Shown here piece by piece: positions 1 to 64,000 of a stretch of 64,000 nucleotides of DNA. The position numbers and the translations under genes are program-made. The DNA is from Deltaproteobacteria bacterium RIFCSPHIGHO2_01_FULL_43_49 (GTDB lineage: Bacteria > UBA10199 > SPLOWO2-01-44-7). The notes beneath the pieces were generated by a model that had not been told where the DNA came from, made no database searches, and saw nothing but the letters and a program-made list of their open reading frames with translations. The stretch lies in the NCBI GenBank assembly GCA_001798075.1, contig MGRG01000005.1:1148-65147 (forward strand). Direction: 5' to 3'. Positions within the stretch are counted from its first letter, which is position 1, and every line of letters starts with the position of its first letter.

Positions 1-661
1 TCGTCATTTCTTCAGGGCCACCAATTTCAAAAATTTGATCTTCTTGCGGAGTAGTTGATACACATGCTGCAATCACTTCTGCTAAATCATCAACAAAAAT
101 TGGTTGGACATGGTTTTTCCCCGATCCAATTAACGCAAAGAGAGGTAGCTTTCGCAACATTTGGATCATGCGATTGAGGCTTTTGTCACCAGGGCCATAA
201 ACCCAAGAGGGACGCAATATAGTTGCTGTAATGCCAGAGCCTCGCACCGCCTGCTCCGCATACCACTTTGCCTTAAACCAAGGTTCACTTCTTTTTCCAT
301 CGGTTCCCGCTCCACTCAAATAGATAAAATGTTTTACGCCGGCCAGTTTGGCGGCTTTAGCGAGATTTCCCGTCCCTAGTGCATCAACTTGCCAATAGGT
401 ATAACCCTTTTTGGGATTTTCGACAGGGTGCCCTGGAAATTGGGCGCACTGAATGACAACCTCCATTCCTTCCAGAGCTTTTGCAAAAGTTTGGGGGTCT
501 TGCAGATTTCCCTCAACAATTTCTACGGACTGATTCAAAAAAAGGTCTTTTGCCTTTTTCGCACCGCGGCTCAAAACTCTGACAGCATGCCCTTGCCGCA
601 GTAGGGCTTTTGCGATGGCTTGTCCAATAAAACCGGTTCCTCCGGAAATAAATATTTTCAA
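1..661 (-). CDS. NAD(P)-binding epimerase/dehydratase (NmrA-like) family protein, 3' part outside the window, TTG start at 661
   Basis: The reverse-strand translation begins LKIFISGGTGFIGQAIAKALLRQGHAV, a Rossmann GxxGxxG N-terminus typical of the NAD-dependent epimerase/NmrA family. An in-frame TAG lies 2 codons upstream. The ORF runs off the window edge, so it is absent from the supplied ORF track. Confidence 0.55.
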   Translation of the reverse strand, partial: MKIFISGGTGFIGQAIAKALLRQGHAVRVLSRGAKKAKDLFLNQSVEIVEGNLQDPQTFAKALEGMEVVIQCAQFPGHPVENPKKGYTYWQVDALGTGNLAKAAKLAGVKHFIYLSGAGTDGKRSEPWFKAKWYAEQAVRGSGITATILRPSWVYGPGDKSLNRMIQMLRKLPLFALIGSGKNHVQPIFVDDLAEVIAACVSTTPQEDQIFEIGGPEEMT

Positions 662-664
662 TGA

Positions 665-1063
665 CTAGCCCAAAGTCTTCACGGCTTTATTATTGTCTTT
701 TGTGGCAAAAAAGACTTTTGTCGTGTTGCCGTTTCCCGTCGAGGTATAGCAGTATTCAATGTCGACACCTGCTTGACCCAGTTTGTTAGCCGCTTCCGCC
801 AACGTTCCCACCTGATTGTTGAGCTCACAGCAGACGATGGGATTTTCTTTGGGAATCCACCCCCCTTTTTTAAACAACTCGCTCGTCTTGGCAGGATCGG
901 CGGTGACAAAATGGAGATTTGCTGTATTTCCATCTTGGGTATAGCAACAGCAAGCCTCAATGTTTACTCTTCCTTCTGCTAAAGTGGACGTTACTTTAGC
1001 AAACGTTCCCACTTTATTGGGAACCGTGATGATGACTTCCTTTGTTAAGGACGTTCTTGGCAT
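665..1063 (-). CDS. ACT domain-containing protein
   Basis: The 132 aa product shows two ACT-like beta-alpha-beta-beta-alpha-beta halves (VITVPNKVGTFAKVTSTLAEGRVNIEA and VCCELNNQVGTLAEAANKLGQAGVDIEY). Confidence 0.55.
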   Translation of the reverse strand: MPRTSLTKEVIITVPNKVGTFAKVTSTLAEGRVNIEACCCYTQDGNTANLHFVTADPAKTSELFKKGGWIPKENPIVCCELNNQVGTLAEAANKLGQAGVDIEYCYTSTGNGNTTKVFFATKDNNKAVKTLG

Positions 1064-1155
1064 AAAGCCTCCTTTGTTGTTGACCTCAATTTGTTATTCC
1101 AACATTATACCCGAAAGCAAAGAAAAATTTAGAATTTTTTTGAAGTCGCATAACA

Positions 1156-2256
1156 ATGAAAGGTTTTAATACCAAAGCAGTGCACGTAGGCCAAAAGCCA
1201 GAAGGCCTAACCGGCGCCGTAATTTCCCCAATTTATCAAACATCTACTTATGCTCAAGAAGCACCCGGAAAACACAAAGGTTTTGATTACACCAGGGCAG
1301 ATAATCCAAATTACAGAAATCTGGAGGCAGCCATCGCTGCCCTGGAAGAAGGTGCTTATGCGACTGTTTTTTCTTCTGGGATCGGCGCGGAACTAGCTGT
1401 TTTGAACTTATTGAAAGCGGGTGATCACGTAGTAGCTGGTGATGACTTATACGGTGGAACTTATCGTTTGTTTACACAGTGGGGAATGCGTTTTGGCTTG
1501 AGTTTTGATTTTGTCGATGGAACCAACCCAAAAGCATTTGAAAAAGCAATTCAGAAAAAGACAAAACTGATCTGGATCGAAACACCAACAAACCCCCTCT
1601 TGAAAACAACGGACATCAAGGCAGTGGCAACGATTGCGAAGAAGAAAAAAATCCTAACAGTGGCGGATAACACGTTCGCCACTCCTTATTTTCAAAAACC
1701 TCTTAATTTGGGCGCTGCTATGTCTTTGCATAGCACCACAAAATATATTGGAGGCCACTCGGATGTAATTGGTGGTGTCGTTGTAACAAATGACAAAAAA
1801 CTAAAAGAAAAACTCAACCTTGCAAGAATGTCACTAGGGATTAATCCATCCCCTTTTGACTGCTGGCTCACACAACGGGGGCTTAAAACATTGGGCTTAA
1901 GAATGGAGCGTCATCAAGAAAATGCCAAAGCTGTTGTACAATTTTTTAAAAAACACCCTCTCACAAAAAAAGTTTATTACCCCGGTTTTGGGGGAATGGT
2001 TTCAGCCGAGTTTAAATTGACTGTAGATCAGACCAAAAAACTAATCAGCTCTTTTGAATATTTTACACTGGGAGAAAGTTTAGGCGGTGTGGAATCGCTT
2101 GTTTGTCATCCTGCAACAATGACCCACGCTTCGATCCCACCTAAAGAAAGAGTCAAAAGAGGTTTATCTGATTCGTTGGTTCGCTTTTCGGTTGGGATTG
2201 AGGACGTAGAAGATCTGTTAGATGATTTGAAAAATACTTTAAGCCGATTTGGATAG
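1156..2256 (+). CDS. PLP-dependent Cys/Met metabolism enzyme (cystathionine gamma-synthase / beta-lyase / O-acetylhomoserine sulfhydrylase family)
   Basis: The 366 aa product carries the characteristic motifs of this family: YTRxxNP, the HSTTKYIGGHSDV PLP-lysine region, and a C-terminal FSVGIEDVEDL. Confidence 0.85.
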   Translation: MKGFNTKAVHVGQKPEGLTGAVISPIYQTSTYAQEAPGKHKGFDYTRADNPNYRNLEAAIAALEEGAYATVFSSGIGAELAVLNLLKAGDHVVAGDDLYGGTYRLFTQWGMRFGLSFDFVDGTNPKAFEKAIQKKTKLIWIETPTNPLLKTTDIKAVATIAKKKKILTVADNTFATPYFQKPLNLGAAMSLHSTTKYIGGHSDVIGGVVVTNDKKLKEKLNLARMSLGINPSPFDCWLTQRGLKTLGLRMERHQENAKAVVQFFKKHPLTKKVYYPGFGGMVSAEFKLTVDQTKKLISSFEYFTLGESLGGVESLVCHPATMTHASIPPKERVKRGLSDSLVRFSVGIEDVEDLLDDLKNTLSRFG

Positions 2257-3219
2257 GATAAATTCGTCCTCTATTCTCAAATTATCAACCAGGGCTTTAG
2301 CCTTACCACGGGGAACCCCTCCATAAATTAGAAAGGCCTGTACAAAATCGTAAAGAAGTTTTCGGTCACGACCATCTCTTGCTTCTATGTCGGGTAACCG
2401 TCCATGAACAAGCCATCGCCAAAAAAGAGTTCTTTTCACATCATATGTTGGAAAACCATATTTTTTCCCATCTCGCGAGCATTTCTCTCTTCCCTTCTCC
2501 ACAAAAATATGTCGGCAAGCGGTTAAAATCTGCCTGCCAATGGGAAGTCGTTTAGAATCTACAACCCATTCCCAACCATTATGAATGAAAGTCATTCGCT
2601 CAACCCATGTATCAATTTTTTCCTTGGCGATGCCTGCTTTTTGTAAAATAATCCGAATGCGCAAATAAAAAGCATAAGCAACTGAGGTAAAAGGTTCTGG
2701 GAAAACACCTTCTTCCAAAAAAATCCTAATGGGTGAATGTCGATATTGTCCCAAAAAAACACCTGGACGTTTTGACTGAGGAGTTTCTCCCGTCTGATCT
2801 ACAATTTCCAGAAGAAGTTTGCGAAGTTTTTTAAAAAAATCGGAATTGGTGGCCTGATCTACTACGGGCATGTGTTTCAACAAAGGAGCCCTACGATTGT
2901 CTGAAATCGGTCTAGACAAACCTGCTGTTAAATCTCTTAAGCCCCGGTATAAATCCCGGGCATTGTTTTCTAATTTCTTCGTCCCACTACCATTGATAAA
3001 AACAACGCCCTTCTTCCTCCTATAGGCGTGAATAAAAACACTCACTGCCAGGCTCTGTAAACGCACTACCAAATCGGGATCCACCACTCCATCTTGAGAC
3101 TTAATTTGCCCACTTAAATCTCTCAAATCTTGCGGAGTAAAATCAAAAGGAACAAGGCGGGCACTCAAAAGCCCTTGAGTAAAGCTCAGAGCCGATTGTA
3201 ATACGGGAAGTGATGTCAT
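2239..3219 (-). CDS. hypothetical protein with a Trp-rich repeat (paralog of the next gene)
   Basis: The 326 aa product contains WVERMTFIHNGWEW and FWRWLVHGRLP segments matching repeats in the adjacent 501 aa protein. Its stop overlaps the upstream gene's start, which suggests an operon. Confidence 0.5.
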   Translation of the reverse strand: MTSLPVLQSALSFTQGLLSARLVPFDFTPQDLRDLSGQIKSQDGVVDPDLVVRLQSLAVSVFIHAYRRKKGVVFINGSGTKKLENNARDLYRGLRDLTAGLSRPISDNRRAPLLKHMPVVDQATNSDFFKKLRKLLLEIVDQTGETPQSKRPGVFLGQYRHSPIRIFLEEGVFPEPFTSVAYAFYLRIRIILQKAGIAKEKIDTWVERMTFIHNGWEWVVDSKRLPIGRQILTACRHIFVEKGREKCSRDGKKYGFPTYDVKRTLFWRWLVHGRLPDIEARDGRDRKLLYDFVQAFLIYGGVPRGKAKALVDNLRIEDEFILSKSA

Positions 3220-4721
3220 TTTGCCCCCGCCGTTTTAAACAAAGGTTTGTCACCGCGTTCTTTTATTAAATAGGCGATCCAAGCGAGAGCATCCTCAGAT
3301 GATGTTCCTTCTTGGACCAAAAAGGTCTCTATCTCTTCGTACAACTGGAGTTGAAAAAACGGTGAATCGGGCCAATGACCGCCCATTGCCCATTTTTGAA
3401 ATAAAAGAACACCTGAAAGTTGACCGTTATATTTTTTTGCTATAATTTTTCTTACTTCAAAAAGAAGATTTTCTTCTGTTCCAAGCGAATCCGGATTTTG
3501 AGGTCGGTGCCAACGGTTTCGCACAAAGATAAGGCGTTCCACCCACTCAGCAACTTGATCTTCCGGAAATCCGGTTTGAGTCAGAAGAAGTTTAAGATTT
3601 TCGTGAAATTGGCCGATATGGGAACCATTTATTTTGGGCCATAGCTCGCTCTCAATAAAAAGTCTTAAAGATGCTTGTAGAGTTTGGGGTGGAATTTTTC
3701 CAATGGGCTTATGAAAGGGGAGCCTTTTCCCCCCAAAAGCTTGCATAACCACTTCAACGATTAACGAGTGAAAGGCTTTTTCAAAGCCTGTGTCCATAAC
3801 CATCTGGAGCTTTGTGATTGCCGCTTGAACCGAGGAGTTATCATACACATTCGGAATTTCTACAGGTCTTGTTGGTTCTTTGGGTCGTGGTTTTGGTGGT
3901 ACTTTAGACCCAATTCTTTTTCTGGGACCTTCCGGATACCGGTATTTTAAGGCAGCATCCATCAAGCGTTCTGCTCGCGACTTTTCAATCCCCCCATTTT
4001 CTAAGTAGTTTTGTACCTCTTGTCTAAAAAGCGGGGAAAAGTAAAATGTGGGCCAAGTGGCACGGCGAATCCATCTATAGACTTGCACATTAACGTTAGC
4101 TTCTGCCTGCTTGAAATAAGCCAATCGTGCCAGAAAAAGAAGTTTTTTATCGGGAGGGGGTTTATTCGAATTTTCCGGCCACTCCCAACCATAGGAATGA
4201 AAGGCGATTCTCAACAGCCAATCATTCCCCCTTGTTTTTTCTACGCCGACTTCTTCCAAGTATTGCAGTGCTTTTTGAAAAAAAACAGTAACGTTTTCAC
4301 CTTTTGAGTGCCACTTGGCGTATTTAAACAAGCTCTTGAAGATAAATGGCAGCGTTTCATGAGCTTGAATGACCCTTTCTCCTGCCTGAAAAAATTCCTC
4401 TGGAACAATTCCGGTTGCAAATGGTGATCTGGCAAACCGCCTTGTTTGTCCTGCAAGTTGTGCCATTTCTCCATTTTTTAATGTTTGGAATAATGCACGC
4501 GCCCTCTCTTCCCAAGGACCCCCAACAAGGGAATCCAAAAGGACAACAACATCTCCTTTGATTTCCAGAGAGCCAGGCCCATCGAAAACTTTTGTTCGGA
4601 GACGTTCCTCCAGGTTCACAAGGTCTGCCGAACCATACCCGAGAGGAAGCTCCTGGGCCGTCAGCAAATCTTGAATGAAGCCGCAAGTGAGCTTAACCCA
4701 ATTGACATTACCAACAAACAT
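3216..4721 (-). CDS. hypothetical protein with two copies of the Trp-rich repeat
   Basis: The 501 aa product carries two repeat copies (WLLRIAFHSYGWEW...YRWIRRATWP and EWVERLIFVRNRWHRP...FQKWAMGGHWPD). I recognise no known family. Confidence 0.5.
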   Translation of the reverse strand: MFVGNVNWVKLTCGFIQDLLTAQELPLGYGSADLVNLEERLRTKVFDGPGSLEIKGDVVVLLDSLVGGPWEERARALFQTLKNGEMAQLAGQTRRFARSPFATGIVPEEFFQAGERVIQAHETLPFIFKSLFKYAKWHSKGENVTVFFQKALQYLEEVGVEKTRGNDWLLRIAFHSYGWEWPENSNKPPPDKKLLFLARLAYFKQAEANVNVQVYRWIRRATWPTFYFSPLFRQEVQNYLENGGIEKSRAERLMDAALKYRYPEGPRKRIGSKVPPKPRPKEPTRPVEIPNVYDNSSVQAAITKLQMVMDTGFEKAFHSLIVEVVMQAFGGKRLPFHKPIGKIPPQTLQASLRLFIESELWPKINGSHIGQFHENLKLLLTQTGFPEDQVAEWVERLIFVRNRWHRPQNPDSLGTEENLLFEVRKIIAKKYNGQLSGVLLFQKWAMGGHWPDSPFFQLQLYEEIETFLVQEGTSSEDALAWIAYLIKERGDKPLFKTAGAK

Positions 4722-4871
4722 ATGGATATCTTATCGGTAGCTCATACAAAAAGTTGCTTGGGGCTGCAATAGTGGATTTATGAGGATTTCACATGTTTAG
4801 GGGCGGTCTAAAGATTTTAAAAAAACAAGCAACTTTTTTGGGGAATTGCCGAATAAAGCTCTGCCAATCCT

Positions 4872-5885
4872 ATGAGCAAAATATGCGACATAGCGAGCCA
4901 AGCGGGTACCCCCATTGACGTCGGAGTCATGCGCACCGATTTTGGCGATCCTGCAAAACCTGTCCGCCGCTACATCGGCCCTGATGGCCAGTTCAACGAT
5001 CAAAAAAGTGACGGTGTTGTTACACAAGAAGAATGCTACCAGGCGGCCATTGAGCTTGCCGAATTAACGGCTAGGCAAACAACTCCTGAGGATCTTTTGA
5101 AACCCAATCTATTTCTATCCTTGAAAGAAGAGGGTTTGAGAATTCCCTGGCTTCCAACGGATCCGTTCTTTTTTGAAACCCCCGTTGACAATCATACTCT
5201 AATGCTTGCTGAATTTTATTTTGATAAGGCTCAAAAAATATGGGACTCCACAAAAAATATAGCCAACCCCAACGAACAAAAAAAAGTTTTTGCAAAAAAT
5301 CTGTTTGAAAAAATGTCTCTTTCAAAAGAGAAGGGGGGCTTTGGAATCCGTTTTTTTAACCCAGAGAGTGAAAAAATATCTAAAACAGATCATCCATTTT
5401 ATTCGGATAAGCTAGATTGTTTTGGAAATTGGCTTTATGGGATTTTATGTGAACAATTTGGAATCAAGGCAACGCCGATCCAGCGCTTTACAGATGCCGA
5501 TGGAACTATTATTCATCACGTCTTGGTTGGTCTCTATCTCGATTCTAATAAAATTACACTGGTCAGTTTTCAACCACATGAGGCTGGTTTTGATATTTCA
5601 ATTCCTGCTAAAGATTGGATTCCTATCTCGCGTCTAGAATTGTTAGCCTATCTTCATTTGACTAGAGCATTTGAATTGTATCCACAAGACCGTAACGGGC
5701 AACTAACGGAACTAAAACTAGCTCGTCGTTACGCACCCCACAATTATGTCGTGAACTATCAGATTGGTTATTGGTATTATTTTTGGGGTCGTTCAGAACT
5801 TGGAAAAGGTTTCCTAAGAAAATCTTTAGAGTTTAATTCTGCTTATACGCCTGCTTCAAAGCTGCTAGCCAAACTTGAACAATAA
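4872..5885 (+). CDS. hypothetical protein
   Basis: This is a 337 aa ORF with an in-frame TAA 6 codons upstream of the ATG. The C-terminal region is TPR-like (YQIGYWYYFWGRSELGKGFLRKSLEFNSAY). I recognise no family. Confidence 0.45.
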   Translation: MSKICDIASQAGTPIDVGVMRTDFGDPAKPVRRYIGPDGQFNDQKSDGVVTQEECYQAAIELAELTARQTTPEDLLKPNLFLSLKEEGLRIPWLPTDPFFFETPVDNHTLMLAEFYFDKAQKIWDSTKNIANPNEQKKVFAKNLFEKMSLSKEKGGFGIRFFNPESEKISKTDHPFYSDKLDCFGNWLYGILCEQFGIKATPIQRFTDADGTIIHHVLVGLYLDSNKITLVSFQPHEAGFDISIPAKDWIPISRLELLAYLHLTRAFELYPQDRNGQLTELKLARRYAPHNYVVNYQIGYWYYFWGRSELGKGFLRKSLEFNSAYTPASKLLAKLEQ

Positions 5886-5888
5886 TGG

Positions 5889-6785
5889 TCATTCTTTTTC
5901 TTTTTTAATGCCGCCTCCGAAACGTGCTGGCTTGGGTTTATCTGGTTTTACTACCTCTACAGAAAATGTATCGGGTGGTGAAACAGTTCTGACCGGTTCG
6001 TTGAGTCTCTCTTGAATTTTGCCAATAAGAGCGCTTCTTGTTTCCGGAAAGAAATCTTTATTCATGGAGGCTTTATGGGTGCTGTCTACACCAAGTATCA
6101 TTGCTAAATTATCAGCGACACTCTTTTTTAAATCTATGGCTGGCACATTTTTAAGTCTTGCACTTACAATCATCCTCTGGGTGTCATTTTCAGACACATA
6201 ATACATTTTGTTAGGAATTTCAGTTTGTAGGACTTCCATAATACCCATGTCAGTTAATTTACGCCCAATTAGTTCTTTAACTTTTGCTTCCACCTCGCCT
6301 CTAGTTTTAAGAAGCTCTCCGGAATCCATTTTTTTGAGATGCCCTGCATCGACAGGAGTTATGCTCCCAAACCTTGCAGCTCCATGAGTCGGGGCCGGTT
6401 TGCCGACAACAGTCGCTCTATAAATCCTATCGGCTAAGTACCGCTTTGTTGTTCCAGTGAATTCATCTTTGGCTACGTGATACTCTGGACCTAGAAGTTT
6501 AGCCATTATTCCATTGGCATCCAATCCGCTTTTACCAGCCTCTTTTATTGCCTCATCATCGACTTTATCATCGCGAGCCTGAGCAATTAATTTATGGAGA
6601 TCGGCTTCTGGAATTTTATCGGTACCAAAAATGGGATTCTTCTTAACTGCGTCCAAAATAGCCACGTCAGTAGGATTTCCCTTGCCCAACATTTTATCAA
6701 TTTCTCTACGAAGCGTGGCAGCAATTTGGTCAATTTCATATTGTGAAATTTTATTCGGCTGACCAGCCCCTATTTTATCAACCAT
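5889..6785 (-). CDS. hypothetical protein
   Basis: This 298 aa ORF is convergent with the previous gene (4 bp gap). It is charged and Lys-rich, and I recognise no family. Confidence 0.45.
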   Translation of the reverse strand: MVDKIGAGQPNKISQYEIDQIAATLRREIDKMLGKGNPTDVAILDAVKKNPIFGTDKIPEADLHKLIAQARDDKVDDEAIKEAGKSGLDANGIMAKLLGPEYHVAKDEFTGTTKRYLADRIYRATVVGKPAPTHGAARFGSITPVDAGHLKKMDSGELLKTRGEVEAKVKELIGRKLTDMGIMEVLQTEIPNKMYYVSENDTQRMIVSARLKNVPAIDLKKSVADNLAMILGVDSTHKASMNKDFFPETRSALIGKIQERLNEPVRTVSPPDTFSVEVVKPDKPKPARFGGGIKKEKE

Positions 6786-7005
6786 AAAACCTCCTTGCCA
6801 CGCCGAGAAGGCGGGCTTTATTATCTACCGGAGACCTAAATGAGCAATTGGCGTGCCAACATGAGGTTAAAAATATCGTTTCCAGGGGGGCTAAAAATTG
6901 ATAGATTAGCCGGGTTAGGGGTCAAAAATGACCTGATTTTTTGAAAAGCGTCAGATTTTTGACAGCCCGCCTTCACTAAAGTTTCGGCGAGGCTAAGGAG
7001 GTTTT

Positions 7006-7953
7006 ATGGGGCTTCATATTGGCCAGGCAACAGCCATCACATTAAAAACGATGCCGTATCTTTTCTTGCGATTGGTAGTCTACGGTCTCTTTGGCATCGC
7101 AACGGTTATCTATTTTGTTGTCGTCTATTTTGTCGCAGGCTGGGTAGCCCCCTTGCACGAATATGCAGAACCCGGAGTTTGGATTTTAGCCCTGCTAGCC
7201 CCCACACCGATCGTTAGTTTTATCCGTGAATATATTCTCTACACCGTCAAGGCGGGTCATGTGGCCGTCATTGCGGAGCTAGCCACCAAAGGAAAACTCC
7301 CCGAAGGGAAGGGCCAGATTGCTTGGGGCAAAGATCAGGTTGTGAGAACATTCAAATCAACTTCTGTTTTGTTTTTAGTCGACCGTTTGGTTCATGGGGT
7401 GATCAGCGCTATCAACAACGGCATTACAAAAATAGGTGACGTCGCATCGGGCATTCCGGGTGTGCGAGGCTTGATGCAATTCATTAATCTCATTTTGTAT
7501 TTTAGTCTCACCTATGTGGACGAAGCCATCATGGCCAGAAATTTTTTAAACCCGCAAGAATCGGCCTGGCAGTCTTCCAAAATTGGGCTGATGCTCTACG
7601 CCCAGATTTGGAAAAATATTTTATGGAGTTCTGTTTTCTTGGCTTTCATTGCTTTAACAATCTACGCAGGTCTCGCCATTGTTTTTCTGGTTCCCGCTTT
7701 AGGGTTGGCCGTCGCTTTTCCCTCTATGGATCTTGTTTTTATTATTGGGGCATTGGTTTGTGCCTTTGTGGTTAAATTTGCTCTCTTTGACCCTTGGACG
7801 ATGTCGATGATGGTGGTGATGTATCTCAAAGAGATCGAAGGAAAAGCCCCCAACAAAGAGTGGGAAGAAAAACTCGAAAAACTCTCCGGCAAATTCAAAC
7901 AGATCAAAGAAAAGGCCGTTGAAAAACTTTCGGGGGCTCCCACCCCGGCTTGA
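7006..7953 (+). CDS. hypothetical integral membrane protein
   Basis: The 315 aa product has several hydrophobic helices (LFLRLVVYGLFGIATVIYFVVVYFVAGWV, VFLAFIALTIYAGLAIVFLVPALGLAVAF). A GGAGG Shine-Dalgarno lies upstream at 6995. Confidence 0.5.
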   Translation: MGLHIGQATAITLKTMPYLFLRLVVYGLFGIATVIYFVVVYFVAGWVAPLHEYAEPGVWILALLAPTPIVSFIREYILYTVKAGHVAVIAELATKGKLPEGKGQIAWGKDQVVRTFKSTSVLFLVDRLVHGVISAINNGITKIGDVASGIPGVRGLMQFINLILYFSLTYVDEAIMARNFLNPQESAWQSSKIGLMLYAQIWKNILWSSVFLAFIALTIYAGLAIVFLVPALGLAVAFPSMDLVFIIGALVCAFVVKFALFDPWTMSMMVVMYLKEIEGKAPNKEWEEKLEKLSGKFKQIKEKAVEKLSGAPTPA

Positions 7954-7954
7954 G

Positions 7955-8845
7955 ATGCTAAAACGAAAATTCGGGAAAACTAATCTCGAGGTGACACCCA
8001 TTGGCCTAGGCACCTGGGTTTTTGGGGGTTGGCCCTGGAATGAGATCAATGAAAAAGAGTGCGAAGCGGCTCTTGAAACAGCTATCGGCGCTGGCATTAA
8101 CCTTATCGATACCGCTCCCATTTATGGATTTGGTCGCTCTGAAGAAATTGTTGGCCGAACTTTGAGGCGCCTTAAAGTCAGAGAAAAAATCGTGCTGGCC
8201 ACCAAGCAAGGTTTTAGTTGGGATGACGGCAAAAAAAGAAATGTCCGAAAAGATTGCTCGAAAAAAGCGGTTTTTCGAGAAATCGACGAAAGCTTGAAGA
8301 GATTACAAACCGACTGGATTGATATCTATCAAATTCATTGGCCTGATGAAAACACACCGATTGGTGAAACGATGGAAGCCATGCTGAAATTGAAAGATCA
8401 GGGTAAAATTAAGGTGATCGGTGTTTGCAATTACAATGCGGAGCAAATGAAGGAGTGTTTGAAATACGCACCCCTTGAAAGTTCGCAACCACCCTATAAT
8501 TATTTTCAACGCGACATCGAAAAAGAAATTTTGCCTTTCTGTATCGAACACAAATTTGGAACACTGACTTATGGAACGTTGTGTAAAGGGTTGCTGACAG
8601 GAAAATTCGGCATTGATAAAAAGCCGAACGATCCGGTCCGACAACAAACCTGGGACCCCATTTTTGAGACTAAACGCTACGAAGAATGTTTGGCAGAAAT
8701 TGAAAAACTAAAAAAACAAGCGGCTGAAGAAAATCTCACTGTTGGCCAATGGGTTATTCGCTGGGCGATCAACCAACCCGGAGTCACTTGCGCTTTGGTT
8801 GGGGCTAGAAACCCAAAACAGGTCAAAGAAAATACTACCATATAA
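7955..8845 (+). CDS. aldo/keto reductase
   Basis: The N-terminus MLKRKFGKTNLEVTPIGLGTW and internal GINLIDTAPIYG...IGVCNY motifs are typical of the AKR family. I moved the start to ATG 7955, immediately after the TGA of the upstream gene; the ORF-track start at 7919 overlaps that gene. Confidence 0.85.
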   Translation: MLKRKFGKTNLEVTPIGLGTWVFGGWPWNEINEKECEAALETAIGAGINLIDTAPIYGFGRSEEIVGRTLRRLKVREKIVLATKQGFSWDDGKKRNVRKDCSKKAVFREIDESLKRLQTDWIDIYQIHWPDENTPIGETMEAMLKLKDQGKIKVIGVCNYNAEQMKECLKYAPLESSQPPYNYFQRDIEKEILPFCIEHKFGTLTYGTLCKGLLTGKFGIDKKPNDPVRQQTWDPIFETKRYEECLAEIEKLKKQAAEENLTVGQWVIRWAINQPGVTCALVGARNPKQVKENTTI

Positions 8846-8852
8846 AGATAGT

Positions 8853-8940
8853 AAAAGTAGTGGGTGGCCCGGAGTGTTTGTTGTGGGGTTTTGTTAGGGG
8901 CCCCCACAAAAACACGGAGGGACAGGACCCGCTACTTTTT
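8853..8940. repeat. MITE-like palindromic element, family 1, copy A
   Basis: Terminal inverted repeats AAAAGTAGTGGGT / ACCCGCTACTTTTT flank an internal hairpin GTGTTTGTTGTGGGG...CCCCACAAAAACAC. The element is about 85% identical to the copy at 15005-15093. Confidence 0.6.
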
Positions 8941-8947
8941 CACAATC

Positions 8948-9298
8948 TTATGGCCGTTTGATTTCAACAATTGCGGCGTCGGCGGCTTTAATGGCGGAGG
9001 GTTTGGTGAGTCTGACCAACACCGATTCTACAGGAAATTTGTTTAGACAAAGATCAGCGATGGCTTGGGCTAATGTTTCAATGAGGTGATAAGAATTCTT
9101 CTCAACAAATTTTAAAACATCTTTAGCCAGTTGGTTGTAGTCGAGCATATTTTTGTCCAGAACATCTTTTTTGCAGGCCTCTTCCAAATCAGCGACTAAT
9201 TCTAAATCCAAAATAATTTTTTGTGGGCGTTTACGCTCCCAGTCATAATCACCAATGATACATTTAGTTTTGAGCCCCTTAATTATAATTTTATCCAT
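8948..9298 (-). CDS. folB: dihydroneopterin aldolase
   Basis: The 116 aa product begins MDKIIIKGLKTKCIIGDYDWERKRPQKIILDLEL, the classic FolB fold signature and size. Confidence 0.85.
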   Translation of the reverse strand: MDKIIIKGLKTKCIIGDYDWERKRPQKIILDLELVADLEEACKKDVLDKNMLDYNQLAKDVLKFVEKNSYHLIETLAQAIADLCLNKFPVESVLVRLTKPSAIKAADAAIVEIKRP

Positions 9299-9430
9299 AG
9301 TTCTAAAATTCTAAATCCTAATATCTAAATCCTAAACAAATTCTAAATTCTAATGTTCTAAACGAAAACAAATTGTTTGGAATTTTGAATTTTGAACATT
9401 AGATATTGTTTAAAATTTAGTATTTAGTGC
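9299..9430. repeat. AT-rich low-complexity tandem/inverted repeats (TTCTAAA / TCCTAAA units)
   Basis: Directly visible in the sequence: ttctaaaattctaaatcctaatatctaaatcctaaacaaattctaaattctaatgttctaaa, followed by its imperfect inverse tttgaacattagatattgtttaaaatttag. A related motif recurs, inverted, at 55359-55393. Confidence 0.5.
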
Positions 9431-9913
9431 TTAGAATTTGTCCTTTCTATAGGTAGCATAAGAATCAGACGTTTCCCAAAGGCGCACTTCTTCGACGGGA
9501 AAACCAAGTTTCACCGCTTCTTCAAAAATTTTCTTGGCAATATTTTCTGCCGTGGGGTTTTCTTGAAAAATATACAGGGGTTCGTTTCGCTCCTTGAGAT
9601 AGGAGATAACAGGATCTTTTTCATTCAAAAGCATCTTGTGGTCGAATTCTTTATCAATCCAAGACTTGATCGCCTGTTTGATATCGGAAAAATCGTATGC
9701 CATCCCTCTTTTGTCGAGCCCTTCGGTTGCAATATCAATTTCAACACGCCCATTGTGACCATGCAGATGGCGGCATTTCCCCTCATAGTTGAGAAGCCGA
9801 TGCCCGTAGCAAAAATCAATCACCTTTGTAACGACGTAGGGCTTGCCCTGAGCGGAGCCTGCCCTGAGCTTTGCCGAAGGGTCGAAGGGCCTAGGCATGT
9901 TTTTTTTCTCCAT
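9431..9913 (-). CDS. queD: 6-carboxy-5,6,7,8-tetrahydropterin synthase (QueD/PTPS family)
   Basis: The CRHLHGHNGRVEI motif (Cys-x3-His-Gly-His) matches the zinc/catalytic motif of PTPS/QueD. The N-terminus may instead start at Met-6 (9898). Confidence 0.8.
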   Translation of the reverse strand: MEKKNMPRPFDPSAKLRAGSAQGKPYVVTKVIDFCYGHRLLNYEGKCRHLHGHNGRVEIDIATEGLDKRGMAYDFSDIKQAIKSWIDKEFDHKMLLNEKDPVISYLKERNEPLYIFQENPTAENIAKKIFEEAVKLGFPVEEVRLWETSDSYATYRKDKF

Positions 9914-10532
9914 TTAGTGTTACAACACTTCCTGTAGCACAATCAGCCTCTATCAGAAAAACCGCTGCGTTGGCAACCTCCTGAAAATTTTGATCGGGAA
10001 TCCGACCGGGAGCAATCGCATTGACTTGAACGTAAGGAGCTAATTCTAAAGCCAATGCCTTTGTTAATGTCATCAAGCCACCCTTTGAAACCAAGTAAGA
10101 AGAATAATTTTTGTAAGGTTTCTCTATCGCAGCATCCGTAATATTAATGATTTTGCCTGTCTTAAGGGAAAACATGGAACGAGCGACCCTTTGAGAAAGC
10201 AAAAAGGGCGCCTTGAGGTTGATGTTCATGTGGCGATCCCAATTAGACTCAGTGACTTCCAAAAATGGGGTTTTTTCAAAAATGGAGGCATTGTTGATCA
10301 AAATTTGAATGGGGCCTAGTTTTTTCTCAACTTCATCCACCAATTTTTCAATTTCGGATGTCTTATTTAAATCGGCTTGAAAAATATTTGTGCCAGTGGC
10401 ACGAGCCTCTTTTTCAGAAGTATTATAATGAATGGCCACCTTGGCACCCCTTTCGGCCAAGGCCAAACTGATTGCCCTGCCAATCCTTACGGCCCCTCCC
10501 GTCACCAAAGCCACTTTTCCTTTGATTTCCAC
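9891..10532 (-). CDS. short-chain dehydrogenase/reductase (candidate pteridine reductase, FolM-like, by context)
   Basis: The N-terminus MEIKGKVALVTGGAVRIGRAISLALAERGAKV is a TGxxxGxG Rossmann motif, and NNAS plus YxxxK (YSSYLVSK) motifs are present. The pteridine-reductase role is inferred only from its position among pterin genes. Confidence 0.7.
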   Translation of the reverse strand: MEIKGKVALVTGGAVRIGRAISLALAERGAKVAIHYNTSEKEARATGTNIFQADLNKTSEIEKLVDEVEKKLGPIQILINNASIFEKTPFLEVTESNWDRHMNINLKAPFLLSQRVARSMFSLKTGKIINITDAAIEKPYKNYSSYLVSKGGLMTLTKALALELAPYVQVNAIAPGRIPDQNFQEVANAAVFLIEADCATGSVVTLNGEKKHA

Positions 10533-10578
10533 AGGCGCAGAGGCTACGACAAGGCCTACAGGGGGTCAAGAAATTTCC

Positions 10579-11280
10579 ATGAAGATTGCAAAGTTTAATG
10601 GACAACCCGAGATTTATTATTCGATCCAGGGCGAAGGGAAAAATTCGGGGCGCCCAAGTGTTTTTGTCCGGCTCTCGCATTGCAACTTGAGCTGTATCTG
10701 GTGCGACACTCCATACACTTGGAACTGGGAAAAATTTAAAATGAGAGAAGAAATGATGGAGATGCCGGTTCAAGAAGTGGCTAGTGAAATTAAAAAATAT
10801 TCTTGCAAGCATGTTGTCTTAACCGGCGGAGAGCCCATGTTACAGCAAAAAGAATTAATAGAATTCATGCGGTTTCTGACAGGGAAAAATTATTTTTTTG
10901 AAGTTGAAACCAATGCGACATTGATCCCAACACCGGAATTCAATCTATTCGTTAACCAATACAATTGTTCTCCAAAATTGGCTAATTCTGAAAATTCTTT
11001 AAATCTTAGGGAAGAAAAAGGAGCGTTGGAATTTTTTTCAAAAAGTCCAAAGGCGTTTTTTAAATTTGTGATTGTTTTCCCCCAGGATCTTCAAGAGGTT
11101 TGCCAGCTCACAGATCGCTACAAAATCCCCAAAGAAAAAATCTACTTGATGTCAGAGGGGACTACTTCGGAAGAATTAAAAGAAAGGCAGCGATGGCTGG
11201 CAGGCCTATGTAAGGAAACAGGATTTCTGTTGACAGACCGCTTGCAGATTCATATTCATGGCCCGAAACGAGGGGTTTAA
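10579..11280 (+). CDS. queE: 7-carboxy-7-deazaguanine synthase (radical SAM)
   Basis: [44 protein letters not shown] matches the QueE N-terminus with its CxxxCxxC cluster. The start is placed at the in-frame ATG 10579; the ORF track extends it to 10432. Confidence 0.85.
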
Positions 11281-11284
11281 GTTT

Positions 11285-11827
11285 ATGGAAAATCTTGTAA
11301 AAGGCATCTTGCTGGAAATGGGGGAAAATCCCAACCGCGAAGGTCTGCTCAAAACGCCGGAACGGGTCAAGCAGATGTATCAATACCTCACCAAGGGCTA
11401 TCAAGAAGATCCAAAAAAACTAATCAATGACGCTATCTATGAACAAAAATATGATGAGATGATTTTGGTCAAAGATATTGAAGTCTACAGCCTGTGCGAA
11501 CATCATATGTTACCTTTTTTTGGGAAAGCGCATGTGGCCTATATCCCCAACGGAAAAATTATTGGATTGAGCAAAGTCCCCAGGCTAGTTGACATGTTTG
11601 CCAGACGCTTGCAGGTTCAAGAAAGACTCACGGTCGAAATTGCGCAAGTCATTAATGAAAATCTTCGTCCCAAAGGAGTGGCCGTGGTGATTGAAGCACA
11701 ACATCTGTGTATGCAGATGCGTGGCGTTGAAAAACAAAACTCAGTTGCAGTCACTTCCGAAATGCTCGGCTGTTTTCGAACGGACTCCAAAACGAGAGAA
11801 GAATTTATGGATTTGATTAGGCGCTAA
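11285..11827 (+). CDS. folE: GTP cyclohydrolase I
   Basis: [36 protein letters not shown] and [14 protein letters not shown] are hallmark FolE motifs. The start is set at ATG 11285 (MENLVKG). Confidence 0.9.
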
Positions 11828-11829
11828 TT

Positions 11830-12774
11830 TCAGAAAATTCCTTTTTTACATAAAATGCCGAAAGCATTATCTTTAGTTTTAGCCAGATGAACTATTTCGA
11901 GACCGTTTTTGTTAAAAATCCTCTCAACAACCTTTTCATTGCTTGGTTTGAATGATTTTAGAAGAATTACTGTATCGCCATCGGCGAGCTTATAGGAAAC
12001 AATGATTTGCTGGAGATTGTCATCGTAATAAGTTGGAAGAAACTGACCGAAATCATTTTTGACGGCGCCCACAGATTTTGCATATTTTATTCCATGAATC
12101 AAAAATTCACGAACTGTTGTTTTATCATATTCCAAGCAGATTGATTGTACATCGTTCGTAGCCACGCCATCTATTGAAAAAACGGCGTAGTCACTTTTTC
12201 CTAAAGCATCCGATATATATTTTAAAACATTGTGATTTGAGAAGAGCGTTCCTTCACCACTTGCTGCAATAATATTGATGGCTCTGTGGTGTGAACTAAT
12301 TTTATTACAAACATGTTTGATATTTCCTTTCAATTCTAAATCCGTTTGAAAAAATAGCGAATAGGTTACTTTCTTTGAAAGATACTCAGAGTAATTTTTC
12401 CTAAGAATTTCAAGAAGCTCTTTACTTATATCTACTCCAATATAAGTATCTTTCTTCTTCAATTTGAACATTGCAGTGAATACCGGTATTTCAATCCCAT
12501 TGCCACTTCCAAGATGGATAAAATTAATCGGTTCATTGTCGAAATCAATTGATTGATTAAGATAGGCGGAAATTTCTTTAAGGGCGTTGATTTCACGATT
12601 ACCAACCAAAAAATCAGTATTTTGCCTCATTGTATCCCATGCTTGAGCGCCTTTTTCCAAATAAGCGAATTTAAGCAGTGATTGGCACTCATTTATTATT
12701 TTGGAAATGATGTTTTTAATTTCCTTCTTATTAGGAATAGTGCCGACAATTTCGATTTGAGGGGTGCTGATCAT
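11830..12774 (-). CDS. putative SAM-dependent methyltransferase (EgtD/histidine-methyltransferase-like?) in an AT-rich islet
   Basis: The 314 aa product contains FIHLGSGNGIEIPVF, a SAM-fold motif I-like segment. Local GC content is visibly below the surroundings. The family assignment is tentative. Confidence 0.35.
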   Translation of the reverse strand: MISTPQIEIVGTIPNKKEIKNIISKIINECQSLLKFAYLEKGAQAWDTMRQNTDFLVGNREINALKEISAYLNQSIDFDNEPINFIHLGSGNGIEIPVFTAMFKLKKKDTYIGVDISKELLEILRKNYSEYLSKKVTYSLFFQTDLELKGNIKHVCNKISSHHRAINIIAASGEGTLFSNHNVLKYISDALGKSDYAVFSIDGVATNDVQSICLEYDKTTVREFLIHGIKYAKSVGAVKNDFGQFLPTYYDDNLQQIIVSYKLADGDTVILLKSFKPSNEKVVERIFNKNGLEIVHLAKTKDNAFGILCKKGIF

Positions 12775-13017
12775 ATGCTGAATAACATTAGTATAAAGAC
12801 CTTCTCAATTCCAAACCAAAAAGTAATGGCATCATTTTAACAAGCCCTAATTCTTATTCCACCCGCTTCAAATCCGTCTGTCCCTGCCCAATATCCGTCA
12901 TCTTCTAGGTCTGATCTGCAATATAACATTAAAAGGGATGGCATAAGCTTTGCTATAGTGAAGAATGGGAGTTTTGAAAAAAACATTGCACTTTCATATC
13001 ATTTTAATATAATATTT

Positions 13018-13293
13018 ATGTACATTTGGGATGAGAGGAAAAGCCAGCAAAATAAACAAAAACATGGTATTTCCTTTGAAGAAGCAAAAGAGTTTATTTT
13101 CGAACAAAGAAATGTTCTCGCTGTTGATGTGGCCTATGACAAGGGTGAACCGAGACATGCAGTGATTGGAAAATACCAGGGCAAGTATTACGTTGGGATC
13201 TTCACCCTCACAAAGAATGGTGAGATCCGAATCATTTCAGTACGGAGAGCGCGAAATGAAGAAACAAAACAGGCAAAAGAAAAAGGGCTTTGA
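13018..13293 (+). CDS. brnT: BrnT-family toxin (type II TA ribonuclease)
   Basis: MYIWDERKSQQNKQKHGISFEEA...GEIRIISVRRARNEE matches the BrnT/DUF497 signature (WDExKxxxNxxKHGxSFEEA). The start is at internal Met 13018. Confidence 0.7.
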   Translation: MYIWDERKSQQNKQKHGISFEEAKEFIFEQRNVLAVDVAYDKGEPRHAVIGKYQGKYYVGIFTLTKNGEIRIISVRRARNEETKQAKEKGL

Positions 13294-13507
13294 CAAAACC
13301 TTTGATAAAGGTGAGGCGGCTGTTGATTTTTCTGAAGGTGCCTTGACAGAGGGCTTGAGCAAAGTTGTTAAACTCCCGCCCATGACCATTCCTTCCTGGC
13401 TGGCTCTAGAAATTGAAAAAATCTCTAAGACCCAAGCTAATTCGAGAGCTGCTGTGATTCGTCAACTGTTGGTAGAGGCGATCCGAGCCAAAAAACATGC
13501 AGCTTAA
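13256..13507 (+). CDS. brnA: BrnA-family antitoxin (RHH)
   Basis: It overlaps the brnT stop. MKKQNRQ...GEAAVDFSEGAL...TIPSWLALEIEKISKTQANSRAAVIRQLL is the BrnA pattern: a DFS motif plus a C-terminal ribbon-helix-helix. Confidence 0.6.
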   Translation: MKKQNRQKKKGFDKTFDKGEAAVDFSEGALTEGLSKVVKLPPMTIPSWLALEIEKISKTQANSRAAVIRQLLVEAIRAKKHAA

Positions 13508-13518
13508 AAGGAGGTTTT

Positions 13519-13989
13519 ATGGCAAATAAAGAAATTATGGAAGGAGATGCAGCACCCGATTTTAAATTACCCGCGAATAATGGGGGAGAGGTCAGCCTAA
13601 CTAGTCTTAAAGGGAAATGGGTCGTTCTTTATTTTTATCCAAAAGACGATACCCCTGGCTGTACAAGAGAGGCTTGTAATTTCCGCGACACCAAAACAAA
13701 ATGGACCAAAAAAGGAGCAGTGGTTTTAGGGGTCAGTAAAGACAATGCTGCCTCTCACCAAAAATTCATCGATAAATATAATCTCAATTTTCTTTTACTC
13801 TCCGACATCGATGGGAAAGTGATCGAAAAATATGGGGCCTTCAAAAAGAAAAGCATGTTCGGAAAAACATTTTTAGGAATTAACCGCTCTACTTTTTTAA
13901 TCAACCCCGAAGGAAAAATCCAAAAAATTTGGCGCAGCGTCAAAGTCGACGGGCATGAAGAAGAGGTGTTAAAGGAAATTGGCGGTTGA
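13519..13989 (+). CDS. bcp: peroxiredoxin Bcp (thiol peroxidase)
   Basis: VVLYFYPKDDTPGCTREAC is the Bcp/PrxQ active-site motif. The gene is preceded by a GGAGG Shine-Dalgarno. Confidence 0.9.
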   Translation: MANKEIMEGDAAPDFKLPANNGGEVSLTSLKGKWVVLYFYPKDDTPGCTREACNFRDTKTKWTKKGAVVLGVSKDNAASHQKFIDKYNLNFLLLSDIDGKVIEKYGAFKKKSMFGKTFLGINRSTFLINPEGKIQKIWRSVKVDGHEEEVLKEIGG

Positions 13990-14997
13990 GTTTCCTATCC
14001 GTACTTCCTTAAGACTTAAAGAGGCATAACGAATATAACCTAGTGCAATAGGACTGCTGAATTTCGGTGAAAAGCAGCTTGAAGTGACGGTCCCAATTTC
14101 TTGGCCATCTTCTGAAAAAATCTTTTCTCCCCTTTGTGGGATTTTATCACCTTCCAATTTCAATGATCTTAACTGTTTTCCAACATGTCCTCGGTGCTCC
14201 AACCTTGCAATCACCTCTTGACCCACATAACAACCTTTGTTGAAGCTCAGCGCCGTATAGAGATTAGCTTCCTGCGGAATCGTATTTTCATCCATATCAA
14301 CACCAAACAAGGGCGTGGCCGATTCGATGCGAAGGACTTCTTGGGTTTCTGGATCCAACTCTGGAACGTTCAGTTTTGATTTTAAACTGGGTAGTTGATC
14401 ACGAGCCACCCACATTTCAAACGCCGGCAAACCCCACATTGTTTTTCGAATCATCCAAATTTTAAACCCCTCCCACTCCACGAAATCGTAATCATAATTT
14501 GCACGGAGAGAAAGAGTCGGGTCCTGCCCCTCCGTGTTGCCATGGGGGCCCCTAACAAAACCCCATGGCCAACACTGCGGGTCACCCAACCCTTTCTCTC
14601 CATTCACTTTGGGTCCAATCACCGCACAAGTCCCCCATTTGTCTGTCTGATCAAACAATTCCACTTTTTGAAAAATGATATATTTTTTGAGCGTTTCTAA
14701 AAGAGTCAGTTTGAGTTTCGAGCTACAATCAATCCCAAAATAGTTTTCGCTGCGCCCGCCAGGTTGTAGTGGAGGGCAGTTATAACAAAATAAGTCGGCA
14801 ATCATTTTCCCTTTGGGTGTGCAAAGACAGGAGTAGCAACCTGTTTTGGGCTGGAGAGTCTGAATATTGTTGGTGAGAATGCCGTTTAAAAATTTTTTAG
14901 AATCGCCCCCCTTCACTTCAACCCAACAACGATCAGATAGATCCACAAGACCCATATTTTGTGTAACTTGATTGTATATTTCTGAATGCATGTTCAA
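13969..14997 (-). CDS. folate-binding YgfZ-like / aminomethyltransferase (GcvT) family protein carrying an in-frame repeat-derived insertion
   Basis: The C-terminal KGCYVGQE motif is typical of YgfZ/GcvT. The internal segment GLGDPQCWPWGFVRGPHGNTEGQDPTLS is encoded by a copy of repeat family 1. Confidence 0.65.
   Translation of the reverse strand: MNMHSEIYNQVTQNMGLVDLSDRCWVEVKGGDSKKFLNGILTNNIQTLQPKTGCYSCLCTPKGKMIADLFCYNCPPLQPGGRSENYFGIDCSSKLKLTLLETLKKYIIFQKVELFDQTDKWGTCAVIGPKVNGEKGLGDPQCWPWGFVRGPHGNTEGQDPTLSLRANYDYDFVEWEGFKIWMIRKTMWGLPAFEMWVARDQLPSLKSKLNVPELDPETQEVLRIESATPLFGVDMDENTIPQEANLYTALSFNKGCYVGQEVIARLEHRGHVGKQLRSLKLEGDKIPQRGEKIFSEDGQEIGTVTSSCFSPKFSSPIALGYIRYASLSLKEVRIGNSTANFL
14519..14596. 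repeat. family-1 palindromic element, degenerate copy B, inside a CDS
   Basis: gggtcctgcccctccgtgttgccatgggggcccctaacaaaaccccatggccaacac aligns to the reverse complement of the copy A/C cores. The terminal inverted repeats are degraded. Confidence 0.5.
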
Positions 14998-15004
14998 AAA
15001 AAAT

Positions 15005-15093
15005 TAAAAAGTGGCGGGTGGCCCGGAGTGTTTGTTGTGGGGTTTAGTTAGGGGCCCCCACAAAAACACGGAGGGACAGGACCCGTTACTTTT
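15005..15093. repeat. MITE-like palindromic element, family 1, copy C
   Basis: aaaaagtggcgggtggcccggagtgtttgttgtggggtttagttaggggcccccacaaaaacacggagggacaggacccgttacttttt is near-identical to copy A. Confidence 0.6.
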
Positions 15094-15148
15094 TACTCCA
15101 CTCATATCCTTGTTTTCTACACTGTTTTCCGTTAAATCGTCAACGTTC

Positions 15149-16315
15149 ATGAATCCCTATCTTTCTTTGCGTCTCTTCTATCTTTTTTATTTCGCTATCA
15201 TCGGTGTGTTGACTCCTTACTTTCCAGTTTTTCTAAAAGAACAGGGTTTAAGAGCATCACAAATTGGTCTTGTGATGGCGGCTTGGCCGGTTGCTAAACT
15301 GGTCGGCCCCATTTTTATGTCCAACCTTGCTGATCGTCTTAACAAACGGCTCTTCTTTATCCAAATGGGAGCCCTTTTTTGTGCCATAACCTATCTCGGT
15401 TTTTTTAAAGCCAGTGGTGTTTGGAGTTTTTTGTTGGTCATGTTTATTTTTTCCTTTTTTCGAATGAATATTTTGCCCTTGGGAGAAGCTATCGCCATGG
15501 AATATTGTGAGCATCATCAAAAAGAATATGGAAAGATCCGCTATTGGGGTTCTGTCGGTTTTATCGCCGCCTCATTTTTATTCGGCTGGTTGATTGATTA
15601 TTTTTCGATTCACATCGTTCTTTGGGGAATGTTGGTAATTGCCATCTTGCAATGGACATCCACTTTTTCTCTTCCCCCCACTCACAACCCCGCACAAAAA
15701 AAAGAGTACAGCTTGAAACCTTTTTGGAACAAAGCGATCATCGGATTCTTGATCAATAGCGTTTTTCGAGTCGTTTCGTTTGGGATCTACTACACTTTTT
15801 TTAGCATCTGGATGCACTCCCGCGGATATTCTTCCAGTGTGATTGGGTTTTGCTGGGCCATAGCGGTGCTAAGCGAGGTTTTTGTCATGATCTGGTTTAC
15901 CCAGCTGACAAAACGTTTTAGTTTGAAAGAAATCATGGGATGGAGTTTGGTCCTCACAGTTTTGCGCTGGTTAATTTTGGGATCAACCGCTTGGCTTCCC
16001 GCCATTTTGTTTTCGCAACTGTTACATGCCTTCACTTTTGGGGCTTATCATTTGGCGGCGATTTCTTATATGTATCAGCACACCCCTTCGCATTTACGCT
16101 CCACCGGTCAGGCTATCTATACCAGTGTTAGTTTTGGACTGGGGAGTGCCATTGGTTTTTGGGGACTCTCTTATTTAAAAGAATATTTTAGTTTTGAAAC
16201 GATGTTTTTGATTTGCGCAGGCATTGCGGCACTGGGTCTTCCTTTTACAAAATGGTTCAAAGAGCAGAAAGGGATGCCCTCCCCCATCGTCGGGATGGCT
16301 GCTGATCAGACTTAA
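15149..16315 (+). CDS. MFS transporter (HcaT/PPP-family-like)
   Basis: The product has twelve predicted hydrophobic helices. The N-terminus MNPYLSLRLFYLFYFAIIGVLTPYFPVFL is typical of this MFS subfamily. The ORF-track extension to 15011 is translation of repeat copy C. Confidence 0.7.
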   Translation: MNPYLSLRLFYLFYFAIIGVLTPYFPVFLKEQGLRASQIGLVMAAWPVAKLVGPIFMSNLADRLNKRLFFIQMGALFCAITYLGFFKASGVWSFLLVMFIFSFFRMNILPLGEAIAMEYCEHHQKEYGKIRYWGSVGFIAASFLFGWLIDYFSIHIVLWGMLVIAILQWTSTFSLPPTHNPAQKKEYSLKPFWNKAIIGFLINSVFRVVSFGIYYTFFSIWMHSRGYSSSVIGFCWAIAVLSEVFVMIWFTQLTKRFSLKEIMGWSLVLTVLRWLILGSTAWLPAILFSQLLHAFTFGAYHLAAISYMYQHTPSHLRSTGQAIYTSVSFGLGSAIGFWGLSYLKEYFSFETMFLICAGIAALGLPFTKWFKEQKGMPSPIVGMAADQT

Positions 16316-16342
16316 AAGGACCCGCAACTTTTTTATCATCTT

Positions 16343-16645
16343 TTAAAAAGTTCTTAAGCGCTCGACCGGTTTTCCTGTCATCAGGTGAGATTCTATAATT
16401 TCGTGGACATCTTCGAGAGTGACTTTGCCATACCAAACCCCTTCGGGATAAACCACCATCGAGACTCCCTTGGAACATTGATCAAGGCACCCCGCTTTGT
16501 TGACACGGATTTTTCCAGCCAAACCTCTCTTTTTGATTTCTTCCTTCATCGCATCCACAATGGCCTCCGAGCCTTTGGCCGCACAACATTCTTTGCCAGG
16601 ATCGCGTTTGTTGATGCAAATGAAGATATGTTTTTCAAATCGCAT
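16343..16645 (-). CDS. thioredoxin-like [2Fe-2S] ferredoxin
   Basis: The 100 aa product has the Cys pattern CINKR...CC...GC...C (IFICINKRDPGKECCAAKGSE...AGCLDQCSKG), typical of thioredoxin-like ferredoxins. Confidence 0.65.
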   Translation of the reverse strand: MRFEKHIFICINKRDPGKECCAAKGSEAIVDAMKEEIKKRGLAGKIRVNKAGCLDQCSKGVSMVVYPEGVWYGKVTLEDVHEIIESHLMTGKPVERLRTF

Positions 16646-16655
16646 GTAACATAGT

Positions 16656-16919
16656 TAGCATCAGCTTTAGCAGACGTCAACAAAGGGAAAATCACCAATA
16701 ACCAAAATCCAAGTTCCAGATAAATTCCAATTACCAAACACCGGTAACCAAACATTGTTTCATTAATTGGTTATTGGGCATTGGTTATTGTTTGGTGTTT
16801 GAAATTTGGTGATTGGTTATTTGGCTTCTTTTACTTTTAAGATTCAGTTTCTTTCATTATTGGTAATTGATTATTGGTGATTATTTGGTTATTGGTAGTT
16901 GGTGATTGGTAATTAAACG
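16656..16919. promoter_or_regulatory. divergent intergenic region filled with TTGGTAATTGG / GGTTATTGG direct and inverted repeats
   Basis: The repeats are directly visible: accaataaccaaa...ccaattaccaaacaccggtaaccaaa...ttggttattgggcattggttattgtttggtg...ttggtaattgattattggtgattatttggttattggtagttggtgattggtaatt. Confidence 0.4.
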
Positions 16920-18386
16920 ATGAGTCAATATATTTTATCGATCGATCAAGGCACTACAAGTACTCGAACCTTTCTTATCGATCACGATTTAAATGTCAAA
17001 GGAACTGCTCAGAAAGAATTCAAACAGCATTACCCAAAACCGGGTTGGGTAGAGCACAACCCTGAAGAAATTTGGGCCTCAACGCTTCAAACGATCAAAG
17101 AGGCATTGGCAAAGTCTAAAGTCGATCCAAAAAATATTGCAGGCATTGGCATTACCAATCAGCGCGAGACGACTATTCTATGGGACCGCAAAACGGGAAA
17201 GCCAGTTTATAACGCTATTGTCTGGCAAGATCGCCGCACATCGGAGCGTTGCCGCGAGTTAAAAGAAAAAAATCTGGAAGGGATAGTTCGTGAAAAAACA
17301 GGTTTGGTTTTGGATCCTTATTTTTCGGGGACCAAAATTGAGTGGCTCTTGAAAAATACTCAAGCAACGGGTGATTTAGCTTTTGGAACCATCGATACTT
17401 TTCTTCTCTGGCGCTTAACTGGAGGAAAAGTTCACGCAACGGATGCCACAAATGCCAGCCGCACACTCTTGATGAATCTCAAAACTTTAAACTGGGATCC
17501 GGAAATTTTGGAACTCTTTAAAATTTCTTCCAGTCTTTTGCCAAAAATTGATTCGTGCTCTGAAATTTATGGAACGACAAAAGGTCTTGAAGTACTGCCT
17601 GACGGAATCCCCATTGCCGGCATGGCAGGCGATCAGCAAGCAGCCTTGATTGGCCAGGCTTGTTTTGAAACAGGGGAGGCCAAGTGCACTTATGGAACCG
17701 GTTCTTTTATTTTGATGAACATTGGGAAAGAACCGAGGCCTTCTCATCATGGCTTGATCACGACACTGGCTTACAAAATAAAAGATAATGTGGCTTATGC
17801 TTTCGAGGGCTCTGCTTTTATTGCCGGCGCCGCTGTTCAATGGCTCAGAGATGGCCTAAAAATTATTCAAAAATCCTCGGATGTTGAAGAATTAGCTTCA
17901 CAGGTTCCAGATAGCGGTGGCGTTGTTTTTGTACCAGCATTGGTTGGACTTGGTGCGCCTCATTGGAAGCCAGAAGCAAGAGGAGTCATTACAGGAATTG
18001 ATCGTTCAACAACGGCCGCCCACATTGCCAGGGCAACTCTGGAAGGAATTGCTTTTTGCCAATCAGACATTTTACAAGCGATGACCAGCGATGTTGGAAA
18101 ATCACTCACTGTTTTAAAAGTGGATGGCGGAGCTTCAGCAAATAATTTATTGATGCAGTTTCAATCGGATATTTTGCAAGTTCCAATTTCCAGACCCAAG
18201 ATGTTAGAAACAACCGTTTTGGGAGCCGCATTTTTAGCAGGGCTGGCGGTTGGACTCTGGAAAGATTTGAATGATATTAAGAAAAGTTGGAAGGAAGATA
18301 AGAAATTTTCCCCGCAAATTTCAAAAGAAAAAGCTCAGGAAAAAATCAAGTTGTGGCAAATGGCTATTTCACACCTTCGGGATTAA
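16920..18386 (+). CDS. glpK: glycerol kinase
   Basis: MSQYILSIDQGTTSTR at the N-terminus, GTGSFILMN and FEGSAFIAGAAVQWLRD are canonical GlpK motifs, and the length is 488 aa. Confidence 0.95.
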   Translation: MSQYILSIDQGTTSTRTFLIDHDLNVKGTAQKEFKQHYPKPGWVEHNPEEIWASTLQTIKEALAKSKVDPKNIAGIGITNQRETTILWDRKTGKPVYNAIVWQDRRTSERCRELKEKNLEGIVREKTGLVLDPYFSGTKIEWLLKNTQATGDLAFGTIDTFLLWRLTGGKVHATDATNASRTLLMNLKTLNWDPEILELFKISSSLLPKIDSCSEIYGTTKGLEVLPDGIPIAGMAGDQQAALIGQACFETGEAKCTYGTGSFILMNIGKEPRPSHHGLITTLAYKIKDNVAYAFEGSAFIAGAAVQWLRDGLKIIQKSSDVEELASQVPDSGGVVFVPALVGLGAPHWKPEARGVITGIDRSTTAAHIARATLEGIAFCQSDILQAMTSDVGKSLTVLKVDGGASANNLLMQFQSDILQVPISRPKMLETTVLGAAFLAGLAVGLWKDLNDIKKSWKEDKKFSPQISKEKAQEKIKLWQMAISHLRD

Positions 18387-18933
18387 ACCTGGCTAGCAAA
18401 CGATAATAAAGCCATGTCAAAGCACGATTCCTTCTGGCAGCATTTTTTATTCTCGAGATGTCGTCTTCTCTAAAAAGATCTGGTTGGTTTGTATTAAGGG
18501 CTCGTAAAACAACTGCCGATTGACCACAGCCTTTTTCGGCCATGATTAACAAACGCTCAAAATCGCCTCGTTCAAGCGTTTGTCCTCTTTCAACTGCCCG
18601 CACCAATTGAAAACCAGCTTTTCTGTCGCCTTCTCCCATTTTTGAAATGATCTCTTTCACATCAATAGGTTCTCGCTTCACGGCATCTTTTGGGGCAATC
18701 TCTGTAGCCCTTCCTCCACGAACAATAGCAGAGATCTGGGCAAAGATTTCATTTTTACTCAGACCTGCAGGGTTCCTAGCAGTAAGTTCTTCCGTAAAAT
18801 GAACAACTCTTGAAGCATCGCCTAAAGTGAAAGGCCCTTCGGCTTCTTGCGCAGCAGCAATTCCTAAGAGGATGGCCTCTTCTAAAGGACTAACAGAGAC
18901 AGCGACTGAACCAGCTACAGTTAGTGGTGGCAT
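18364..18933 (-). CDS. hypothetical protein
   Basis: This is a 189 aa ORF with a GGAG Shine-Dalgarno that overlaps the glpK 3' end convergently. I recognise no family. Confidence 0.4.
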   Translation of the reverse strand: MPPLTVAGSVAVSVSPLEEAILLGIAAAQEAEGPFTLGDASRVVHFTEELTARNPAGLSKNEIFAQISAIVRGGRATEIAPKDAVKREPIDVKEIISKMGEGDRKAGFQLVRAVERGQTLERGDFERLLIMAEKGCGQSAVVLRALNTNQPDLFREDDISRIKNAARRNRALTWLYYRLLARFNPEGVK

Positions 18934-19256
18934 TTCAATTTCTCCTTTTCATTTTTTAGAAAGCGAGCCGCATAATCCATACATATTTTTTCAAGTCAAG
19001 GTGTTTTGCGTCACGCTTCTACTATAGTTATCCTTTTCGCGCTATCGCGCTTCAAGGACTTCGTCGGCCACCCGCTTCGCGGGTTCCCGGCCTCGGTCGT
19101 CGGCTATACTACATTTATCTGTAATTTTTGGGAAAAGTTGCTTGACAAAACCAACAAAATTCCAGATAAGAACAAAAGGCAAAAAAACTATACAATTCAT
19201 ATATTTGTAACGTTCACCATCCACGCTAAAGAAATGCAAAAAAGCAGTTCCGACGA

Positions 19257-20195
19257 ATGTCATTAGAAATCTTCATTAAGAAAAAGGGTGAAGAAATCGG
19301 CTTTGACAAAGTAGCTTTTGCCAGAGCCGATTCCTATTTAGAGCACAATGCCCTTCAAAATTGGCTGGCCCAGGGTTGCCATGGCGACATGAACTACATG
19401 GAGAAAAACAAAACTAAACGGATGAACCCCAAAGAAGTCATGCCGGAGGCCAAATCTGTCATCACTTGCGCGCTCAATTATAATACAGATTACCCTTACT
19501 CAATTGATTGCAAAAATCCCAACAAAGGCTGGATTGCAAGATACGCATGGGGAGAAGATTATCATATTATTATAGAGGAGATGCTCAAGTCTCTTCAGAA
19601 AGCTGTATTACAGTTGGAGCCAGGCACCAACTGTAAGATTTATGTCGATACAGGGCCAGTGATGGAGAGAGTTTTTGCAAAACATGCCGGTGTGGGATGG
19701 ATTGGGAAAAATACCTGTATCATTGATCCAAAAATTGGTTCGTGGCTTTTTTTAGGGATTATTTTGACAAATTTGGAACTCAAAGAAGACCCCGTCATTC
19801 CCGATCATTGCGGCAAATGCACCGTCTGCATTGATGCCTGTCCAACACAAGCAATTACACAGCCATATAAAATTGATGCGCGCCGTTGTATTTCTTATCT
19901 AACCATTGAACATAAGGGAGAAATCGAACCAGAGTTGGCTCGAAAAATGGGGAACAATATTTTTGGTTGCGACATCTGCCAAGATGTCTGCCCATGGAAC
20001 AAAAAAGCCCCTAAAACAGAATTGCCGGCTTTTCAACCACGAAATGGTTTTTTCAATCCAGACCTGAAAGAACTTCGCCAAAAAGTATTAGAAAATTATC
20101 CACAAGATTTTAAAAACTCCCCCTTGAAACGCCCTAAAAGAGACGGGCTGATAAGGAACATCGAAATCGCTTCTAACAATGCCCTGATGATATAA
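19257..20195 (+). CDS. queG: epoxyqueuosine reductase
   Basis: GWIGKNTCIIDPKIGSWLFLG, CGKCTVCIDACPT and GCDICQDVCPWN are QueG signature motifs (two 4Fe-4S ferredoxin motifs plus the cobalamin-binding region). Confidence 0.85.
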   Translation: MSLEIFIKKKGEEIGFDKVAFARADSYLEHNALQNWLAQGCHGDMNYMEKNKTKRMNPKEVMPEAKSVITCALNYNTDYPYSIDCKNPNKGWIARYAWGEDYHIIIEEMLKSLQKAVLQLEPGTNCKIYVDTGPVMERVFAKHAGVGWIGKNTCIIDPKIGSWLFLGIILTNLELKEDPVIPDHCGKCTVCIDACPTQAITQPYKIDARRCISYLTIEHKGEIEPELARKMGNNIFGCDICQDVCPWNKKAPKTELPAFQPRNGFFNPDLKELRQKVLENYPQDFKNSPLKRPKRDGLIRNIEIASNNALMI

Positions 20196-20238
20196 ATCAT
20201 GTTTGCAGAGTAATTGAATTGAGAGTAAAAGGGATGAC

Positions 20239-21192
20239 ATGCGGCGGGGAGAAGGAAAAGTTCTTGGCTTCATCGTTTTTGCGGTCTCCATTATTCTTTT
20301 CGCGCCGACCACTTTCGCCGCACCGAAATCCAAAACCAGAAAAACTGAAAAAAAAGAGCCCCTAGCCGCCTCCGCAATGGTTGGCGATTCGGTCTGCCAA
20401 AACTGCCACGAGGATCAACTTGCAAAATTTAATAAAACCTTGATGGCAAAATACCTCTATTCAAAAACAAAATCCGGAAAAGAAACCTTTGCTTGTGAAA
20501 CATGCCACGGCCCCGGCAGGGCCCATTCCGAAGCGGGCGGGGGTAGGGGAGTCGGTAATTTGATCACCTTTGGCAAAGGGGCTACCACGCCGGCGGAAAA
20601 GCAAAACGCCGTCTGCCTGCAATGCCACAGTGGAAATGACAGGTTTTTTTGGAATGGAAGCCCTCACGATTCCAAAGAGGTTGCCTGCACCAGCTGTCAC
20701 AAAGTGATGGAAAATGCCACCGAACGTTTCCAACTTTCCAAGTCCAGTGAGATTGAAACCTGCGGACAATGCCACCAGCAAAAAAGGGCCCAACGGATGC
20801 GCTATTCCCACATGCCCCTTCGGGAAAACAAGATGAAGTGCACCAGTTGCCACAGCCCTCACGGATCGGTATCGGATAAATTGCTAAAAGGAAATTCAAT
20901 CAATGAAATGTGCTACTCTTGCCACGCAGAAAAACGTGGGCCGTTCCTCTGGGAACATGCCCCCGTTGCCGAAAGTTGCACGAACTGCCACGACCCCCAT
21001 GGAAGCAACAATGAAAGAATGCTAACGCTGCCAAAGCCAAGGTTGTGCCAACAGTGCCACGTTGAAAGTGGACACCCAACCACCCCACAAAGATTAACTG
21101 CGACTCGTTACTTATCTGATCAAGCTTGCAACAACTGTCATTATGATGTGCACGGCAGCAATCACCCGTCGGGCAAGGCCTTTACGCGGTAG
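20239..21192 (+). CDS. periplasmic decahaem cytochrome c, MtrA/MtoA/DmsE-like
   Basis: The product has a signal peptide and ten CxxCH motifs in 317 aa (CQNCH, CETCH, CLQCH, CTSCH, CGQCH, CTSCH, CYSCH, CTNCH, CQQCH, CNNCH). Size and haem number match MtrA/MtoA. Confidence 0.8.
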   Translation: MRRGEGKVLGFIVFAVSIILFAPTTFAAPKSKTRKTEKKEPLAASAMVGDSVCQNCHEDQLAKFNKTLMAKYLYSKTKSGKETFACETCHGPGRAHSEAGGGRGVGNLITFGKGATTPAEKQNAVCLQCHSGNDRFFWNGSPHDSKEVACTSCHKVMENATERFQLSKSSEIETCGQCHQQKRAQRMRYSHMPLRENKMKCTSCHSPHGSVSDKLLKGNSINEMCYSCHAEKRGPFLWEHAPVAESCTNCHDPHGSNNERMLTLPKPRLCQQCHVESGHPTTPQRLTATRYLSDQACNNCHYDVHGSNHPSGKAFTR

Positions 21193-21200
21193 GAGGATCT

Positions 21201-23363
21201 ATGCAACGTGGGAGAATACTATTTTCAACTCTTGCAGGTTGCATTGCCCTTCTACACATTGCCGCTAATAGTTACGCCGAGACCAAATTGTTTGGCTTTA
21301 AAACAGATGGTGAACTCTCGGCAGGGGGCCGAGCTTATTTGGAAGAACTCCCCTATCAATTTGAAAAGGCGAAGCTCGAAGAATACCGCGATCTGAGACA
21401 GCAATTCTTTTTGGACAAATTCCGCCTCGGCCTGGAAAGCGAAGACAAGCCCACTCTTTTCGAAATTGGGGGATCACTGGCAGGCCAACGTGATCAAAAC
21501 TTTTTCTTAAAAACCACCCAACTTGGAACCTATAACTTCGAGTTTGAATGGGACCAAATGCCGCATCTCTATTCAACGAGCGGTCAAATGTTGGGAACAA
21601 CAATAAGTCCCGGCGTTTATACCTTGGCAAGCCCTCGACCAACCGGGGCTCAATTTAACGCGGCGCCCTTCATCGATCGAATCGCCGCTCAATGGAATAC
21701 AGCACGCTTTCAAATTTCTTACCAGCCTAGTGATGAGTGGGATCTTTCATGGAAATATAATTGGATCATGAAGGGAGGGGAGCGCCCGCTCGGTATGGCA
21801 TTTGGAACTCCCGGAAGCAATTTTCGCGAAGTTTTGGAACCGGTGGAACATGATATCCATGATTTCCAGTTCACATCCCGATATGCAAAAGAAAAATACC
21901 AGCTTCAGTTCAACTACAACCTTTCTCTTTTCGAAAACAGCCTGAATTCGGTCACTTCAGACAACCCCGCTTCGGCAACCGATGGGGCCTTTGCTGCCAC
22001 AGCAACCGGTGGCTCCAGCACTCCAAGCAGGGGGCGAACAGCGCTGGCACCGGACAATGTGGCTCACACCTGGAGCCTTGCGGGTAGCATTCAACTACCT
22101 CACAAAACACGTATCAATAGTTCCTTTTCCTACAGCTGGCGGATTCAAAATCAGATTTTTATCCCTCATACCATCAACCCAAACATCCCTACGGCAAATT
22201 TGACGCTGCCCCAATCCGCACTGGAAGGAGAGGTGGGTGTCTTGTCTTATAATTTTAATCTGACCAGTAAACCCCTTGATAAGCTGACGCTGACCACAAA
22301 ATACCGTTTTTATCGCTTCGACGATGACAGCAGCACAATTATTTTTCCTGCATATGTGGAGGATGATCGAGTATTAGTAAACGGCAATCTCACCGCAGAG
22401 AGATATTCCTTCGATAAACACAAGGCTTCATTCGACGCCCGTTGGCAATTGTTAAAGCCGCTCGCATTGACAGCGGGAATGGATTGGGAACGCTGGGATC
22501 GTGGCTCTCATCGTGAAGCCCGAGAGACCGATGAGTATACGCCGAGGATATCTCTAGATTTAAAACCGAGTCATCGAGTACTTTTCAGGGCCACCTACTC
22601 TCCTTCCATTAAAGTAATTGATAATTATATTCCCCAATCTTCTCTGCAACATGTCTCCTTGCGCAAATTTGACGAAACCTCAAGGCAACGTCATAAAGTC
22701 GATTTTTTCACCCAACTTACTCCCTGGGATAATTTATCAACCAGCATCAATTTCAATTACAAAAACGACGATTATCAAGATTCCACATTTGGATTGCAAG
22801 ATTCTGAGAGCTGGTCTGTCGGAACAGATCTCTCTTGGAGTCCGACTGACCGACTGACATTGTTTGGAAACTACACAAGAGAAGAATATTTTTCCAAACA
22901 AGCCTCCCGCTCCAGAGCAACGGGAATTTTGGAAAACACTGCCTATGATTGGGTTGCAAAAACGAAAGATATTATTGATACCGCCAGAGTGGGATTTGAT
23001 ATCGCATTGATACGCAACAAACTAAATTTGAGTGCCAACTGGGACATTTCCCGTCAATCAACCAAGATGGATGCCTTCAACCCACAAACTCCAACGGGCG
23101 GCACAGCCGCTCAAAACACTACGGCAACGGCCAATGACTTTCCTGCCATCAAAAGCACGCTCAACCGTTTTGAATCCTATCTAAAGTATCGGTTTGGCAA
23201 GGCGTGGACCGCCAAGTTTGCCTATCTCCTTGAAGACTTTGACAGAGACGATTTTCGCACCGACGGCCTGGTACCAACAACAGGAAGTGATATCGTCCTG
23301 GGCAGCGCCCCTCTCGATTACACAGCCCACATCGTTGTCGCCACATTGGGCTATCAATTCTGA
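21201..23363 (+). CDS. outer-membrane beta-barrel protein, MtrB/MtoB/PioB-like porin partner
   Basis: The 720 aa product has a signal peptide, alternating amphipathic Tyr/Ser/Thr/Asn-rich segments, and a C-terminal ...VATLGYQF ending in Phe, the usual OMP terminus. It lies immediately downstream of the decahaem gene. Confidence 0.6.
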   Translation: MQRGRILFSTLAGCIALLHIAANSYAETKLFGFKTDGELSAGGRAYLEELPYQFEKAKLEEYRDLRQQFFLDKFRLGLESEDKPTLFEIGGSLAGQRDQNFFLKTTQLGTYNFEFEWDQMPHLYSTSGQMLGTTISPGVYTLASPRPTGAQFNAAPFIDRIAAQWNTARFQISYQPSDEWDLSWKYNWIMKGGERPLGMAFGTPGSNFREVLEPVEHDIHDFQFTSRYAKEKYQLQFNYNLSLFENSLNSVTSDNPASATDGAFAATATGGSSTPSRGRTALAPDNVAHTWSLAGSIQLPHKTRINSSFSYSWRIQNQIFIPHTINPNIPTANLTLPQSALEGEVGVLSYNFNLTSKPLDKLTLTTKYRFYRFDDDSSTIIFPAYVEDDRVLVNGNLTAERYSFDKHKASFDARWQLLKPLALTAGMDWERWDRGSHREARETDEYTPRISLDLKPSHRVLFRATYSPSIKVIDNYIPQSSLQHVSLRKFDETSRQRHKVDFFTQLTPWDNLSTSINFNYKNDDYQDSTFGLQDSESWSVGTDLSWSPTDRLTLFGNYTREEYFSKQASRSRATGILENTAYDWVAKTKDIIDTARVGFDIALIRNKLNLSANWDISRQSTKMDAFNPQTPTGGTAAQNTTATANDFPAIKSTLNRFESYLKYRFGKAWTAKFAYLLEDFDRDDFRTDGLVPTTGSDIVLGSAPLDYTAHIVVATLGYQF

Positions 23364-23471
23364 CCGGAAAGCCATTTTAAAGCCATCCTAGGCTCAGCCA
23401 AAAGAGCCAGCAAAAAAATAAGCCAGACCCCTTGACGATCGCAGTATAAGAAGTTATCTTACAACCTGCTT

Positions 23472-23957
23472 ATGGATACTGGCGAAAAGAAAAAAATGTC
23501 GGTTCACTACTTCCGCAAGGCTTATGAGGCCCAAACTCACGGAGATTTGGGGGAGGCGATCGAGCTTTATCAAAAATCAATCGACACCTTTCCCACACCA
23601 GAGGCGCTAACCTTTTTAGGCTGGGCCCTTTCCTTTTTGGGAAAATATGATGAAGCGATCTCTTTTTGCAAAAAGGCAATCGACCTAGATCCCGATTTTG
23701 GCAATCCCTACAATGATATCGGTGCTTATTTTATTGAATTGGGCAAATTCGATGATGCCATCCCCTTTTTGGAAAAGGCCACCAAAGCCAGCCGCTATGA
23801 CACCTATTGTTTTCCTCATTACAATCTGGGTCGCGTTTGGGAAAAAAAGGGGATGATTATTAAGGCAAAGCAAGCCTTCCAAAGGGCCCTAGAGGAAAAT
23901 CCGGAATATATGTTGGCTGTCGAGTCGCTAGAACGCTTGAAATACGCCCTCAACTAA
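23472..23957 (+). CDS. TPR repeat protein
   Basis: The product contains three to four TPR-like 34-residue units (e.g. [46 protein letters not shown]). Confidence 0.7.
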
Positions 23958-23986
23958 GCTACACTTTTGATCAAGGAGAGATCGTT

Positions 23987-24325
23987 ATGGAAAACGCAGA
24001 ACTAGTCAGTTTAAGTCCAAAAGCGGTGGAAAAAATTAAAGAATATTCGGAGAAAATGCCGGAGGCTAAAGGGAAACAATTTCGTGTCTATGTTCAAGGT
24101 GGCGGCTGCTCCGGATTTTCTTACGGCTTTATGTTCGACGATCAAAGAGACGGCGACAATATCATTCAAGCCAGTGGCGTTACCTGTTTGATCGATTCTC
24201 AAAGTTTGATGCTCATTAAAGGGGCGACGGTTGACTTCGTCGAAGGGATGACGGGTGCTGGCTTTGCGGTTGAAAACCCCAACGCCAAAACCTCTTGCGG
24301 CTGCGGCTCTTCGTTTAGTGTTTAG
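23987..24325 (+). CDS. erpA: A-type iron-sulfur cluster carrier (ErpA/IscA/HesB family)
   Basis: [13 protein letters not shown] together with a C-terminal CGCGSSFSV gives the three conserved Cys of A-type carriers. Confidence 0.85.
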
Positions 24326-24342
24326 AAATTCGAGGTTTTATA

Positions 24343-24780
24343 ATGCAACGTGGTTTTATTGTCTTGCTTCTTATATGTGTTGCGGGTTGCAGTAGCTATT
24401 TTACCCCCTATCACTCTGAAACAGCCCCCTCTCTCGAGAGTGGGATTTTGCTTGCGGGAACAATCATCATTGATTCAAAACTTCATAAAAAAATCCAACC
24501 AAGCGACACCCTTTATATCATTGCTAAAAAGGGAGATGGAATGCCTCCTTTGGCAGTCAAAAAAATGGCCGTCGGGGCATTTCCCCTAAAATTTGAGTTG
24601 GGGTCTCAGGATATCATGATGCACGGGGCCTCTTTAGAAGGGGATGTTATTCTAGTTGCCCGCATTGACCAGGACGGGATGGCTGGCCCTCCACAAAAGG
24701 GAGATCTAGAGGGGAGAACAGCAAAGCCGATTTCTATCGGTGACCAATCTATTGAAATAAAAATCGATAAAAGTTTTTAA
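24343..24780 (+). CDS. hypothetical lipoprotein
   Basis: The product has a signal peptide with a lipobox, LLICVAGCSS. Confidence 0.5.
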   Translation: MQRGFIVLLLICVAGCSSYFTPYHSETAPSLESGILLAGTIIIDSKLHKKIQPSDTLYIIAKKGDGMPPLAVKKMAVGAFPLKFELGSQDIMMHGASLEGDVILVARIDQDGMAGPPQKGDLEGRTAKPISIGDQSIEIKIDKSF

Positions 24781-26126
24781 TTCCCCAATTCATACACTAT
24801 CCACTCCGAAAAGGTTTCCGGACCTCGATGTTTTGGGAGATCTTCATCCCAAAGGGCAAATGAGGCATAACCCAATTGGGGAATGGGGGCATCCTCATTT
24901 TCTGCCGGTCGGAGCGTCCTTCTAAAAATCACATGCCAACTCCCCTGATAATATACCCCTTTGCCGGTCACATTTTGTCTCATCAAATCTTGAGGTTTCA
25001 ACTGTCCGACACCACCTGCATTGAAGTCTTTGAAGGAACCCGCCTTCCATTCCCAAATGTTTACTTTTTTGGAGGCACTTCCCATGCCAAGATAAGGTAA
25101 CTCGATAGGATTGGTTATTGTATCCATTGGGAGCTGAATCGCGGCGGCGTCACTTTGATTAGGATCCACATTCATCCGATCATCTTCCCACTGGATATAG
25201 AACGCAATCTCTTTGTCATTATGCAGGGCTTTTATGGTAAGCCATTCCGTCGCTTCGGGTTCATGCCATAGATGTTTTAGAAAAACGGGGATGCTGGAAG
25301 TTTTTTCCCATGCCTCATCTTCATAATCTAAAGGAATTTCTCCGTTTATTTTGGTAACGGGGAGCAAATTCCTTTTTGGACTGGAAGGATCATATCCCTC
25401 CGGGAGGGGCCTTTGAATAGATTTTAGGTAATGGACGAGTGACCACATCTGTTCTTTTGAAAAGGTGTGTTCATAGCCAGGCATCGGCGTCCCGGGAATT
25501 CCTATCATGAGGGTGCGGTAAATATCCCTGGTGGTATTTCCCCATTTCAAAGGGCCACGAGTCAAATCCCTTGGCGCAATCCTGTCTCCCCAAACATCTT
25601 TTAAAACAATAGCTCCCGGTCCGTCTCCTTTTCCTTGAAGACCGTGGCAAGCGACACAACCGCTTTTTTCGTAAAGTTCCCGTCCCGACTGAATCGATTC
25701 GGGCGTCTTCTTGGGCTCTTCAGGGGTGTCCACAGAAGGACCCGCTTTCTCATTGGCCAATCTTGGATTGAAGGATTTTAAGTATGACAAAATTGATCGC
25801 CAATCCTCCATGCTCAGCAAGTCCCAGCCGGGCATTGATGTGCCGGGGATCCCAAGTTTCATGGTCTGCAACAAATCGAGATCGGCAGGAACGGCCCCCC
25901 TTGTCCTGCGGTATTTAAAGATGCCTGAAGTAAAATCCCTCGGCTTTGGCCATAAAAATTCGGCGATAGGCCCCTTGCCGTCTCCTTTGGAACCGTGGCA
26001 TGAAGCACAATGAACTTCATAAAGATGTTTTCCCTGAGTTGTTGAAACCTCTCGGCTTGTGTCTCTGCAAGCTCTTTGCTGGCAAGAGAGTGATAGAGCA
26101 AGCAAAATAAAAAAAACTCTTTTCAC
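24777..26126 (-). CDS. dihaem cytochrome c with a C-terminal ~230 aa domain of unclear family
   Basis: Two class-I cytochrome c motifs are present, CASCHGSKGDG and CVACHGLQGKGDG, each followed by the Met-containing GIPGTxMPG motif. The gene is the last in the Rieske/cytochrome b operon. Confidence 0.7.
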   Translation of the reverse strand: MKRVFFILLALSLSCQQRACRDTSREVSTTQGKHLYEVHCASCHGSKGDGKGPIAEFLWPKPRDFTSGIFKYRRTRGAVPADLDLLQTMKLGIPGTSMPGWDLLSMEDWRSILSYLKSFNPRLANEKAGPSVDTPEEPKKTPESIQSGRELYEKSGCVACHGLQGKGDGPGAIVLKDVWGDRIAPRDLTRGPLKWGNTTRDIYRTLMIGIPGTPMPGYEHTFSKEQMWSLVHYLKSIQRPLPEGYDPSSPKRNLLPVTKINGEIPLDYEDEAWEKTSSIPVFLKHLWHEPEATEWLTIKALHNDKEIAFYIQWEDDRMNVDPNQSDAAAIQLPMDTITNPIELPYLGMGSASKKVNIWEWKAGSFKDFNAGGVGQLKPQDLMRQNVTGKGVYYQGSWHVIFRRTLRPAENEDAPIPQLGYASFALWDEDLPKHRGPETFSEWIVYELGN

Positions 26127-27736
26127 TATTTTCCTCGTTTCTGGGCTGCAAGGTAACTGGCCAAGTTTTCAATATCTTGAGTTTCAAGGATTGATCCAAA
26201 TTCCGGCATGGCGGCATCCGGGTTTAACAATTGAGGATTTTGAATATAGGCCCGAATCCATTCGGCTACCCTGAAGTTTCCGATGCCACTCAAGTCGGGA
26301 CCCACGTCGCCACCCTCTCCTTTCAACCGATGACAGGTTTGACAATTCTCCTGGTATATTTTTGCAAGTCTTGCCGTGAAAATACCACTCCCCCCAACAT
26401 CCCTCAAGTATGCAATGAGGGCGTAAATCTCTTCATTCAAGAGATTCAACTCCGGCATGGCGGAACCTGGAGTCGCTTCACGAGGCTTACGAAAATGAAC
26501 CTCCAACCATTCATCCGATCTGGAAGAAACGGTCAACGATAAATCGGGCCCAACAGTCCCCCCTTCACCCCGAATCTGGTGACAATAAGAGCAATGCAAA
26601 TCGGCATAAATTTTCTTCCCGTGAAGCACCATCGGATTTTTTTCGATTTGGGGATTCACCAAGGGGGATTTCCATCCCTGATAAGAGAGTAAAAGGATAT
26701 AACCTACCGCAAGAAGACCGGCTGTCATCCAAACGGGTCTTGCAAAGGGGTGTCTTTTTGTCCCTCGATCCAAAAAAGGAAGAAGCAGCAAAAAAAGGAT
26801 CAGGATAGTGGGCAAGACTACCGCGGCGAGATACTCCAAGTTTCCTGGAAAAAGTTTGAGCATTTGAAACAAAAAGAGAAAATACCACTCGGGCCTGGGG
26901 TTATAAGAGGCATCGGTCGGATCTGCGGGATCTTCCAAGTCGGCCCCAAAATAAATGCTTAGGAAAAAAAGAATTCCAATGACTGTCGTAATCATCACTA
27001 AATCTTTAAAAATACTGTGGGGATAAAACGATTTCCCTTTCGCCTTCAGACTTTCGTAATCGGGCGGTTCAGAGCCCGGAGGATGGGGGGGAGCAGAAAT
27101 CCCATGATAAACCACCAAGAAAAGATGGGTACCGATGAGAAGGGCCATAAAGGTTGGCAAAACAAGGACATGAAGGGCATAAAACCTTGTGAGTGTCATC
27201 GCCCCTAATTCCTCACCACCTTTGAATATCTTAGCGATCCAGAGACCCAAAAACGGTGCCTGCTTGGAGATGTTGATCCCGACGGCCGTGGCCCAATAAG
27301 CCTTTTGATCCCAAGGAAGAAGGTATCCTGTAAACCCCAAACCGAAGGCAGCTAGAAGCAAAAAGATACCCACAATCCAAGTTAGCTCCCTTGGAGATTT
27401 GTGCGAACCCATGCAGAAGGTTCGAAGCAGGTGCAAAACCAAAAGGATGATCATTGCGGAGGCGCCCCATTTATGGAGCCCGCGGATCAACCCCCCTAAT
27501 GGAACCTCTGTCATGATGTAGCGAATCGATTCGTAGGCATGATCCGGAGAGGGCGAATAATTCATTCCCAAAAACATTCCGGTCAGGACTTGAAGCAAAA
27601 AGACGGCCAAGGTAGCCGACCCCAATGTGTAAGCCCAAGCCCAACGACCCGGGTTTGGAATTTTTCGATCCAAAAGTGTTTGTTTAACAGAAGACCAACC
27701 CAAACGATTACGAAGCCATTTGAAGGGGGATTCCAT
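26126..27736 (-). CDS. cytochrome b of a bc-type complex fused to a C-terminal dihaem cytochrome c
   Basis: The N-terminal region (GSATLAVFLLQVLTGMFLGMNY...RGLHKWGASAMIILLVLHL...PEWYFLFLFQMLK) matches cytochrome b/b6 plus subunit IV helices. The C-terminus carries CSYCH and CQTCH with the GxGGxVGPDL pattern. Confidence 0.85.
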   Translation of the reverse strand: MESPFKWLRNRLGWSSVKQTLLDRKIPNPGRWAWAYTLGSATLAVFLLQVLTGMFLGMNYSPSPDHAYESIRYIMTEVPLGGLIRGLHKWGASAMIILLVLHLLRTFCMGSHKSPRELTWIVGIFLLLAAFGLGFTGYLLPWDQKAYWATAVGINISKQAPFLGLWIAKIFKGGEELGAMTLTRFYALHVLVLPTFMALLIGTHLFLVVYHGISAPPHPPGSEPPDYESLKAKGKSFYPHSIFKDLVMITTVIGILFFLSIYFGADLEDPADPTDASYNPRPEWYFLFLFQMLKLFPGNLEYLAAVVLPTILILFLLLLPFLDRGTKRHPFARPVWMTAGLLAVGYILLLSYQGWKSPLVNPQIEKNPMVLHGKKIYADLHCSYCHQIRGEGGTVGPDLSLTVSSRSDEWLEVHFRKPREATPGSAMPELNLLNEEIYALIAYLRDVGGSGIFTARLAKIYQENCQTCHRLKGEGGDVGPDLSGIGNFRVAEWIRAYIQNPQLLNPDAAMPEFGSILETQDIENLASYLAAQKRGK

Positions 27737-27739
27737 TTT

Positions 27740-28219
27740 CTAAACCTTTTCTTTTAGTGTGGGGAGCATCCAGAGTTTTCCCGCCTCCACCTTAACATCA
27801 TAACGATCCAAGGGTCTCGGTGGTGGACCAGAGATAACTTGTCCATCAACGTCAAACACAGCAGCATGACAGGGACATAAAAACTTCTCTTTTGCCTCAT
27901 CCCATCGATAAGGACAACCCAAATGGGTGCAGCGAGGATCAAACACCGTGAACTCTTTCCCATCCCTTGTGAGAACCCAAGCAGTGCGTTTTTCCTCAAC
28001 CGTCATCCATCCATCTTTTCTTCTTTGGATGAATTCAATTTTTGTCGGTTTACCGACAGGGATTTTTTTGGTCTCCCCAAGCAAGACCCAATCTTCTATG
28101 TGTTTTTTCCATGCCGGCGACAAAAAGTAGGTTGCAATGGGCGCCAAAAGGGAAATCCCGACCACAGAACCCAAGCCATAAATTGCGAGTTCCAAAAATT
28201 TTCGGCGATCCATTGTCAT
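27740..28219 (-). CDS. Rieske [2Fe-2S] iron-sulfur protein (Tat-exported)
   Basis: The product has a twin-arginine motif RRKFLE and the Rieske boxes CTHLGCP and CPCHAAVF. Confidence 0.85.
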   Translation of the reverse strand: MTMDRRKFLELAIYGLGSVVGISLLAPIATYFLSPAWKKHIEDWVLLGETKKIPVGKPTKIEFIQRRKDGWMTVEEKRTAWVLTRDGKEFTVFDPRCTHLGCPYRWDEAKEKFLCPCHAAVFDVDGQVISGPPPRPLDRYDVKVEAGKLWMLPTLKEKV

Positions 28220-28947
28220 GGTTTACGCAAAGATTCTCTGGCGTTCTTCAATTCTTTGAGCAATTTTTCGGACTCGCTCGACACAAAGACAACATCAAAA
28301 GAGTGCCATTTCCTTTGAATTTCTTGGTAGCGCCTCAAAAATTCTTCAGGGGTCTTCCCTTTGCGCAAGGCCAACTCTTTTTGATAAGAGCCCAAAGATT
28401 CCTTGATGGCACGGATGAGACTCAAGGCTTTGGCGGCCTGTGTCGGTTTTCCATGGCACAAAGAACAGGTCTTATCCAAATCGGAATAGGATAAAATGGT
28501 TGTGGCCATGGCTCCGTGGCAAGTAAGACAGTTGGGCCCCTTGCCCGTGCGCAAAAGCATTTTGTAATGAGCACTCGTTTCAAATTCTTTTAACTCTTCC
28601 GTGTGGCAAGTCCCACAAGTTGCCGGAACATTTTGGAAATAGATTTTCGAATTCTTATCTTTGGAAGACAAGACTCCTTGGTGGGCCTTGACAGGATCTG
28701 GTGTCTCTGCATTTCCCCCGTGACATGCTTCACAACCGACCCCTGATTTAGCGTGGATCGATTTTTCCCAATCCTTATAATTGTGCCCCAGGTACTTGGA
28801 GCCTTGCTGCTTGCGATGGCAATCAACACAAGAGTCATTCTTCGAAATCGCAGTTTGTGAAAAAAAGAAGAGAGAAAAACACAAACAAACTAAAAGGAAG
28901 GGTTTTCTCATTATTTTACAAATAATATATGATGCTTTTTTATTCAA
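28216..28947 (-). CDS. pentahaem cytochrome c (membrane-anchored or secreted)
   Basis: Five CxxCH motifs are present (CVDCH, CEACH, CGTCH, CLTCH, CSLCH) behind an N-terminal hydrophobic segment. The stop overlaps the Rieske start. Confidence 0.75.
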   Translation of the reverse strand: MNKKASYIICKIMRKPFLLVCLCFSLFFFSQTAISKNDSCVDCHRKQQGSKYLGHNYKDWEKSIHAKSGVGCEACHGGNAETPDPVKAHQGVLSSKDKNSKIYFQNVPATCGTCHTEELKEFETSAHYKMLLRTGKGPNCLTCHGAMATTILSYSDLDKTCSLCHGKPTQAAKALSLIRAIKESLGSYQKELALRKGKTPEEFLRRYQEIQRKWHSFDVVFVSSESEKLLKELKNARESLRKP

Positions 28948-29043
28948 GGATGGATTGAAAATGCAACCTGATGCAAATCAGCTTGTTATACGAAGATTTT
29001 ATCGGTTACTTCCCTTTCCGATCAAACACCAAGGAGGACTTTT

Positions 29044-29328
29044 ATGAAAACATTTCTTTCTTTTCTAGTAGTGGGGTTGCTCGGCGCTACCGCTCAAGCA
29101 GCCGGTGCAGATGGCGCAGCCCTTTTCAAGGCCAAGATGTGTGGGGCCTGCCACGCCGAAGGGAAAAAGGGGGGCGATCTCAAAAATTCCACATTGGATA
29201 AGGCGACCATGGTCCAGTTCCTGAAGGATCCCAAGGCCATGAGGCCAAAGACGACCAAGACCCCCGTAAAGGCAACGGATGAAGAATTGAGCGCCTTGGC
29301 CGATTATGTTATCAGTTTACGGAAATAA
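29044..29328 (+). CDS. small monohaem cytochrome c (paralog of 38011-38289)
   Basis: The product has a signal peptide, a single CGACH motif and a C-terminal amphipathic helix, 94 aa in total. A GGAGG Shine-Dalgarno lies upstream. Confidence 0.8.
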   Translation: MKTFLSFLVVGLLGATAQAAGADGAALFKAKMCGACHAEGKKGGDLKNSTLDKATMVQFLKDPKAMRPKTTKTPVKATDEELSALADYVISLRK

Positions 29329-29351
29329 TCGTCCCTTTAAACTATTAAGCT

Positions 29352-32072
29352 ATGGCACTCAGGAAGATCCTTCTTGTTTTTGGGAGTGTCTTGTTGTGGA
29401 CACTTCTCACCGGCGCTAACAAGACAGAGGACTGCCTGACATGCCATGAAGACAAGGCTCAATATAAAGAGTCTGTTCACGGGAAATATACCTGCTTTGA
29501 GTGCCATGCCGATCTGGCCAATGTGGCCCTGCCCCATGAAGCCGTCAAACCGGTTTCCTGTGTCCGCTGCCACACTCAAGTTGCCAATGTCTACCAACAA
29601 AGTTTGCACGGCAAAGCTGTCCAGGCGGGAGAAAAACTGGCACCCAAATGCCAAGACTGCCACGGAAGCCATGACATTAGTCTCGTCCGATCGCCCCATT
29701 CTAAAGTAGCCAAGTTTAACGTCCCCTTTGTGTGTGGTAGGTGTCACAAAGAGGGGAGCGAAGTCACCCAGACCTACGACATCCCCCAAGAAAAAATCCT
29801 GGAACACTATTCGGAAAGTATTCATGGCGAAGGGTTGTTCAAACAGGGATTGACAGTCACCGCTGTTTGCACCGATTGCCATACCGCTCACAACATTCGT
29901 TCCCATACCGATCCCCAATCCTCCATTTTCAGGGACAATGTTCCAAAAACCTGCCAGAAATGCCACGGACTCATCGAACGGGTTCACCGAAAGGTAATCC
30001 GGGGAGAATTGTGGGAAAGGGAACCCAACAAAGTTCCAATTTGTGTCGATTGTCACTCCCCGCACAAGATCCGCAAGGTTTTTTACGAACTCGGGATGGC
30101 GGATCATGACTGCCTGGAGTGTCATAGCAAACTTGATATTTCAACTACGCGTAATGGAAAAACGGTCTCTCTTTTTGTTGACGCAACGCAAGTGAAAGAA
30201 TCCATTCACAACAAGGTGGCTTGTGCCCAGTGTCATACGGGTGTCTCTCCAGTGGAAAAAAGGCCCTGTGCAACGATTACCACCAAGGTCGATTGTTCGA
30301 TTTGCCATGCGGAGCAAGTTCAAACCTATGTAACCAGCAAACATGGCCAACTCAGCTCTGAAGGAGATCCCAACGCCCCTGTTTGTCAGGACTGCCACTC
30401 TCCTCACTCCGCGAAAGGACATCGTGACCCTCAGTCCCCGACGTTTCCCACGAAAATACCTGAACTTTGTGGACAGTGCCACCGAGAAGGCAAGAAAGCA
30501 GCCATCCGTTATACTGGGGAAGAACGTCAGGTTGTGGAACACTATATGGAGAGTATTCACGGCAAAGGGTTGTTAAAAAGCGGCCTGGTCGTGACGGCCA
30601 TGTGCACCAACTGCCATACCGCCCATCATGAACTTCCTGCGAGTGATCCTCAGTCCAGCGTTCACCATGACAATATTGCAAAGACTTGTGCCCAATGTCA
30701 CAACGGAATTTATGAACAGTTTGTGAAAAGTGTTCATAGCCCAACCATCACCAAGACAGACAAAAAACTGCCGGTCTGCAGTGATTGCCACACCGCCCAC
30801 ACCATCAGCCGAACCGATGTAGAAGCTTTTAAACTGGAAATTATCAATCAGTGCGGTCAGTGCCATGAAGCGGTCGCCAAAACCTATTTTGAAACCTTCC
30901 ATGGAAAGGTTTCAAAACTTGGCTACACCACCGTTGCGAAATGTTATGACTGCCATGGGGCCCACGATATTCTCCCCCCATGGGATCCCAAATCGAGGCT
31001 CTCGAGAGCCAACATCGTCAAGACCTGCGGTAAATGTCATGAAGGCTCCCACAGAAGGTTTGCCGGATACCTAACCCACGCCACACACCATGATCCCGAC
31101 AAGTACCCGATTCTTTATTACACCTTTTGGTTTATGTCCTTCCTGCTGATCAGTGTCTTTATCTTTTTTGGTCTGCACACCCTCATGTGGTTGCCAAGAT
31201 CGATTAAGGAAAGGAGGCGACGCAAAAAACTGGGGCTCGAATACTCCGGAAAACATGTCGTTCGTTTTAGCAAGCTGGAGCGAAGACTCCATGCCATGGT
31301 CATTATCAGTTTCTTAGGGCTCGTGATAACGGGAATGACACTTAAGTTTTCTTATGCGGGATGGGCCCAGTGGATTTCCAAAGTTTTGGGTGGGTTTGAG
31401 TCAACCGGTTATATCCACCGCATCTGTGCCATCGTCACCTTCTTTTATTTTAGCGCCCATCTGGTCGACCTCGTTCGAAAAAAGAGGAAACTGAAAAAAA
31501 CCTGGAGAGAGTTTTTATTTGGCCCAGACTCGATGATTCCCATGAAGCGGGATTTGAAGGAGTTTTGGGAAACGATGAAATGGTTCGTCGGCAGAGGATC
31601 CAGGCCTATTTATGGACGTTGGACCTACTGGGAGAAGTTCGACTACTTTGCCGTTTTTTGGGGTGTCGCTATCATTGGCTCGACCGGTTTATTGCTCTGG
31701 TTTCCGGAATTTTTTACCCACTTTTTACCGGGCTGGTTTATCAATGTGGCCACCATTATCCACTCCGATGAGGCCTTGCTGGCCGCCGGCTTTATCTTCA
31801 CCATCCATTTTTTTAACACCCATTTCCGCCCGGAAAAATTTCCAATGGACACGGTGATCTTTACCGGCAGAGTTCCCTTAGAAGAGCTGAAAGAAGATCG
31901 CCCACAAGAATATAAAGAGTTGGTCGAATCGGGTGAATTGGAAAAATTATTAGCTCCCCCTCCAACAAAGTTGTTCGTTCGTCGGGCAAAAATTTTCGGG
32001 GCCATTGCGTTGGCAATTGGACTGACGCTGGTTGTGCTCATCATCCTAGCGGAGGTCTTTGGATATCGTTGA
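29352..32072 (+). CDS. giant multihaem cytochrome c (19 CxxCH) fused to a C-terminal HydC/FdnI-type membrane cytochrome b domain
   Basis: I counted nineteen CxxCH motifs in residues 1-590. The C-terminal ~300 aa have four to five TM helices with the b-type cytochrome signature VRFSKLERRLHAMVIISFLGLVITG (R-x-x-ER-x-x-H...TG) and further conserved His residues in the helices. Confidence 0.8.
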   Translation: MALRKILLVFGSVLLWTLLTGANKTEDCLTCHEDKAQYKESVHGKYTCFECHADLANVALPHEAVKPVSCVRCHTQVANVYQQSLHGKAVQAGEKLAPKCQDCHGSHDISLVRSPHSKVAKFNVPFVCGRCHKEGSEVTQTYDIPQEKILEHYSESIHGEGLFKQGLTVTAVCTDCHTAHNIRSHTDPQSSIFRDNVPKTCQKCHGLIERVHRKVIRGELWEREPNKVPICVDCHSPHKIRKVFYELGMADHDCLECHSKLDISTTRNGKTVSLFVDATQVKESIHNKVACAQCHTGVSPVEKRPCATITTKVDCSICHAEQVQTYVTSKHGQLSSEGDPNAPVCQDCHSPHSAKGHRDPQSPTFPTKIPELCGQCHREGKKAAIRYTGEERQVVEHYMESIHGKGLLKSGLVVTAMCTNCHTAHHELPASDPQSSVHHDNIAKTCAQCHNGIYEQFVKSVHSPTITKTDKKLPVCSDCHTAHTISRTDVEAFKLEIINQCGQCHEAVAKTYFETFHGKVSKLGYTTVAKCYDCHGAHDILPPWDPKSRLSRANIVKTCGKCHEGSHRRFAGYLTHATHHDPDKYPILYYTFWFMSFLLISVFIFFGLHTLMWLPRSIKERRRRKKLGLEYSGKHVVRFSKLERRLHAMVIISFLGLVITGMTLKFSYAGWAQWISKVLGGFESTGYIHRICAIVTFFYFSAHLVDLVRKKRKLKKTWREFLFGPDSMIPMKRDLKEFWETMKWFVGRGSRPIYGRWTYWEKFDYFAVFWGVAIIGSTGLLLWFPEFFTHFLPGWFINVATIIHSDEALLAAGFIFTIHFFNTHFRPEKFPMDTVIFTGRVPLEELKEDRPQEYKELVESGELEKLLAPPPTKLFVRRAKIFGAIALAIGLTLVVLIILAEVFGYR

Positions 32073-33834
32073 TATGAGATTGAGAAACAAAATCTTTTTT
32101 GTGACGGCGTTATCAATTTTTTCTTGTTTCGGTTTTTTTTCTGCTCACGCTAACGTCCACGAAGGTCTTGAATGCAATGCCTGCCACTTAGGTGAGAAGG
32201 CTAAAGAAGGGGGCATGCCGCCGGCCAATTGTGTTTCGTGCCATGAAGAAGTCGGCAACCTTTTAAAAAACTCTCCCCATGGTCAGGCCTTTATGGCGCG
32301 ATTCAAAACGCCTACGGCCAGTTGTCTTGCCTGCCATGGAGATCCTCATGAAATTCTAAGTCATCAAGATCCCAACTCCAAAACATCCCGTGTAAATCAG
32401 CCGGCGACTTGTGGCGCTTGCCATGAACATCCTTCCGAAATACCCCCCCATCTTGCAAAAAGAATGCCCATCAAATCTTATTTTATCACCGTTCATGGAG
32501 AGACTGTCCGAAAGGGAAATTTAAACGCTGCCTCCTGTGCCGATTGCCACGGATCCCATGACATCAGACCCCCGGGAGATCCGGCATCCCGGATTTCCCA
32601 TGGACAAATCGTAACGACTTGCGGTCAGTGCCATCAGGAAGAGGCAAAGACATTCGGATCCAGTGTTCACGGTTTGGCTCTGACCCACGGTATGCGAGAG
32701 GCCCCAACTTGTACTGACTGCCATGGAGAACATACCATTCGTTTTCCAGAAGAGATCGCGTCATCCGTTTGGAAAGGGGCCATTACTAAAACCTGTTCCG
32801 GATGCCACTCTTCAGAAAAAATAGCGGCCAAATTCGGTTTGCCCATTGATCGGGTGCAGACCTTCCTGGATTCCTTTCATGGATTGGCGGGACAGTTTGG
32901 CGATTTGAAGGTAGCCAATTGTGCCTCCTGTCACGGTTGGCATGATGTCCTCCCATCCAGTGATCCAAACTCCCGTATCCATCCGCAAAATATTTCACAG
33001 ACTTGTGGTCAGTGTCACCCTCATGCCGGTGTGGTACTGACTTCCGGAAAAATTCATACGTCACTATCCAAGAAGGGTGAGGGAAGTTCTATTGCTGGCA
33101 TCATACGGTCCATCTATTTAATCTTGATCCCTCTGCTGATTGCAGCCATGTTTCTTCACAACCTTGCCGACTTCTTAAGAAAGGCCCTTGCACGAACCTC
33201 TTCAGTATCCATTCATGAAGATGAAATTTTACTGACCTCTTCCGAACGTCTTCAACATGGAGGGCTTGTCCTTTCCTTTGTGTTATTGGCCTACAGTGGA
33301 TTTGCACTGGAATATGCAAACGCCTGGTGGGCCTTGCCCTTTCAACTCTTAGGGGGAGAAGAGACAAGGCGCAATATTCACCGCGTGGCGGCTTTCATTT
33401 TTATTCTCGTCAGTTTTTTCCATATTTGGTACCTTTTCCTTACGAAAGAGGGACGCACAAGATTTAGAGCGATTCTTCCGGAAAGACGTGACTTGTCGGA
33501 TCCATTCAAGATGATTCTTTTTAACTTGGGGCTGCGTCGGGAACGACCCATATTGAAGCGCTTTTCCTACATTGAGAAAGCGGAGTATTGGGCGCTGGTT
33601 TGGGGCTCCATGATCATGGTTTTGACCGGTGCACTCTTGTTTTTTCACAATTTTGCGCTGACGACGTTTCCTCTATGGGTGATCGAGGTTTCCAGGGTTA
33701 TTCATTTTCTGGAAGCTGTTTTGGCGACTTTGGCCATTGTTGTCTGGCATTTTTATTGGGTCTTGTTTGATCCGGATGTTTATCCCATGAACTGGGCTTG
33801 GTTGACGGGACGAAAAAAACGACCTCCAAAATAA
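32059..33834 (+). CDS. multihaem cytochrome c (10 CxxCH) fused to a HydC/FdnI-type cytochrome b domain; paralog of the previous gene
   Basis: Ten CxxCH motifs precede a C-terminal TM domain (RLQHGGLVLSFVLLAYSGFALEY, HRVAAFIFILVSFFHIWYLF, IHFLEAVLATLAIVVWHFYW). The gene overlaps the upstream gene by 14 nt. Confidence 0.8.
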   Translation: MDIVDMRLRNKIFFVTALSIFSCFGFFSAHANVHEGLECNACHLGEKAKEGGMPPANCVSCHEEVGNLLKNSPHGQAFMARFKTPTASCLACHGDPHEILSHQDPNSKTSRVNQPATCGACHEHPSEIPPHLAKRMPIKSYFITVHGETVRKGNLNAASCADCHGSHDIRPPGDPASRISHGQIVTTCGQCHQEEAKTFGSSVHGLALTHGMREAPTCTDCHGEHTIRFPEEIASSVWKGAITKTCSGCHSSEKIAAKFGLPIDRVQTFLDSFHGLAGQFGDLKVANCASCHGWHDVLPSSDPNSRIHPQNISQTCGQCHPHAGVVLTSGKIHTSLSKKGEGSSIAGIIRSIYLILIPLLIAAMFLHNLADFLRKALARTSSVSIHEDEILLTSSERLQHGGLVLSFVLLAYSGFALEYANAWWALPFQLLGGEETRRNIHRVAAFIFILVSFFHIWYLFLTKEGRTRFRAILPERRDLSDPFKMILFNLGLRRERPILKRFSYIEKAEYWALVWGSMIMVLTGALLFFHNFALTTFPLWVIEVSRVIHFLEAVLATLAIVVWHFYWVLFDPDVYPMNWAWLTGRKKRPPK

Positions 33835-35552
33835 ACTTGAAACCAGTTGAGAAAAAAATTTCTTGGTGGCGAAGAGCTCTTTATATAATAGGGGTAGACA
33901 CGACTGGCCCAAGTCGTTGGCATGTCCAGCTAAAACCCAGATTTTTTGCCATTCAAGTTTCGATCTTGGGAGTGGTCTTGCTCGCCTTACTCGGGGTCGC
34001 CAAATATTCGGAGAGTCCTTCGTTTTGCAACTCCTGTCATATCATGGAGCCTTACTATAACGCCTGGAAAACCTCGAAACACAACTTCGTGGCCTGTGTC
34101 GAATGTCACTACCCACCAGGCTCCCCTCAGACCGTTCTTTGGAAAAAATTCCAGGCCCTCTCCCAGGTGGTCAAATATGTGACGAGAACTTATTCTTCCA
34201 AACCCTTTGCCGAGATTGAAGATGCCTCTTGCCTTCGCTCGGGTTGTCACTCAACGAGACTTCTTCAAGGAAAAGTGGTTTCTGAGAGGGGAATTAAGTT
34301 TGATCACACTGCTCATATCACAGAGATAAGGCGCGGCAGACAATTGAGATGTGTTTCTTGCCATTCTCAGATTGTGGTCGGAAAACATGTCGAGGTGACT
34401 TATGACACATGTTATCTCTGCCATTTCAAAGGGCGTGGAAAAGGGAGAGACTTTCAACCACTAGGTGGTTGTTTGGGTTGCCACGATCTTCCGACAAAGA
34501 CGTTCCAAATTGGAAATATGGCCTACAATCATAAAGATTTTGTAACGAAGCAAGGGATTGCCTGTCAGAATTGTCATCTGGATGTGGTTTGGGGTGAGGG
34601 CGATGCCTTGCAAGATCGTTGTTTTACTTGCCACAATCAACCTGAGAAATTGGCCCGTTACAATGATATCCCTTTTATTCACGAAAACCATGTCACCAAA
34701 CACAATGTTGCCTGCTTTCATTGTCACCAGGAAATCCGTCATGTAATCGGCGAGGAACCTCTTGGGTCATCCAAGTTGCCCAACTTGAATGCCACTCCCC
34801 CACCCAGCCCGCCCGTTTCTGAAACGCCTGGACCCCATCCCACACTAGCCTTTGATTGTTCTTTCTGCCACCAAGGTAAACATCTAGGCCAACTCGAGAT
34901 GTATTCCGGAAAAGTGGGATCGCTGGGGCTCCCAGAAATTCCAAGCCCCATGTATGTTGCCAATGTTGATTGCATCGGTTGTCATTATCAAGAAATGATT
35001 TTGGACCAAAAAGAAAAGGAATTTCGTGGCACAACATTCAAAGCTTCGGAAGAAGCCTGTATCAAATGCCATGGAGAAAAGTTTAAGGGAATCTGGGAAG
35101 AGACTAAATTAGAGTTACAAATGACACTTTCAAAGATCGAAGAAAAACTAAAGATGGTTCAGAGGGGGGTAAAAACAGAGCAAATCAATCAGGTTGAACG
35201 CTGGATTCACTTTATTCATGCCGCCAAGGGAGAGCATAATATTTATTTGACCTCTTTTATCTTGCGTCAGGCGGATCAAATTCTCTCTGAAGCCCTAGAA
35301 AAGCTCAAAGTAAAAGCCCCTGATCTTTCATCACTTCCCCTTTTGTCGGGTGGTTTTTGTGCAACCATGTGCCATTCAAAAATGGGGGTTCAAGTTCCGC
35401 CGGAAACGGTTCAGGCCTTTGGAAAAACGATGCCCCACAAAATGCACACCGAAACGATGAGCTGTGTGACCTGTCATGATCTGGGTGGCCATAAAGAAGT
35501 CCCATTAAAAAAGGAGATCAAACCCTTCTGCGAAGGCTGTCATGCCCTATAA
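33798..35552 (+). CDS. NapC/NirT/NrfH-family membrane-anchored multihaem cytochrome c (~15 haems)
   Basis: An N-terminal TM helix is followed by CNSCHIM...CVECH, the NapC/NrfH start with a Met ligand. There are thirteen canonical CxxCH motifs plus CLRSGCH (CX4CH) and CATMCH (CX3CH). Confidence 0.7.
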   Translation: MVDGTKKTTSKINLKPVEKKISWWRRALYIIGVDTTGPSRWHVQLKPRFFAIQVSILGVVLLALLGVAKYSESPSFCNSCHIMEPYYNAWKTSKHNFVACVECHYPPGSPQTVLWKKFQALSQVVKYVTRTYSSKPFAEIEDASCLRSGCHSTRLLQGKVVSERGIKFDHTAHITEIRRGRQLRCVSCHSQIVVGKHVEVTYDTCYLCHFKGRGKGRDFQPLGGCLGCHDLPTKTFQIGNMAYNHKDFVTKQGIACQNCHLDVVWGEGDALQDRCFTCHNQPEKLARYNDIPFIHENHVTKHNVACFHCHQEIRHVIGEEPLGSSKLPNLNATPPPSPPVSETPGPHPTLAFDCSFCHQGKHLGQLEMYSGKVGSLGLPEIPSPMYVANVDCIGCHYQEMILDQKEKEFRGTTFKASEEACIKCHGEKFKGIWEETKLELQMTLSKIEEKLKMVQRGVKTEQINQVERWIHFIHAAKGEHNIYLTSFILRQADQILSEALEKLKVKAPDLSSLPLLSGGFCATMCHSKMGVQVPPETVQAFGKTMPHKMHTETMSCVTCHDLGGHKEVPLKKEIKPFCEGCHAL

Positions 35553-35559
35553 GTTTTCC

Positions 35560-36729
35560 TTAAGAGGCAAGTTGGCGCTCCTTTTCGAACGGCGGCAGCA
35601 CTTTAACAAGGAAATAGAGTAAAACAAAAGGGAGGGCAAAAATCAGCATGGCCGGAAGGATCCCTTCTTTTGCCAGAAATTCGGGGTGAAAATCTCTTAG
35701 CCCCCTTAGGCTCTTCGACATGATTTGTCCGCCGATGACGACATTCCAACGCATGGCAAAGACCTGAATGAGCAAAAGGATTGAGGCAAAGAAGGTAAGA
35801 CTGTTTCGAACTTTGGGGTGCAAGTATTTATCCAGCAAAACGGTCACCATCAAAAGGATAAAGGGAATGAGAGATCCCAAAACCATTTGGACCGAGATGA
35901 ATGAGAAGGCAAGTTTGGTGGTAAGAAGCGGGGCGATGATCTCCCAAGCCTCGTTTCTTTCATAACTCAACGTAATGATTTCCAAGAGTTCCAATGTCAC
36001 GGTTTGGATCTGGAAATACCAGAGCCACCTGGCCAACCCTCGAACACAATCTTGACTCACCTCTGTGCCACGAAAAATCGCCATGAGTTGATAAAGGATG
36101 ATCAGAAGGGCAATCCCCGAGACAACGGCTGAAAACAAAAAAATGATCGGCATCAAAGGAGTGGACCACCAAGGGTTTGCCTTGACGGCGCCAAAGAGAA
36201 AACCGACATAGCCGTGCAAAAGACAAGCGGAAGGAATTCCAATCGTTGCCAAAATGGTGATTACTTTATGATCTGTCTTGATGGCTTCGTCACTAACATC
36301 ATAAACTCCCAGTGTAAGAATACGATAAGGCAGCGCTCGAATTCCTTTATAGGTGGTTGCAAAATGGACAATGTCTTTTCTAAAAACCAACCAGATTTCT
36401 AAAATCAGGACAACAAGATAACTGGTGTAGAGAATCCCAAATCCGGCCATGGCGGAGGAAAAGTTGGGGGTAATCATAATATTGAGAGCTCTCTCCGGAT
36501 GCCCCAGGTGATTAAGCAGTGGCAGTGTTGCGCACAAAAGGAAGGCCAGTGAAGTCAAAAGTGCGAAACGTCCGATCGGTTGATACTCTTTTTTTTGAAA
36601 AACATGATAGAAAGAGGAAACAATGAAAGCACCGGCAACAAGACCGGTGATGTAGGGATACATGACAATCATAATGCTCCAATGGATGTGAATGTCGTTT
36701 GGAAAAGTATATTGCAGGTATGGGAGCAT
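35560..36729 (-). CDS. NrfD/PsrC-family polytopic membrane quinone-interacting subunit
   Basis: The 389 aa product has eight to ten TM helices, with a size and hydrophobicity pattern like NrfD/PsrC/ActC. It is co-oriented and contiguous with the FeS subunit gene. Confidence 0.75.
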   Translation of the reverse strand: MLPYLQYTFPNDIHIHWSIMIVMYPYITGLVAGAFIVSSFYHVFQKKEYQPIGRFALLTSLAFLLCATLPLLNHLGHPERALNIMITPNFSSAMAGFGILYTSYLVVLILEIWLVFRKDIVHFATTYKGIRALPYRILTLGVYDVSDEAIKTDHKVITILATIGIPSACLLHGYVGFLFGAVKANPWWSTPLMPIIFLFSAVVSGIALLIILYQLMAIFRGTEVSQDCVRGLARWLWYFQIQTVTLELLEIITLSYERNEAWEIIAPLLTTKLAFSFISVQMVLGSLIPFILLMVTVLLDKYLHPKVRNSLTFFASILLLIQVFAMRWNVVIGGQIMSKSLRGLRDFHPEFLAKEGILPAMLIFALPFVLLYFLVKVLPPFEKERQLAS

Positions 36730-37553
36730 TAACGTGTCTCCTTATCGAAACCTAAATAGTAGCATCTCGGTTTTGTCAGTTTTTCGGGTTGTAGGACTGC
36801 AATATGTTCTTCCGTTACAATTTTGCGGATAGGGTCACGTTCGTTATTCATGTCGCCGAACAATCTGGCCCCTGTGGGACAGGCCTCCACGCAAGCCGGC
36901 TTTAAACCTTTTGTGATTCGATGATAACACCAGGTACATTTTTCAGCCGTTCTGGTGAGAGGATTAATAAAGCGACTTCCGAAAGGACAGGCTTGGACAC
37001 AATAGCCGCAACCGATGCAGCGCTTGCTGTCGACCAAAACCGCTCCGTCTTGGTTGGTATAAGAAGCCCCAACGGGACAGACCTGTGAGCAAGGGGTATT
37101 GGCACAGTGGTTGCAAAGCTTTGGAACAAAATAAGATTTGGAGACGTTGAATCCAGGGGTCATCGGTTTGAATCCGTTGATTCCTCCATCAGGAGATTCA
37201 ACAATGACTTCTCCTTTTTCCGAGACCACATAACGTTCGATCCAAGTTCTGAAAAAATGATCGGGAACTTTATTCTCCAGGGCGCAAGCCTTGACACACA
37301 TTCCACAGCCGATGCATTTATTGATGTCGACGACATAGGCAAAGAGGTGTTCGCTCGGATCATAGTTTGTCCCTGGAATCATTCCCAAGGCTTGTTCCGC
37401 CGCTTTTAATGGAGAAACGCGCATCAGACCTACAAAGAGAGCCACACTGGGAGCCATCTTGAGCGCGGAGGTTAAAAATTCGCGCCTCGAAATCGCATCC
37501 TCATCTTCTATTTTTCCCCCATTGGACTGTGGGGCTGATGGCAACTTAAGCAT
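36729..37553 (-). CDS. Tat-exported 4Fe-4S ferredoxin-type subunit (PsrB/NrfC/DmsB-like)
   Basis: The product has a twin-arginine motif SRREFLTS and four Cys clusters (CIGCGMCVKAC, CNHCANTPCSQVCP, CIGCGYCVQACP, CTWC...CVEACP). Confidence 0.85.
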   Translation of the reverse strand: MLKLPSAPQSNGGKIEDEDAISRREFLTSALKMAPSVALFVGLMRVSPLKAAEQALGMIPGTNYDPSEHLFAYVVDINKCIGCGMCVKACALENKVPDHFFRTWIERYVVSEKGEVIVESPDGGINGFKPMTPGFNVSKSYFVPKLCNHCANTPCSQVCPVGASYTNQDGAVLVDSKRCIGCGYCVQACPFGSRFINPLTRTAEKCTWCYHRITKGLKPACVEACPTGARLFGDMNNERDPIRKIVTEEHIAVLQPEKLTKPRCYYLGFDKETR

Positions 37554-37990
37554 ATTTCTTCATTCTCCAAGTTTTTGTCTTTCGAGACGACATGTTCATG
37601 AAAATCGATTTGTGGAAATGTTTTGGGCTTCGCCTCCAATTTTTGGTGACAACGGGCACAAAGGGCAAACGTTTTATGGATGGGCATGGGCTGAACGCCA
37701 TCCTCTGTCACATGCTGGGTTAGAGGGGCATGGCAATCTTGACAAGGAACGGCTGCATGTCTGCCAGCCAATTTTATTTTCCAAACATCGTCATGACATT
37801 CCGCACACGAGTTTGGATTGCCATGCACAATAGGCAAGCTGGCCTGCTCTGCCAAGTTCTCACCCCGGAAATGCCCATACAACCCAAAACTTTTGGGAAT
37901 CAAAAGCGCCCTAACGACAAAAAAGAGAAAGATGGCTGCACCCAAGAGAATAGCCGCACGGATCAAATGTCGGTGGTGTCCTTTGCCCAT
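37508..37990 (-). CDS. membrane-anchored tetrahaem cytochrome c (NrfH/NapC-like or DsrJ-like)
   Basis: An N-terminal TM helix is followed by four CxxCH motifs (CAECH, CQDCH, CARCH, CLSCH) in 160 aa. The gene's 3' end overlaps the start of the FeS-subunit gene. Confidence 0.7.
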   Translation of the reverse strand: MGKGHHRHLIRAAILLGAAIFLFFVVRALLIPKSFGLYGHFRGENLAEQASLPIVHGNPNSCAECHDDVWKIKLAGRHAAVPCQDCHAPLTQHVTEDGVQPMPIHKTFALCARCHQKLEAKPKTFPQIDFHEHVVSKDKNLENEEICLSCHQPHSPMGEK

Positions 37991-38010
37991 GAATCCTTCT
38001 CATCTTTCTC

Positions 38011-38289
38011 TTACTTTCTTAAGCTCAACACATAATCGGCCAAGGCATTAAGCTCTTCATCGGTTGCTTTGACCGCAGGCATGGTGACCTTTGGATTCAC
38101 CGATTTTGGGTCTTTCATAAATTTGACCAACGAGGCCTTATCCATCTTGGAATCTTTGAGATCTCCGCCTTTTTTCCCTGCGGCGTGACAAGCCCCGCAC
38201 ATCTTGGCTTTGAACAGCGCGGCCCCATCAGCCCCCGCGAAGGCCGATCCCGCGACAGCGACTGCTAACAAACAGAGTATGATTTTCAT
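38011..38289 (-). CDS. small monohaem cytochrome c (paralog of 29044-29328)
   Basis: GADGAALFKAKMCGACHAAGKKGGDLKDS...VKATDEELNALADYVLSLRK is about 80% identical to the 29044 product. The start is set at the internal Met with a GGAGGA Shine-Dalgarno; the ORF track extends it to 38370. Confidence 0.8.
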   Translation of the reverse strand: MKIILCLLAVAVAGSAFAGADGAALFKAKMCGACHAAGKKGGDLKDSKMDKASLVKFMKDPKSVNPKVTMPAVKATDEELNALADYVLSLRK

Positions 38290-38366
38290 GACTTCCTCCT
38301 TTTTTAAAAGAATCATAAATGGCAAAAGAGCAATATGAGCCAGATCATTCTTGGGCCTGATCTTTA

Positions 38367-39692
38367 TCATATGAGGCTTGCCACGTGAACGGCATTTTTC
38401 ATTGTATCATTCACAGAGATCCCTTCCCAGTAATTCCCAGTCAGATAAAGGCCAGGGGATTTTTGAAGGTGCGCTCTTATTTTTTCTAATTTTTTTGGAT
38501 GTCCTAGCGTGTATTGTGGCAGCGCTTTCGTGTGTCTGGTTAAGGAGGCTTCTTCGATGCGAAACGAGGAGCCAAAAATTTGTCGCAGCTCATTGAGGAC
38601 CTTTGAAATGATTTGATCCTCTCCTTCTTGAAGGATTGTGGGATTCTTGGCACCACCGACAAAACAGGTGAGCAAGGCCAAAGAATCTGGGCAGCGATTT
38701 TCAAAAATGGAAGAAGACCAGAGACACCCGAGCAAGAAATTTTTTCCGCCGGCACCCGATAGAAACCCAAAACCGTTCAAGGGATGGTTGATGAAGGATC
38801 GTTCCACGACGAGATGGATTACAGCAAGAGGGGCATAGGGGACTGTATTTAATTGGAGTGCCAAACCAGGATTTGAATCTTCCAAAAGTCTGGCGGCCTC
38901 AAAAGCAGGGAGACCCAAGATCAGAACACGAGCCTCTTCTTCACGAAGTCCCCCTTGGTGTTTCCATTGAACCTTCCAGCCCTCCTTCAATTTTGTAATC
39001 GCAATGTCCTGGCACTCCAGTTGGCAATGTTTTTGGATCGTTTGATAAAGTGCATCGGTCAAGGTTTGCATCCCCCCTTTAAAGGAGTAAAGAGTTTGCC
39101 CTTGAGACAAGAGGCGTGTTTTTTTAAGGGCCTTAAACAAGCTCCCATATTCTCTTTCCCACTCCGTTATTTTTGGCGCAACAGCCTGGATACTGAGATG
39201 TTCGCAATCGCCGGCATAAATCCCGTGAATCATCGGCTTGACCAGATTTAGGGCCTGTTTTCCTAAACGCCTTGTCACAAATTGCGCAATGCTTTCTTCT
39301 CCGTTTAAGCTTCTGGCTGCGATGAGAGGTTCCAAAATCAGGCGAAGTTTTCCCAAAGGAGTTAAAAGAGGCGTTTTTAAAAATTGGGCCGGTGACGTGG
39401 GAAAAGAAATCAATTTCCCCCGCCTCAAGACAAAACGATTTTTTGAAGACTCCCTCGCTTGGATCATTTCGCCCGTTAGTCCCAGCTCTTTAGCGTGAGC
39501 CATTAACGTATCATGGCTGGACAAAAAACTGTTGGGTCCTTTTTCCAAAAGAGTTCCATTGGTGGTGACAGTATGGAGACATCCGCCACAGCGTAAGGTC
39601 TTTTCTAATAGCAAAAAAGAAAAACCCTTTCGCTTGAGATGATAAGAGGCTGTGAGCCCCGCGATTCCGGCCCCCAATATAATGGCATCCAT
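38367..39692 (-). CDS. hemY: protoporphyrinogen/coproporphyrinogen oxidase (HemY/CgoX family, FAD-dependent)
   Basis: The N-terminus MDAIILGAGIAGLTASYHL is a FAD dinucleotide-binding motif, and the 441 aa product carries HemY-like motifs (GGCLHTV...GPNSF, C-terminal GxYxxG). Confidence 0.8.
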   Translation of the reverse strand: MDAIILGAGIAGLTASYHLKRKGFSFLLLEKTLRCGGCLHTVTTNGTLLEKGPNSFLSSHDTLMAHAKELGLTGEMIQARESSKNRFVLRRGKLISFPTSPAQFLKTPLLTPLGKLRLILEPLIAARSLNGEESIAQFVTRRLGKQALNLVKPMIHGIYAGDCEHLSIQAVAPKITEWEREYGSLFKALKKTRLLSQGQTLYSFKGGMQTLTDALYQTIQKHCQLECQDIAITKLKEGWKVQWKHQGGLREEEARVLILGLPAFEAARLLEDSNPGLALQLNTVPYAPLAVIHLVVERSFINHPLNGFGFLSGAGGKNFLLGCLWSSSIFENRCPDSLALLTCFVGGAKNPTILQEGEDQIISKVLNELRQIFGSSFRIEEASLTRHTKALPQYTLGHPKKLEKIRAHLQKSPGLYLTGNYWEGISVNDTMKNAVHVASLI

Positions 39693-39742
39693 ATAAGTGA
39701 ATATTGATACCGCTTTTTAAAGACCGGAGGATATGATTATTA

Positions 39743-40120
39743 TCAGGTCCGTCGGGACCATTGAGAAATTTTTAGGGCGAGAAAACCCCCTCCTCCGATG
39801 AGGAGAACAACTGGCAAAACCCAAACCAGCAAGTTAAAACCTTGGGGTTTGGGTGAAAGCAAAATCCATTCACCATAGCGATCCTCAAAATATTTTAGAA
39901 TTTGCTCTTCGCTCTCACCTTTCCCAAGTTTTTCGCGAATCACCTTCATCATATCTTGGGCCAGTTCCGCCGGCGACTCTGAGATTGGAATTCCCCGACA
40001 AACCGGACAGCGGAGTTGGTCGGCAATTTGGCGTGCCTCCTGGTTTAGGCTTAAATTTGAGGAAACACCCCAGGCAAGCGTGGAAACAAGGAAAAACAAG
40101 AGAGACCTGATTAAAATCAT
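39743..40120 (-). CDS. ccmH: cytochrome c-type biogenesis protein CcmH/NrfF
   Basis: The product has a signal peptide, the LRCPVCRG motif (CcmH LRCxxC) and a C-terminal TM anchor. Confidence 0.75.
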   Translation of the reverse strand: MILIRSLLFFLVSTLAWGVSSNLSLNQEARQIADQLRCPVCRGIPISESPAELAQDMMKVIREKLGKGESEEQILKYFEDRYGEWILLSPKPQGFNLLVWVLPVVLLIGGGGFLALKISQWSRRT

Positions 40121-40164
40121 GAGAAAAGTAAGTTTATTTGCTATAGTACAGCTAAGAGAGATCT

Positions 40165-42669
40165 ATGTCTAATTTAGGCCCAGGCCGCAAGGTTTTTTTT
40201 GTGTTGGTTGGGCTTTTTTGTTTCCTCATTTTTTCCTTTGGTTGTGGCGAGAGAAAACCAAGTACCAAGTCTCAGACTCAGCAAGGAGCTGGGGGAGAAG
40301 GAACTCCTGGTGAGGGTCTTGCCCCTCCCGCTATTTTTCCTCATTCCGAAAACTGGGCAAGTCCTATCGATCACGGTGTGTGGACGGCACAAAATGGTTC
40401 TGAAGTTTGCTTGAACTGTCATAAAATAGAATCGGCTCAGGTAGAAACGCCCCCGACTTGTCACTCTTGCCACAAACTTTTTCCCCACCCAGATACTTGG
40501 GTCAAAAAAGAAAATCATGGGTCTTTTGTTTTGACCAATGGAAAAGGAAGCTGTGCGACCCAGTGCCATGGCACCGATCTCAATGGCGGCCTTTCAAAAC
40601 TTGCTTGTGATTCGTGCCACGAAATCTATCCTCACAAACAAACCTGGATAGTTCCTGCGGAACATGGAGCGGCTGCTGAGGGAAATGGAAAACTTAACTG
40701 CAAAGGATGTCATGGTGATGATTTTCGCGGTGGTCTCAGTGGAAAAAGTTGCTACGAGTGTCACGAGTTATTTCCCCACGAGAAGGGCTGGTATGATCCA
40801 CAGAGGGTACAACAAAAACATCGCGATTTTGTGATGGCAAACGGAACAACCAGTTGTGCCACCCAATGCCACGGAACCGATTTGGGCGGGGGACTTTCGG
40901 GAAGGTCCTGTAATGAATGTCACCAATGGCTCCCCTGGTTCCCTCATCCTGAAGGTTGGAAGGATTATGAAGGCCACGGAACCTATGTTTTGCAAACCTT
41001 GGGTAATGACAAAACCAGTTGTAAGTTATGTCATGGAAACGATTTTCTAGGTGGGTTTTCGGGAGTTTCCTGTTCCAATTCCAGTTGTCATTCTAATTAT
41101 CCCCATGACCCTGCCACTTGGGGCCAGGCGGCAAACCATGGTCCTCCGGCTTACGGAGCAGGCAAAACCAGTTGCGCAACGGCCAATTGTCATGGGACAG
41201 TCTTTCAAGGGAGCCAATATCAAGTTAGTCCAGGCAATCCTCTAGCACCCTCTTGCTTTAATTCTGGTTGCCACGCCGATTTTCCCCACATCGATCCAAA
41301 GTGGATGACCCCTGACAAAACAAACAATGCAGTAACGAGGGATGAAAGTTTTCATGGGGATCGATTCATCAGACAAGTGCAAAGGGGAGTTGTCACCTGT
41401 ACCGGCTGCCATGGGATTAACTACGACCGCGTCGTTGGGGGATACCAGTGCACGGCTTGCCATGCAGATGGTATCACCCACAAGATCATAGGAACAGCAA
41501 CTTGGTCTAGCGGATTAGGGCATGGAAAGTTTTTTTCAAATCGTGGTTTCCTCGCAATAGATACTTCTGTCCGTTGCTGGGACTGTCATGGAAGCCCTGT
41601 TATTTTTGACAAAACACAAACAAGGCCATTTTTAGAAAACCAATCCGATTGTTATCGCTGTCACTTTGCCTATCCTCATAAAGGCTATCAGGATCAGGAT
41701 TTACTTACATGGGAGCCTGTCAATATCAATGTTTGTGGTACCAGAAATTCCGCAAATGCGCCGGCCCACTATTTTTACCTATTCGAAAATCCTTTAAGCG
41801 TGGATGTTAGTAATACCTGCGGCGGCGGGACAAATGGGTCCTGTCATTCCAATGGTTATCGAGCCTATCGTATCGAAGGTTTCTCCGGTTTTGCTCCTTG
41901 TAATTATTGTCATGGACAAAGCAACCCGCCTCCTCCACTGCCAGATTGTGCCGGACCCCCTCCATCGAACCTCCAAAATCCAGGTGCCCCGACAATTACA
42001 AGTATCTATCCGGCGCGTGATGAAACAAGTGTCTTAGTTGGATCGGCTATAAGAATACAATTTAGCGAGGCAATGGAGACGGCAAGCATTACTCAAACAG
42101 GGACATTCGTTCTCAGGCAAGTTGGGCGACCCGATTCCATCATGGCAAATATAGTTTGCAGTAACGATTGGTGCCGACAAGCAAGTTTAGTCCCTGCAGC
42201 ACAACTGCTTCGTGACACTTTATATGAAGCCACGGTGACAACTGCCACCAAAGACTGGGGAGGGACCGCTATGGCAGCTGATTATAGTTGGACTTTCAGG
42301 ACAGAGTTGCCAGATACGACTCCCCCTCTCATTGTTTCCACTATCCCAGCAAGCGGAGCAGTGGACGTGCCTCGGGGAAGATATATTTACGTCACTTTCA
42401 ATGAACTCGTAAATCAATTCTTCATCAGGGACTCCATCAAGGTAAAGAATTTAACAACTGGAGGGGCCATTGCAGGGGCAACAGGTTGTTCAAGTGCAGT
42501 AGTCAGTAATGGTTGCACAACAGTACGTTTTCAACGAAACACCACGGCAAGTTACGATACGGAGTATGAAGTGAGGGTTTTGACAATTGTGAGAGATTTG
42601 TCAGGCAACCCCCTCCAATCAGAGCATCGCTGGACTTTCAGAACAGCAGAAGCACCACCCGGACCTTAA
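40165..42669 (+). CDS. lipoprotein multihaem cytochrome c with repeated dihaem modules (non-canonical CX3CH/CX4CH) and C-terminal Ig-like domains; probably cell-surface
   Basis: The lipobox is FSFGCGE. The repeating unit is [C-x2-CH]-x2-[FY]PH-x3-W-x~6-HG-x~8-NG-x3-CATQCHGTDL-GGLS. There are about 16-18 haem motifs, including CATQCH twice and CSNSSCH, CATANCH and CFNSGCH. The last ~220 aa resemble bacterial Ig-like beta-sandwich domains (TITSIYPARDETSVLVGSAIRIQFSEAM..., LIVSTIPASGAVDVPRGRYIYVTFNELV...). Confidence 0.7.
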   Translation: MSNLGPGRKVFFVLVGLFCFLIFSFGCGERKPSTKSQTQQGAGGEGTPGEGLAPPAIFPHSENWASPIDHGVWTAQNGSEVCLNCHKIESAQVETPPTCHSCHKLFPHPDTWVKKENHGSFVLTNGKGSCATQCHGTDLNGGLSKLACDSCHEIYPHKQTWIVPAEHGAAAEGNGKLNCKGCHGDDFRGGLSGKSCYECHELFPHEKGWYDPQRVQQKHRDFVMANGTTSCATQCHGTDLGGGLSGRSCNECHQWLPWFPHPEGWKDYEGHGTYVLQTLGNDKTSCKLCHGNDFLGGFSGVSCSNSSCHSNYPHDPATWGQAANHGPPAYGAGKTSCATANCHGTVFQGSQYQVSPGNPLAPSCFNSGCHADFPHIDPKWMTPDKTNNAVTRDESFHGDRFIRQVQRGVVTCTGCHGINYDRVVGGYQCTACHADGITHKIIGTATWSSGLGHGKFFSNRGFLAIDTSVRCWDCHGSPVIFDKTQTRPFLENQSDCYRCHFAYPHKGYQDQDLLTWEPVNINVCGTRNSANAPAHYFYLFENPLSVDVSNTCGGGTNGSCHSNGYRAYRIEGFSGFAPCNYCHGQSNPPPPLPDCAGPPPSNLQNPGAPTITSIYPARDETSVLVGSAIRIQFSEAMETASITQTGTFVLRQVGRPDSIMANIVCSNDWCRQASLVPAAQLLRDTLYEATVTTATKDWGGTAMAADYSWTFRTELPDTTPPLIVSTIPASGAVDVPRGRYIYVTFNELVNQFFIRDSIKVKNLTTGGAIAGATGCSSAVVSNGCTTVRFQRNTTASYDTEYEVRVLTIVRDLSGNPLQSEHRWTFRTAEAPPGP

Positions 42670-42736
42670 CTGATCCAAATCATGTCCTCATAACTTCCCA
42701 TTTCTGCTATTTTAACCCTCAGATTTTGGAGAGAGA

Positions 42737-44332
42737 ATGGGGGAAAAAAGGCCTTGGGGTTTTTTAAAGATTGCTCCTTTTGGATGCCTTTGTCTGACCC
42801 TGGCCTGCGGCGAAATAAAACCAATCACAGACGCAGCAGCACAACTAGAAGAAGAAAGTAATGCTACCCCCAAAGTAGAAAGCCTCTTACCCCCATCTGA
42901 AACGATATTTCCCCATTCAAAAAGCTGGTCGGATCCCGTGGTACATGGGGCATGGACCATACAAAACGACTCCGATGTTTGTTTTCAATGCCACCAAAAA
43001 GATTTAGGGGGGATGGGAGGAGCCCCCGCCTGTCATTCCTGTCATCCACTTTTCCCCCATCCTGATGGGTGGGTTAAAAAAGAAAATCATGGTTCTTGGG
43101 TGTCTGCCAACGGAAAGGAAAATTGCGCTACTCAGTGTCACGGCACCGACTTCAAAGGGGGGCTTTCAAAAGTCTCGTGTGAATCCTGTCATGCGATCTA
43201 TCCCCACATGGTGACCTGGACCAATCCTGTAGAGCATGGGGCGGTTGCGAAAGGAGACGGCAAAGCGATTTGTATGAATTGCCACGGTAACACAAGCTGT
43301 TATGCGTGCCACGAAAAATACCCCCACGAAACGGGGTGGGCCGACCCTTTAAAACATGGGAAGGATGTCACTCAAAATGGCACAAACGGTTGTGCCACCC
43401 AGTGTCACGGAACCAATCTGAAGGGAGGACTGTCAGAGGTCTCCTGCGATAATTGTCATGCGAGTTATCCTCATCTTGATAACTGGAGGGATCCCACTCA
43501 ACACGGAACGGCGGCCTTAGGAAATGGTAAAACCAGTTGCGGGACAGCCAATTGTCACGGGAGCGACTTTAAGGGAAGCCTAAAAGCCCCATCCTGTTTT
43601 TCTTGTCACGCCGATTTTCCTCATACTAGTTCTCGTTGGATGACACTGAAGCCGACGACGAGTAAAACTTCTGATCGCGATGAAGGTTTCCACGGAGACC
43701 GATTCATACGGATGCAAATGTCGGGAAAGACGGGTGCTTGCGCCGAATGTCACGGTGCAAACTATGACCGTTTGATCGGTACCGGCCAATGTACGAATTG
43801 TCATCCCAATGGTGTTACCCATCGAAATACAACCCAAACAACCTGGTCTTCTTTTACGCACGGGCAGTATTACACAAGTTTCTTCAATTCCATTTCAACG
43901 AATGCCAACTGCAAGGATTGTCACGGAGGCTTTGTCGATTTCACAGACACCCAGACAAAACTCTCTTTGGAAAGTCAGTCGGGCTGCTACCGCTGCCACT
44001 GGGCTTATCCTCATAGGGCCTATGAAACTCCGATCTGGCATGAGATTTGGGAGCCCGTCGTCGCGAATAACTGTGGTGGAATGGCAAATTCCGGACACCT
44101 CCTCTATCTGACGGGGAGTTCACTCTTCACGGATGAACAAGGAAGGCGACCGACCAGCACGAACGATCCGATCAGCATCGGCGCCATCAAACATACCTGC
44201 GGCGGGTCGGCCGGTTCCTGCCATTTCAATGGTCTTCGCTCCTATAACACGCAAGCAACCTCGGCATTGTGCGGGCAATACTGTCATAGTTCAACAATGC
44301 CTTCCATCCCATCGCGGCCCCCTTGCCCTTAA
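42737..44332 (+). CDS. lipoprotein multihaem cytochrome c, paralog of the previous gene (same dihaem module repeats)
   Basis: The lipobox is LTLACGE, and the same modules recur (CFQCH...CHSCHPLFPHPDGWVKKENHGSWVSANGKENCATQCHGTDFKGGLSKVSCESCHAIYPH...). CX4CH variants CGTANCH and CGGSAGSCH are present; the 531 aa product has no Ig-like tail. Confidence 0.7.
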   Translation: MGEKRPWGFLKIAPFGCLCLTLACGEIKPITDAAAQLEEESNATPKVESLLPPSETIFPHSKSWSDPVVHGAWTIQNDSDVCFQCHQKDLGGMGGAPACHSCHPLFPHPDGWVKKENHGSWVSANGKENCATQCHGTDFKGGLSKVSCESCHAIYPHMVTWTNPVEHGAVAKGDGKAICMNCHGNTSCYACHEKYPHETGWADPLKHGKDVTQNGTNGCATQCHGTNLKGGLSEVSCDNCHASYPHLDNWRDPTQHGTAALGNGKTSCGTANCHGSDFKGSLKAPSCFSCHADFPHTSSRWMTLKPTTSKTSDRDEGFHGDRFIRMQMSGKTGACAECHGANYDRLIGTGQCTNCHPNGVTHRNTTQTTWSSFTHGQYYTSFFNSISTNANCKDCHGGFVDFTDTQTKLSLESQSGCYRCHWAYPHRAYETPIWHEIWEPVVANNCGGMANSGHLLYLTGSSLFTDEQGRRPTSTNDPISIGAIKHTCGGSAGSCHFNGLRSYNTQATSALCGQYCHSSTMPSIPSRPPCP

Positions 44333-44338
44333 CACTTT

Positions 44339-45622
44339 ATGTTTAGTTGTCAGGTCACAGATTTTTATGGTATTTCTCACAAGGTGAAAATATTGACTTT
44401 GATCCTTCCCTTTCTCCTTGCTTCCTCAATAGTGAATGCGGGGGAGTTTCATTTAAACGCAACTAGTCTTGGCCAAGTTCGCAAAAATGCGAGACTCCAA
44501 AAAGAAATCCCTGTCAACGGATACCTGGGCATGGCCTTTGCCCAGCCAACATGGGAGCTTTCGGGCGAAACAAATATGCGTGTCATTCGAGATTTCAAAA
44601 GAAAACTAGACGACTACGATCTCTACCAGGCGGTGATTCATTACAAGCCCACAGAGAAACTTCGGATCGATTCAGGTCGCCAGATTGTCAACCAGGGGTT
44701 TTCCCTTGAGATGCTCGACGGTGTCCAAACGACTATTATGCCCTGGGATCATGTCGATTTTACCGTTTATTCAGGAATTCCCCGAAGTGTTGAAAGAGAG
44801 GATTTTAACAAAAATGATGGTTTGCTGACCGGTATCTCTATTGGGATGAAAAATGTTGCCAGGACAAATTTTTCACTACACGCTGCGTGGCGCAAAAACG
44901 ACATTTATTTCATCGATCCAAAACAAAACGATGAGGCCCGTGTCGGCGCCAATTTTTCACATCAGTTTGCTGTCTCCACAACACCAATGTTGTATGGAAC
45001 CTTTGAATACGACGCGATGGGCAAGGTGATTGATACGGGTGTGGCGGGTTTTGATATTTATCCCTCCAAGCGAATTGCACTCAACATGGAGTTCAACTAT
45101 TTCAACATCAGTCGGGAAACAGATCGATTGACCATTCAAAGACTCTTCACTCAGGGAAGACAAATTGGTGGCCGCTTTTCCTCCACATGGACACTCGTTC
45201 CAAACTATTTGGATCTTGTGGAAAGCTATACTTATCAAAATGTAGAGGTAGTCAAAGGGGATCGCCGCCATGGACACATCGTCGATGCGGCCCTGCAACT
45301 CTCCCTGGATAACATTGGACTCCATATAGAACCAGGCTATTATTTTTCAAAAAGTTTTGGCGGTCGCTTACACGGGGGAAGAATTTCCATTCATGAACAA
45401 TTCACCGATAAGTTTTATACCGAAGTGGGATTTGATTTCACAAAATACAAAAAAATTACCAATGACAATGACAATGCCTATTCAGGCGTAGGTTGGGCCG
45501 GCTATGAAGTAGCCAAAGGCTTGACGATATCTGGAGGTTTTGAATACAACAAAAATAATTCATTTAACAAAGATGCTCGTGGCTCTTTTAGGCTAGATTA
45601 TCAATTTGACCATGGAAGCTAA
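44339..45622 (+). CDS. putative outer-membrane beta-barrel (porin-like) protein, candidate porin of a porin-cytochrome complex
   Basis: The signal peptide is KILTLILPFLLASSIVNA; the true start may be GTG 44384. The product is rich in alternating aromatic/polar residues and short loops, with the C-terminal ...FRLDYQFDHGS. The family assignment is inference. Confidence 0.45.
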   Translation: MFSCQVTDFYGISHKVKILTLILPFLLASSIVNAGEFHLNATSLGQVRKNARLQKEIPVNGYLGMAFAQPTWELSGETNMRVIRDFKRKLDDYDLYQAVIHYKPTEKLRIDSGRQIVNQGFSLEMLDGVQTTIMPWDHVDFTVYSGIPRSVEREDFNKNDGLLTGISIGMKNVARTNFSLHAAWRKNDIYFIDPKQNDEARVGANFSHQFAVSTTPMLYGTFEYDAMGKVIDTGVAGFDIYPSKRIALNMEFNYFNISRETDRLTIQRLFTQGRQIGGRFSSTWTLVPNYLDLVESYTYQNVEVVKGDRRHGHIVDAALQLSLDNIGLHIEPGYYFSKSFGGRLHGGRISIHEQFTDKFYTEVGFDFTKYKKITNDNDNAYSGVGWAGYEVAKGLTISGGFEYNKNNSFNKDARGSFRLDYQFDHGS

Positions 45623-46172
45623 AAAAATTTTCATAGGGGTGGTGAGCCTTCTTCTGGTGGCAAGCTCCGTTGCGGCAAAGGAAAAAGTAAAACATCCCTT
45701 TGACCTTTTTGATCATGAGATGCACACGGGGCTTTTTGAGACGGTTGAATTTCAATGTGAGAATTGTCACAAGGATCAGGAAGATTTTGCAAACAGGGAA
45801 AAGATGAATCGCCTGGGGTGTCACACCTGCCACAACAATCCCAATCCGCCACTGCCCGGAACTCAGGAGTGCACCGTTTGCCATATCGGCGGCAAATTTC
45901 CAAAACCCCAAAGTCATAAGGCGGGCTGGATTGCCAAACATGAGTCCTATGCCAAGCTCAATCCACAAGAATGCGCTCAATGTCATAGCAATGCGATGTT
46001 TTGCGTCGATTGCCATAAAAGAAGGGATACCATTCAACAGAAGGGGCATCGCCGTAACTTTAGATTTTTCCACTCGATCGAAGCGAGGGCCAATCCCAGA
46101 AAGTGTGATGCCTGTCATACCGTAAACTATTGTCAGCAGTGTCATGCCGGAGGAGGCAACTCAAAGAGATGA
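45606..46172 (+). CDS. periplasmic heptahaem cytochrome c
   Basis: The product has a signal peptide and seven CxxCH motifs in 188 aa (CENCH, CHTCH, CTVCH, CAQCH, CVDCH, CDACH, CQQCH). Confidence 0.75.
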   Translation: MTMEAKKIFIGVVSLLLVASSVAAKEKVKHPFDLFDHEMHTGLFETVEFQCENCHKDQEDFANREKMNRLGCHTCHNNPNPPLPGTQECTVCHIGGKFPKPQSHKAGWIAKHESYAKLNPQECAQCHSNAMFCVDCHKRRDTIQQKGHRRNFRFFHSIEARANPRKCDACHTVNYCQQCHAGGGNSKR

Positions 46173-46477
46173 AATCGTATTTGGCTTTACCCATTTTGCT
46201 TATTTCTGTAGGCTTTCTAACTTCCTGTGGTGGCGCCGCTCTGAATGAAGGGGAAAACTACGGAAACATCCTGAATACCTCCCAAGGTTTGACACTGACT
46301 CAAGCGGAACACCAAATCGGCTGGGGACAATCAGAGTGTACGATATGCCACAATTTAGAAAATATTCATCTGGTGGACCGAACGGGCATCACCGACATCA
46401 AGGCAGTTCATAACCAAGCATTGAGCGAAGGAATTTCTGGGTGTGCCGCCTGCCATGGAACAAACGGTGCCCCTTAA
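46169..46477 (+). CDS. dihaem cytochrome c lipoprotein
   Basis: The start is at internal Met (MKSYLALPILLISVGFLTSCGG, with a lipobox). CTICH and CAACH motifs are present. Confidence 0.6.
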   Translation: MKSYLALPILLISVGFLTSCGGAALNEGENYGNILNTSQGLTLTQAEHQIGWGQSECTICHNLENIHLVDRTGITDIKAVHNQALSEGISGCAACHGTNGAP

Positions 46478-47172
46478 ATTCCATGGCCATTTGTGTGACG
46501 AACAACATAAATACCTTCTGCAATTTCTTTATCTAGGGCAATTTCTGTTTCTTCAATTTTGAGGACATAAGAAGGGCGTTTTTGCAACAGATGAAGGGTG
46601 GCGCCCGGAATAACACCGAGCCCCGATAACCTTTCCAAGAGCGAGTGGTATTTGGGGGCAATGAAAATGATGCGATAGTTTTCTCCAACCTCTTCTAGGC
46701 TCAAGGGGGTCACCAGAGGTCTCACTTCGTTAACAAAAAGACGACAGCAATCACCGGGAGGAATAGGTCTTCCATGTGGACAGGACGGTGGGTGGCCCAA
46801 AAAAGAGCAAATTCCCTCTACTGCCTCAGGGGTGAGAACCTTTTCATGCTCCAAACGACAGGCCTGCGCCCTCACCGCTTCTTCAGAAAGATTGAAAACA
46901 ACCGCGAACAGGCGTTCGGCAAGACGATTTCGACGAATCAAAGAACGAGCCTGATTTTCACCTTTGGTGGCCAGTTTCAAACATCCATTCTTTTGCTGAA
47001 CGAGTCCTTCTTTGACGAGCTCCGAAGTAGCCCTCTCAACTTCCAAAGGGTCTACCTGAGAGAGACAATGATCCGGCTCTTCTTTCCCCACCTCTTGATT
47101 GAGCCAGGCCCTCACCAAGATGTGATCCTTGATTTCATCGAAACCCAGATCTTCTGTTGTTTCCTGTAACAT
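46474..47172 (-). CDS. DtxR/IdeR/MntR-family metal-dependent transcriptional regulator with C-terminal FeoA-like domain
   Basis: The product has a winged-helix N-terminus and metal-site motifs ACRLEHE and CPHGRPIP, as in DtxR. The C-terminal ~70 aa SH3-like segment (VRPLVTPLSLEEVGENYRIIFIAP...) resembles FeoA. Confidence 0.75.
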   Translation of the reverse strand: MLQETTEDLGFDEIKDHILVRAWLNQEVGKEEPDHCLSQVDPLEVERATSELVKEGLVQQKNGCLKLATKGENQARSLIRRNRLAERLFAVVFNLSEEAVRAQACRLEHEKVLTPEAVEGICSFLGHPPSCPHGRPIPPGDCCRLFVNEVRPLVTPLSLEEVGENYRIIFIAPKYHSLLERLSGLGVIPGATLHLLQKRPSYVLKIEETEIALDKEIAEGIYVVRHTNGHGI

Positions 47173-47174
47173 AA

Positions 47175-47420
47175 CTATTTCACCTTCTTAAAAACTTTTT
47201 GAAACCAATTGACAATCCTAGATTCGGCAACAAATTCATAACTGCAATTGGGGCATTTGAGCATGGAACATCCGCTGACCATCGCACAGCCACCACAGGC
47301 AGCCTCCCCTGCGTTGAACTGGAACCCACACAAAGGGCAGTCTTGCACCTTGGCTTTTGTCTGCTGAACTCCAACACTCGGCAATTGAAGTGCATCCATT
47401 ATAATCCTTTCAAAACCCAA
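47175..47420 (-). CDS. small cysteine-rich (zinc-ribbon-like) protein between feoB and the regulator
   Basis: The 81 aa product has the pattern CPLCG...CGGC...C...CPNC. I cannot assign a family. Confidence 0.4.
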   Translation of the reverse strand: MGFERIIMDALQLPSVGVQQTKAKVQDCPLCGFQFNAGEAACGGCAMVSGCSMLKCPNCSYEFVAESRIVNWFQKVFKKVK

Positions 47421-49402
47421 TTCAAAACACCCCCGACTAAAAAAGCAAAAGGGAAAACGAAAAAAACCATCCGCGCTGCTACCTTGCCACCATGCTCTTT
47501 AACCATCATAAAGACATTGGCAACACAAGGGACAAACAATGTAATGACGACAAGTGCCACCAGGGCCTGAACAACAGAGAGCTGGCCGTGGCTATACATA
47601 TCAAAAAAACCGGTTGCCCCGTAATCACGTCTCAAAAAACCGATCAAAAAAGCATTCGCTGCCTGAGCCGGCAATCCCAAAATGGAAACGACAAGAGGGG
47701 CCGCCAGCTTTTGAATCCGAGTCAAAAGATGGACTGCATCAAGAAGAAACAAAATGAAGGTCCCAAGCAAGAAAAGAGGTATGGCTTCCTTCACGTACCA
47801 TTCCAAATGAGAAAGGGTTTTCTTGGCGACATTGGAAAATTTAGGAACACGCAACGGGGGAATTTCCATTACAAAGGCATTTCCCTCCCCCGCAATGATC
47901 TTGTTCGACGCGAATCCCACAAAAAACATCACGCCCAGCATGACGAAGAGCCAGACCCAAAAGGCCCACATGGGCATTGTCCCAAACATCCCCAATAAAA
48001 CTCCCAATTGAGCAGAACAGGGGACAGCAAGTGCCAGCAGGAGAGTCACAATGAGACGCTGTTTTTTCGTCTCAAGAATCCTTGTCGTCAATGTTGCCAT
48101 CGTATCGCACCCAAGCCCTAAAACCATTGGCAAAACTGCCTTGCCATTGAGCCCCATCCCTTTGAAGAGACGATTGACCATTACTGCAAGTCTTGGAAGA
48201 TAACCGGAATCTTCCATCAAACTAAAGGCAATGAAAAATGTGGTGACAATGGGAAGGACAATCGCAAAACCGTAAGAAAGCCCCATCACCACCAACCCAT
48301 AGGGCCCGACAAAACAATCATGGAGTATTTTGAAAATCGGGTTGGCCTCGCCACTCAAAACATAACTGCCGACTAGAAATCCCTCCTCCACATTGTGGGC
48401 ATGAGAAAATGGCAATAGTTTGTCGAAAAACCAGATAAAAGCCGGTGAAATATATTTTGCAAAGATGCCATTTTCAATAAAGTCGACCGCAGTACCCGCA
48501 CCGAATTTTCCAACAAAGAGATAAACCAACTCCAAAATGCCGGCCAAGACGATCATGCCTGCAATGGGATGCATTGTCCAAGCAGATAGCCATGCCCCCA
48601 CAGCGCGTCCTCTTTTTTGCGTGGTCATCACCTTTTCCAATAGGGATTGGGTCAACGTACTTCTTTCTCGATTCATCAGAAAACTGACCGGCTCCGCAAA
48701 ATAGGCGGCCACTTGCCGGCACTGTTCTTCAATAATGTTTTGAACATTGTTTGACAGTTGAGATTTAAAGCGAGTGCTAATGTGTCTATCCCCGGCAAGC
48801 AGCATACTGGCCACCGACAGACGGCCGTGTATTTCTCCAGGCAGTGCACCCGTAATCGTTTTCAACGCCTTTGCAAAAATGGTCGAATATCCCCATTTAA
48901 ATGTGCAGGGCCTTGCATCTTTTATTCGTTCTTTTAATAGCGGGAGTCCAATTTTTCGGATCGCAACGGTTGTGACGACGGGAATACCCAAAACGGATTC
49001 CAGTTTTTTAGCGTCAATTTTAATGCCGGCACGGGCTGCCTCATCACACATATTGATGACCAAAACCATCGGAACACCCATTTCTTGGAGCTGCAAAGTA
49101 AGCGGTAATGCCCGCATCAGATTTTTAGCATCGGCAATCTGGATGACCAGACCCTCATTTTGAATCAGCAGATCACGAGTTACACACTCATCTTCAGACA
49201 TTGGGATTAAAGAATTGATGCCGGGTGTATCAACAACCTGATATTTTTTATCATCGATGAGCGCTTCTCCCTGAGACAAAGCGACAGTTGTACCCGGGTA
49301 ATTGGAGACTGTGGCGTAGGTCCCTGTGAGGTAGCCGAAGATGACACTTTTGCCCACATTGGGATTCCCCACCAAAAAGATCTTTGTTGAACTATTTACC
49401 AT
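47399..49402 (-). CDS. feoB: ferrous iron transport protein B
   Basis: The N-terminal G-protein domain (IFLVGNPNVGKSVIFGYLTG...VVDTPG) is followed by a polytopic membrane domain, 667 aa in total. Confidence 0.9.
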   Translation of the reverse strand: MVNSSTKIFLVGNPNVGKSVIFGYLTGTYATVSNYPGTTVALSQGEALIDDKKYQVVDTPGINSLIPMSEDECVTRDLLIQNEGLVIQIADAKNLMRALPLTLQLQEMGVPMVLVINMCDEAARAGIKIDAKKLESVLGIPVVTTVAIRKIGLPLLKERIKDARPCTFKWGYSTIFAKALKTITGALPGEIHGRLSVASMLLAGDRHISTRFKSQLSNNVQNIIEEQCRQVAAYFAEPVSFLMNRERSTLTQSLLEKVMTTQKRGRAVGAWLSAWTMHPIAGMIVLAGILELVYLFVGKFGAGTAVDFIENGIFAKYISPAFIWFFDKLLPFSHAHNVEEGFLVGSYVLSGEANPIFKILHDCFVGPYGLVVMGLSYGFAIVLPIVTTFFIAFSLMEDSGYLPRLAVMVNRLFKGMGLNGKAVLPMVLGLGCDTMATLTTRILETKKQRLIVTLLLALAVPCSAQLGVLLGMFGTMPMWAFWVWLFVMLGVMFFVGFASNKIIAGEGNAFVMEIPPLRVPKFSNVAKKTLSHLEWYVKEAIPLFLLGTFILFLLDAVHLLTRIQKLAAPLVVSILGLPAQAANAFLIGFLRRDYGATGFFDMYSHGQLSVVQALVALVVITLFVPCVANVFMMVKEHGGKVAARMVFFVFPFAFLVGGVLNWVLKGL

Positions 49403-49518
49403 ATAGTACCAGGTACCCCATGGTACCGTGTGGTACCAGGTACCTGGTGGTAGTGGCGTTAGGTAATACTAACAAAGGACAGATATGTCAAACAAAAGCT
49501 ACCACGTACCTAAATAAG
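49403..49518. promoter_or_regulatory. feoB leader/promoter with a helically phased array of GGTACC palindromes and a GTTAGGTAATACTAAC near-palindrome
   Basis: Directly visible: tagtaccaGGTACCccatGGTACCgtgtGGTACCaGGTACCtggtgg, with 10, 10 and 7 bp spacing, followed by gcgttaggtaatactaacaaa. Confidence 0.35.
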
Positions 49519-50121
49519 TTACTGATTTTGTTTGATTTTTTCTATCTGGTCTTTAAGATATTCTTTTGTGAGGACACCTGAGAATTTGTTTTGGATGAGC
49601 CCTTTGGAATCTATAAAAAAGGTCTCTGGGACACCTCCCACCCCATAGTCAATGGCCATTTGGCTTTTGGGATCGAAAAGAACGAGAAAAGGCTCTCCCA
49701 ACTCTTTTACAAATTGCACGACGGTTTCCTTTTTATCCTGATAAACTACTCCTAAAAATTTTACCCCCTCTTTTTCGTAAATTGAGCGTACCTCCTTAAG
49801 AACGGGGTGTTCATAAAAACAGGGGCCGCACCAGGTTGCCCAAAAGTTGATGACGACAGGCGAGCCTTTCAAAGAAGGAAGATCGATTTTTTTACCATCG
49901 AGTGTCTCCAGTAAAAAATCGGGGGCCATTTTTCCAACCATCGCTGATGGAAGCTCTCTGGGATTTCTGGTCAGTCCAAAGGCTAAGAGATAAACGATCG
50001 GGGCAACAATCAATATAAAAAGCAGCCAGCGTTTTAACACGGGGGCTCCCCCTCTTTTTTCTTCATTCCAGCGGAAATGAGAACTCCCAACACAATGACC
50101 CCACCACCACCCCAAATCCAA
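49519..50121 (-). CDS. ccmG: thiol:disulfide interchange protein CcmG/DsbE (thioredoxin-like)
   Basis: The product has a TM anchor followed by VVINFWATWCGPC, the CcmG WCxxC motif. The true start probably lies downstream of the ORF-track start, because this gene overlaps the ccmF 3' end. Confidence 0.75.
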   Translation of the reverse strand: MDLGWWWGHCVGSSHFRWNEEKRGGAPVLKRWLLFILIVAPIVYLLAFGLTRNPRELPSAMVGKMAPDFLLETLDGKKIDLPSLKGSPVVINFWATWCGPCFYEHPVLKEVRSIYEKEGVKFLGVVYQDKKETVVQFVKELGEPFLVLFDPKSQMAIDYGVGGVPETFFIDSKGLIQNKFSGVLTKEYLKDQIEKIKQNQ

Positions 50122-51938
50122 GAAACGGCAGGAGTCACCATCGTCCGGATCGTTGCCTCAAGACGGTTATGTTCAAAAGCCATGAGGGTTAAATATAAGT
50201 CTCCTGTCACAGTTGAATAAACGGCAGGGGAACCGACCGGTTCTCGATTATTCGGATAAAAATTGAGTTTGGGATTTAAATATCCAAGGGGCCTTCCATT
50301 TTTAAAAACCTCGATTTTTGCGATGACTTCAAAACGTTGTGGTTGTGGGTCCCCGTATAATTTATCCAGTTTGATTTGATATGGTTCCATTTCAAAAATA
50401 TCCCCCAATTTCAAGTGGACCTGATTTTCCTTTTGATAGTTTCCGGAGAGCGCCACTCCAATTGAAACGAATATAATCCCGATGTGGACGACAAATCCCC
50501 CATAGCGTCTTGGGTTTAAAGAAAAAACCCTTTTGGCCCTCCAAAAAACAGTGGCCATTTCGATCAACATAATGGAGAGAGACAATGTTGCGAAAGCAAC
50601 TGTGATTAAAACGAGTGGTTTTTTTATGCCTAAGATAAAAGCAATGACGACAGCAACAGCCATCAGCAAAACGGGCCATCGAAGAAGTTTAAGAAGGGTT
50701 TTGGGATCTCCCTTTTTCCAGGGAAGGGCGACACCCACCCCCATGAGCAAGATGATGAGGAGGGCCAGGGGAACAACCATTTGATTGAAAAAGGGGGCGC
50801 CAACCGTGACTTTCACACCGCGCAACGCTTCAACAATCAGGGGATACATTGTCCCCAATAAAACAACGAAACAAAAACAGACGAACAAAAGGTTATTGAT
50901 TAAAAAAGCTGTCTCACGACTTAAGGGGTGATCCAATTTTCCGGGACTTTTGAACTGCGGCCCCTTCCAGATCAAAAGGGCAGTGGCAATGGCCAACGCA
51001 ATTCCAATGCTAAACAAAAAGTAGAGACCAATTTCAGACTCCGTAAAGGAATGAACACTGTCGAGGACACCGGAGCGGGTTAAAAAGGTTCCGAGCAGGG
51101 TCAGGAGAAAAGTCATGCAGATCAAAACGAGATTCCAAATTTTGAGCATCTGGCGGCGTTCCTCCACCATGATGGAATGCAAAAAAGCGGTTCCGGTAAG
51201 CCACGGCATGAAACTCGCATTTTCCACCGGATCCCACGCCCAATAACCTCCCCAGCCCAAAACCGCATAAGACCACCAGCCCCCAAGGACAATGGCTATT
51301 GATAAAAACATCCAAGCGATCAAAAACCAGCGCCTGGTGATTGAAACCCAGGCATTACTCAAATCTCCTGTTACAAGACTCGCAATCGCGAAGGAAAAGG
51401 GGACACTCATTCCGACATATCCCAAATAAAGCATTGGGGGATGCAGACCCATAAGCCAGTGGTTTTGAAGAAGTGGATTGGGGCCGGGACCATTGTCTGG
51501 AACGGGATAAACACTCTGAAATGGATTCGCAGGAATTGCGAGAACAAGATAAAAGAAGGCGCCAATGGCAAATAGAGAAATACAAACCCACGGCATCAAA
51601 TTTTCAAACTTGTTTCGATTGCGATAAATACACAAAGCGGTATAGCCAGACAATACCCAACCCCAGAGCAAGATCGATCCCTCCAGAGAACTCCACAACG
51701 AAATGGCCGCATAAAATCGTGGTGTTTCTTTAGCCCCCACATGGGCGACATAGCTGACACTAAAGTCGTTCGTAAGGAGTGCCACCATCATGCCCAAACC
51801 GGCAACCGTCATCGCAAAAAAGTTGGTGTAGGCCAGTTTTCTTGCCACAGCCATTTTGCCAAAATAGGCAAAGGCCATTCCAGCAAGGGAAGAGGCAAGG
51901 GCCAAAAAGATGCAGATGTTTCCGATAGTATTAATCAT
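50034..51938 (-). CDS. ccmF: cytochrome c-type biogenesis protein CcmF (haem lyase)
   Basis: The 634 aa polytopic product carries the WD/W-rich motif GGYWAWDPVENASFMPWL. Confidence 0.9.
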   Translation of the reverse strand: MINTIGNICIFLALASSLAGMAFAYFGKMAVARKLAYTNFFAMTVAGLGMMVALLTNDFSVSYVAHVGAKETPRFYAAISLWSSLEGSILLWGWVLSGYTALCIYRNRNKFENLMPWVCISLFAIGAFFYLVLAIPANPFQSVYPVPDNGPGPNPLLQNHWLMGLHPPMLYLGYVGMSVPFSFAIASLVTGDLSNAWVSITRRWFLIAWMFLSIAIVLGGWWSYAVLGWGGYWAWDPVENASFMPWLTGTAFLHSIMVEERRQMLKIWNLVLICMTFLLTLLGTFLTRSGVLDSVHSFTESEIGLYFLFSIGIALAIATALLIWKGPQFKSPGKLDHPLSRETAFLINNLLFVCFCFVVLLGTMYPLIVEALRGVKVTVGAPFFNQMVVPLALLIILLMGVGVALPWKKGDPKTLLKLLRWPVLLMAVAVVIAFILGIKKPLVLITVAFATLSLSIMLIEMATVFWRAKRVFSLNPRRYGGFVVHIGIIFVSIGVALSGNYQKENQVHLKLGDIFEMEPYQIKLDKLYGDPQPQRFEVIAKIEVFKNGRPLGYLNPKLNFYPNNREPVGSPAVYSTVTGDLYLTLMAFEHNRLEATIRTMVTPAVSWIWGGGGVIVLGVLISAGMKKKEGEPPC

Positions 51939-51949
51939 TGTAACGGGGT

Positions 51950-52381
51950 CTACTTTCCCTTGAACCTCTTTAAATAGTGAATGACCGTTTTTAAATGTTC
52001 TTGTTCATCCGCCAAAATCCCCTTGATTAAAAGGGCTTCTTTGGGGGGAAGTGGCAGCTTGAGTATCTCTTCGTACAGTCGGATGGATTGGAGTTCCATT
52101 TCGATGTGCGCCTGAAGGGATGCCCTGAGGGAATCGGAACGAGGGACTCGCTTCGGCTCTGGAAGGGAAGGCGTAGAACCTGTTACGGTCGCAACAATCT
52201 CGCTGAATACTTTTGAATGAACCGCCTCTTCTTCAGCAAATCGTTTGAAGGTCTTGCCAATGTGTTCCCCATCGATGATCTTTTGATGGAACAGCTCTGC
52301 TTCATGCTCGTAGAGAGATTCATCTGCCAACTCCTGAATCGCGGCTGTTAAAATCTTTTCCATTTTTTCTCTCGACGGCAT
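51950..52381 (-). CDS. ferritin-like (diiron-carboxylate four-helix-bundle-like) protein embedded in the ccm operon
   Basis: Paired E...ExxH motifs are present (YEHEAELFHQ, EEEAVHSK, EMELQSIRLYEE, ADEQEHLK). The assignment is tentative. Confidence 0.4.
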   Translation of the reverse strand: MPSREKMEKILTAAIQELADESLYEHEAELFHQKIIDGEHIGKTFKRFAEEEAVHSKVFSEIVATVTGSTPSLPEPKRVPRSDSLRASLQAHIEMELQSIRLYEEILKLPLPPKEALLIKGILADEQEHLKTVIHYLKRFKGK

Positions 52382-52396
52382 ATTGCCTCCATTGTT

Positions 52397-52849
52397 TTAT
52401 GGAACTAGTTCCTTATAAATGATGGCGGGTTTTTCGCCCTCTTTGGGGGGGTGATATTCGTTGGAATGTTTGACCATTAAACGATCTGCCTGAAAAGAAC
52501 TTGTCTTCAAAAGTTTACCCTCAACAACAACCCCCATCCCTTCTTGAAACATTTGGGGTGGGGTTTCGTAACTCACAATAGAAATTTCTTTGGATCCATC
52601 CGAGAGCAAAAATTTAAGAGATACCCTTTCAGCATCCCATTGAATAGATCCCTTTTTAACAGTCCCTCCCAGCCGCACCGGTTTGTCATAGGCCAAGTCC
52701 CCCTTGGCCAAAAGTTCTGTCGGTGTGACAAAGTAGACGATATTTTTTTCTAATTTTCCGAAAATAAGATAGCTTAGACCCCCAACAATGATCGCCAAGG
52801 CAAACCCTAAACTAACCCAATTCTTTTTTTGCTTTTTTAAGTCGGACAT
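52397..52849 (-). CDS. ccmE: cytochrome c maturation haem chaperone CcmE
   Basis: The product has an N-terminal TM anchor, a VYFVTPTEL start to the OB fold, and VKHSNEYHPP, the haem-binding His region. Confidence 0.85.
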   Translation of the reverse strand: MSDLKKQKKNWVSLGFALAIIVGGLSYLIFGKLEKNIVYFVTPTELLAKGDLAYDKPVRLGGTVKKGSIQWDAERVSLKFLLSDGSKEISIVSYETPPQMFQEGMGVVVEGKLLKTSSFQADRLMVKHSNEYHPPKEGEKPAIIYKELVP

Positions 52850-52912
52850 AAAGTAAAATTGTATAGAGAATTAAAACACTCCAAGTCAATCCATAACCTG
52901 CAATTAAAAAAT

Positions 52913-53581
52913 TCATTGAATCTCCCCCATTATTTGATTCTCAATTTTTTCTTTAAGCCGACTTAAATGAAATCGATAATAGATAAAAAGAATGAGAATG
53001 AATAAAAAGGCAACAGCATTCAGTCGCAAACTCAAAACCATCTGGGGATCAACCGTGGAGGGACTTGATTGAACCTGGTGAAGAGTCCTCCACCATTTCA
53101 CGCTAAAATAGACGATTGGGACGTTTAGAAAAATAAGCAATCCCAACGGAGCGCTCAAACGGGCCCGTTTTTCTCGATCATCCACAAAAGCCCTGAAGGC
53201 CAAATATCCCACATACAAAAACAATAGAATCGCGGTGGTGGTAAGCCTTGCATCCCAAGTCCACCAAACGCCCCAAGTGGGGCGACCCCAAATGGAACCC
53301 AAAGACAAAGTCAGGGCGGTCAAGACACAACCTACTTCCGCGGAACTAGCTGCCAAATGATCCCAAAACATTTTTTTGCGAACCAAATATAAAATACTAC
53401 TGATAAAAACGATTGAATAGGCGATAAAAGAATTCCAGGCAGCGGGGACATGGACATACATCAGCTTTTGCACCTCTCCCATTTGGGCATCGGGCGGGCT
53501 TCTAAAAAGCCCCCACCATTGTGCAAAGATAAAAAAACCGATAGCCACAATTAAACTTCCATATTGAAAAATCTTCTTCAC
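52913..53581 (-). CDS. ccmC: haem exporter protein CcmC
   Basis: The WWD domain motif GRPTWGVWWTWDARLTTT is present in a 6-TM topology. Confidence 0.85.
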   Translation of the reverse strand: MKKIFQYGSLIVAIGFFIFAQWWGLFRSPPDAQMGEVQKLMYVHVPAAWNSFIAYSIVFISSILYLVRKKMFWDHLAASSAEVGCVLTALTLSLGSIWGRPTWGVWWTWDARLTTTAILLFLYVGYLAFRAFVDDREKRARLSAPLGLLIFLNVPIVYFSVKWWRTLHQVQSSPSTVDPQMVLSLRLNAVAFLFILILFIYYRFHLSRLKEKIENQIMGEIQ

Positions 53582-53584
53582 TTT

Positions 53585-54262
53585 TTAAGCCTCCAAAAGT
53601 AATCCTGCAGTGAGCAAGCAGGCCGACAAAAAAATACTATCAAAAACAAAAAGCATCTCTATCCAAGGTCTGGCTTGAAGAAAAGGGTCTCCTTCCAGGG
53701 CGTATTGTGTGGCAAAAACGCAAGCCAAAAGCAAGGGGATTAGCATCGGGAAAAGCAAAAGCGGTAGCATCACTTGACGCGCTCTGGTCTTGGTAATGAG
53801 GAGGGCATAGAAAGTTCCCAAGGTGGCTATGCCTAAATCTCCCAGTAAAAAAATTAAAACCAAATTCCAAGGTTCTTTAGGGACATCCAAATCATAAAGA
53901 ACCATCATCATCAAAAGAACGACCGTTTGGACGATGAGGACAAAGAGGAAGTTGGTGAAAAGCTTCCCTAAAAAAATGGCGCGATGACTGACCGAGTACA
54001 AAATGAGGCGATCGAGACAACCTTCTTCCGCCTCGGCTTGAAAAGAACGGTCGAGGGCGAGAACAGCACTGAACAAGACAACGAGCCAAAGGAGACCCGG
54101 CGCTAATTTTTTGAGCAAAGCAGTCTCCGGCCCGATCGCAAAACTAAAAAGAAAGATGATTAAAATCCCGAAAAAAAGGATGCTGTTCAATGTCTCCCTC
54201 TTTCTCAGTTCGGAGAGGAGATCCTTATGACAGATGGCAGCCAAACAACGAATGAAATTCAT
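53585..54262 (-). CDS. ccmB: haem exporter membrane protein CcmB
   Basis: The 225 aa polytopic protein sits between ccmA and ccmC. The motif pattern FxxxxxKDLxxExR is typical of CcmB. Confidence 0.75.
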   Translation of the reverse strand: MNFIRCLAAICHKDLLSELRKRETLNSILFFGILIIFLFSFAIGPETALLKKLAPGLLWLVVLFSAVLALDRSFQAEAEEGCLDRLILYSVSHRAIFLGKLFTNFLFVLIVQTVVLLMMMVLYDLDVPKEPWNLVLIFLLGDLGIATLGTFYALLITKTRARQVMLPLLLFPMLIPLLLACVFATQYALEGDPFLQARPWIEMLFVFDSIFLSACLLTAGLLLEA

Positions 54263-54942
54263 AGGATGACGCTTGATGGAATGTTTTTGGGGTCACCAAA
54301 ATAGGCAACCCTCCCTTGATTCAAAACCATGGCCTTGTCACAAAGGGGTAAAACCTCATGATGATCGTGGGAGGCCAAAAGGAGGGTTAGACCCCCCTTT
54401 TTCCAGTTTTGGATGCAGCGGTTCATCAAGGTTTTGCCTTCCCGGTCCAGATTTGCATGGGGTTCATCTAACAAAACAAATTCAGGACTTTCTAAAAGGA
54501 TTCTTGCAAGGCTTAAGCGCTTTCGCATCCCGACAGAGAAAGAGGCGATCGGTTTTCCGCCCACCGCATTGAGCCCTACTTCAGCCATGGCCTCGCGAAG
54601 CTTTTTCACCAGAGGTTTTCGGCCCTTTATCACACAGGAAAATTTTAAATTTTCCTCAGCGGTCAGTGTCTTGTAAAGGCCCAGCTCGTGACCCAACCAC
54701 TCAACCTGATTTCTAATCTTGAGGGTGTTCTGTCTGATATCGAAACCCGCAATGGTTCCCCCTCCCGTCGTCGGCTCCAAAAGAGTGGCCAAGATTTTAA
54801 GGAGGGTTGATTTGCCACAACCATTGGGCCCCAAAATTGCGATACAATCTCCCTTGTTCGCTACAAGCCCAATATCCCTCAAAGCCCAATGAGTGGCAAA
54901 ACGTTGACTAATTCCCGTTAACTCAACGACTCTGGAATTCAT
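54259..54942 (-). CDS. ccmA: haem exporter ATP-binding protein CcmA
   Basis: Walker A (GPNGCGKSTLLK), the ABC signature (FSVGMRKRLSLAR) and Walker B (LLDEP) are all present. Confidence 0.85.
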   Translation of the reverse strand: MNSRVVELTGISQRFATHWALRDIGLVANKGDCIAILGPNGCGKSTLLKILATLLEPTTGGGTIAGFDIRQNTLKIRNQVEWLGHELGLYKTLTAEENLKFSCVIKGRKPLVKKLREAMAEVGLNAVGGKPIASFSVGMRKRLSLARILLESPEFVLLDEPHANLDREGKTLMNRCIQNWKKGGLTLLLASHDHHEVLPLCDKAMVLNQGRVAYFGDPKNIPSSVIL

Positions 54943-55028
54943 TTCGGCTGCCTATATAGACTTTTCATTCTTGATAGCAAGACCATTCTACTTTATAAGG
55001 TGTTGGGGTCCTAAAAAAAGGGGGGTCT

Positions 55029-55322
55029 ATGTATGGTTTTGGACATTCTGGGTTTTATTCCTTTGAGCCACACATCGCTGTCTTTTTGGGATTGATGGCC
55101 TTAGGTTTCGGTTACTGGATTTTTATACAAGCCAAATCCGACACAAGTTGTTCCAAGTTAGGTAAATTTTTTGGGGTTTTGATATCCATTGTTGCGGCTT
55201 TGGGGCTCATCTGCATCCTTTATTTAAGCATCAAACGCTGTTGCATGGCTCCAAAGGGAGACTGGTACAAAAGCCATATGCAAATGATGGCACCACCTGA
55301 TGAAAATCATCCTGGTAAATGA
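55029..55322 (+). CDS. small hypothetical membrane protein
   Basis: The 97 aa product has two hydrophobic helices. Confidence 0.35.
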   Translation: MYGFGHSGFYSFEPHIAVFLGLMALGFGYWIFIQAKSDTSCSKLGKFFGVLISIVAALGLICILYLSIKRCCMAPKGDWYKSHMQMMAPPDENHPGK

Positions 55323-55411
55323 TTTCTATCATCTTTATATGAGGGCTTTTTTGTGGTTGTTTAGAATTCAGATATTAGAATTTAGGATTTTCCAAAAAAA
55401 AGGGGGGGATT

Positions 55412-56659
55412 ATGAAAAAATTTTTCTGTGTAGCAGGGCTGCTTTCTTTTTTATGCGTCTGGTTGTTTCCTTCCAGTGAAGCCCAAGCCGTTTCGCAATG
55501 GGCCCGAAAATACAAGATGAATTGCCAATCTTGTCACACGGCTTTTCCCAGACTTAACTATTTTGGCGAAAAATTTCAGCGCAATGGCTTCCAGCTTCCC
55601 GAGACAGAAGATGGAGACGAAAATAAGGAAAAACTAAGTGACACGGCTTTCATTGATAATCTTATCAATATGTTTGGTGTTCGTATTGCGGTCTCCCCGG
55701 CATCTATCACCACCAATGGGCTCACAAGACCGGATGGAACAGTGACTACCCGAACCAGCTTTGGTAACACCGATTGGGTCCAATTTTTCTCGGCTGGAAG
55801 TATTTTTAAAAATGCCTCCATTTTTATTGAGACAGAAATAACGAATACTGCCATCAAAAATAACTGGTTTACTCTGGGATATCACAACTTGTTTGGTCAT
55901 AGTCTTTTAAACCTCCGTGTTGGCAAACTAGGTGTCATGAATTGGGTTGGTCAAAGTGGGCGCTTGAGAATGATTCCAAACATCCAAGTGGAGGGTTGGA
56001 AAAATTTTCTGACCGCGGAGGGGACGACTTCAGCATCAACCACCTTGCAAGATCAGGTGGCTATGGGTGAACCCCAGCCTGGCATTGAGCTCTACGGTTA
56101 TAAGGGGCCTTTCCTTTATTCAGTAGGAGTTGTGAACGGGAATGCCTTGACGGACAACAACGAATTTAAAAACGTGTTTGGAACTCTGCGTCTGGAAGCA
56201 ACCGATGGACCCATCCAAGGAAGTTCCATCTCCGGGTGGGGCTATTGGGGAACAGACACGTTTAGTACCGTGCGCCGCAAAGATCGTTTCTATCGTGTCT
56301 CCGGTGCGGCCAACTTAAGATGGAAAAACTGGGATGTGATTGGCGCCTTTCTCCATGGACGGGACAGCGACTGGATTTTATCAACAGCCGCACCAAATCG
56401 AAACACAACTCACGCTGCCTCGGGGCAGGTGGGTTACTTGATCAATCCCAAGTGGTATGCAGCAGCTCAATATGATTATGTCACCGACACATTTAAGAAT
56501 ACGGCGACAACATCCAATTTTTATCACAAGGCGTCGCCTTCGATCTGGTTCATGCCAAGAGAAAACATGCGAATTGGATTGGTCCAGCGCTTTGAATTTA
56601 AGGGAAGAGCGGGTGGCAGACAGCATGAATTTCTCGTTCATGCAAGGGCCATGTTTTAA
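55412..56659 (+). CDS. Cyc2-like fused monohaem cytochrome c-porin (candidate outer-membrane Fe(II) oxidase)
   Basis: The product has a signal peptide and a single CQSCH within ~15 residues of the predicted mature N-terminus (ARKYKMNCQSCHTAFPRLNYFGEKF). The following ~370 aa have an amphipathic beta-strand character and end ...VHARAMF in a C-terminal Phe. Size (415 aa) and architecture match the Cyc2 family. Confidence 0.65.
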   Translation: MKKFFCVAGLLSFLCVWLFPSSEAQAVSQWARKYKMNCQSCHTAFPRLNYFGEKFQRNGFQLPETEDGDENKEKLSDTAFIDNLINMFGVRIAVSPASITTNGLTRPDGTVTTRTSFGNTDWVQFFSAGSIFKNASIFIETEITNTAIKNNWFTLGYHNLFGHSLLNLRVGKLGVMNWVGQSGRLRMIPNIQVEGWKNFLTAEGTTSASTTLQDQVAMGEPQPGIELYGYKGPFLYSVGVVNGNALTDNNEFKNVFGTLRLEATDGPIQGSSISGWGYWGTDTFSTVRRKDRFYRVSGAANLRWKNWDVIGAFLHGRDSDWILSTAAPNRNTTHAASGQVGYLINPKWYAAAQYDYVTDTFKNTATTSNFYHKASPSIWFMPRENMRIGLVQRFEFKGRAGGRQHEFLVHARAMF

Positions 56660-56696
56660 TAAAAGGGAAAACTGGAATCTCTAGCAAACTACATGC

Positions 56697-57740
56697 TTAG
56701 CTTGAGAAAATAGGGGAGAATCGGCACTGTCTTCTTTGCCATTCTTCTACTAAAGAAGTCATAGACTGTTGGAGCATTTCTTCGGCAAGGAGGCCTTCTT
56801 GTTTTCTAAAAGACAAGTTTTTGTCAGCGATCGTTTTCAAATCATCCACATTATATAAATAGACATTGTCTAGAGTTCCTACCTCCGGATCAATGTTACG
56901 AGGAACACCCAAATCAATTAAAATCGATGGTTCCGGCCTTTCTAAACAACCTTTCGATAAAAGCATCTTTTTTGAAATAATGTGGGCATTCGCTGCTGTT
57001 GATGTCACAACAACATTTGCGTGGGGCAATATTTCCTCCAATTTATCAAAAGGGACCACTTGGGCTGCTAGACGGCCGGCAAGCTTTTCTGCCAAATTAC
57101 GAGTCCTGTTAGCAACGATCAATTTCTTAACCCCTCGTTTTTTCAAAAGCTCTGCGGCTTGAACACCCATTTCCCCTAACCCTACAACCAAAACTGTGAG
57201 GGGATCGAAAGACCCAAAAATTTGCTCTATCAACATGATTGAAACGGAACTAACGGAAGTGGGATACCTCGCAATTCCTGTATTTGTCCGAATTCGTTTG
57301 GCAATCTGAAAAGCCTTTTGAAAAATAAAATGAATGTTGGAATCCGCAACATCGACTGCCAGGGTTTGCATGTAGGCCTGTTTGACCTGACCTAAAACTT
57401 GCGTCTCTCCTAACACAAGCGAATCAAGTCCGGTTGCAACTTTTATAAGATGCTGAAGTGCCTCTTTATTTCGATAAACATAGTTTGGAAAGGGATTTTC
57501 ATCTTTCAGATTTAGAAAATCTTTCCAATAAGCCATTAAATCCGAGGTGCTCGTTTGTTCTTGCAATGAAACATAGATTTCAACGCGGTTACAGGTGGCC
57601 AAATAGCAAGCACCACTGACTTGAGCTAAAGAACACAGCCCTTTCAAGAACACCGGCACTTGCGGTGGGGGCAGTATCCAACGCTCCCTTTCTCCAATGG
57701 AGCTGCCTTTGAAATTATAACCTAGAACGATTAGTTCCAT
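56697..57740 (-). CDS. hemA: glutamyl-tRNA reductase
   Basis: CNRVEIY, GETQVLGQVKQAY and the NAD-binding VVGLGEMGVQAAELL are HemA motifs. Confidence 0.85.
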   Translation of the reverse strand: MELIVLGYNFKGSSIGERERWILPPPQVPVFLKGLCSLAQVSGACYLATCNRVEIYVSLQEQTSTSDLMAYWKDFLNLKDENPFPNYVYRNKEALQHLIKVATGLDSLVLGETQVLGQVKQAYMQTLAVDVADSNIHFIFQKAFQIAKRIRTNTGIARYPTSVSSVSIMLIEQIFGSFDPLTVLVVGLGEMGVQAAELLKKRGVKKLIVANRTRNLAEKLAGRLAAQVVPFDKLEEILPHANVVVTSTAANAHIISKKMLLSKGCLERPEPSILIDLGVPRNIDPEVGTLDNVYLYNVDDLKTIADKNLSFRKQEGLLAEEMLQQSMTSLVEEWQRRQCRFSPIFSS

Positions 57741-57812
57741 TGATATATCAATCTAACAAACTTGAGCTGCGCGGGCAACCTGATTTTATCCACTTTTCGA
57801 TCAAACAGCCTT

Positions 57813-58199
57813 TCACAAAAAGCGTTTTTGTTTTAAAAAATCGATTATAACGGACTTTGGAACAAAAAAGATCTCAACATCTGTTTTGGCAGTGGCTGTG
57901 GCACAGTGAGGCGTATTGGTCAAAAGATGAAATAAGCCAAATAGGCCATTTCTATAACCTGCAGAGATCGGTAAATGTTCATTTTTTCCCTCCATACCGA
58001 CTCGGGATAGGGCGATTTCACCCTTTTTTAAAGTATAGAAACCATATGTGTGGTGGCCTTCGTAAAAAATGACATGCCCCTTTTTGAAGTGCATAACCCC
58101 GCCTTGAGGAATGAGATCATCCAAATGAATTTGAACCTCTTTGGTGACCTTTTGTTCCCAGGGGGTAACACCGCAACAAATGTCTTGATGAATATCCAT
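57813..58199 (-). CDS. cyclic nucleotide-binding domain protein
   Basis: The 128 aa product has a cNMP-binding beta-barrel pattern (FKKGHVIFYEGHHTYGFYTLKKGEIAL) and no DNA-binding domain. Confidence 0.55.
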   Translation of the reverse strand: MDIHQDICCGVTPWEQKVTKEVQIHLDDLIPQGGVMHFKKGHVIFYEGHHTYGFYTLKKGEIALSRVGMEGKNEHLPISAGYRNGLFGLFHLLTNTPHCATATAKTDVEIFFVPKSVIIDFLKQKRFL

Positions 58200-58277
58200 C
58201 CATTAAAAAGCTAACCTAAATACGAGGTCTACTGATATGATTGAGCACAGACTAAAATATGATATAAATCAGCCTTT

Positions 58278-59636
58278 ATGAAGATTCAGTTTTTGGGAGC
58301 AGCGGGGACCGTAACCGGCTCAAAATATCTCTTGTCGGTGGATCAAAGCCACTTTTTAATTGATTGTGGACTCTTCCAGGGGCTTAAAGAGTGGCGCCTC
58401 AAAAACTGGGAATCGCTTCCCGTTAACCCCGAGCAAATTCAGGCGGTCATTTTAACCCATGCTCACTTGGATCATAGCGGTTATCTGCCTGTGCTTGTTA
58501 AAAATGGTTTTAAAGGAAAAATTTATACAACAACAGCCAGCAAAGCCCTCTGTGAAATTTTGCTTCCCGATGCCGGTTATTTACAAGAAGAAGATGCTGC
58601 CTTTGCCAATAAACACCATTTTTCAAAACACAAACCGGCATTTCCTCTTTATACAGAAGAAGAGGCTCGCCAAACAATTCCCTATATTGAATCGGTGAGT
58701 TGGGATCAAAAAATTCCGATCTCCAAAGATTGTTTTGCTATTTTCAAACGGGCGGGTCATATTTTGGGAGCAAGTATTGTTCAATTATTTGCCAATGGAC
58801 GGGTAATTACTTTTTCAGGTGACCTGGGCCGTCAAAAAACATTGACTGTCGAGCCCCCAAAAAAAATTTCCAAAACCGATTATCTTGTTGTGGAATCGAC
58901 TTATGGCGACAAACTCCATCCAACAGAAGACCCCAAAGAGACATTGAAAAGATTCATCGGGGAAGCGGTCGCCAAGAAAGGAATTTTGCTCATCCCTGCT
59001 TTTGCGGTAGGAAGGGCCCAACAAATCCTTTTCGTATTGAGTCAGCTTAAAAAATCGAATGCGATTCCTTCTATTCCAATTTATCTCAACAGTCCCATGG
59101 CTCAAGAAGCAACACGTATTTTCTGCCAATTTGACAAGGAGCAAGCCTTAACACCAACAGAATGCAAGCAGATGTGTGAAGCAGCAAAGTTTGTCTCTTC
59201 TGTTCAAGAGTCCAAAAATCTTAATGCCTTGCGTGGGCCTGCTATCGTGATTGCGGCAAGTGGCATGGCAACAGGAGGTAGAGTCTTGCACCATCTTAAA
59301 TTTTTGGCACCGAACCCCCGCAACATGATTGTCTTTGCTGGTTTTCAAGCAGCCGGCACCAGAGGGGAGGCTATGATTCACGGCGCCAAAGAAATTAAAA
59401 TTCATGGGGAACAGGTCCCCGTTCGTGCTCAAGTCAAAGTCATCAACACCCTTTCCGCCCACGCCGACCAGGAAGAAATTATGACTTGGCTCAAAGGTTT
59501 TTCAAAACCACCGAAGCAAACCTTTATCACTCATGGTGAGATCAATGCCAGCAATGCATTAAAAAAACGTATTGAGTTAGATTTACACTGGCAATGTGAA
59601 ACACCCCAGTATCTTCAAGAATACAAGCTGAATTGA
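58278..59636 (+). CDS. MBL-fold beta-CASP family RNA-metabolising hydrolase
   Basis: The HAHLDHSGYLP motif (HxHxDH), GHILGAS, and a C-terminal beta-CASP region with SAHAD are present. Confidence 0.8.
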   Translation: MKIQFLGAAGTVTGSKYLLSVDQSHFLIDCGLFQGLKEWRLKNWESLPVNPEQIQAVILTHAHLDHSGYLPVLVKNGFKGKIYTTTASKALCEILLPDAGYLQEEDAAFANKHHFSKHKPAFPLYTEEEARQTIPYIESVSWDQKIPISKDCFAIFKRAGHILGASIVQLFANGRVITFSGDLGRQKTLTVEPPKKISKTDYLVVESTYGDKLHPTEDPKETLKRFIGEAVAKKGILLIPAFAVGRAQQILFVLSQLKKSNAIPSIPIYLNSPMAQEATRIFCQFDKEQALTPTECKQMCEAAKFVSSVQESKNLNALRGPAIVIAASGMATGGRVLHHLKFLAPNPRNMIVFAGFQAAGTRGEAMIHGAKEIKIHGEQVPVRAQVKVINTLSAHADQEEIMTWLKGFSKPPKQTFITHGEINASNALKKRIELDLHWQCETPQYLQEYKLN

Positions 59637-59643
59637 ATAGATC

Positions 59644-60570
59644 CTATGAATCCCCCTTGAGAAACTTTCTTCTTCTTTCTGCCTGTTTTTTGGGACAAAA
59701 ACTAAGGACATTGACCGGTGAATATCTCACCACAAGCTCCGCAACACTTCCCATCAACAGATGGCTCAAACCCGTGTGCCCGTGTGTCGGTATCAAAATA
59801 ATGTCCGAATCGGTTCGCTTTGCAGCTTTTGATATCTCATCAACAACGGGACCCATGGAAATATAAGGCTCGATTTTTAGTGAGCGGTGTCTGGTAATGA
59901 TCGACTGTAATTTGCGCATCGCTGTTCTCTTGGCTTTCTTTGCATGATCAGAAAAACCGATAACGTGCGCCAAAGTCAGATTACATTCGACCTGTTTGCT
60001 TAGATGAACACCCAACAACAAGGCTTCTTCCGTAAACTTCGAAAAATCGGTGGGAATCAAAACCCCTCTAATCTTTTTGGGCGGAAGGTTGGGGGGTCTT
60101 TTGGCAATCAAGACCGGCACCGGCGAATAACGCACCACATTTTCAGCCACACTCCCTAAAAAGATGTGCTTTAAGCCTTTTCTCCCATGAGTTCCCACGA
60201 TGACCAAATCGGGCTTTTCCTTTTGAATAATTCGCAAAATGGTGGGAATGGTTTGCCCAATCCGAATGTTTATTGCCACACGTCCAAGGCCTGGCAATGT
60301 GCTTTTATCCAAAAATTGGCGAACGGATTCATAAGCCCCTAGTTGTTTTTGAATGATTTTCTTGATTTCACGGCTTTTCACTGTCTGTTTTTCCTCGAGA
60401 AGAAAATCCCTTCCAGCAACATAAAAAAATTTTAGATGAGACCCAAAATAAGCGCTGAAATTAACCCCCCAATCGAGAGCTTTTTTGCTGGCATCCGATA
60501 GATCATGAAAAATAATAATTTTTTTTAACATAAAAAGTCCTCCGATAACTCCTTCATACACGACCGACAA
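59644..60570 (-). CDS. tandem universal stress protein (UspA) domain protein
   Basis: Two Usp domains each end in a G-x2-G-x9-G-S motif (VGTHGRKGLKHIFLGSVAENVV and IPTHGHTGLSHLLMGSVAELVV). Confidence 0.75.
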   Translation of the reverse strand: MSVVYEGVIGGLFMLKKIIIFHDLSDASKKALDWGVNFSAYFGSHLKFFYVAGRDFLLEEKQTVKSREIKKIIQKQLGAYESVRQFLDKSTLPGLGRVAINIRIGQTIPTILRIIQKEKPDLVIVGTHGRKGLKHIFLGSVAENVVRYSPVPVLIAKRPPNLPPKKIRGVLIPTDFSKFTEEALLLGVHLSKQVECNLTLAHVIGFSDHAKKAKRTAMRKLQSIITRHRSLKIEPYISMGPVVDEISKAAKRTDSDIILIPTHGHTGLSHLLMGSVAELVVRYSPVNVLSFCPKKQAERRRKFLKGDS

Positions 60571-61318
60571 TATCCTTCAAGAGATATCCTATCAAGTAAG
60601 CCAGTCCAGAAGCAACACCACCAATTGCCAACGTCTCGAGACCCGCGAGATACCACCTCTCGGTTACGAACCGGCCCTTCACAGCACCTACAGTGAAAAA
60701 TGCAATGCCCGTTAAAACAGAGCTATAGAAAAAGGGACGAGATAAATGAACATGTGTCACCACTTCGTAGACAAAAGTGAGAATGGGTAAAGATCCAAAA
60801 AGAACAAAGGCGGCAAAGGTTGACAATGCCGCTTTCGATGGTGAAGGGGACTCCAAGGTCATCCCCAATTCTTCTTTCAACATCGTTTCTTCCCATAATT
60901 TTTCATCAGCCGTGATGATTTTCACTGCCTTTTCCAAATCAACACCTTTAAAACCTTTTTTTGCAAAAATTTGTCGGACCTCTTCTTTTTCCCCTTCAGG
61001 AAAGGTGGCGATGTGATTGCGTTCCCTATCGCGGGCTTTCTCCTTTTGTTGTCGTTCAGTCCGAGTGGACACGAAATTGCCGACCGCCATGCTAAAACCA
61101 TCCCCCACCAAATTGGCCAGACCGAGGATGACAACGATACCTGCAGAAAGATTGGCCCCAATGACACCCGCAACCACAGCAAAGGTCGTGACGATTCCGT
61201 CAATGGCGCCGTAAACGAAATCACGCAGATAACTGTGAGCCGGTTTCATTTCGAGACGTTCTCGAATGGCCTCCGGCGTATGAGATTCCCGAAGATGTCT
61301 TAATAATTCATCCACCAT
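60554..61318 (-). CDS. VIT1/CCC1-family iron/manganese transporter
   Basis: The motif LRDFVYGAIDGIVTTFAVVAGVIGANL and the five-TM pattern of the VIT family are present. Confidence 0.8.
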   Translation of the reverse strand: MVDELLRHLRESHTPEAIRERLEMKPAHSYLRDFVYGAIDGIVTTFAVVAGVIGANLSAGIVVILGLANLVGDGFSMAVGNFVSTRTERQQKEKARDRERNHIATFPEGEKEEVRQIFAKKGFKGVDLEKAVKIITADEKLWEETMLKEELGMTLESPSPSKAALSTFAAFVLFGSLPILTFVYEVVTHVHLSRPFFYSSVLTGIAFFTVGAVKGRFVTERWYLAGLETLAIGGVASGLAYLIGYLLKDIVGRV

Positions 61319-61326
61319 TTAGATTT

Positions 61327-62085
61327 ATGGAACCATTTGACACATTTTACAATATTCCCTATAGCTTCGGCTCCATGATTAAATCTCCTTCATTGAATTG
61401 TCAAACCTGCAAAAGCAGGGGACAGAGCGTTTTTTGCGATTTGAGCGAGGATCATCTTAAAGAAATTGATGCCTGTAAAACAACCAATAAGTACAAAACA
61501 CATCAAATCATCTTCTACGAAGGGAACAAACCCCATGGTCTTTACTGCGTTGCCTCCGGAAAGGTGAAAGTTTACAAAATGGATAAAGAAGGTCATCAGC
61601 AAATTGTGCGTCTTGCGGGACCGGGAGATATTGTGGGCTACAGAAGTCTTTTGGCCGATCAAAACTACTCCGCGACTGCGGAAACTTTGGAAGAGGCCGA
61701 TATCTGTTTCGTCGATAAAAAAACTTTTTTTCATGTTTTGGAAACGCACCCCGTAACGGCGTTTCATGTCATGTCTGCTTTGGCTCAAGACCTTGAAAAG
61801 GCGGAAAAAAAATTGATCGACATGGCCCACAAAAATATTCGAGAACGACTGGCGGAATTGCTACTGGTTTTTCAGAAAAAATATGGGGAAAAGTCTGGAA
61901 ACGGAGTTCATCTTAAAATCTCGCTGACCCGCGAAGAACTGGCAGAAATGATCGGCACCACACAAGAATCGGTCATCCGTTTAATTACGGAATTCAAAAA
62001 TGACGGGCTCATTCAAGTCGATGGTCGTGACATTACCCTTCTGAATGTCAAAAAGTTGGTCGAGACAGCAAACCTCCCGGAGTAA
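61327..62085 (+). CDS. Crp/Fnr-family transcriptional regulator with N-terminal Cys cluster (FNR-like)
   Basis: The N-terminal NCQTCKSRGQSVFC is followed by a cNMP-binding-like beta-barrel and a C-terminal HTH (LTREELAEMIGTTQESVIRLITEFKNDGLI). The start may be the internal Met at 61375. Confidence 0.8.
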   Translation: MEPFDTFYNIPYSFGSMIKSPSLNCQTCKSRGQSVFCDLSEDHLKEIDACKTTNKYKTHQIIFYEGNKPHGLYCVASGKVKVYKMDKEGHQQIVRLAGPGDIVGYRSLLADQNYSATAETLEEADICFVDKKTFFHVLETHPVTAFHVMSALAQDLEKAEKKLIDMAHKNIRERLAELLLVFQKKYGEKSGNGVHLKISLTREELAEMIGTTQESVIRLITEFKNDGLIQVDGRDITLLNVKKLVETANLPE

Positions 62086-62289
62086 TCAAAACTGATTTAT
62101 ATCATATCCTCGCCTGATCTTGCGCATAGTCATTCTTTTTGTCCTCCCTTAAAAGTTAACTCATCCCGAACCCCCTTTTTCTAAAGATCCTTAGAATCCA
62201 TGAAAGGGGAGTCGAAAAGGTAGGGTTGGAAACGACTTTGCCTCCCGAACTCGCCAATGTTTTAGTGGCGGGGAAATTGGAAAGGGAAG

Positions 62290-63408
62290 ATGACAAATTC
62301 TGACTTAACGAGAAGATTCCCATCTGGGGTGAATGCGTCTGGCTCTGCCAGCGCAGAGGGGGCCCAGCGGGCCCCCTCTTTGATCGATTCTTTTGGCCGC
62401 ACCATTGATTATTTGCGTATTTCCGTCACCGATCGGTGTAATTTTCGCTGTGTCTATTGCATGCCGCCCGAGGGGATACCCAATCTTTCTCATAACGATG
62501 TCTTAACATTTGAAGAGATCGCCCGGATCGCCCGGATTTTTTTACAAATGGGTGGGAAAAGGCTTCGAATTACAGGGGGCGAGCCCCTGGTTAGAAAAAA
62601 TATCATCGAGCTGGTTTTTCAATTATCCAATCTGCCCGGGCTTGAAAGTTTGGGCCTGACCACGAATGGTTTTTATCTCAAAGAGTTTGCCAAATTCCTA
62701 AAGGAGGCGGGGCTCAAAAAAATCAATGTGAGCTTGGATAGTGTCAGGCCAAGCCGTTTTTCTGAACTGACCCATTGTCCTCAAGGGGTGAATGCGTCTG
62801 GCTCTGCCAGCGCAGAGGGGGGCCAGCGGGCCCCCTCTTCATTTGAAAAAGTTTGGGAAGGGATTGAAGAAGCTCTCTTTGTTGGGCTTCAGACAAAAAT
62901 CAATGTGGTTGCCTTGAAAGGCATTTCAGAAGAAGAAATTCTTTCTTTTGGCGAGATGGCGAAAAGACTTCCCGTCGAGGTTCGATTCATTGAGTTCATG
63001 CCCCTTTGTGGAACCGGTTGGCACCCGGAATGGATGATCCCTCTAAGGGAGATTCGAAACGCCCTGAACTCAAATTTCGAACTGTTGCCTCTACCCAGGG
63101 GAACCGAAGTGGCTGAGTCTTATCAGGTCAAGAAAGGCCGTGGGAGGATTGGATTCATTTCCTCCATGACGGAACCATTCTGTAAAAACTGTTCACGCCT
63201 TAGGCTTACTTGCGATGGAAAAATCAGACCGTGTCTTTTTTCAAATTTGGAAATCGATTTAAAATCGTGGCTCCGCGGGGGCTGGCCCGATACGGACATC
63301 ATGGCGACGATCCTGGAGGCCGTCCGTGCGAAACCTTCCGGCCATCATATAACGTTTCCAATACCGGACGCGCGCGAGTTGCCGCGCATTCGCTTTATAG
63401 GGGGATAA
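62290..63408 (+). CDS. moaA: GTP 3',8-cyclase MoaA (radical SAM) carrying two in-frame copies of a palindromic repeat
   Basis: IDYLRISVTDRCNFRCVYCMPPEG (CxxxCxxC), GGEPLVRKN and a C-terminal ...CxxC...RLTCDGKIRPCLF are MoaA motifs. The 20-aa segments GVNASGSASAEG[AG]QRAPS occur twice, encoded by a 55 bp DNA repeat. Confidence 0.85.
   Translation: MTNSDLTRRFPSGVNASGSASAEGAQRAPSLIDSFGRTIDYLRISVTDRCNFRCVYCMPPEGIPNLSHNDVLTFEEIARIARIFLQMGGKRLRITGGEPLVRKNIIELVFQLSNLPGLESLGLTTNGFYLKEFAKFLKEAGLKKINVSLDSVRPSRFSELTHCPQGVNASGSASAEGGQRAPSSFEKVWEGIEEALFVGLQTKINVVALKGISEEEILSFGEMAKRLPVEVRFIEFMPLCGTGWHPEWMIPLREIRNALNSNFELLPLPRGTEVAESYQVKKGRGRIGFISSMTEPFCKNCSRLRLTCDGKIRPCLFSNLEIDLKSWLRGGWPDTDIMATILEAVRAKPSGHHITFPIPDARELPRIRFIGG
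62326..62380. repeat. palindromic repeat family 2, copy 1 (in or just 5' of moaA)
   Basis: ggggtgaatgcgtctggctctgccagcgcagagggggcccagcgggccccctctt contains a perfect 10-bp stem, GAGGGGGCCC-agc-GGGCCCCCTC. Confidence 0.55.
62785..62840. repeat. palindromic repeat family 2, copy 2 (in-frame inside moaA)
   Basis: ggggtgaatgcgtctggctctgccagcgcagaggggggccagcgggccccctctt is near-identical to copy 1. Confidence 0.55.
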
Positions 63409-63412
63409 AATT

Positions 63413-64000
63413 ATGTTTTCCACTATTGATAAAATAGAGACGTTGCGCACAGCCAAGGCACAGGCGATTTTGAAGCTAACGCCTCAGTTAGTTGATGTGT
63501 TGGAATCAAGAAAAGGACCCAAGGGGGATGCCTACGAAATCGCCAGGGCGGCAGGGATTCTAGCAGCCAAAAGAACCTGGGAAATCATTCCCTATTGCCA
63601 TCCAATTCCCATCGATCATATCGCCATCGATTTTTTAACCGACACGACAGAAGTAAAAATCACCACAACCGTTAGTGCCGTCTGGAAAACCGGTGTAGAG
63701 ATGGAGGCCCTCATGGCTGCCCAAGTTGCAGCCATCACCCTTTTTGACATGCTGAAACCAATGGGAGCGGAAATGGAGATTACCAGCGTCAAAGTTCTTG
63801 AAAAGATGGGTGGAAAAACAAGCTTCAAGGAAAAAATCCCTCAAGATTTTAAGGTTGGAATCCTTGTCACCTCCGATGGGACTTTTGCTGGACAAAGGGA
63901 AGACCGCTCCGGAAAAATAATTAAAGAACGTCTGGAGCAGTTTGGAATAAAAAATTTGGACTATCAAATCTTGCCGGACGACAAACAAACTATTCGAGAA
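63413..64000 (+). CDS. moaC: cyclic pyranopterin monophosphate synthase MoaC fused to a MogA/MoaB-like domain (3' end outside the window)
   Basis: GDAYEIARAAGILAAKRTWEIIPYCHPIPIDHIAIDF is the MoaC core, and FKVGILVTSDGTFAGQREDRSGKII is the MogA/MoaB N-terminus. The ATG at 63413 is preceded by an AGGGGGA Shine-Dalgarno. The gene runs past the window edge, so it is absent from the ORF track. Confidence 0.75.
   Translation, partial: MFSTIDKIETLRTAKAQAILKLTPQLVDVLESRKGPKGDAYEIARAAGILAAKRTWEIIPYCHPIPIDHIAIDFLTDTTEVKITTTVSAVWKTGVEMEALMAAQVAAITLFDMLKPMGAEMEITSVKVLEKMGGKTSFKEKIPQDFKVGILVTSDGTFAGQREDRSGKIIKERLEQFGIKNLDYQILPDDKQTIRE

Follow-up and report, generated by a model that had tools for sequence, protein, structure and literature searches.

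A putative porin-cytochrome conduit with large multihaem lipoproteins built from a repeated dihaem module in an uncultured groundwater bacterium

Introduction

To trade electrons with minerals, electrodes or partner cells, Gram-negative bacteria use porin-cytochrome conduits; to our knowledge few of these have been studied, namely those of Shewanella, Geobacter and a small number of Fe(II) oxidisers. The solved structure of MtrB is a barrel of 26 strands. Among multihaem proteins, tetrahaem c3 alternates CX4CH with CX2CH haem motifs. The range described for Pcc systems, exemplified by OmbB-OmaB-OmcB of G. sulfurreducens, is 18-22 porin strands and 5-14 haems in the periplasmic cytochrome (Shi et al. 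2014, PMC4245776). The same study placed clusters of Thermovibrio ammonificans, Desulfurobacterium thermolithotrophum and Denitrovibrio in Group III, and it recorded CX3-4CH motifs, which it states to bind haem covalently, in the extremely diverse Pcc outer-membrane cytochromes. A layout with MtrA/MtrB but no MtrC, accompanied by an MtoC/MtrH-like protein, is common in Fe(II) oxidisers (PMC4245776).

The operon and its setting

The locus was taken from a metagenome-assembled genome of an uncultured groundwater bacterium, Deltaproteobacteria bacterium RIFCSPHIGHO2_01_FULL_43_49, and the operon is known here from sequence alone. The window is the whole stretch of 64,000 nucleotides that was analysed, and all coordinates refer to it. 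Positions 40165-46477 hold a run of five genes on the + strand, termed A834, B531, C427, D188 and E115, and the open reading frames were found where the preliminary description had placed them. The C427 and D188 genes, as well as the D188 and E115 genes, overlap at their start and stop codons. The run sits within a cytochrome island of approximately 27 kb and within a ccm haem-maturation cluster, the full ccmABCEFGH set being detected on its flanks; this System I (Ccm) machinery would attach the haems. The operon probably encodes a Pcc-type trans-outer-membrane electron conduit together with large terminal cytochromes. Such a conduit is of an already known type, but the large lipoproteins form an uncharacterised family.

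The predicted porin and its heptahaem partner

The 427 aa protein C427 (44339..45622, + strand) had been proposed to be an outer-membrane beta-barrel, and it was confidently modelled as one (pLDDT 87.6), with 22 strands and neither a plug nor a constriction domain. The strand number lies within the 18-22 given for Pcc porins by Shi et al. (2014), and a fold search with the model returned 22-strand barrels and MtrB. C427 carries no haem motif and matched no Pfam or NCBIfam model. The following gene, D188 (45606..46172, + strand; start probably at ATG 45612), encodes a cytochrome that packs seven CXXCH motifs, and none of the atypical kind, into approximately 165 mature residues behind a signal peptide of signal-peptidase-I type, which agrees with the periplasmic heptahaem cytochrome c expected here. 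As in Pcc clusters, the porin is thus adjoined by a periplasmic multihaem cytochrome that has CXXCH motifs only, in a number (7) between 5 and 14.

Both proteins are detectably homologous to the products of the Aquificota clusters. C427 shares only 23% identity with the Thermovibrio/Desulfurobacteriaceae porins, over its full length (E 2e-19), and D188 shares 41% identity with the heptahaem cytochrome encoded beside them (E 1e-30). The fourth gene of these clusters encodes a membrane-anchored protein with six CX2CH, one CX3CH and one CX5CH motif, as has been published for Dester_0351/Theam_0871 of Group III. The link to the published clusters is one of taxon and gene content. A heptahaem gene stands directly behind the porin gene in all 19 related loci that were scanned downstream, which belong to two phyla, and the same order is seen in loci L024 and L025. 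The barrel-heptahaem pair is present in every related locus examined, and the clusters that hold its homologs match Group III; we therefore read the locus as a Pcc-type conduit, in line with the likeness originally claimed. The wide, plug-less C427 barrel would lie in the outer membrane, and the haem-dense D188, after export by Sec, would sit inside it as an insulated wire.

Pcc clusters likewise contain lipoprotein multihaem cytochromes, some with CX3-4CH motifs, and have further inner-membrane and periplasmic cytochrome genes nearby. Differences are also evident. No link to the Geobacter porins was detectable, a mixed porin profile having failed to reach them, and the Aquificota heptahaem cytochrome is a lipoprotein whereas D188 is not. 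The operon has an extra conserved dihaem lipoprotein, E115, and its large cytochromes belong to an unrelated family with a regular dihaem module and, in one of them, Ig-like domains; their similarity to the Aquificota 7-haem cytochrome is at motif level only.

Membership in the MtrAB/MtoAB/PioAB group was rejected, as C427 gave no match at E <= 1 to MtrB_PioB (PF11854) and D188 carries 7 haems, compared with 10 in the MtrCAB/MtoAB/PioAB systems of Shewanella, Sideroxydans and Rhodopseudomonas (6R2Q). For MtrB, 28 trans-membrane motifs were predicted (PMC4245776), compared with the 22 strands of C427. The PCC3 systems of Gallionellaceae and other Fe(II) oxidisers resemble the locus in combining a porin with a long, apparently linear cytochrome (10-35 haems, CX2-4CH counted) and in having bc complexes in their context (He et al. 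2017, PMC5566968; PMC9900912). Compared by description only, PCC3 has a periplasmic cytochrome of 21-27 haems, against 7 in D188, the sole non-lipoprotein cytochrome of the operon, and membership was rejected on this ground; PCC3 also includes a conserved inner-membrane protein.

It is very improbable that C427 serves as an ordinary porin for solutes and that the cytochromes form a periplasmic redox enzyme system for a soluble substrate. No family model names C427, as such a reading would allow, but the strict pairing of porin and heptahaem genes across two phyla, their overlap and a 22-strand barrel free of plug and constriction domain all speak against it. In addition, the conserved histidines suffice for bis-His ligation at every haem, and there is neither a CXXCK nor any other signature of a catalytic site, nor a gene for a partner enzyme.

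E115 (46130..46477, + strand) had been described as a dihaem lipoprotein. Two CXXCH motifs and the lipobox FLTSC of this small protein bear this out, but its start is most likely ATG 46169, overlapping the D188 stop codon, and not 46130, giving a protein of approximately 102 aa. It weakly matches MtrC/MtrF domain II/IV (Pfam, E 0.0014) and is kept after the heptahaem gene in L001-L007, L024 and L025 at 45-67% identity. E115 may cap or extend the D188 wire. Large cytochrome, porin, heptahaem and dihaem genes occur together in about eight genomes of the lineage, and at least one distant member of the large-cytochrome family, P0049, stands alone without a porin.

The large lipoprotein cytochromes

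A834 (40165..42669, + strand) and B531 (42737..44332, + strand) are paralogs (40% identity, E 3e-125, BLASTP). The first has 17 CX2-4CH sites, namely 12 CXXCH, two CX3CH (both CATQCH) and three CX4CH (CSNSSCH, CATANCH and CFNSGCH), and the second has 15, namely 11 CXXCH, three CX3CH (CATQCH twice and CGQYCH) and one CX4CH (CGTANCH). CATQCH, reported in at least four units, was counted four times over the two proteins. The spacings between haem sites alternate between 12 and 26 residues, and the tandem dihaem repeat, put at approximately 45-50 aa in the preliminary description, was recovered as aligned units of 48-55 aa with the pattern C-X2-4-CH-G-x-[DN]-[FL]-x-GG-[LF]-S-x3-C-X2/4-CH-x2-[FY]PH-x3-W-x4-5-HG-x5-NG-x3. 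In each module of approximately 48 aa, bis-His ligation would come from the two CXnCH histidines together with the invariant histidines of 'PH' and 'HG'. Approximately 36 of the 38 histidines of A834 are invariant or at least 90% conserved, as counted from the conservation lists of a 32-sequence alignment, a 94-sequence alignment listing fewer; this amounts to two per haem site if the C-X7-CH site discussed below is included.

In A834, a signal peptide with lipobox (aa 1-27) and a disordered linker (aa 28-51) precede the haem domain (aa ~58-583), which is followed by a Pro-rich linker and two tandem Ig-like domains. The AlphaFold2 (AF2) model, built without haems, reached a pLDDT of 83.6 with a pTM of 0.44, residues 28-51 falling below 50. 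The haem domain had no counterpart among the matches listed in fold searches of this model. The Ig-like domains (aa ~608-713 and ~720-828; 41986..42648, + strand), which had been noted at the end of the larger protein, are two Big_5 domains (PF13205, threshold passed; Pfam E 4.9e-33) modelled as beta-sandwiches; B531 lacks such a tail. Both paralogs had been credited with lipoboxes, and FSFGC in A834 and LTLAC in B531 satisfy the PROSITE lipobox rule by eye, the lipobox cysteine being at least 90% conserved among homologs. The operon therefore encodes three lipobox cytochromes, with E115 as the third. Lipid-anchored A834, with 17-18 haems, and B531, with 15-16, would swap electrons with the conduit and lengthen its haem chain.

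It is unlikely, though worth weighing, that A834 and B531 lie on the periplasmic side, anchored in the inner leaflet of the outer membrane as periplasm-spanning wires or electron stores, and that D188, with or without E115, alone reaches the surface. The lipobox with Gly at +2 and the flexible tether of approximately 25 residues would suit such an arrangement, and 17 haems could bridge the periplasm, as proposed for periplasmic cytochromes of PCC3 (PMC9900912). The Ig-like tail had been taken to suggest surface display, which it may do. The closest folds to the modelled Ig-like domains include periplasmic CopC, Ig domains of L,D-transpeptidases and alpha-2-macroglobulin; S-layer proteins were matched as well, and as judged from the models the domains resemble those of CopC and L,D-transpeptidase as much as S-layer domains. 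Against a periplasmic location, those Pcc and Mtr systems that have been characterised place the lipoprotein cytochrome outside the cell (PMC4245776), and the soluble, Sec-exported heptahaem cytochrome and a separate lipoprotein that combines two class-I cytochrome c domains with an EB_dh domain already cover the periplasmic role. In the conduit reading, the partner would be an extracellular mineral or metal.

Standing of the large-cytochrome family

The statement that the module belongs to no named family was upheld. No Pfam or NCBIfam model describes the family, NCBIfam gave no match, and no solved relative was found; the best sequence-profile matches in the PDB are 16-haem Hmc proteins (E 7e-14). 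In Pfam, only marginal matches to generic c7/c3 models were obtained. A834 scored 27.2 bits against PF14522 (gathering 24.8) and 26.3 against PF14537 (gathering 25), D188 scored 30.7 against 24.8, and B531 remained just under with 23.4 against 25. Passing these c7/c3_2 thresholds indicates generic superfamily membership only. Class III c3, c7 and Hmc proteins also have dense bis-His haems, but the likeness of c3/Hmc is one of haem-motif density only, as neither the module signature and the CX3CH site nor a lipid anchor and an Ig-like tail are among their features.

The CxxxxCH...CXXCH repeat of Geobacter (PF09698/TIGR01904) is likewise a repeated multihaem unit with a CX4CH site, and it co-occurs with the dihaem module in the distant homologs P0097 and P0118. 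It differs in its pattern, CSNxYCH...CxxCHGxPP, and in lacking the PH...W...HG signature. Full-length A834 and B531 gave no PF09698/TIGR01904 match in Pfam and NCBIfam at E <= 1, and membership in PF09698 was rejected, the best isolated unit scoring 15.6 bits against a gathering threshold of 21.7 with partial coverage of the model.

The module profile matched approximately 930 clusters among 1.84 billion representatives. Every member checked for its source came from an uncultured organism, and in some members the haem motifs number as many as 68. This family of repeated dihaem modules is the new part of the locus.

Atypical haem motifs

Spacing conservation was scored over approximately 90 homologs of 30-55% identity. 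In the 94-sequence alignment, site 3 is CX3CH in 86 of 90 sequences, site 7 is CX3CH in 66 of 85 and site 11 is CX4CH in 63 of 83, so that CX3CH/CX4CH would substitute for CXXCH at roughly every fourth haem. As these spacings are kept at fixed positions across homologs, they are selected variants and not noise, as had been argued from the two paralogs. Their novelty had been overrated, because CX3-4CH motifs in Pcc outer-membrane cytochromes are already in the literature (PMC4245776).

A further conserved motif, C-X7-CH in A834 (T-C-GG-x5-C-H, aa 552-561; 41818..41847, + strand) and C-X6-CH in B531, had been overlooked. A CGG..CH motif is present in 43 of 121 family members, with X7 spacing in 38 of the 43. 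C-X7-CH occupies its alignment column in 47 of 84 sequences, and C552, C560 and H561 of A834 are at least 90% conserved. It is a candidate for a very atypical extra haem site or for a Cys-pair/His site.

It is scarcely credible that CX3CH, CX4CH and CX7CH together reflect mistakes of assembly or sequencing, or Cys pairs without haem. Assemblies made independently from many sites keep the spacings at the same alignment columns, at the counts given above. A cluster found on 19 contigs matches the window protein with 100% identity, and covalent haem binding by CX3-4CH is stated in PMC4245776. C-X6/7-CH lies beyond that stated range, and for C-X7-CH alone the chances of an error or a haem-free Cys pair are about even.

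Neighbouring genes and the direction of electron flow

On the inner side, several neighbouring modules probably feed or drain the chain. An NrfD-like membrane subunit, a 4Fe-4S protein and a membrane-anchored tetrahaem c (35560..37990, - strand; assigned with Pfam) adjoin the cluster in L003, L004, L006 and L008, co-directionally in L004 and L008, and are a candidate module for coupling the pathway to quinol/quinone. A NapC-like pentahaem cytochrome, a Rieske protein and a cytochrome b-c fusion follow the cluster directly in L001/L003. The gene of the class-I cytochrome c/EB_dh (DOMON-like) lipoprotein (24777..26126, - strand; assigned with Pfam) immediately precedes the large cytochrome gene in L024 and L025, and in L001 and L006 it adjoins the cluster.

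That the same conduit runs inwards is a substantial possibility, if somewhat short of an even chance. Extracellular Fe(II), reduced minerals or a partner cell would then supply electrons that pass through high-potential class-I cytochromes and the bc complex to O2 or N2O reductases, in lithotrophic electron uptake instead of metal reduction. The conserved EB_dh lipoprotein and the Rieske/cytochrome b-c genes are consistent with this direction, as are a cytochrome bd oxidase directly behind the cluster in L025 and a nosZ cluster nearby in L001. Elsewhere in the window, an MtrA/MtrB pair without adjacent MtrC (20239-23363; MtrB E 1e-98) and a multihaem-b561 fusion (MtoC/MtrH-like) repeat the layout of Fe(II) oxidisers (PMC4245776). 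Iron-related neighbours point the same way: a DtxR-family/FeoA-domain regulator, a small Cys-rich protein and the ferrous-iron transporter FeoB (46474..49402, - strand; assigned with Pfam) adjoin the cluster here and in L001/L003, and the DtxR regulator with the small protein does so in L007. On the other side, the co-directional NrfD/FeS/tetrahaem genes resemble the quinol-oxidising Cbc-type modules of metal reducers. Characterised Pcc systems, moreover, work in reduction (PMC4245776, PMC4282303).

A more far-reaching proposal, offered tentatively and with considerable doubt, is that proteins built from the module constitute an uncharacterised class of haem wires, each a single lipid-anchored chain whose number of modules alone sets its length, from a few to 68 motifs. 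Position-specific CX3CH/CX4CH sites and C-X7-CH would then be true attachments that shape haem packing or potential, and the wires would be joined through the minimal 22-strand/heptahaem conduit to a high-potential chain of class-I cytochromes, bc complex, bd/cbb3 oxidases and N2O reductase. If so, the clade would draw electrons from minerals for a lithotrophic way of life that it is not known to have.

Implications

Read as a Pcc-type conduit, the locus presents a compact design, a 22-strand barrel with a 7-haem insert, that would be common to a groundwater lineage and hydrothermal Aquificota. Its large cytochromes offer a regular, extendable dihaem block for building very long cytochromes, one that is absent from family databases and solved structures. 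The fixed CX3CH, CX4CH and possibly CX7CH sites constitute a natural test set for the limits of Ccm maturation and for the way in which motif spacing tunes haem geometry, and tools that count haems by CXXCH alone, or even by CX2-4CH, would undercount such proteins. If electrons flow inwards, the locus would point towards mineral-based lithotrophy in a widespread, unstudied groundwater clade.

Gene layout and haem-binding motifs of the operon

Five closely packed open reading frames share the plus strand in the window. The two large multihaem cytochromes A834 (40165-42669) and B531 (42737-44332) are followed by the barrel protein C427 (44339-45622), the heptahaem cytochrome D188 (45606-46172; ATG 45612 is the most plausible start) and the small dihaem lipoprotein E115 (46130-46477), whose most plausible start, ATG 46169, overlaps the stop codon of D188 (ATGA). 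The intergenic distances are 67 nt (A834-B531) and 6 nt (B531-C427), while C427/D188 and D188/E115 overlap. A scan for promoters and terminators gave no signal exceeding chance. The window proteins are 100% identical to those of the MAG Deltaproteobacteria bacterium RIFCSPLOWO2_12_FULL_44_12.

A834 and B531 are paralogs with 40% identity (E 3e-125). Both contain the lipoboxes ascribed to them in the preliminary description, and the lipobox cysteine is at least 90% conserved among homologs. Motif counts yielded 12 CXXCH, two CX3CH and three CX4CH sites in A834 and 11 CXXCH, three CX3CH and one CX4CH site in B531; all of the atypical motifs listed before were recovered from the two proteins (CATQCH four times, CATANCH, CGTANCH, CSNSSCH and CFNSGCH). 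The smaller genes encode seven (D188), two (E115) and zero (C427) CXXCH motifs. Spacing between sites alternates between 12 and 26 residues, and unit alignment defined a dihaem module of the form C-X2-4-CH-G-x-[DN]-[FL]-x-GG-[LF]-S-x3-C-X2/4-CH-x2-[FY]PH-x3-W-x4-5-HG-x5-NG-x3. An extra copy of the "FPH...W...HG" element sits ahead of the first haem site. This arrangement suggests that the FPH and HG histidines may act as ligands for the haems of the following module.

For A834, 123 homologs were detectable, nearly all of them unnamed metagenome proteins, and most contain CX3CH and/or CX4CH motifs. Conservation of the spacing was scored column by column in a 94-sequence alignment. At site 3, counted along A834, 86 of 90 sequences have CX3CH, as do 66/85 at site 7; at site 11, 63/83 have CX4CH. 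In the last site, which is CX2CH in A834 itself, 53 of 87 sequences have CX3CH, and sites 10 and 12 switch between CX2CH and CX4CH. Judged by this alignment, the position-by-position conservation rules out sequencing noise and bears out the earlier proposal that the atypical motifs are selected variants. Atypical spacing recurs at approximately every fourth haem (sites 3, 7 and 11), which argues that the true repeat, as predicted from sequence, is a tetrahaem pair of modules. Covalent haem attachment to CX3-4CH has been reported as proven (PMC4245776), and the atypical sites of A834 and B531 probably carry haem as well.

A further candidate site was found in the end part of the haem domain. 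The A834 motif T-C-GG-x5-C-H-x-NG-x-RS (41818-41847, residues 552-561) has a C-X7-CH spacing, and its B531 counterpart (44198-44224, residues 488-496) is C-X6-CH. The T-C-GG-x5-C-H motif was detected in 43 of 121 family members, and both cysteines and the histidine of the C-X7-CH motif are at least 90% conserved. This very atypical motif could represent the 18th haem site of A834. Counted from the lists of a 32-sequence alignment, approximately 36 of the 38 A834 histidines show at least 90% conservation or no variation at all; the number is lower in the 94-sequence alignment. If C-X7-CH binds haem, A834 would have 18 sites and the approximately 36 conserved histidines would provide exactly two per haem, the ratio of the bis-His ligation that we infer for this protein.

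The dihaem module defines a new cytochrome family

The module organisation had not been recognised as a named family in the preliminary description, and searches of NCBIfam, Pfam and the PDB gave no specific match for it. In NCBIfam, A834 was without any match and B531 returned noise only. Pfam assigned Big_5 to A834 and otherwise gave c7/c3_2 matches that are generic and marginal. PDB sequence searches returned nothing specific or generic multihaem matches only; in the sequence/profile search Hmc ranked first (E 7e-14), followed by OmcA, MtrF and MtrA, which reflects generic multihaem similarity only. The closest named repeat is PF09698, the Geobacter CxxxxCH...CXXCH repeat, which is present in some distant homologs of A834. 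Membership in this family was rejected, as the best isolated A834 units reached 15.6 bits against a cut-off of 21.7 and the repeat signature differs. Inspection of two homologs (P0097 and P0118) revealed that the PF09698 repeat and the dihaem module are distinct units that co-occur.

A module profile of 48 positions was run against 1.84 billion representatives and matched 931 proteins at E <= 1e-3, 219 of them at E <= 1e-30; a single protein contains as many as 31 module stretches. Ten module proteins whose source was checked came from uncultured organisms (five) and metagenome sequences (five). Among 91 newly retrieved module proteins, 60 have a lipobox-like N-terminus, and the number of haem motifs per protein has a median of 17 and a maximum of 68. 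Giant dihaem-module lipoproteins are represented by P0174 (1748 aa, from a Deltaproteobacteria-labelled MAG) and P0190 (1832 aa, from a JGI metagenome), with 28-31 module stretches and 55-68 haem motifs. A module protein from a Latescibacteria MAG (P0187, 1063 aa) contains 33 motifs.

A834 and B531 represent a new uncharacterised family inside the multihaem superfamily. Its hallmarks, as read from the sequences, are an unusually regular module, atypical motifs at fixed positions and the candidate C-X7-CH site. No account of the cluster was found in the literature on the lineage (UBA10199, FG-2, RIFCSPLOWO2), and it is not covered in the Rifle bioanode paper. A 2026 report of a multihaem selenoenzyme proved to be unrelated.

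The porin and heptahaem pair probably belongs to the Pcc conduits

The preliminary description had regarded the 427 aa protein as a putative beta-barrel. An AF2 model built from a 42-sequence alignment agrees, yielding a 22-strand barrel with no plug (pLDDT 87.6). The 53 homologs of C427 range from 404 to 438 aa and lack Pfam domains; membership of C427 in the MtrB/PioB family was rejected on the Pfam search. D188 packs seven haems into approximately 165 mature residues.

A porin profile run over GTDB species genomes retrieved 20 loci, and a gene with seven CXXCH motifs lies directly downstream of the porin in all 19 with a scanned downstream flank. Six loci belong to the same groundwater lineage, labelled "Deltaproteobacteria", and 14 to Desulfurobacteriaceae, Thermovibrio or MAGs sharing their layout. 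C427 and the Aquificota porin share 23% identity from end to end (E 2e-19), D188 and the Aquificota heptahaem protein 41% (E 1e-30). A834 shows no relation to the large cytochromes of the Aquificota clusters apart from haem motifs. The fourth gene of these clusters encodes six CX2CH, one CX3CH and one CX5CH motif and a C-terminal membrane helix, in agreement with what has been published on Dester_0351/Theam_0871 of the "Group III" pcc clusters (PMC4245776). In the Desulfurobacteriaceae/Thermovibrio loci (L009-L021) the heptahaem protein beside the porin carries a lipobox, which D188 lacks. Next in these loci come another 7-haem protein and a 6+2-haem protein with a membrane anchor. With a mixed porin profile, the third round of homolog searching returned the two known clades only, with no Geobacter or Denitrovibrio proteins.

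Porin-cytochrome (Pcc) conduits are defined by porins of 18-22 strands and periplasmic cytochromes with 5-14 typical haems; extreme diversity marks their outer-membrane cytochromes, which show no co-evolution with the porin pair and at times contain CX3-4CH motifs (PMC4245776). C427 and D188 agree with every part of this description, and the predicted conduit would represent a divergent clade of the known Pcc type. MtrAB, the PCC3 conduits of Fe(II) oxidisers and the PF09698 family were also considered, and none accommodates the conduit or its cytochromes.

Genomic neighbourhood and possible directions of electron flow

Approximately eight groundwater-lineage genomes share the combination of large cytochrome(s), porin, heptahaem protein and dihaem lipoprotein, and each encodes one to three paralogs of the large cytochrome. 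P0049, a distant family member, is solitary and without a porin. In the window, the operon ends a cytochrome island of approximately 27 kb (20239-46477) that opens with a second, independent outer-membrane conduit (20239-23363), in which the gene for an MtrA-like decahaem protein with 10 CXXCH precedes that of a barrel of the MtrB/PioB family (Pfam E 1e-98); an MtrC gene is absent directly beside this pair. The remainder (24777-37990) encodes a Rieske protein, a fusion of cytochrome b with c-type domains, a dihaem class-I cytochrome c/EB_dh lipoprotein and an NrfD/4Fe-4S/tetrahaem module. It also encodes four multihaem proteins: two NapC-like ones (pentahaem and 15-haem), one of 19 haems that has MtrC-like domains and one of 10 haems in fusion with cytochrome b561 (MtoC/MtrH-like).

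Several of these genes recur beside the cluster in other genomes. The NrfD/4Fe-4S/tetrahaem module has the same direction as the cluster in loci L004 and L008, and together with the Pcc precedent it favors an outward flow of electrons that would reduce extracellular acceptors. Other recurrent neighbours encode the NapC-like pentahaem protein, the Rieske protein and the cytochrome b-c fusion, as well as the lipoprotein that combines two class-I cytochrome c domains with a DOMON-like EB_dh domain (24777-26126, minus strand). In L024 (at 3790-5145) and L025 (at 6569-7921) the gene for the latter lies directly upstream of the large cytochrome gene, and in other genomes it adjoins the cluster; its product could serve the conduit as a conserved partner in the periplasm. 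Inward flow, that is, electron uptake, is favored by the class-I cytochromes, the bc complex, a bd oxidase, nos genes and an MtoAB-like layout. Genes for cytochrome bd oxidase subunits I and II are located directly 3' of the conduit operon on the same strand in L025 (13470-15888).

A repressor of the DtxR family that includes a FeoA domain is encoded beside the operon, together with FeoB and a small Cys-rich protein (46474-49402, minus strand). Genes of this region also adjoin the conduit in L001 (17462-20396) and L007 (2889-3561), which hints at iron-responsive control or a tie to Fe(II) uptake. System I cytochrome c maturation genes, ccmH (39743-40120) on one side and ccmG, F, E, C, B and A (49519-54942, minus strand) on the other, flank the pcc operon and dtxR/feoB, so that the ccm cluster is split by them. 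A rubrerythrin-like gene lies between ccmE and ccmF. A 415 aa open reading frame (55412-56659, plus strand) encodes a signal peptide and one CXXCH and has no Pfam match at E <= 1e-5.

A Pcc-type conduit is the best-supported reading of the operon. C427 would form the sheath of the complex, D188 the haem wire threaded inside it and E115 a small, lipid-anchored adaptor, with the inner-membrane link provided by the adjacent NrfD-type and/or bc-type complexes. A834 and B531 would extend the path as long modular haem chains.

Follow-up and report, generated by a model that had tools for sequence, protein, structure and literature searches.

The window, by which we mean the whole 64,000-nucleotide stretch of DNA analysed here, derives from an uncultured groundwater bacterium and contains 15 c-type cytochrome genes with 100 CxxCH motifs between them. 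Respiratory cytochrome genes form a 35-kb cluster in it, and within this cluster lies a cyc2-like gene, whose coordinates and length agree exactly with the 415-aa open reading frame at 55412-56659 that an earlier, sequence-only reading of this DNA had singled out as Cyc2-like. The gene is real: the databases already contain an identical protein, entered for Deltaproteobacteria bacterium RIFCSPLOWO2_01_44_7 under the name ‘hypothetical protein’, and homologues are many (1465 cluster representatives at E<=1e-3). Its features are:

55412..56659, + strand: cyc2-like gene, an ATG open reading frame of 415 aa, predicted to encode a fused monohaem cytochrome c and 16-strand outer-membrane porin
55412..55489, + strand: predicted signal peptide, aa 1-26, with a signal peptidase I site (AQA/VS) assigned by inspection
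55487..55513, + strand: variant of the Cyc2 signature, A-V-S-Q-W-A-R-K-Y, aa 26-34 (against A-x-P-x-F-A-R-[K/Q]-[Y/T])
55523..55537, + strand: haem c attachment site CQSCH, aa 38-42, the sole CxxCH in the protein
55547..55555, + strand: PxL motif P-R-L, aa 46-48, its Pro the fourth residue past the haem His
55673..56656, + strand: OprP-like 16-strand beta-barrel, aa 88-415, in the predicted structure, with a C-terminal R-x-M-F signature

Haem domain, barrel and protein ends

A signal peptide had been proposed for this protein, and its leader reads as one: MKK is followed by a hydrophobic core (FFCVAGLLSFLCVWLF) and by PSSEAQA/VS, inspection revealed no lipobox, residues 2-17 form a helix in the AF2 model, and the A-x-A directly before [VT][SA]QW is kept across 36 homologues (alignment A1). 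Cleavage at AQA/VS would place the start of CQSCH 12 residues past the cut, and hence outside the cleaved leader and close to the mature N-terminus, where the sequence-only reading had located it. Conservation in the 36-sequence alignment is highest at the haem site and its flanking motif: C38, C41 and H42 are invariant, as are R32, which stands five residues ahead of the first haem Cys, and P46, R47 and L48 in the stretch H42-T-A-F-P46-R-L48, while A26, Q29, K33 and Y34 are at least 90% conserved in the clade. A PxL motif of this kind, present here as in the Cyc2 family, is known from Cyc2, MtoD and Cyc1 (Keffer 2021).

We compared the protein with the Cyc2 fused cytochrome-porin family as treated by Keffer et al. 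2021, McAllister et al. 2020 and FeGenie. The consensus for Cyc2 is A-x-P-x-F-A-R-[Q/K]-[T/Y], with Arg five residues before CXXCH, and entry to the reference tree is gated by PXFAR[Q/K][T/Y] (Keffer 2021). Our protein, with A-V-S-Q-W-A-R-K-Y-KMN-C, keeps the register and five of the seven specified consensus positions (A, A, R, K, Y), with Ser in place of Pro and Trp in place of Phe; SQWARKY thus differs from the strict screening pattern at P and F. At 415 aa it is longer than the 365-aa length cut-off for Cyc2 (FeGenie/Keffer; 375 in the FeGenie paper).

The sequence-only reading had also called a beta-barrel, with 16 strands expected from AlphaFold, and the AF2 model does contain a 16-strand barrel of the OprP/OprO-like type found in the Cyc2 family; the protein ends in ...HARAMF, its last residue being aromatic as had been observed. 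The best structural match of the barrel is the phosphate porin OprP, and one distant relative carries a Pfam Porin_O_P domain. The phosphate-selective porins OprP and OprO (PDB 2o4v, 4rjw) are without a haem domain, and sequence identity to them is 8%. In the clade, the barrel has many invariant charged residues (R91, K133, E140, R184, D248, R303, D308, D355, R412). The MtrB/PioB family was considered for the barrel and rejected, there being no PF11854/TIGR03509 match and 16 strands rather than roughly 26. Pfam and NCBIfam scans of the 415-aa protein gave nothing above threshold (sole match TIGR01904, E 0.05), and searches of solved structures by sequence, with the full-length profile or the isolated haem domain, gave chance matches only.

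Relationship to Cyc2

Profile comparison indicates that the cyc2-like protein is homologous over its full length to canonical-motif Cyc2 proteins. In a profile-profile comparison with hhalign it matches canonical-motif Cyc2 with 100% probability (E 2.1e-71, 384 columns). A surrogate HMM built solely from 67 canonical-motif proteins gives it 279.7 bits, the alignment covering positions 1-402 of the 418 in the model, a score biased towards our protein because those 67 were chosen as matches to it. Matches found with phmmer at E 1e-12 to 1e-20 carry AIPAFARKY...CxxCH...PxLNxFG. In BLASTP, it is 30% identical across 269 aa (E 5e-25) to P0271, identified as the cluster-3 Cyc2 of ‘Ca. Mariimomonas ferrooxydans’. 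Escherichia coli expressing the Cyc2 of that organism is reported to have oxidised Fe(II) faster than controls (PMC13647500). We take P0271 to be the protein assayed there, since one full-length and two partial copies fit the paper and 459 aa fits its 49-kDa band. These results support the Cyc2-like call of the sequence-only reading, in that both the architecture and the homology hold, and none of the three outcomes it had named as refuting the call (no Cyc2 HMM match, here judged by the surrogate; no barrel; a CxxCH in the leader) arose. Its statement that the architecture is ‘diagnostic’ of Cyc2 was too strong, because the strict motif is missed by S for P and W for F.

The closest comparison among described proteins is with Cyc2 cluster 3 (Leptospirillum Cyt572; ‘Ca. 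Mariimomonas ferrooxydans’ Cyc2, PMC13647500), with which our protein shares the signal peptide, one N-terminal CxxCH, A..xARKY with Arg five before Cys, PxL four past His and the 16-strand barrel. It differs in having Ser-Gln-Trp for Pro-x-Phe and a C-terminus of R-x-M-F rather than D-x-A-F, in its length (415 aa, against 459 in ‘Ca. Mariimomonas ferrooxydans’) and in falling into a separate clade. The Cyc2 proteins of Mariprofundus ferrooxydans PV-1 (cluster 1) and Acidithiobacillus ferrooxidans (cluster 2) are compared here by published architecture alone, a monohaem cytochrome with a 16-strand OprP/OprO-like porin (Keffer 2021), which is the same in our protein; hand-over of electrons to periplasmic cytochromes c is proposed for them as for ours. 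The cyc2-like gene differs in having no rus-operon or cyc1 context and in belonging to an uncultured ‘Deltaproteobacteria’ MAG for which iron oxidation is not known. Sequences of A. ferrooxidans, M. ferrooxydans PV-1, Gallionellaceae and Leptospirillum were sought as anchors to clusters 1 and 2; tblastn against plasmids gave no match. Cluster look-ups and profile searches returned almost solely MAG proteins, with ‘Ca. Mariimomonas ferrooxydans’ the exception, and a literature search for accession numbers of the cyc2-like protein found no paper.

In a neighbour-joining tree (Poisson distance), proteins with the SQW signature are set apart from 182 of 183 sampled canonical sequences, to which their mean identity is about 23%. 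They come from MAGs only, none cultured, and these are spread over about fifteen or more names at phylum or class level, including ‘Deltaproteobacteria’ MAGs, Nitrospinota, Zixibacteria, Elusimicrobia, Ignavibacteria, Aminicenantes and Chlamydiota from groundwater and sediment. Because SQWARKY fails the strict pattern, as do all 181 SQW-type sequences collected, we file our protein, from its sequence, as a member of a divergent Cyc2-like sister clade rather than of clusters 1-3 as operationally defined. With the signature unmatched and the clade apart from canonical sequences, function may have diverged.

Gene neighbourhoods and upstream boxes

The surroundings of the cyc2-like gene contain the following:

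56697-57740, - strand: hemA (TIGR01035, 299 bits)
52913-54942, - strand: ccmA/B/C, then ccmE, rubrerythrin, ccmF and a TlpA/CcmG-like gene
20239..23363, + strand: MtrA/DmsE-family decahaem cytochrome and MtrB/PioB porin, a putative second outer-membrane electron conduit
29044..29328, + strand: monohaem cytochrome c of 94 aa with one CxxCH (paralogue at 38011-38370, - strand)
55298..55331, no strand: two Crp/Fnr-type palindromes, TGATGAAAATCA and TGATTTCTATCA, candidate regulatory sites of the cyc2-like gene
61327..62085, + strand: Fnr-like Crp-family regulator (Pfam cNMP_binding and HTH_Crp_2; Cys25, Cys28, Cys37, Cys127)

The adjacency to hemA and the ccm genes, which had been pointed out before, is present as described. 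We dropped it as functional evidence because it is unconserved in relatives, where hemA stands beside the cyc2-like gene at none of 84 loci and ccmF is near it at two of 56; moreover, in a window so rich in c-type cytochrome genes (all 15 of them), proximity to ccm tells little about any single one. A small open reading frame (55029-55322), tried as part of the system, was rejected as not conserved beside the cyc2-like gene elsewhere, and a sigma-70 and terminator scan around the gene yielded nothing informative. No cytochrome gene adjoins it in the window, the nearest lying 9 kb off, and the window holds no terminal oxidase or carbon-fixation genes. The MtrA/DmsE gene scores 263.6 bits with TIGR03508 (cut-off 192.2) and the porin gene (21201-23363) 270.3 bits with TIGR03509 (cut-off 240).

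Across relatives, haem-protein genes make up 18% of open reading frames up to three genes from the clade's cyc2-like gene, against 4% farther out. A same-strand monohaem cytochrome c directly adjoins it at 20 of 62 loci, and as the 94-aa cytochrome of our window is of this general type, it is a candidate for the periplasmic partner of the cyc2-like protein. Within 8 kb, NapC/NirT-type genes are found at 21 of 56 loci, Rieske and cytochrome b genes at 10 and MtrA-like genes at 10; NapC/CymA-type quinol dehydrogenases are the commonest neighbour in the clade. The partner loci annotated with Pfam come from Elusimicrobia, Zixibacteria, Chlamydiota and one 7-Mb genome, with MtrAB-type genes adjoining the cyc2-like gene in the Elusimicrobia and Zixibacteria loci. 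One relative whose protein is 51% identical to ours (L001) has an operon for an aa3-type oxidase 3 kb upstream.

The palindromes TGATGAAAATCA and TGATTTCTATCA end 103 and 81 nt upstream of the cyc2-like start codon. Boxes of this Crp/Fnr type are about 7-fold enriched in the window (12 copies against 1.6 expected), most copies occupying promoter positions of cytochrome operons, and one of the form TGAT-N4-ATCA ends 40 nt upstream of the MtrA/MtrB genes. They also recur upstream of cyc2-like orthologues, at seven of 64 loci against 0.9 expected, the closest relatives included. The regulator encoded at 61327..62085, whose best NCBIfam match is Fnr (102 bits, below cut-off), is a candidate for the protein that binds them; a regulon of this Fnr-like kind would be as compatible with anaerobic respiration as with microaerobic oxidation.

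Proposed role and rival explanations

We suggest that the cyc2-like protein is most likely an electron gate in the outer membrane, between Fe(II) and the periplasm. After Sec export and cleavage of the leader, the neighbouring Ccm system would attach one haem c to CQSCH, and the roughly 330 remaining residues would fold into the OprP-like 16-strand barrel, to be inserted by BAM via the C-terminal ...MF. The haem domain would sit inside the pore or at its periplasmic mouth. There the haem may exchange single electrons with a small dissolved species entering the pore, most probably Fe2+. Electrons could then pass to a soluble monohaem cytochrome c, whose acceptor would be either a complex at the quinone pool (NapC/CymA-type or Rieske/cytochrome b) or a terminal oxidase or reductase. 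Under the Fnr-like regulator the gene would probably be induced jointly with the MtrAB-type conduit and the large multihaem cytochromes, that is, at low oxygen. The full explanation, an outer-membrane Cyc2-type protein that exchanges electrons with Fe2+, passes them to a monohaem cytochrome c and is under Fnr control, is our best one, and we judge the chances to lean slightly in its favour. Against it count the departure from the strict Cyc2 signature in a clade set apart, the distance to the nearest cytochrome gene in the window, the absence there of terminal oxidase and carbon-fixation genes, and an island with a conduit and cytochromes of the metal-reducer type. As a conduit across the outer membrane the protein would resemble MtoAB, PioAB and MtrAB, with similar partners (a monohaem c like MtoD, and the NapC/CymA type). 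Those systems consist of two proteins, with a 10-haem wire in a barrel of roughly 26 strands, and share no homology with the one-haem, 16-strand fusion.

Electrons might instead flow outwards, or both ways, through the same protein, which would then serve as an outlet of anaerobic extracellular electron transfer, from quinol via NapC/CymA and monohaem c to the pore haem and on to small acceptors such as soluble Fe(III) chelates. The island in which the gene lies speaks for this: its DmsE/MtrA decahaem cytochrome, its MtrB/PioB porin and its 10- to 19-haem cytochromes are together typical of metal reducers, the multihaem operons share the Fnr-type box with the cyc2-like gene, and the prevalence of NapC/CymA-type neighbours points the same way, as do the FeGenie tag of ‘possible iron reduction’ for cluster-3 Cyc2 and the presence of cluster-3 Cyc2 in known iron reducers. 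Yet all Cyc2 homologues assayed so far oxidise Fe(II), a single haem in a pore would be a poor reductase of insoluble oxides, and MtoAB and PioAB, homologues of MtrAB, also run in the oxidising direction. We consider outward or two-way flow unlikely, if by no means negligible.

It is less plausible still, and to our minds distinctly improbable, that the protein serves iron homeostasis and not energy conservation, by oxidising excess Fe(II) at the surface to detoxify it, or conditioning iron for Feo uptake, under joint control with iron transport genes. The 8 kb to either side of the gene in the window do include feoB, a DtxR-FeoA fusion and a VIT1 exporter, and among relatives feoB-feoA lies directly upstream on the same strand in L001 and VIT1 near the gene in L005; however, Feo genes are rare near the clade's gene (two of 56 loci), which cytochrome, NapC and Rieske/cytochrome b genes commonly accompany, and in the window the upstream Crp/Fnr-type boxes are common to respiratory cytochrome genes and not to feo genes. 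Finally, an OprP-like anion or solute porin with a structural or sensory haem and no respiratory electron flux, for which one could cite the match to OprP, the Porin_O_P domain of the distant relative and the many invariant charged barrel residues, is very hard to reconcile with a peak of conservation that falls on the haem site and flanking motif, and with recurrent gene partners that encode electron carriers instead of phosphate or solute uptake.

The reading of the cyc2-like gene as an iron-redox gene is credible, and does not call for a new kind of system. The novelty is modest, and if the protein behaves as any other Cyc2, it is an ordinary though unannotated member of the family. Cyc2 is the most widely used metagenome marker gene for microbial Fe(II) oxidation; should SQWARKY proteins prove functional, motif filters overlook a whole branch, and estimates of subsurface iron-cycling potential would shift. 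The trio of cyc2-like gene, monohaem c and NapC/CymA offers a testable minimal path from cell surface to quinone pool. This genome, in which one putative Fnr-like regulon would cover both a Cyc2-type and an MtrAB-type conduit, is a useful case for studying the choice of bacteria between soluble and solid iron and the direction of electrons.

More speculatively, and with rather more doubt than belief, the SQW proteins could be a fourth, as yet undescribed branch in the Cyc2 superfamily that forms a minimal three-protein conduit under Fnr-type control and is used anaerobically. The SQW protein would be partnered by a monohaem cytochrome c of its own and by a CymA-like quinol dehydrogenase, linking outer to inner membrane, and the conduit would serve, for instance, nitrate-dependent Fe(II) oxidation or soluble Fe(III) reduction, as against the microaerobic lithotrophy of Cyc2 clusters 1-3. 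Such proteins would have been kept out of the reference phylogeny by its motif filter. On this reading the branch has a barrel whose interior stands out as conserved and charged, and the invariant C-terminal Arg-x-Met may help to ligate the haem.

A Cyc2-like protein with a variant signature

The open reading frame that the sequence-only reading had proposed as a cytochrome-porin fusion lies at 55412..56659 on the forward strand, starts with ATG and encodes 415 aa, and every part of the observation made there is confirmed. By inspection, the N-terminus (MKK-FFCVAGLLSFLCVWLF-PSSEAQA|VSQW) is that of a predicted signal peptide, positively charged at its start and followed by a hydrophobic core and an A-x-A signal-peptidase site, and it contains no lipobox. 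Because A-x-A directly precedes the conserved [VT][SA]QW block in all aligned homologues (n = 36, from many phyla), cleavage after Ala26 is the natural reading; the single haem motif claimed near the mature N-terminus (CQSCH, residues 38–42, the only CxxCH in the protein) lies 12 residues into the predicted mature chain and so stays after loss of the leader. The chain terminates, as claimed, in an aromatic residue (...HARAMF), and the neighbours are those named: immediately 3′, hemA in the opposite orientation (TIGR01035, 299 bits), and ccmA, ccmB and ccmC upstream, with divergent transcription. Databases already contain an identical protein under the name ‘hypothetical protein’ (OGQ05831.1 and others), which belongs to the Rifle aquifer MAG ‘Deltaproteobacteria bacterium RIFCSPLOWO2_01_44_7’.

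The published definition of Cyc2 asks for five features: a signal peptide, a single CXXCH, an OprP/OprO-like porin of 16 strands, the consensus AXPXFAR[Q/K][T/Y] with five residues between its Arg and the first haem Cys, and a PXL motif four residues past the haem His; sequences below 365 aa or without PXFAR[Q/K][T/Y] were dropped from the reference tree (Keffer et al., 2021). The window protein (A-V-S-Q-W-A-R-K-Y-KMN-C-QS-C-H-TAF-P-R-L) agrees in register, A..ARKY core, spacing and PxL, but has Ser for Pro and Trp for Phe and therefore fails the strict filter. Remoter phmmer matches (E 1e-12 to 1e-20, 430–530 aa) have the canonical ‘PxF’ motif (e.g. AIPAFARKYxTSCxTCHxxxPxLNxFG), and hhalign matched a profile of 36 proteins of the variant, ‘SQW’ type to one of 67 canonical-motif proteins with 100% probability (E 2.1e-71, 384 columns), covering the cytochrome domain and nearly the whole barrel. 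An HMM of those 67 proteins only, a set biased towards the window protein as it was gathered from matches to it, gave the window protein 279.7 bits (positions 1–402 of 418). One canonical relative, 30% identical to the window protein across 269 residues (E 5e-25), is a 459-aa protein of ‘Candidatus Mariimomonas ferrooxydans’ (MEF9426393.1; two partial N-terminal copies are also present). The full-length Cyc2 of that organism, produced in E. coli, was a 49-kDa haem protein and, by ferrozine assay, sped up the oxidation of Fe(II) (PMC13647500), and from the matching descriptions we infer that the two are the same protein. We regard the architecture and the Cyc2 family relationship as very probable; the window protein is homologous to Cyc2 and putatively works like it.

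Relatives of the window protein are numerous. A word-indexed search found 139, the 120 listed being 74% to 34% identical; among the matches listed, almost all are 400–460 aa long and none has a Pfam domain or informative name. Exhaustive phmmer against 1.84 billion cluster representatives returned 1465 proteins with E<=1e-3, of which 198 had E<=1e-10 and 49 had E<=1e-30. A Pfam and NCBIfam scan of the window protein gave no model at threshold, and no solved structure is sequence-related to it. Scanning one genome per GTDB species yielded 111 relatives; the SQW-type hosts in that scan, all MAGs with no cultured organism among them, are labelled Deltaproteobacteria, Nitrospinota, Nitrospirae, Zixibacteria, Elusimicrobia, Ignavibacteria, Bacteroidota, Aminicenantes, Eisenbacteria, Chlamydiae, Lentisphaerae, Kiritimatiellales, Oligoflexia/Bdellovibrionales, Gemmatimonadota, Acidobacteria and others. 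Since FeGenie-based surveys already record ‘Cyc2 cluster 3’ in Zixibacteria, Ignavibacteriales, Eisenbacteria and Aminicenantes, SQW-type proteins may already be counted as Cyc2 in practice.

In an alignment of 385 full-length relatives (181 SQW-type, 183 PxF and 21 others), one neighbour-joining branch has on one side 181/181 SQW-type sequences together with six near-variants and a single PxF sequence, and on the other side the remaining 182 PxF; 53 of 60 bootstraps recovered the exact split, and 60 of 60 came within three taxa of it. Mean identity is 0.42 within the SQW clade and 0.23 across the split, and the clade terminates in [IV]-R-x-M-F, whereas canonical Cyc2-type relatives have D-x-A-F. 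As it fails the strict motif filter and falls in a clade separate from 182 of the 183 PxF sequences sampled, we file the window protein as a putative divergent Cyc2-like variant and not as a member of clusters 1–3 as that filter defines them. The clade's barrel has many invariant charged residues, and at the C-terminus (residues 412–415, window 56645–56656) R412 and M414 are invariant. Besides H42 and M414 there is no invariant Met or His in the clade, for which reason M414 could, as pure speculation, be named a candidate distal haem ligand.

A cytochrome island with Crp/Fnr-type boxes

The cyc2-like gene lies at the edge of a ~35-kb cytochrome island, which contains the gene groups listed below from the decahaem cytochrome to FeoB, and the ccm genes; the window has 15 c-type cytochrome genes with 100 CxxCH motifs in all.

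Features of the window (window positions, strand)
2239–3219, 3216–4721, 4872–5885, 5889–6785, 7006–7953: five successive ORFs (2239–7953; ~300–500 aa), no Pfam match at E<=1e-5
20239–21192, +: DmsE/MtrA-family decahaem cytochrome (TIGR03508, 263.6 bits, cut-off 192.2)
21201–23363, +: MtrB/PioB porin (TIGR03509, 270.3 bits, cut-off 240)
24777–28947, −: Rieske protein, cytochrome b-dihaem c fusion, flanking pentahaem protein and dihaem ethylbenzene-dehydrogenase-like (EB_dh) protein
29044–35552, +: operon of 94-aa monohaem c, 19-haem protein, 10-haem/cytochrome b561 fusion, 13-haem NapC/NrfH-like protein
35560–37990: NrfD / 4Fe-4S / tetrahaem module
40165–46477, +: 12-haem (Big_5 domains), 11-haem, 427-aa, 7-haem and 2-haem proteins
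46474–49402, −: DtxR-type repressor-FeoA fusion, 81-aa Cys-rich ORF, FeoB
51950–52381, −: rubrerythrin/ferritin-like gene between ccmE and ccmF, inside the cytochrome c maturation operon
55029–55322, +: 97-aa ORF between ccmA and the cyc2-like gene; contains two hydrophobic segments
60554–61318, −: VIT1-family iron exporter
61327–62085, +: Crp-family regulator, nearest Fnr (102 bits, below cut-off)

The genes at 20239–23363 together encode a complete outer-membrane conduit of the MtrAB/MtoAB/PioAB type, in the region of the genome that also carries the cyc2-like gene. The multihaem/b-type fusions of 29044–35552 are unusually large and membrane-anchored, the 19-haem protein joining 19 CxxCH to a formate-dehydrogenase-gamma-like cytochrome b domain in 906 aa; homologues of the 10-haem/b561 fusion and the 13-haem protein adjoin the cyc2-like gene in Elusimicrobia. 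At 40165–46477, where several Cx3-4CH sites also occur, there may be a second porin-cytochrome cluster; its porin would be the 427-aa protein, for which no family match was found. Beyond the cyc2-like gene lie hemA and genes for a cNMP-binding protein, a beta-CASP nuclease, Usp, the VIT1 exporter and the Fnr-like regulator, and iron-homeostasis genes stand on both sides of the locus (46474–49402 and 60554–61318). An A7-8/G6-7 leader (AAAAAAGGGGG) precedes both the 97-aa ORF and the cyc2-like gene; the ORF, which is not conserved at related loci and at its 3′ end runs into one Crp/Fnr-type box, may therefore be no gene.

The window has 12 copies of the palindrome TGAT-N4-ATCA, the core of a Crp/Fnr box, where 1.6 would be expected, and none of 100 shuffles had as many (maximum 6). 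Nine or ten of the 12 are at promoter positions, in a window that is 93% coding.

TGAT-N4-ATCA palindromes (window positions)
20188: ending 40 nt upstream of the MtrA-like gene
28969: between the divergent Rieske/cytochrome b and monohaem c/19-haem operons
39734: upstream of a hemY-like gene
40108, 42671: upstream of the 12-haem and 11-haem genes
55298, 55320: ending 103 and 81 nt upstream of the cyc2-like start codon
58260: between the cNMP-binding and beta-CASP genes
62093: 3′ of the Fnr-like gene
8320, 36144, 38358: further copies

Elsewhere, seven of 64 loci have the same box in the 300 nt upstream of the cyc2-like orthologue (0.9 expected), among them five from the closest relatives (L001, from a 51%-identical ‘Deltaproteobacteria’ relative, L006, L008, L009 and L010). 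The cysteines of the regulator (Cys25-x2-Cys28-x8-Cys37 and Cys127) are arranged in a way reminiscent of Fnr iron-sulfur ligands; the regulator may be a [4Fe-4S] oxygen sensor and is a candidate for binding the boxes. The placing of the boxes suggests that MtrAB, the multihaem clusters and the Rieske/cytochrome b operon share one regulon with the cyc2-like gene, which we infer to belong, with other outer-membrane and periplasmic cytochromes, to a putative oxygen- or redox-responsive regulon.

Conserved partners and probable role

Five Pfam-annotated loci show a recurring pattern.

Gene content of Pfam-annotated cyc2-like loci
Elusimicrobia: ResB/CcsA, MtrA-like, MtrB_PioB, cyc2-like, monohaem c, multihaem-cytochrome b561, NapC-like, Rieske, cytochrome b
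Zixibacteria: cNMP-binding, Rrf2, cyc2-like, MtrA-like, MtrB_PioB, two monohaem c, Rieske, cytochrome b, multihaem, NapC-like
Chlamydiota MAG: two Crp-family genes, cyc2-like, monohaem c, NapC-like
7-Mb contig: monohaem c, cyc2-like, Rieske, cytochrome b, multihaem, NapC-like
L001: Crp, aa3-type oxidase genes, feoB, feoA (feoB-feoA directly upstream of the orthologue), cyc2-like, ccmA-I, cytochromes

Across 62 dereplicated loci, a CxxCH protein lies within three genes of the cyc2-like gene in 42, haem-protein ORFs make up 63/348 (18%) near it versus 21/501 (4%) farther off, and a same-strand monohaem cytochrome c (100–170 aa) directly adjoins it in 20, one FeoA false positive having been taken out. 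Within 8 kb in 56 SQW-type loci, tblastn found NapC/NirT-type genes in 21, Rieske plus cytochrome b in 10, MtrA-like in 10, MtrB in four, feoB in two and ccmF in two; hemA was found at none of 84 loci of cyc2-like relatives in a separate scan. On these counts, the conserved partners are electron carriers towards the quinone pool, not haem-synthesis or cytochrome-maturation genes.

The reading with the best support makes the window protein a Cyc2-type gate. In it a single haem c, placed at or within a pore of 16 strands, would exchange electrons with dissolved iron and hand them to a periplasmic monohaem cytochrome c, from which either NapC/CymA or Rieske/cytochrome b, both at the quinone pool, or else a terminal oxidase would receive them. 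We lean towards Fe(II) oxidation as its physiological role. The main rival, that the same device serves outward or two-way flow in anaerobic extracellular electron transfer, draws on the setting among MtrAB and large multihaem genes, on the Fnr-type boxes, and on FeGenie's caveat about cluster 3, and we rate it as unlikely but worth keeping in mind. Improbable, in our judgement, is a role in iron homeostasis, to which the nearby feo, DtxR and VIT1 genes point, but such linkage is rare in the SQW clade. A non-redox porin is very improbable, because the haem motif is the best-conserved element of the protein. The finding gives an unnamed protein a sound annotation, to which a clade definition, conserved partners and a putative regulon are added; no new kind of system is involved.

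A compact three-gene unit (cyc2-like gene, monohaem cytochrome c and a ~200-aa tri/tetrahaem protein) recurs in several phyla (loci L019, L037, L048, L049 and L063, and L005, whose third protein is a NapC/NirT match). Many of the monohaem proteins have PDLS and K-H-x3-FKG motifs in common.

What the first reader, a model, noticed from the sequence alone, without database searches (positions are those of the whole stretch)
62326..62840. A second palindromic repeat family occurs twice in frame within moaA
A 55 bp unit (ggggtgaatgcgtctggctctgccagcgcagagggggcccagcgggccccctctt) with a perfect GAGGGGGCCC/GGGCCCCCTC stem appears at the 5' end of moaA and again ~460 bp downstream, both times in the same frame. 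It encodes GVNASGSASAEG(A/G)QRAPS. The second copy interrupts the conserved MoaA core between the radical-SAM domain and the C-terminal Fe-S domain. The first copy may instead be 5'-UTR if translation starts at the TTG (L-I-D-S-F-G-R) just after it. An essential radical-SAM enzyme tolerating a 20-residue palindrome-derived insertion is notable.
Basis: seen in the sequence. Interest (0 to 1): 0.7.

Follow-up and report, generated by a model that had tools for sequence, protein, structure and literature searches.

The report
Hairpin DNA inserted twice in moaA
A 55-base, GC-rich, hairpin-forming piece of DNA sits twice, in the same reading frame, inside the molybdenum-cofactor gene moaA of an uncultivated aquifer bacterium, adding two floppy 18-19-residue segments that the enzyme seems to tolerate; this kind of event is real but already known from other bacteria.

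Summary
A 55-nt unit occurs at 62326-62380 and 62785-62839, with 54 of 55 bases identical. Both copies are in the same strand and frame of moaA (62290-63408). The unit is 73% GC in a 45% GC window, folds into two hairpins and has sharp boundaries. Copy 2 is an exact 57-nt insertion: two orthologues carry the uninterrupted site (CAA|TTTGAAAAAGTTTGG), and 113 of 114 orthologues have no residues there. Copy 1 lies 36 nt after an ATG that abuts a Moco riboswitch (RF01055, 52.6 bits) and matches the orthologues' ATG ACA start, so copy 1 is most likely translated and not 5'-UTR. The same 372-aa protein is on 19 contigs, so this is not an assembly artefact. I read it as selfish, REP/RPE-like palindromic DNA inserted in frame. 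That it belongs to a repeat family is unproven. There is no third copy in 82 kb of the genome, none in the collections I could scan, no target-site duplication and no terminal inverted repeats. Genes hit twice by intragenic palindromes are documented. Verdict: a new member of a known kind, of moderate interest.

The parts
62152..62303 (+). Moco (molybdenum cofactor) riboswitch aptamer. Its 3' P1 strand GGAAAGGGAAG holds the Shine-Dalgarno-like sequence and runs into the moaA ATG.
   Evidence: Rfam RF01055, 52.6 bits (gathering score 36), E=1.8e-11, full model 1-135. The same riboswitch is present upstream of orthologous moaA in L003 (63.8 bits) and L004 (61.1 bits).
62290..63408 (+). moaA (GTP 3',8-cyclase), 372 codons from ATG 62290, carrying both inserts.
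   Evidence: TIGR02666 333.5 bits (cut-off 284), matching residues 31-359. S. aureus MoaA 1TV7 E=1.9e-62. Model TM 0.84 to 1TV7/2FB2. All three CxxxCxxC cysteines (C50, C54, C57), the C-terminal cluster cysteines (C298, C301, C315) and the GG tail are invariant columns. ATG ACA is shared with the orthologue starts.
62326..62380 (+). Copy 1 of the 55-nt unit, codons 13-30 (GVNASGSASAEGAQRAPS), in the N-terminal tail 36 nt after the start codon.
   Evidence: The MoaA family model starts only at residue 31. Orthologue tails before DSFGR are mostly 5-6 residues, against 32 here. pLDDT is 42-70 with no secondary structure.
62335..62354 (+). Copy 1, hairpin 1: GCG-t-CTGGC / tct / GCCAGCGC (8 pairs, one bulged T).
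   Evidence: RNA fold. It persists as an independent module when the leader is folded as a whole.
62355..62379 (+). Copy 1, hairpin 2: perfect 11-bp stem AGAGGGGGCCC / agc / GGGCCCCCTCT.
62380..62382 (+). TTG used as the start codon in NCBI annotations (342-aa product). Its first base is the last base of copy 1 and it lies 1 nt after the hairpin-2 stem. It is probably an internal Leu codon.
   Evidence: P0121 = residues 31-372 with M1. The sequence shows no purine-rich Shine-Dalgarno sequence upstream.
62785..62841 (+). Copy 2: a 57-nt insertion (55-nt unit 62785-62839 plus CA; the register is ambiguous by 1 nt), codons 166-184 (GVNASGSASAEGGQRAPSS), inside the radical-SAM barrel domain.
   Evidence: Empty sites in L003 and L005 read ...CAA|TTTGAAAAAGTTTGG..., as in the window's flanks. 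113 of 114 orthologues have no residues here. It is a coil between helices 154-161 and 184-197 at pLDDT ~70. The only amino-acid polymorphism among strain variants (A175V) is inside it.
62814..62838 (+). Copy 2, hairpin 2, with one stem mismatch (C->G at 62822).

Best explanation
The two copies are insertions of a short, GC-rich, double-hairpin piece of selfish DNA of the REP / MITE / Rickettsia-palindromic-element kind. They landed in moaA in an open frame and have been kept because they are harmless there. Copy 1 sits in the unstructured N-terminal tail, 36 nt after the riboswitch-controlled ATG. Copy 2 sits in a surface connection between two helices of the radical-SAM barrel. Both are transcribed and translated as part of MoaA, as the Gly/Ser/Ala-rich, linker-like peptide GVNASGSASAEG(A/G)QRAPS. 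Of the five open frames of the unit, this is the only one without Cys or Trp, which would explain why both surviving copies share strand and frame. Shown here: both copies are real, both are in frame, copy 2 is an insertion relative to the orthologues with an exact empty site, the composition is foreign, the unit forms hairpins, its boundaries are sharp, and the start codon can be placed. Inferred: that the unit is or was mobile and has other copies elsewhere in the genome, that the second copy arose by a local hop from the first, that both are translated, and that the enzyme is active.
For: Two copies, 54/55 identical, 0 of 100 shuffles. 73% GC against 45%. Two stable hairpins. Flanks unrelated (p=0.23 and 0.46). 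Exact empty site in orthologue DNA, and 113 of 114 orthologues lack any residue at site 2. The MoaA model starts after copy 1. The riboswitch 3' end abuts ATG 62290 and orthologues share the ATG ACA start. The model has pLDDT 90.7 with both inserts as low-confidence coil and TM 0.84 to solved MoaA. All catalytic cysteines and the GG tail are intact. The complete Moco operon and a molybdopterin oxidoreductase lie downstream. The identical protein is on 19 contigs. The only amino-acid polymorphism is inside copy 2, and the only difference between the copies breaks the stem of copy 2, as expected for unconstrained DNA. Another orthologue (P0016) tolerates an unrelated 7-aa insertion in the same loop. 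Precedent: intragenic REPs and RPEs encoding 20-30 aa, with some genes hit twice (PMC3733652; PMC10969869).
Against: No third copy is present in 82.3 kb of contiguous genome. There are no copies in the GTDB representative genomes, the JGI metagenome contigs or IMG/VR. No protein among 1.84 billion representatives carries the peptide. None of these collections holds the source genome, however, so the census is not decisive. There are no terminal inverted repeats and no target-site duplication. The inserted length at site 2 is 57 nt but only 55 nt are shared, and the two extra bases differ between the copies. Two copies placed at random in 82 kb would lie within 459 nt of each other only about 1% of the time (my calculation), so something other than random transposition is involved, such as a local hop, copying or selection. 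No transposase was linked to the unit.
Confidence: 0.55

Rival explanations
1. Orphan insertion plus intragenic copy. A single piece of foreign or filler DNA entered moaA once. It was then copied to the second site in the same gene by a non-transpositional route, such as template switching at the hairpins, ectopic gene conversion or break repair that captured a nearby sequence. On this reading there is no repeat family in the genome.
For: Only two copies are known, and both are in one gene 459 nt apart. There is no TSD and no TIR, and the 2 unshared extra bases at the junction resemble repair-type junctions. The copies are 98% identical. Nothing similar was found in any collection.
Against: There is no microhomology at the junctions and the flanks are unrelated. 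The origin of a 73% GC double hairpin in a 45% GC genome remains unexplained. The census covered only about 82 kb of a multi-megabase genome. The unit shows no significant similarity to native sequence at site 1 in the orthologue L004 (p=0.37).
Confidence: 0.27
2. Copy 1 is not coding. Translation starts at TTG 62380, as in the NCBI annotation, and copy 1 is a 5'-UTR insertion between the riboswitch and the gene.
For: NCBI records annotate a 342-aa product from this TTG. The MoaA family model and most orthologues begin within a few residues of this point. The literature warns that N-terminal intragenic REPs are often misannotated extragenic ones (PMC3733652).
Against: The riboswitch's Shine-Dalgarno-bearing P1 strand directly abuts ATG 62290, which is homologous to the ATG ACA start of L003 and L005. 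The 90 nt between the ATG and the TTG are in frame and free of stops, although one forward frame of the unit contains a stop. The TTG has no Shine-Dalgarno sequence and starts 1 nt after an 11-bp G+C stem. Prodigal-type callers used by JGI and ENA chose the ATG.
Confidence: 0.12
3. The hairpins are functional cis-acting RNA elements that have been recruited by the gene. For example, they could act as pause or terminator-like structures that are melted by translating ribosomes but stop transcription or recruit RNases when the Moco riboswitch shuts off translation, sharpening the OFF state. Alternatively they could stabilise the mRNA.
For: Both copies are in the one riboswitch-controlled gene. 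Hairpin 2 followed by a T-rich tail passes a crude terminator scan at copy 2. The hairpins fold independently of the aptamer.
Against: None of 114 orthologues, including those with the riboswitch, has them. The stem of copy 2 already carries a disrupting mismatch and a polymorphism. The U-tracts are poor. There is no Rfam match to the unit at E<=1. Terminator-like hits are no more frequent than in shuffled sequence (3 against 2.3).
Confidence: 0.05
4. Assembly artefact: a collapsed or duplicated repeat, or a misjoin.
For: Short repeats can mislead assemblers, and the source is a metagenome scaffold.
Against: The identical 372-aa product is on 19 contigs from different assemblies and samples, and in four NCBI MAG records. 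The two copies differ by one base. The 404 nt between them and both flanks are colinear with orthologous moaA. A strain variant has a SNP in copy 2 only.
Confidence: 0.01

Closest known systems
Rickettsia palindromic elements (RPEs; Ogata et al. 2000, 2002, as summarised in PMC10969869)
   Same: Palindromic selfish DNA inserted in frame into housekeeping genes. The element is read in a consistent frame to give a conserved peptide, and insertion sites are compatible with the protein fold.
   Different: RPE-1 elements are about 100-150 nt, come in many copies per genome in an AT-rich obligate intracellular alphaproteobacterium, and form recognised families. Here the unit is 55 nt, GC-rich in a 45% GC free-living aquifer bacterium, and only two copies are known. 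Sequence similarity to RPEs was not tested.
Intragenic REPs: GTAG- and CGTC-tagged palindromic repeats (Di Nocera et al. 2013, PMC3733652)
   Same: Short G+C-rich stem-loops found inside known genes and encoding about 20-30 aa when present as dimers. Some genes are interrupted twice at different sites (R. conorii uvrB, Thioalkalivibrio uvrA, O. terrae uvrA). N-terminal cases raise the same annotation question. REPs have no TIR or TSD.
   Different: The unit has no terminal GTAG. A CGTC is present (unit nt 11-14), but it is internal to hairpin 1 and includes a bulged T. The stems (8 bp with a bulge, and 11 bp) and the 3-nt loops do not fit the CGTC families, which have 8-9 bp stems starting with A-T pairs, 4-5-nt loops and a CCA tail. 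The two hairpins are unrelated to each other, so this is not a REP homodimer. Copy number is unknown.
Coxiella QMITE1/2 and intragenic ERIC elements (PMC5896051; PMC10969869)
   Same: Small non-autonomous repeats that overlap ORFs and contribute amino acids to host proteins.
   Different: Those are MITEs with terminal inverted repeats. They mostly affect the 3' ends of genes and are present in tens of copies. This unit has no TIR, and one copy sits in the middle of a catalytic domain.
IS200/IS605-derived hairpin elements (PATEs) and REPs mobilised by RAYT tyrosine transposases
   Same: Sub-terminal hairpins instead of TIRs and no target-site duplication, which matches the anatomy seen here.
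   Different: No shared 4-5-nt target motif lies next to the two copies. No Y1 transposase was identified in the 82 kb; the only transposase seen is an IS110-family gene upstream of the window.

Membership tests
MoaA, GTP 3',8-cyclase (TIGR02666) | Score above the curated equivalog cut-off; N-terminal CxxxCxxC radical-SAM cluster; C-terminal three-Cys cluster; C-terminal Gly-Gly | tested here: met
   333.5 bits against a cut-off of 284.05. C50, C54, C57, C298, C301, C315, G371 and G372 are invariant in 115 sequences. TM 0.84 to 1TV7.
Moco riboswitch (Rfam RF01055) | Covariance-model score above the gathering threshold, located upstream of a Moco gene | tested here: met
   52.6 bits against 36, full-length match at 62152-62303 directly upstream of moaA. 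It is conserved in two orthologous loci.
MITE | Terminal inverted repeats | tested here: not met
   The left end GGGGTGAATG and the reverse complement of the right end AAGAGGGGGC are not alike. The inverted repeats are two internal hairpins, not the termini.
MITE | Target-site duplication flanking each copy | tested here: not met
   I compared the window with the exact empty site of L003 and L005. No 2-4-nt direct duplication fits in any register at site 2, beyond a single ambiguous A. None fits at site 1 in a way that also gives an in-frame insertion length: the TG pair flanking a 54-nt core would add 56 nt.
MITE / REP (any dispersed repeat family) | Many dispersed copies in the genome | not testable with these tools
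   Only 82.3 kb of the genome could be reached, and it holds 2 copies, both in moaA. The source genome is absent from genome contigs and metagenome contigs: the positive control failed.
REP (GTAG- or CGTC-tagged superfamilies, PMC3733652) | GTAG or CGTC tetranucleotide at one end of a single 5-13-bp stem-loop; for CGTC, an 8-9 bp stem beginning with A-T pairs, a 4-5 nt loop and a CCA tail | tested here: not met
   There is no GTAG or CTAC in the unit. The CGTC at nt 11-14 is internal to hairpin 1. The stems and loops do not fit (sequence; criteria).
REP | Association with a RAYT (IS200/IS605-type Y1) transposase gene | not tested
   The window's ORFs were not screened systematically. Only an IS110-family transposase was seen, in L111.
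Rickettsia palindromic elements (as a functional class: protein-coding palindromes) | In-frame insertion into conserved protein genes, read in a constant frame, at positions compatible with the fold | tested here: met
   Both copies are in frame 1 of the unit. Copy 2 is in an inter-helix coil and copy 1 in the disordered N-tail. Orthologues lack both.
Rickettsia palindromic elements (as a sequence family) | Sequence similarity to RPE-1 to RPE-10 consensus sequences; about 100-150 nt (RPE-1) | not tested
   No RPE consensus sequences were available to compare. The length (55 nt) and the host lineage differ.

The most novel reading that the evidence does not exclude
The unit is not just tolerated junk. 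It would be a peptide-coding hairpin module that copies itself locally within a riboswitch-controlled gene and has been co-opted there. When Moco closes the riboswitch and ribosomes stop loading, the two very stable intragenic hairpins become exposed and terminate or destabilise the transcript, so a purely translational riboswitch would also work at the RNA level. A weaker version is that this is the first glimpse of an RPE-like 'protein-coding palindrome' system in a free-living, non-alphaproteobacterial lineage, with many more in-frame copies elsewhere in the genome.
Probability: 0.08. Interest if true: 0.6.

Novelty: new member of a known kind. Interest (0 to 1): 0.35.

Why it matters
The case shows that a radical-SAM enzyme of the Moco pathway can carry a 19-residue foreign loop inside its catalytic barrel, plus an 18-residue addition to its N-terminal tail, apparently without loss. 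[quoted passage not shown] There is also a practical consequence: public annotations of this gene disagree by 30 codons (342 aa against 372 aa). The Moco riboswitch found here gives an independent argument for the longer form. The finding does not open a long-standing question, and its value would rise only if a genome-wide census showed many in-frame copies.

Tried and rejected
**Census by DNA**
- The hairpin pattern in the GTDB representative genomes gave only a chance hit in Luedemannella.
- A 20-mer shared by both copies gave 0 hits in JGI metagenome contigs, not even the source scaffold.
- A hairpin with a free loop gave 91 metagenome loci and 12 viral loci. None shares the unit's 5' half (best local alignment score 8 against the 29-nt half), and all sit in contigs averaging 66% GC, so they are generic palindromes.
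- The 5'-half pattern gave 0 hits in viral contigs.
- A search of plasmids found only chance 25-27-nt GC matches.

**Census by protein**
- The five open-frame peptides, both concatenated and as sharpened profiles, gave nothing. The tool also failed to recover the known positive P0001, so these negatives carry no information.
- An exhaustive HMMER search of a frame-1 profile against 1.84 billion representatives gave 0 hits. This is weak evidence, because proteins carrying an insert are rarely cluster representatives.

**Other ideas tested and rejected**
- That the duplication extends into the flanks ('SDLT..P' against 'SELT..P'): not significant (p=0.23).
- That the unit derives from native N-terminal sequence (L004 '...EAMRAP-IIDSFGR' against '...GAQRAPS-LIDSFGR'): not significant (p=0.37).
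- That the 27 nt before copy 1 belong to the element: they resemble L004's post-riboswitch tail by eye in the alignment (14 of 20 nt, not tested for significance), so they are more likely native.
- That P0016's insertion in the same loop is a remnant of the unit: its DNA is neither GC-rich nor palindromic.
- That empty-site alleles or the in-frame product of recombination between the repeats exist: none of 8 predicted sequences is in the 15-billion-protein collection.
- That the 88-nt palindromic family is related: it shares only GGGCCCCC with the unit.

Full report
**1. The observation**

The 55-nt unit is present at 62326-62380 and, with one mismatch, at 62785-62839. A search allowing up to 3 mismatches finds exactly these two places in 64 kb and none in 100 dinucleotide-preserving shuffles. 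The copies are 459 nt (153 codons) apart. Both start at codon position 1 of the long ORF 62290-63408, and they encode GVNASGSASAEGAQRAPS and GVNASGSASAEGGQRAPS.

Each copy folds into two adjacent hairpins. The first is GCG-t-CTGGC/tct/GCCAGCGC. The second is an 11-bp stem AGAGGGGGCCC/agc/GGGCCCCCTCT, perfect in copy 1 and carrying one mismatch in copy 2. The unit is 73% GC in a window of 45% GC.

Similarity ends abruptly at both ends of the unit. The 36 nt on either side are no more alike than random pairs from the window (p=0.23 and 0.46). Five of the unit's six reading frames are open.

**2. The gene and where the copies fall**

The ORF is MoaA. It scores 333.5 bits against TIGR02666 (cut-off 284), and the family model begins at residue 31, immediately after copy 1. 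S. aureus MoaA (1TV7) aligns at E=1.9e-62 with a gap at copy 2.

In an alignment with 114 orthologues of 46-73% identity, 113 have no residue between the positions of Q165 and F185. One orthologue, P0016, has an unrelated 7-aa insertion in the same loop.

At the DNA level, orthologues L003 and L005 read ...CAA|TTTGAAAAAGTTTGG..., which is exactly the sequence flanking the window's insert. Copy 2 is therefore a clean 57-nt insertion: the 55 shared bases plus CA, with a 1-nt ambiguity in register.

Pfam puts Radical_SAM at residues 44-220 and Mob_synth_C at 229-353.

An AlphaFold2 model built on the 115-sequence alignment has mean pLDDT 90.7. Residues 162-183 are coil at pLDDT ~70 between helices 154-161 and 184-197, and residues 1-30 are unstructured at pLDDT 42-70. 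The model superposes on solved MoaA with TM 0.84. The catalytic cysteines of both clusters and the C-terminal GG are intact. The rest of the Moco pathway (moaC/mog, moeA, moaD, moaE, mobA) and a molybdopterin oxidoreductase follow downstream.

**3. The start codon**

A Moco riboswitch (RF01055, 52.6 bits against a gathering score of 36, E=1.8e-11) occupies 62152-62303. Its 3' P1 strand, GGAAAGGGAAG, is the Shine-Dalgarno-like element and runs directly into ATG 62290. The same riboswitch precedes the orthologous genes in L003 (63.8 bits) and L004 (61.1 bits).

L003 reads GGAAAGGGATTCAG-ATG-ACA-CAA, and L005 (which has no riboswitch hit) starts ATG-ACA-AAC, against ATG-ACA-AAT in the window. ATG 62290 is therefore the ancestral, riboswitch-controlled start. 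An in-frame stop lies 9 codons upstream of it, so no earlier start is possible.

The alternative TTG at 62380 was chosen in four NCBI MAG records (342-aa P0121). It has no Shine-Dalgarno sequence and begins one base after the 11-bp G+C stem. I conclude, with about 85% confidence, that copy 1 is translated.

The 27 nt between the ATG region and copy 1 resemble L004's post-riboswitch tail by eye (not tested for significance), so they are probably native and not part of the insert. The length of the insertion at site 1 cannot be fixed exactly, because no orthologue has a matching empty site.

**4. Not an artefact**

The identical 372-aa protein is encoded on 19 contigs of up to 652 kb from several assemblies. 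Four NCBI MAGs carry the same gene. The copies differ by one base, and the gene is colinear with its orthologues across all junctions.

A strain variant (P0122) differs from P0001 by a single residue, A175V, which lies inside copy 2. No allele lacking either copy exists among about 15 billion proteins, and neither does the in-frame product of recombination between the repeats. The nearest MoaA after the 100% cluster is about 70% identical. The inserts therefore look fixed in the sampled population and younger than the split from those relatives.

**5. Is it a repeat family?**

I could not settle this. Across 82.3 kb of contiguous genome the only copies are the two in moaA, even at word size 7. 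That stretch is 8.8 kb upstream via L111, the window, and 9.4 kb downstream via L001.

The source genome is not in the GTDB representatives or the JGI contig collection, since the positive controls failed. Looser hairpin patterns returned only unrelated GC-rich palindromes. Peptide searches were blind to this low-complexity sequence. An exhaustive HMMER search of 1.84 billion representatives found nothing.

The unit has no terminal inverted repeats, no target-site duplication and no GTAG or terminal CGTC tag. It also has no Rfam match at E<=1 in the 61800-63000 scan.

Two features remain unexplained. First, only 55 nt are shared although 57 nt were inserted. Second, both known copies lie in one gene. 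By my calculation, two copies placed at random in 82 kb would be this close about 1% of the time, and they would share strand and frame 1 time in 6.

**6. Interpretation**

The anatomy fits selfish palindromic DNA that entered the gene in an open frame and survived because it lands in a disordered tail and a surface connection. The relevant features are foreign composition, sharp boundaries, stable hairpins, unrelated target sites, an exact empty site and decay of the stem in one copy.

Frame 1 yields a Gly/Ser/Ala-rich linker-like peptide, while every other open frame contains Cys or Trp. Selection on the encoded peptide can therefore explain the shared frame. The second copy most likely arose from the first by a local event.

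The main rival is an orphan insertion copied within the gene by a repair-type or template-switch mechanism. It differs only in whether other copies exist, and one BLAST against the full MAG would decide between them. A regulatory role for the hairpins is possible but has no support: orthologues with the same riboswitch lack them, and the stem of copy 2 is already degenerating.

**7. Comparison with known systems**

In-frame palindromic insertions are known:
- Rickettsia RPEs (reviewed in PMC10969869).
- Intragenic GTAG/CGTC REPs that encode 20-30 aa, including genes interrupted twice at different sites, with the same caveat about N-terminal cases (PMC3733652).
- Coxiella QMITEs (PMC5896051).

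The present unit behaves like these elements, but it meets neither the MITE criteria (TIR, TSD) nor the REP tag and geometry criteria. Its copy number is unknown. I therefore file it as a new member of the general kind 'protein-coding palindromic insertion' and not as a member of any named family.

**8. Verdict**

The feature is real and tidy, and it is useful for correcting the gene's start. It is not surprising to a specialist. Interest 0.35.

Noticed in passing
Its Shine-Dalgarno-bearing 3' strand abuts ATG 62290. It is conserved in orthologous loci L003 (36-186) and L004 (1083-1229).
   Followed up: yes
window 62290 against 62380: Public annotations of this gene disagree. JGI and ENA aa from the ATG, while four NCBI MAG records (OGQ06079.1, OGQ15330.1, OGQ27366.1, OGQ31847.1) aa from the TTG just after copy 1. 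The riboswitch and the orthologue starts favour the ATG.
   Followed up: yes
window 8853-8940, 15007-15094, 14518-14565: An unrelated 88-nt palindromic family folds as one whole-length hairpin (-44.6 kcal/mol). Two full copies are intergenic. A 48-nt, 90%-identical inverted fragment lies inside a GCV_T/YgfZ-like ORF (13972-14997, minus strand, about residues 145-160). Against PDB 1YX2 that segment aligns with only a 2-aa gap, so whether it is an insertion is unclear.
   Followed up: partly
L111 6529-7566 (about 1.3-2.3 kb upstream of the window start): There is an IS110-family transposase gene (DEDD_Tnp_IS110 + Transposase_20). At least one other assembly's scaffold (L112) ends about 2.3 kb upstream of the window's first complete gene, near this element, which suggests a repeated element that breaks assemblies. 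No link to the 55-nt unit was found.
   Followed up: no
L109 (P0016), the MoaA loop equivalent to window residues 165/185: A different orthologue carries an unrelated 7-aa insertion (SKGPLLG; DNA TCAAAAGGACCTCTTCTGGGT) at exactly the same loop. This shows that the position tolerates insertions in more than one lineage.
   Followed up: partly
L004 1229-1296: In this orthologue about 75 nt separate the riboswitch-adjacent ATGs from the conserved core. A second ATG, preceded by GAGG, lies just before 'RAPIIDSFGR'. The N-terminal region of moaA is evidently fluid in this clade, and its true start there is ambiguous.
   Followed up: no
window 61327-62085 (+): A Crp/Fnr-type regulator (cNMP_binding + HTH_Crp_2) lies directly upstream of the riboswitch and moaA. 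It is syntenic in orthologous loci L004 and L109, so the moa operon may have both protein and riboswitch control.
   Followed up: no
window 30852-32651 and 40459-43330: Direct-repeat families D2 and D5 are recurring CxxCH haem-binding motif codons (TGYnnnnnnTGYCAY), which indicates multihaem cytochrome genes. A 242-nt, 71%-identical duplication at 40451/43023 suggests paralogous cytochromes.
   Followed up: no
window 62812 region (residue 175 of MoaA): The only amino-acid difference among the strain variants of this MoaA (P0122, A175V; GCA->GTA would change G-C to G-U at the base of hairpin 1) lies inside copy 2. This is consistent with relaxed constraint on the insert.
   Followed up: partly
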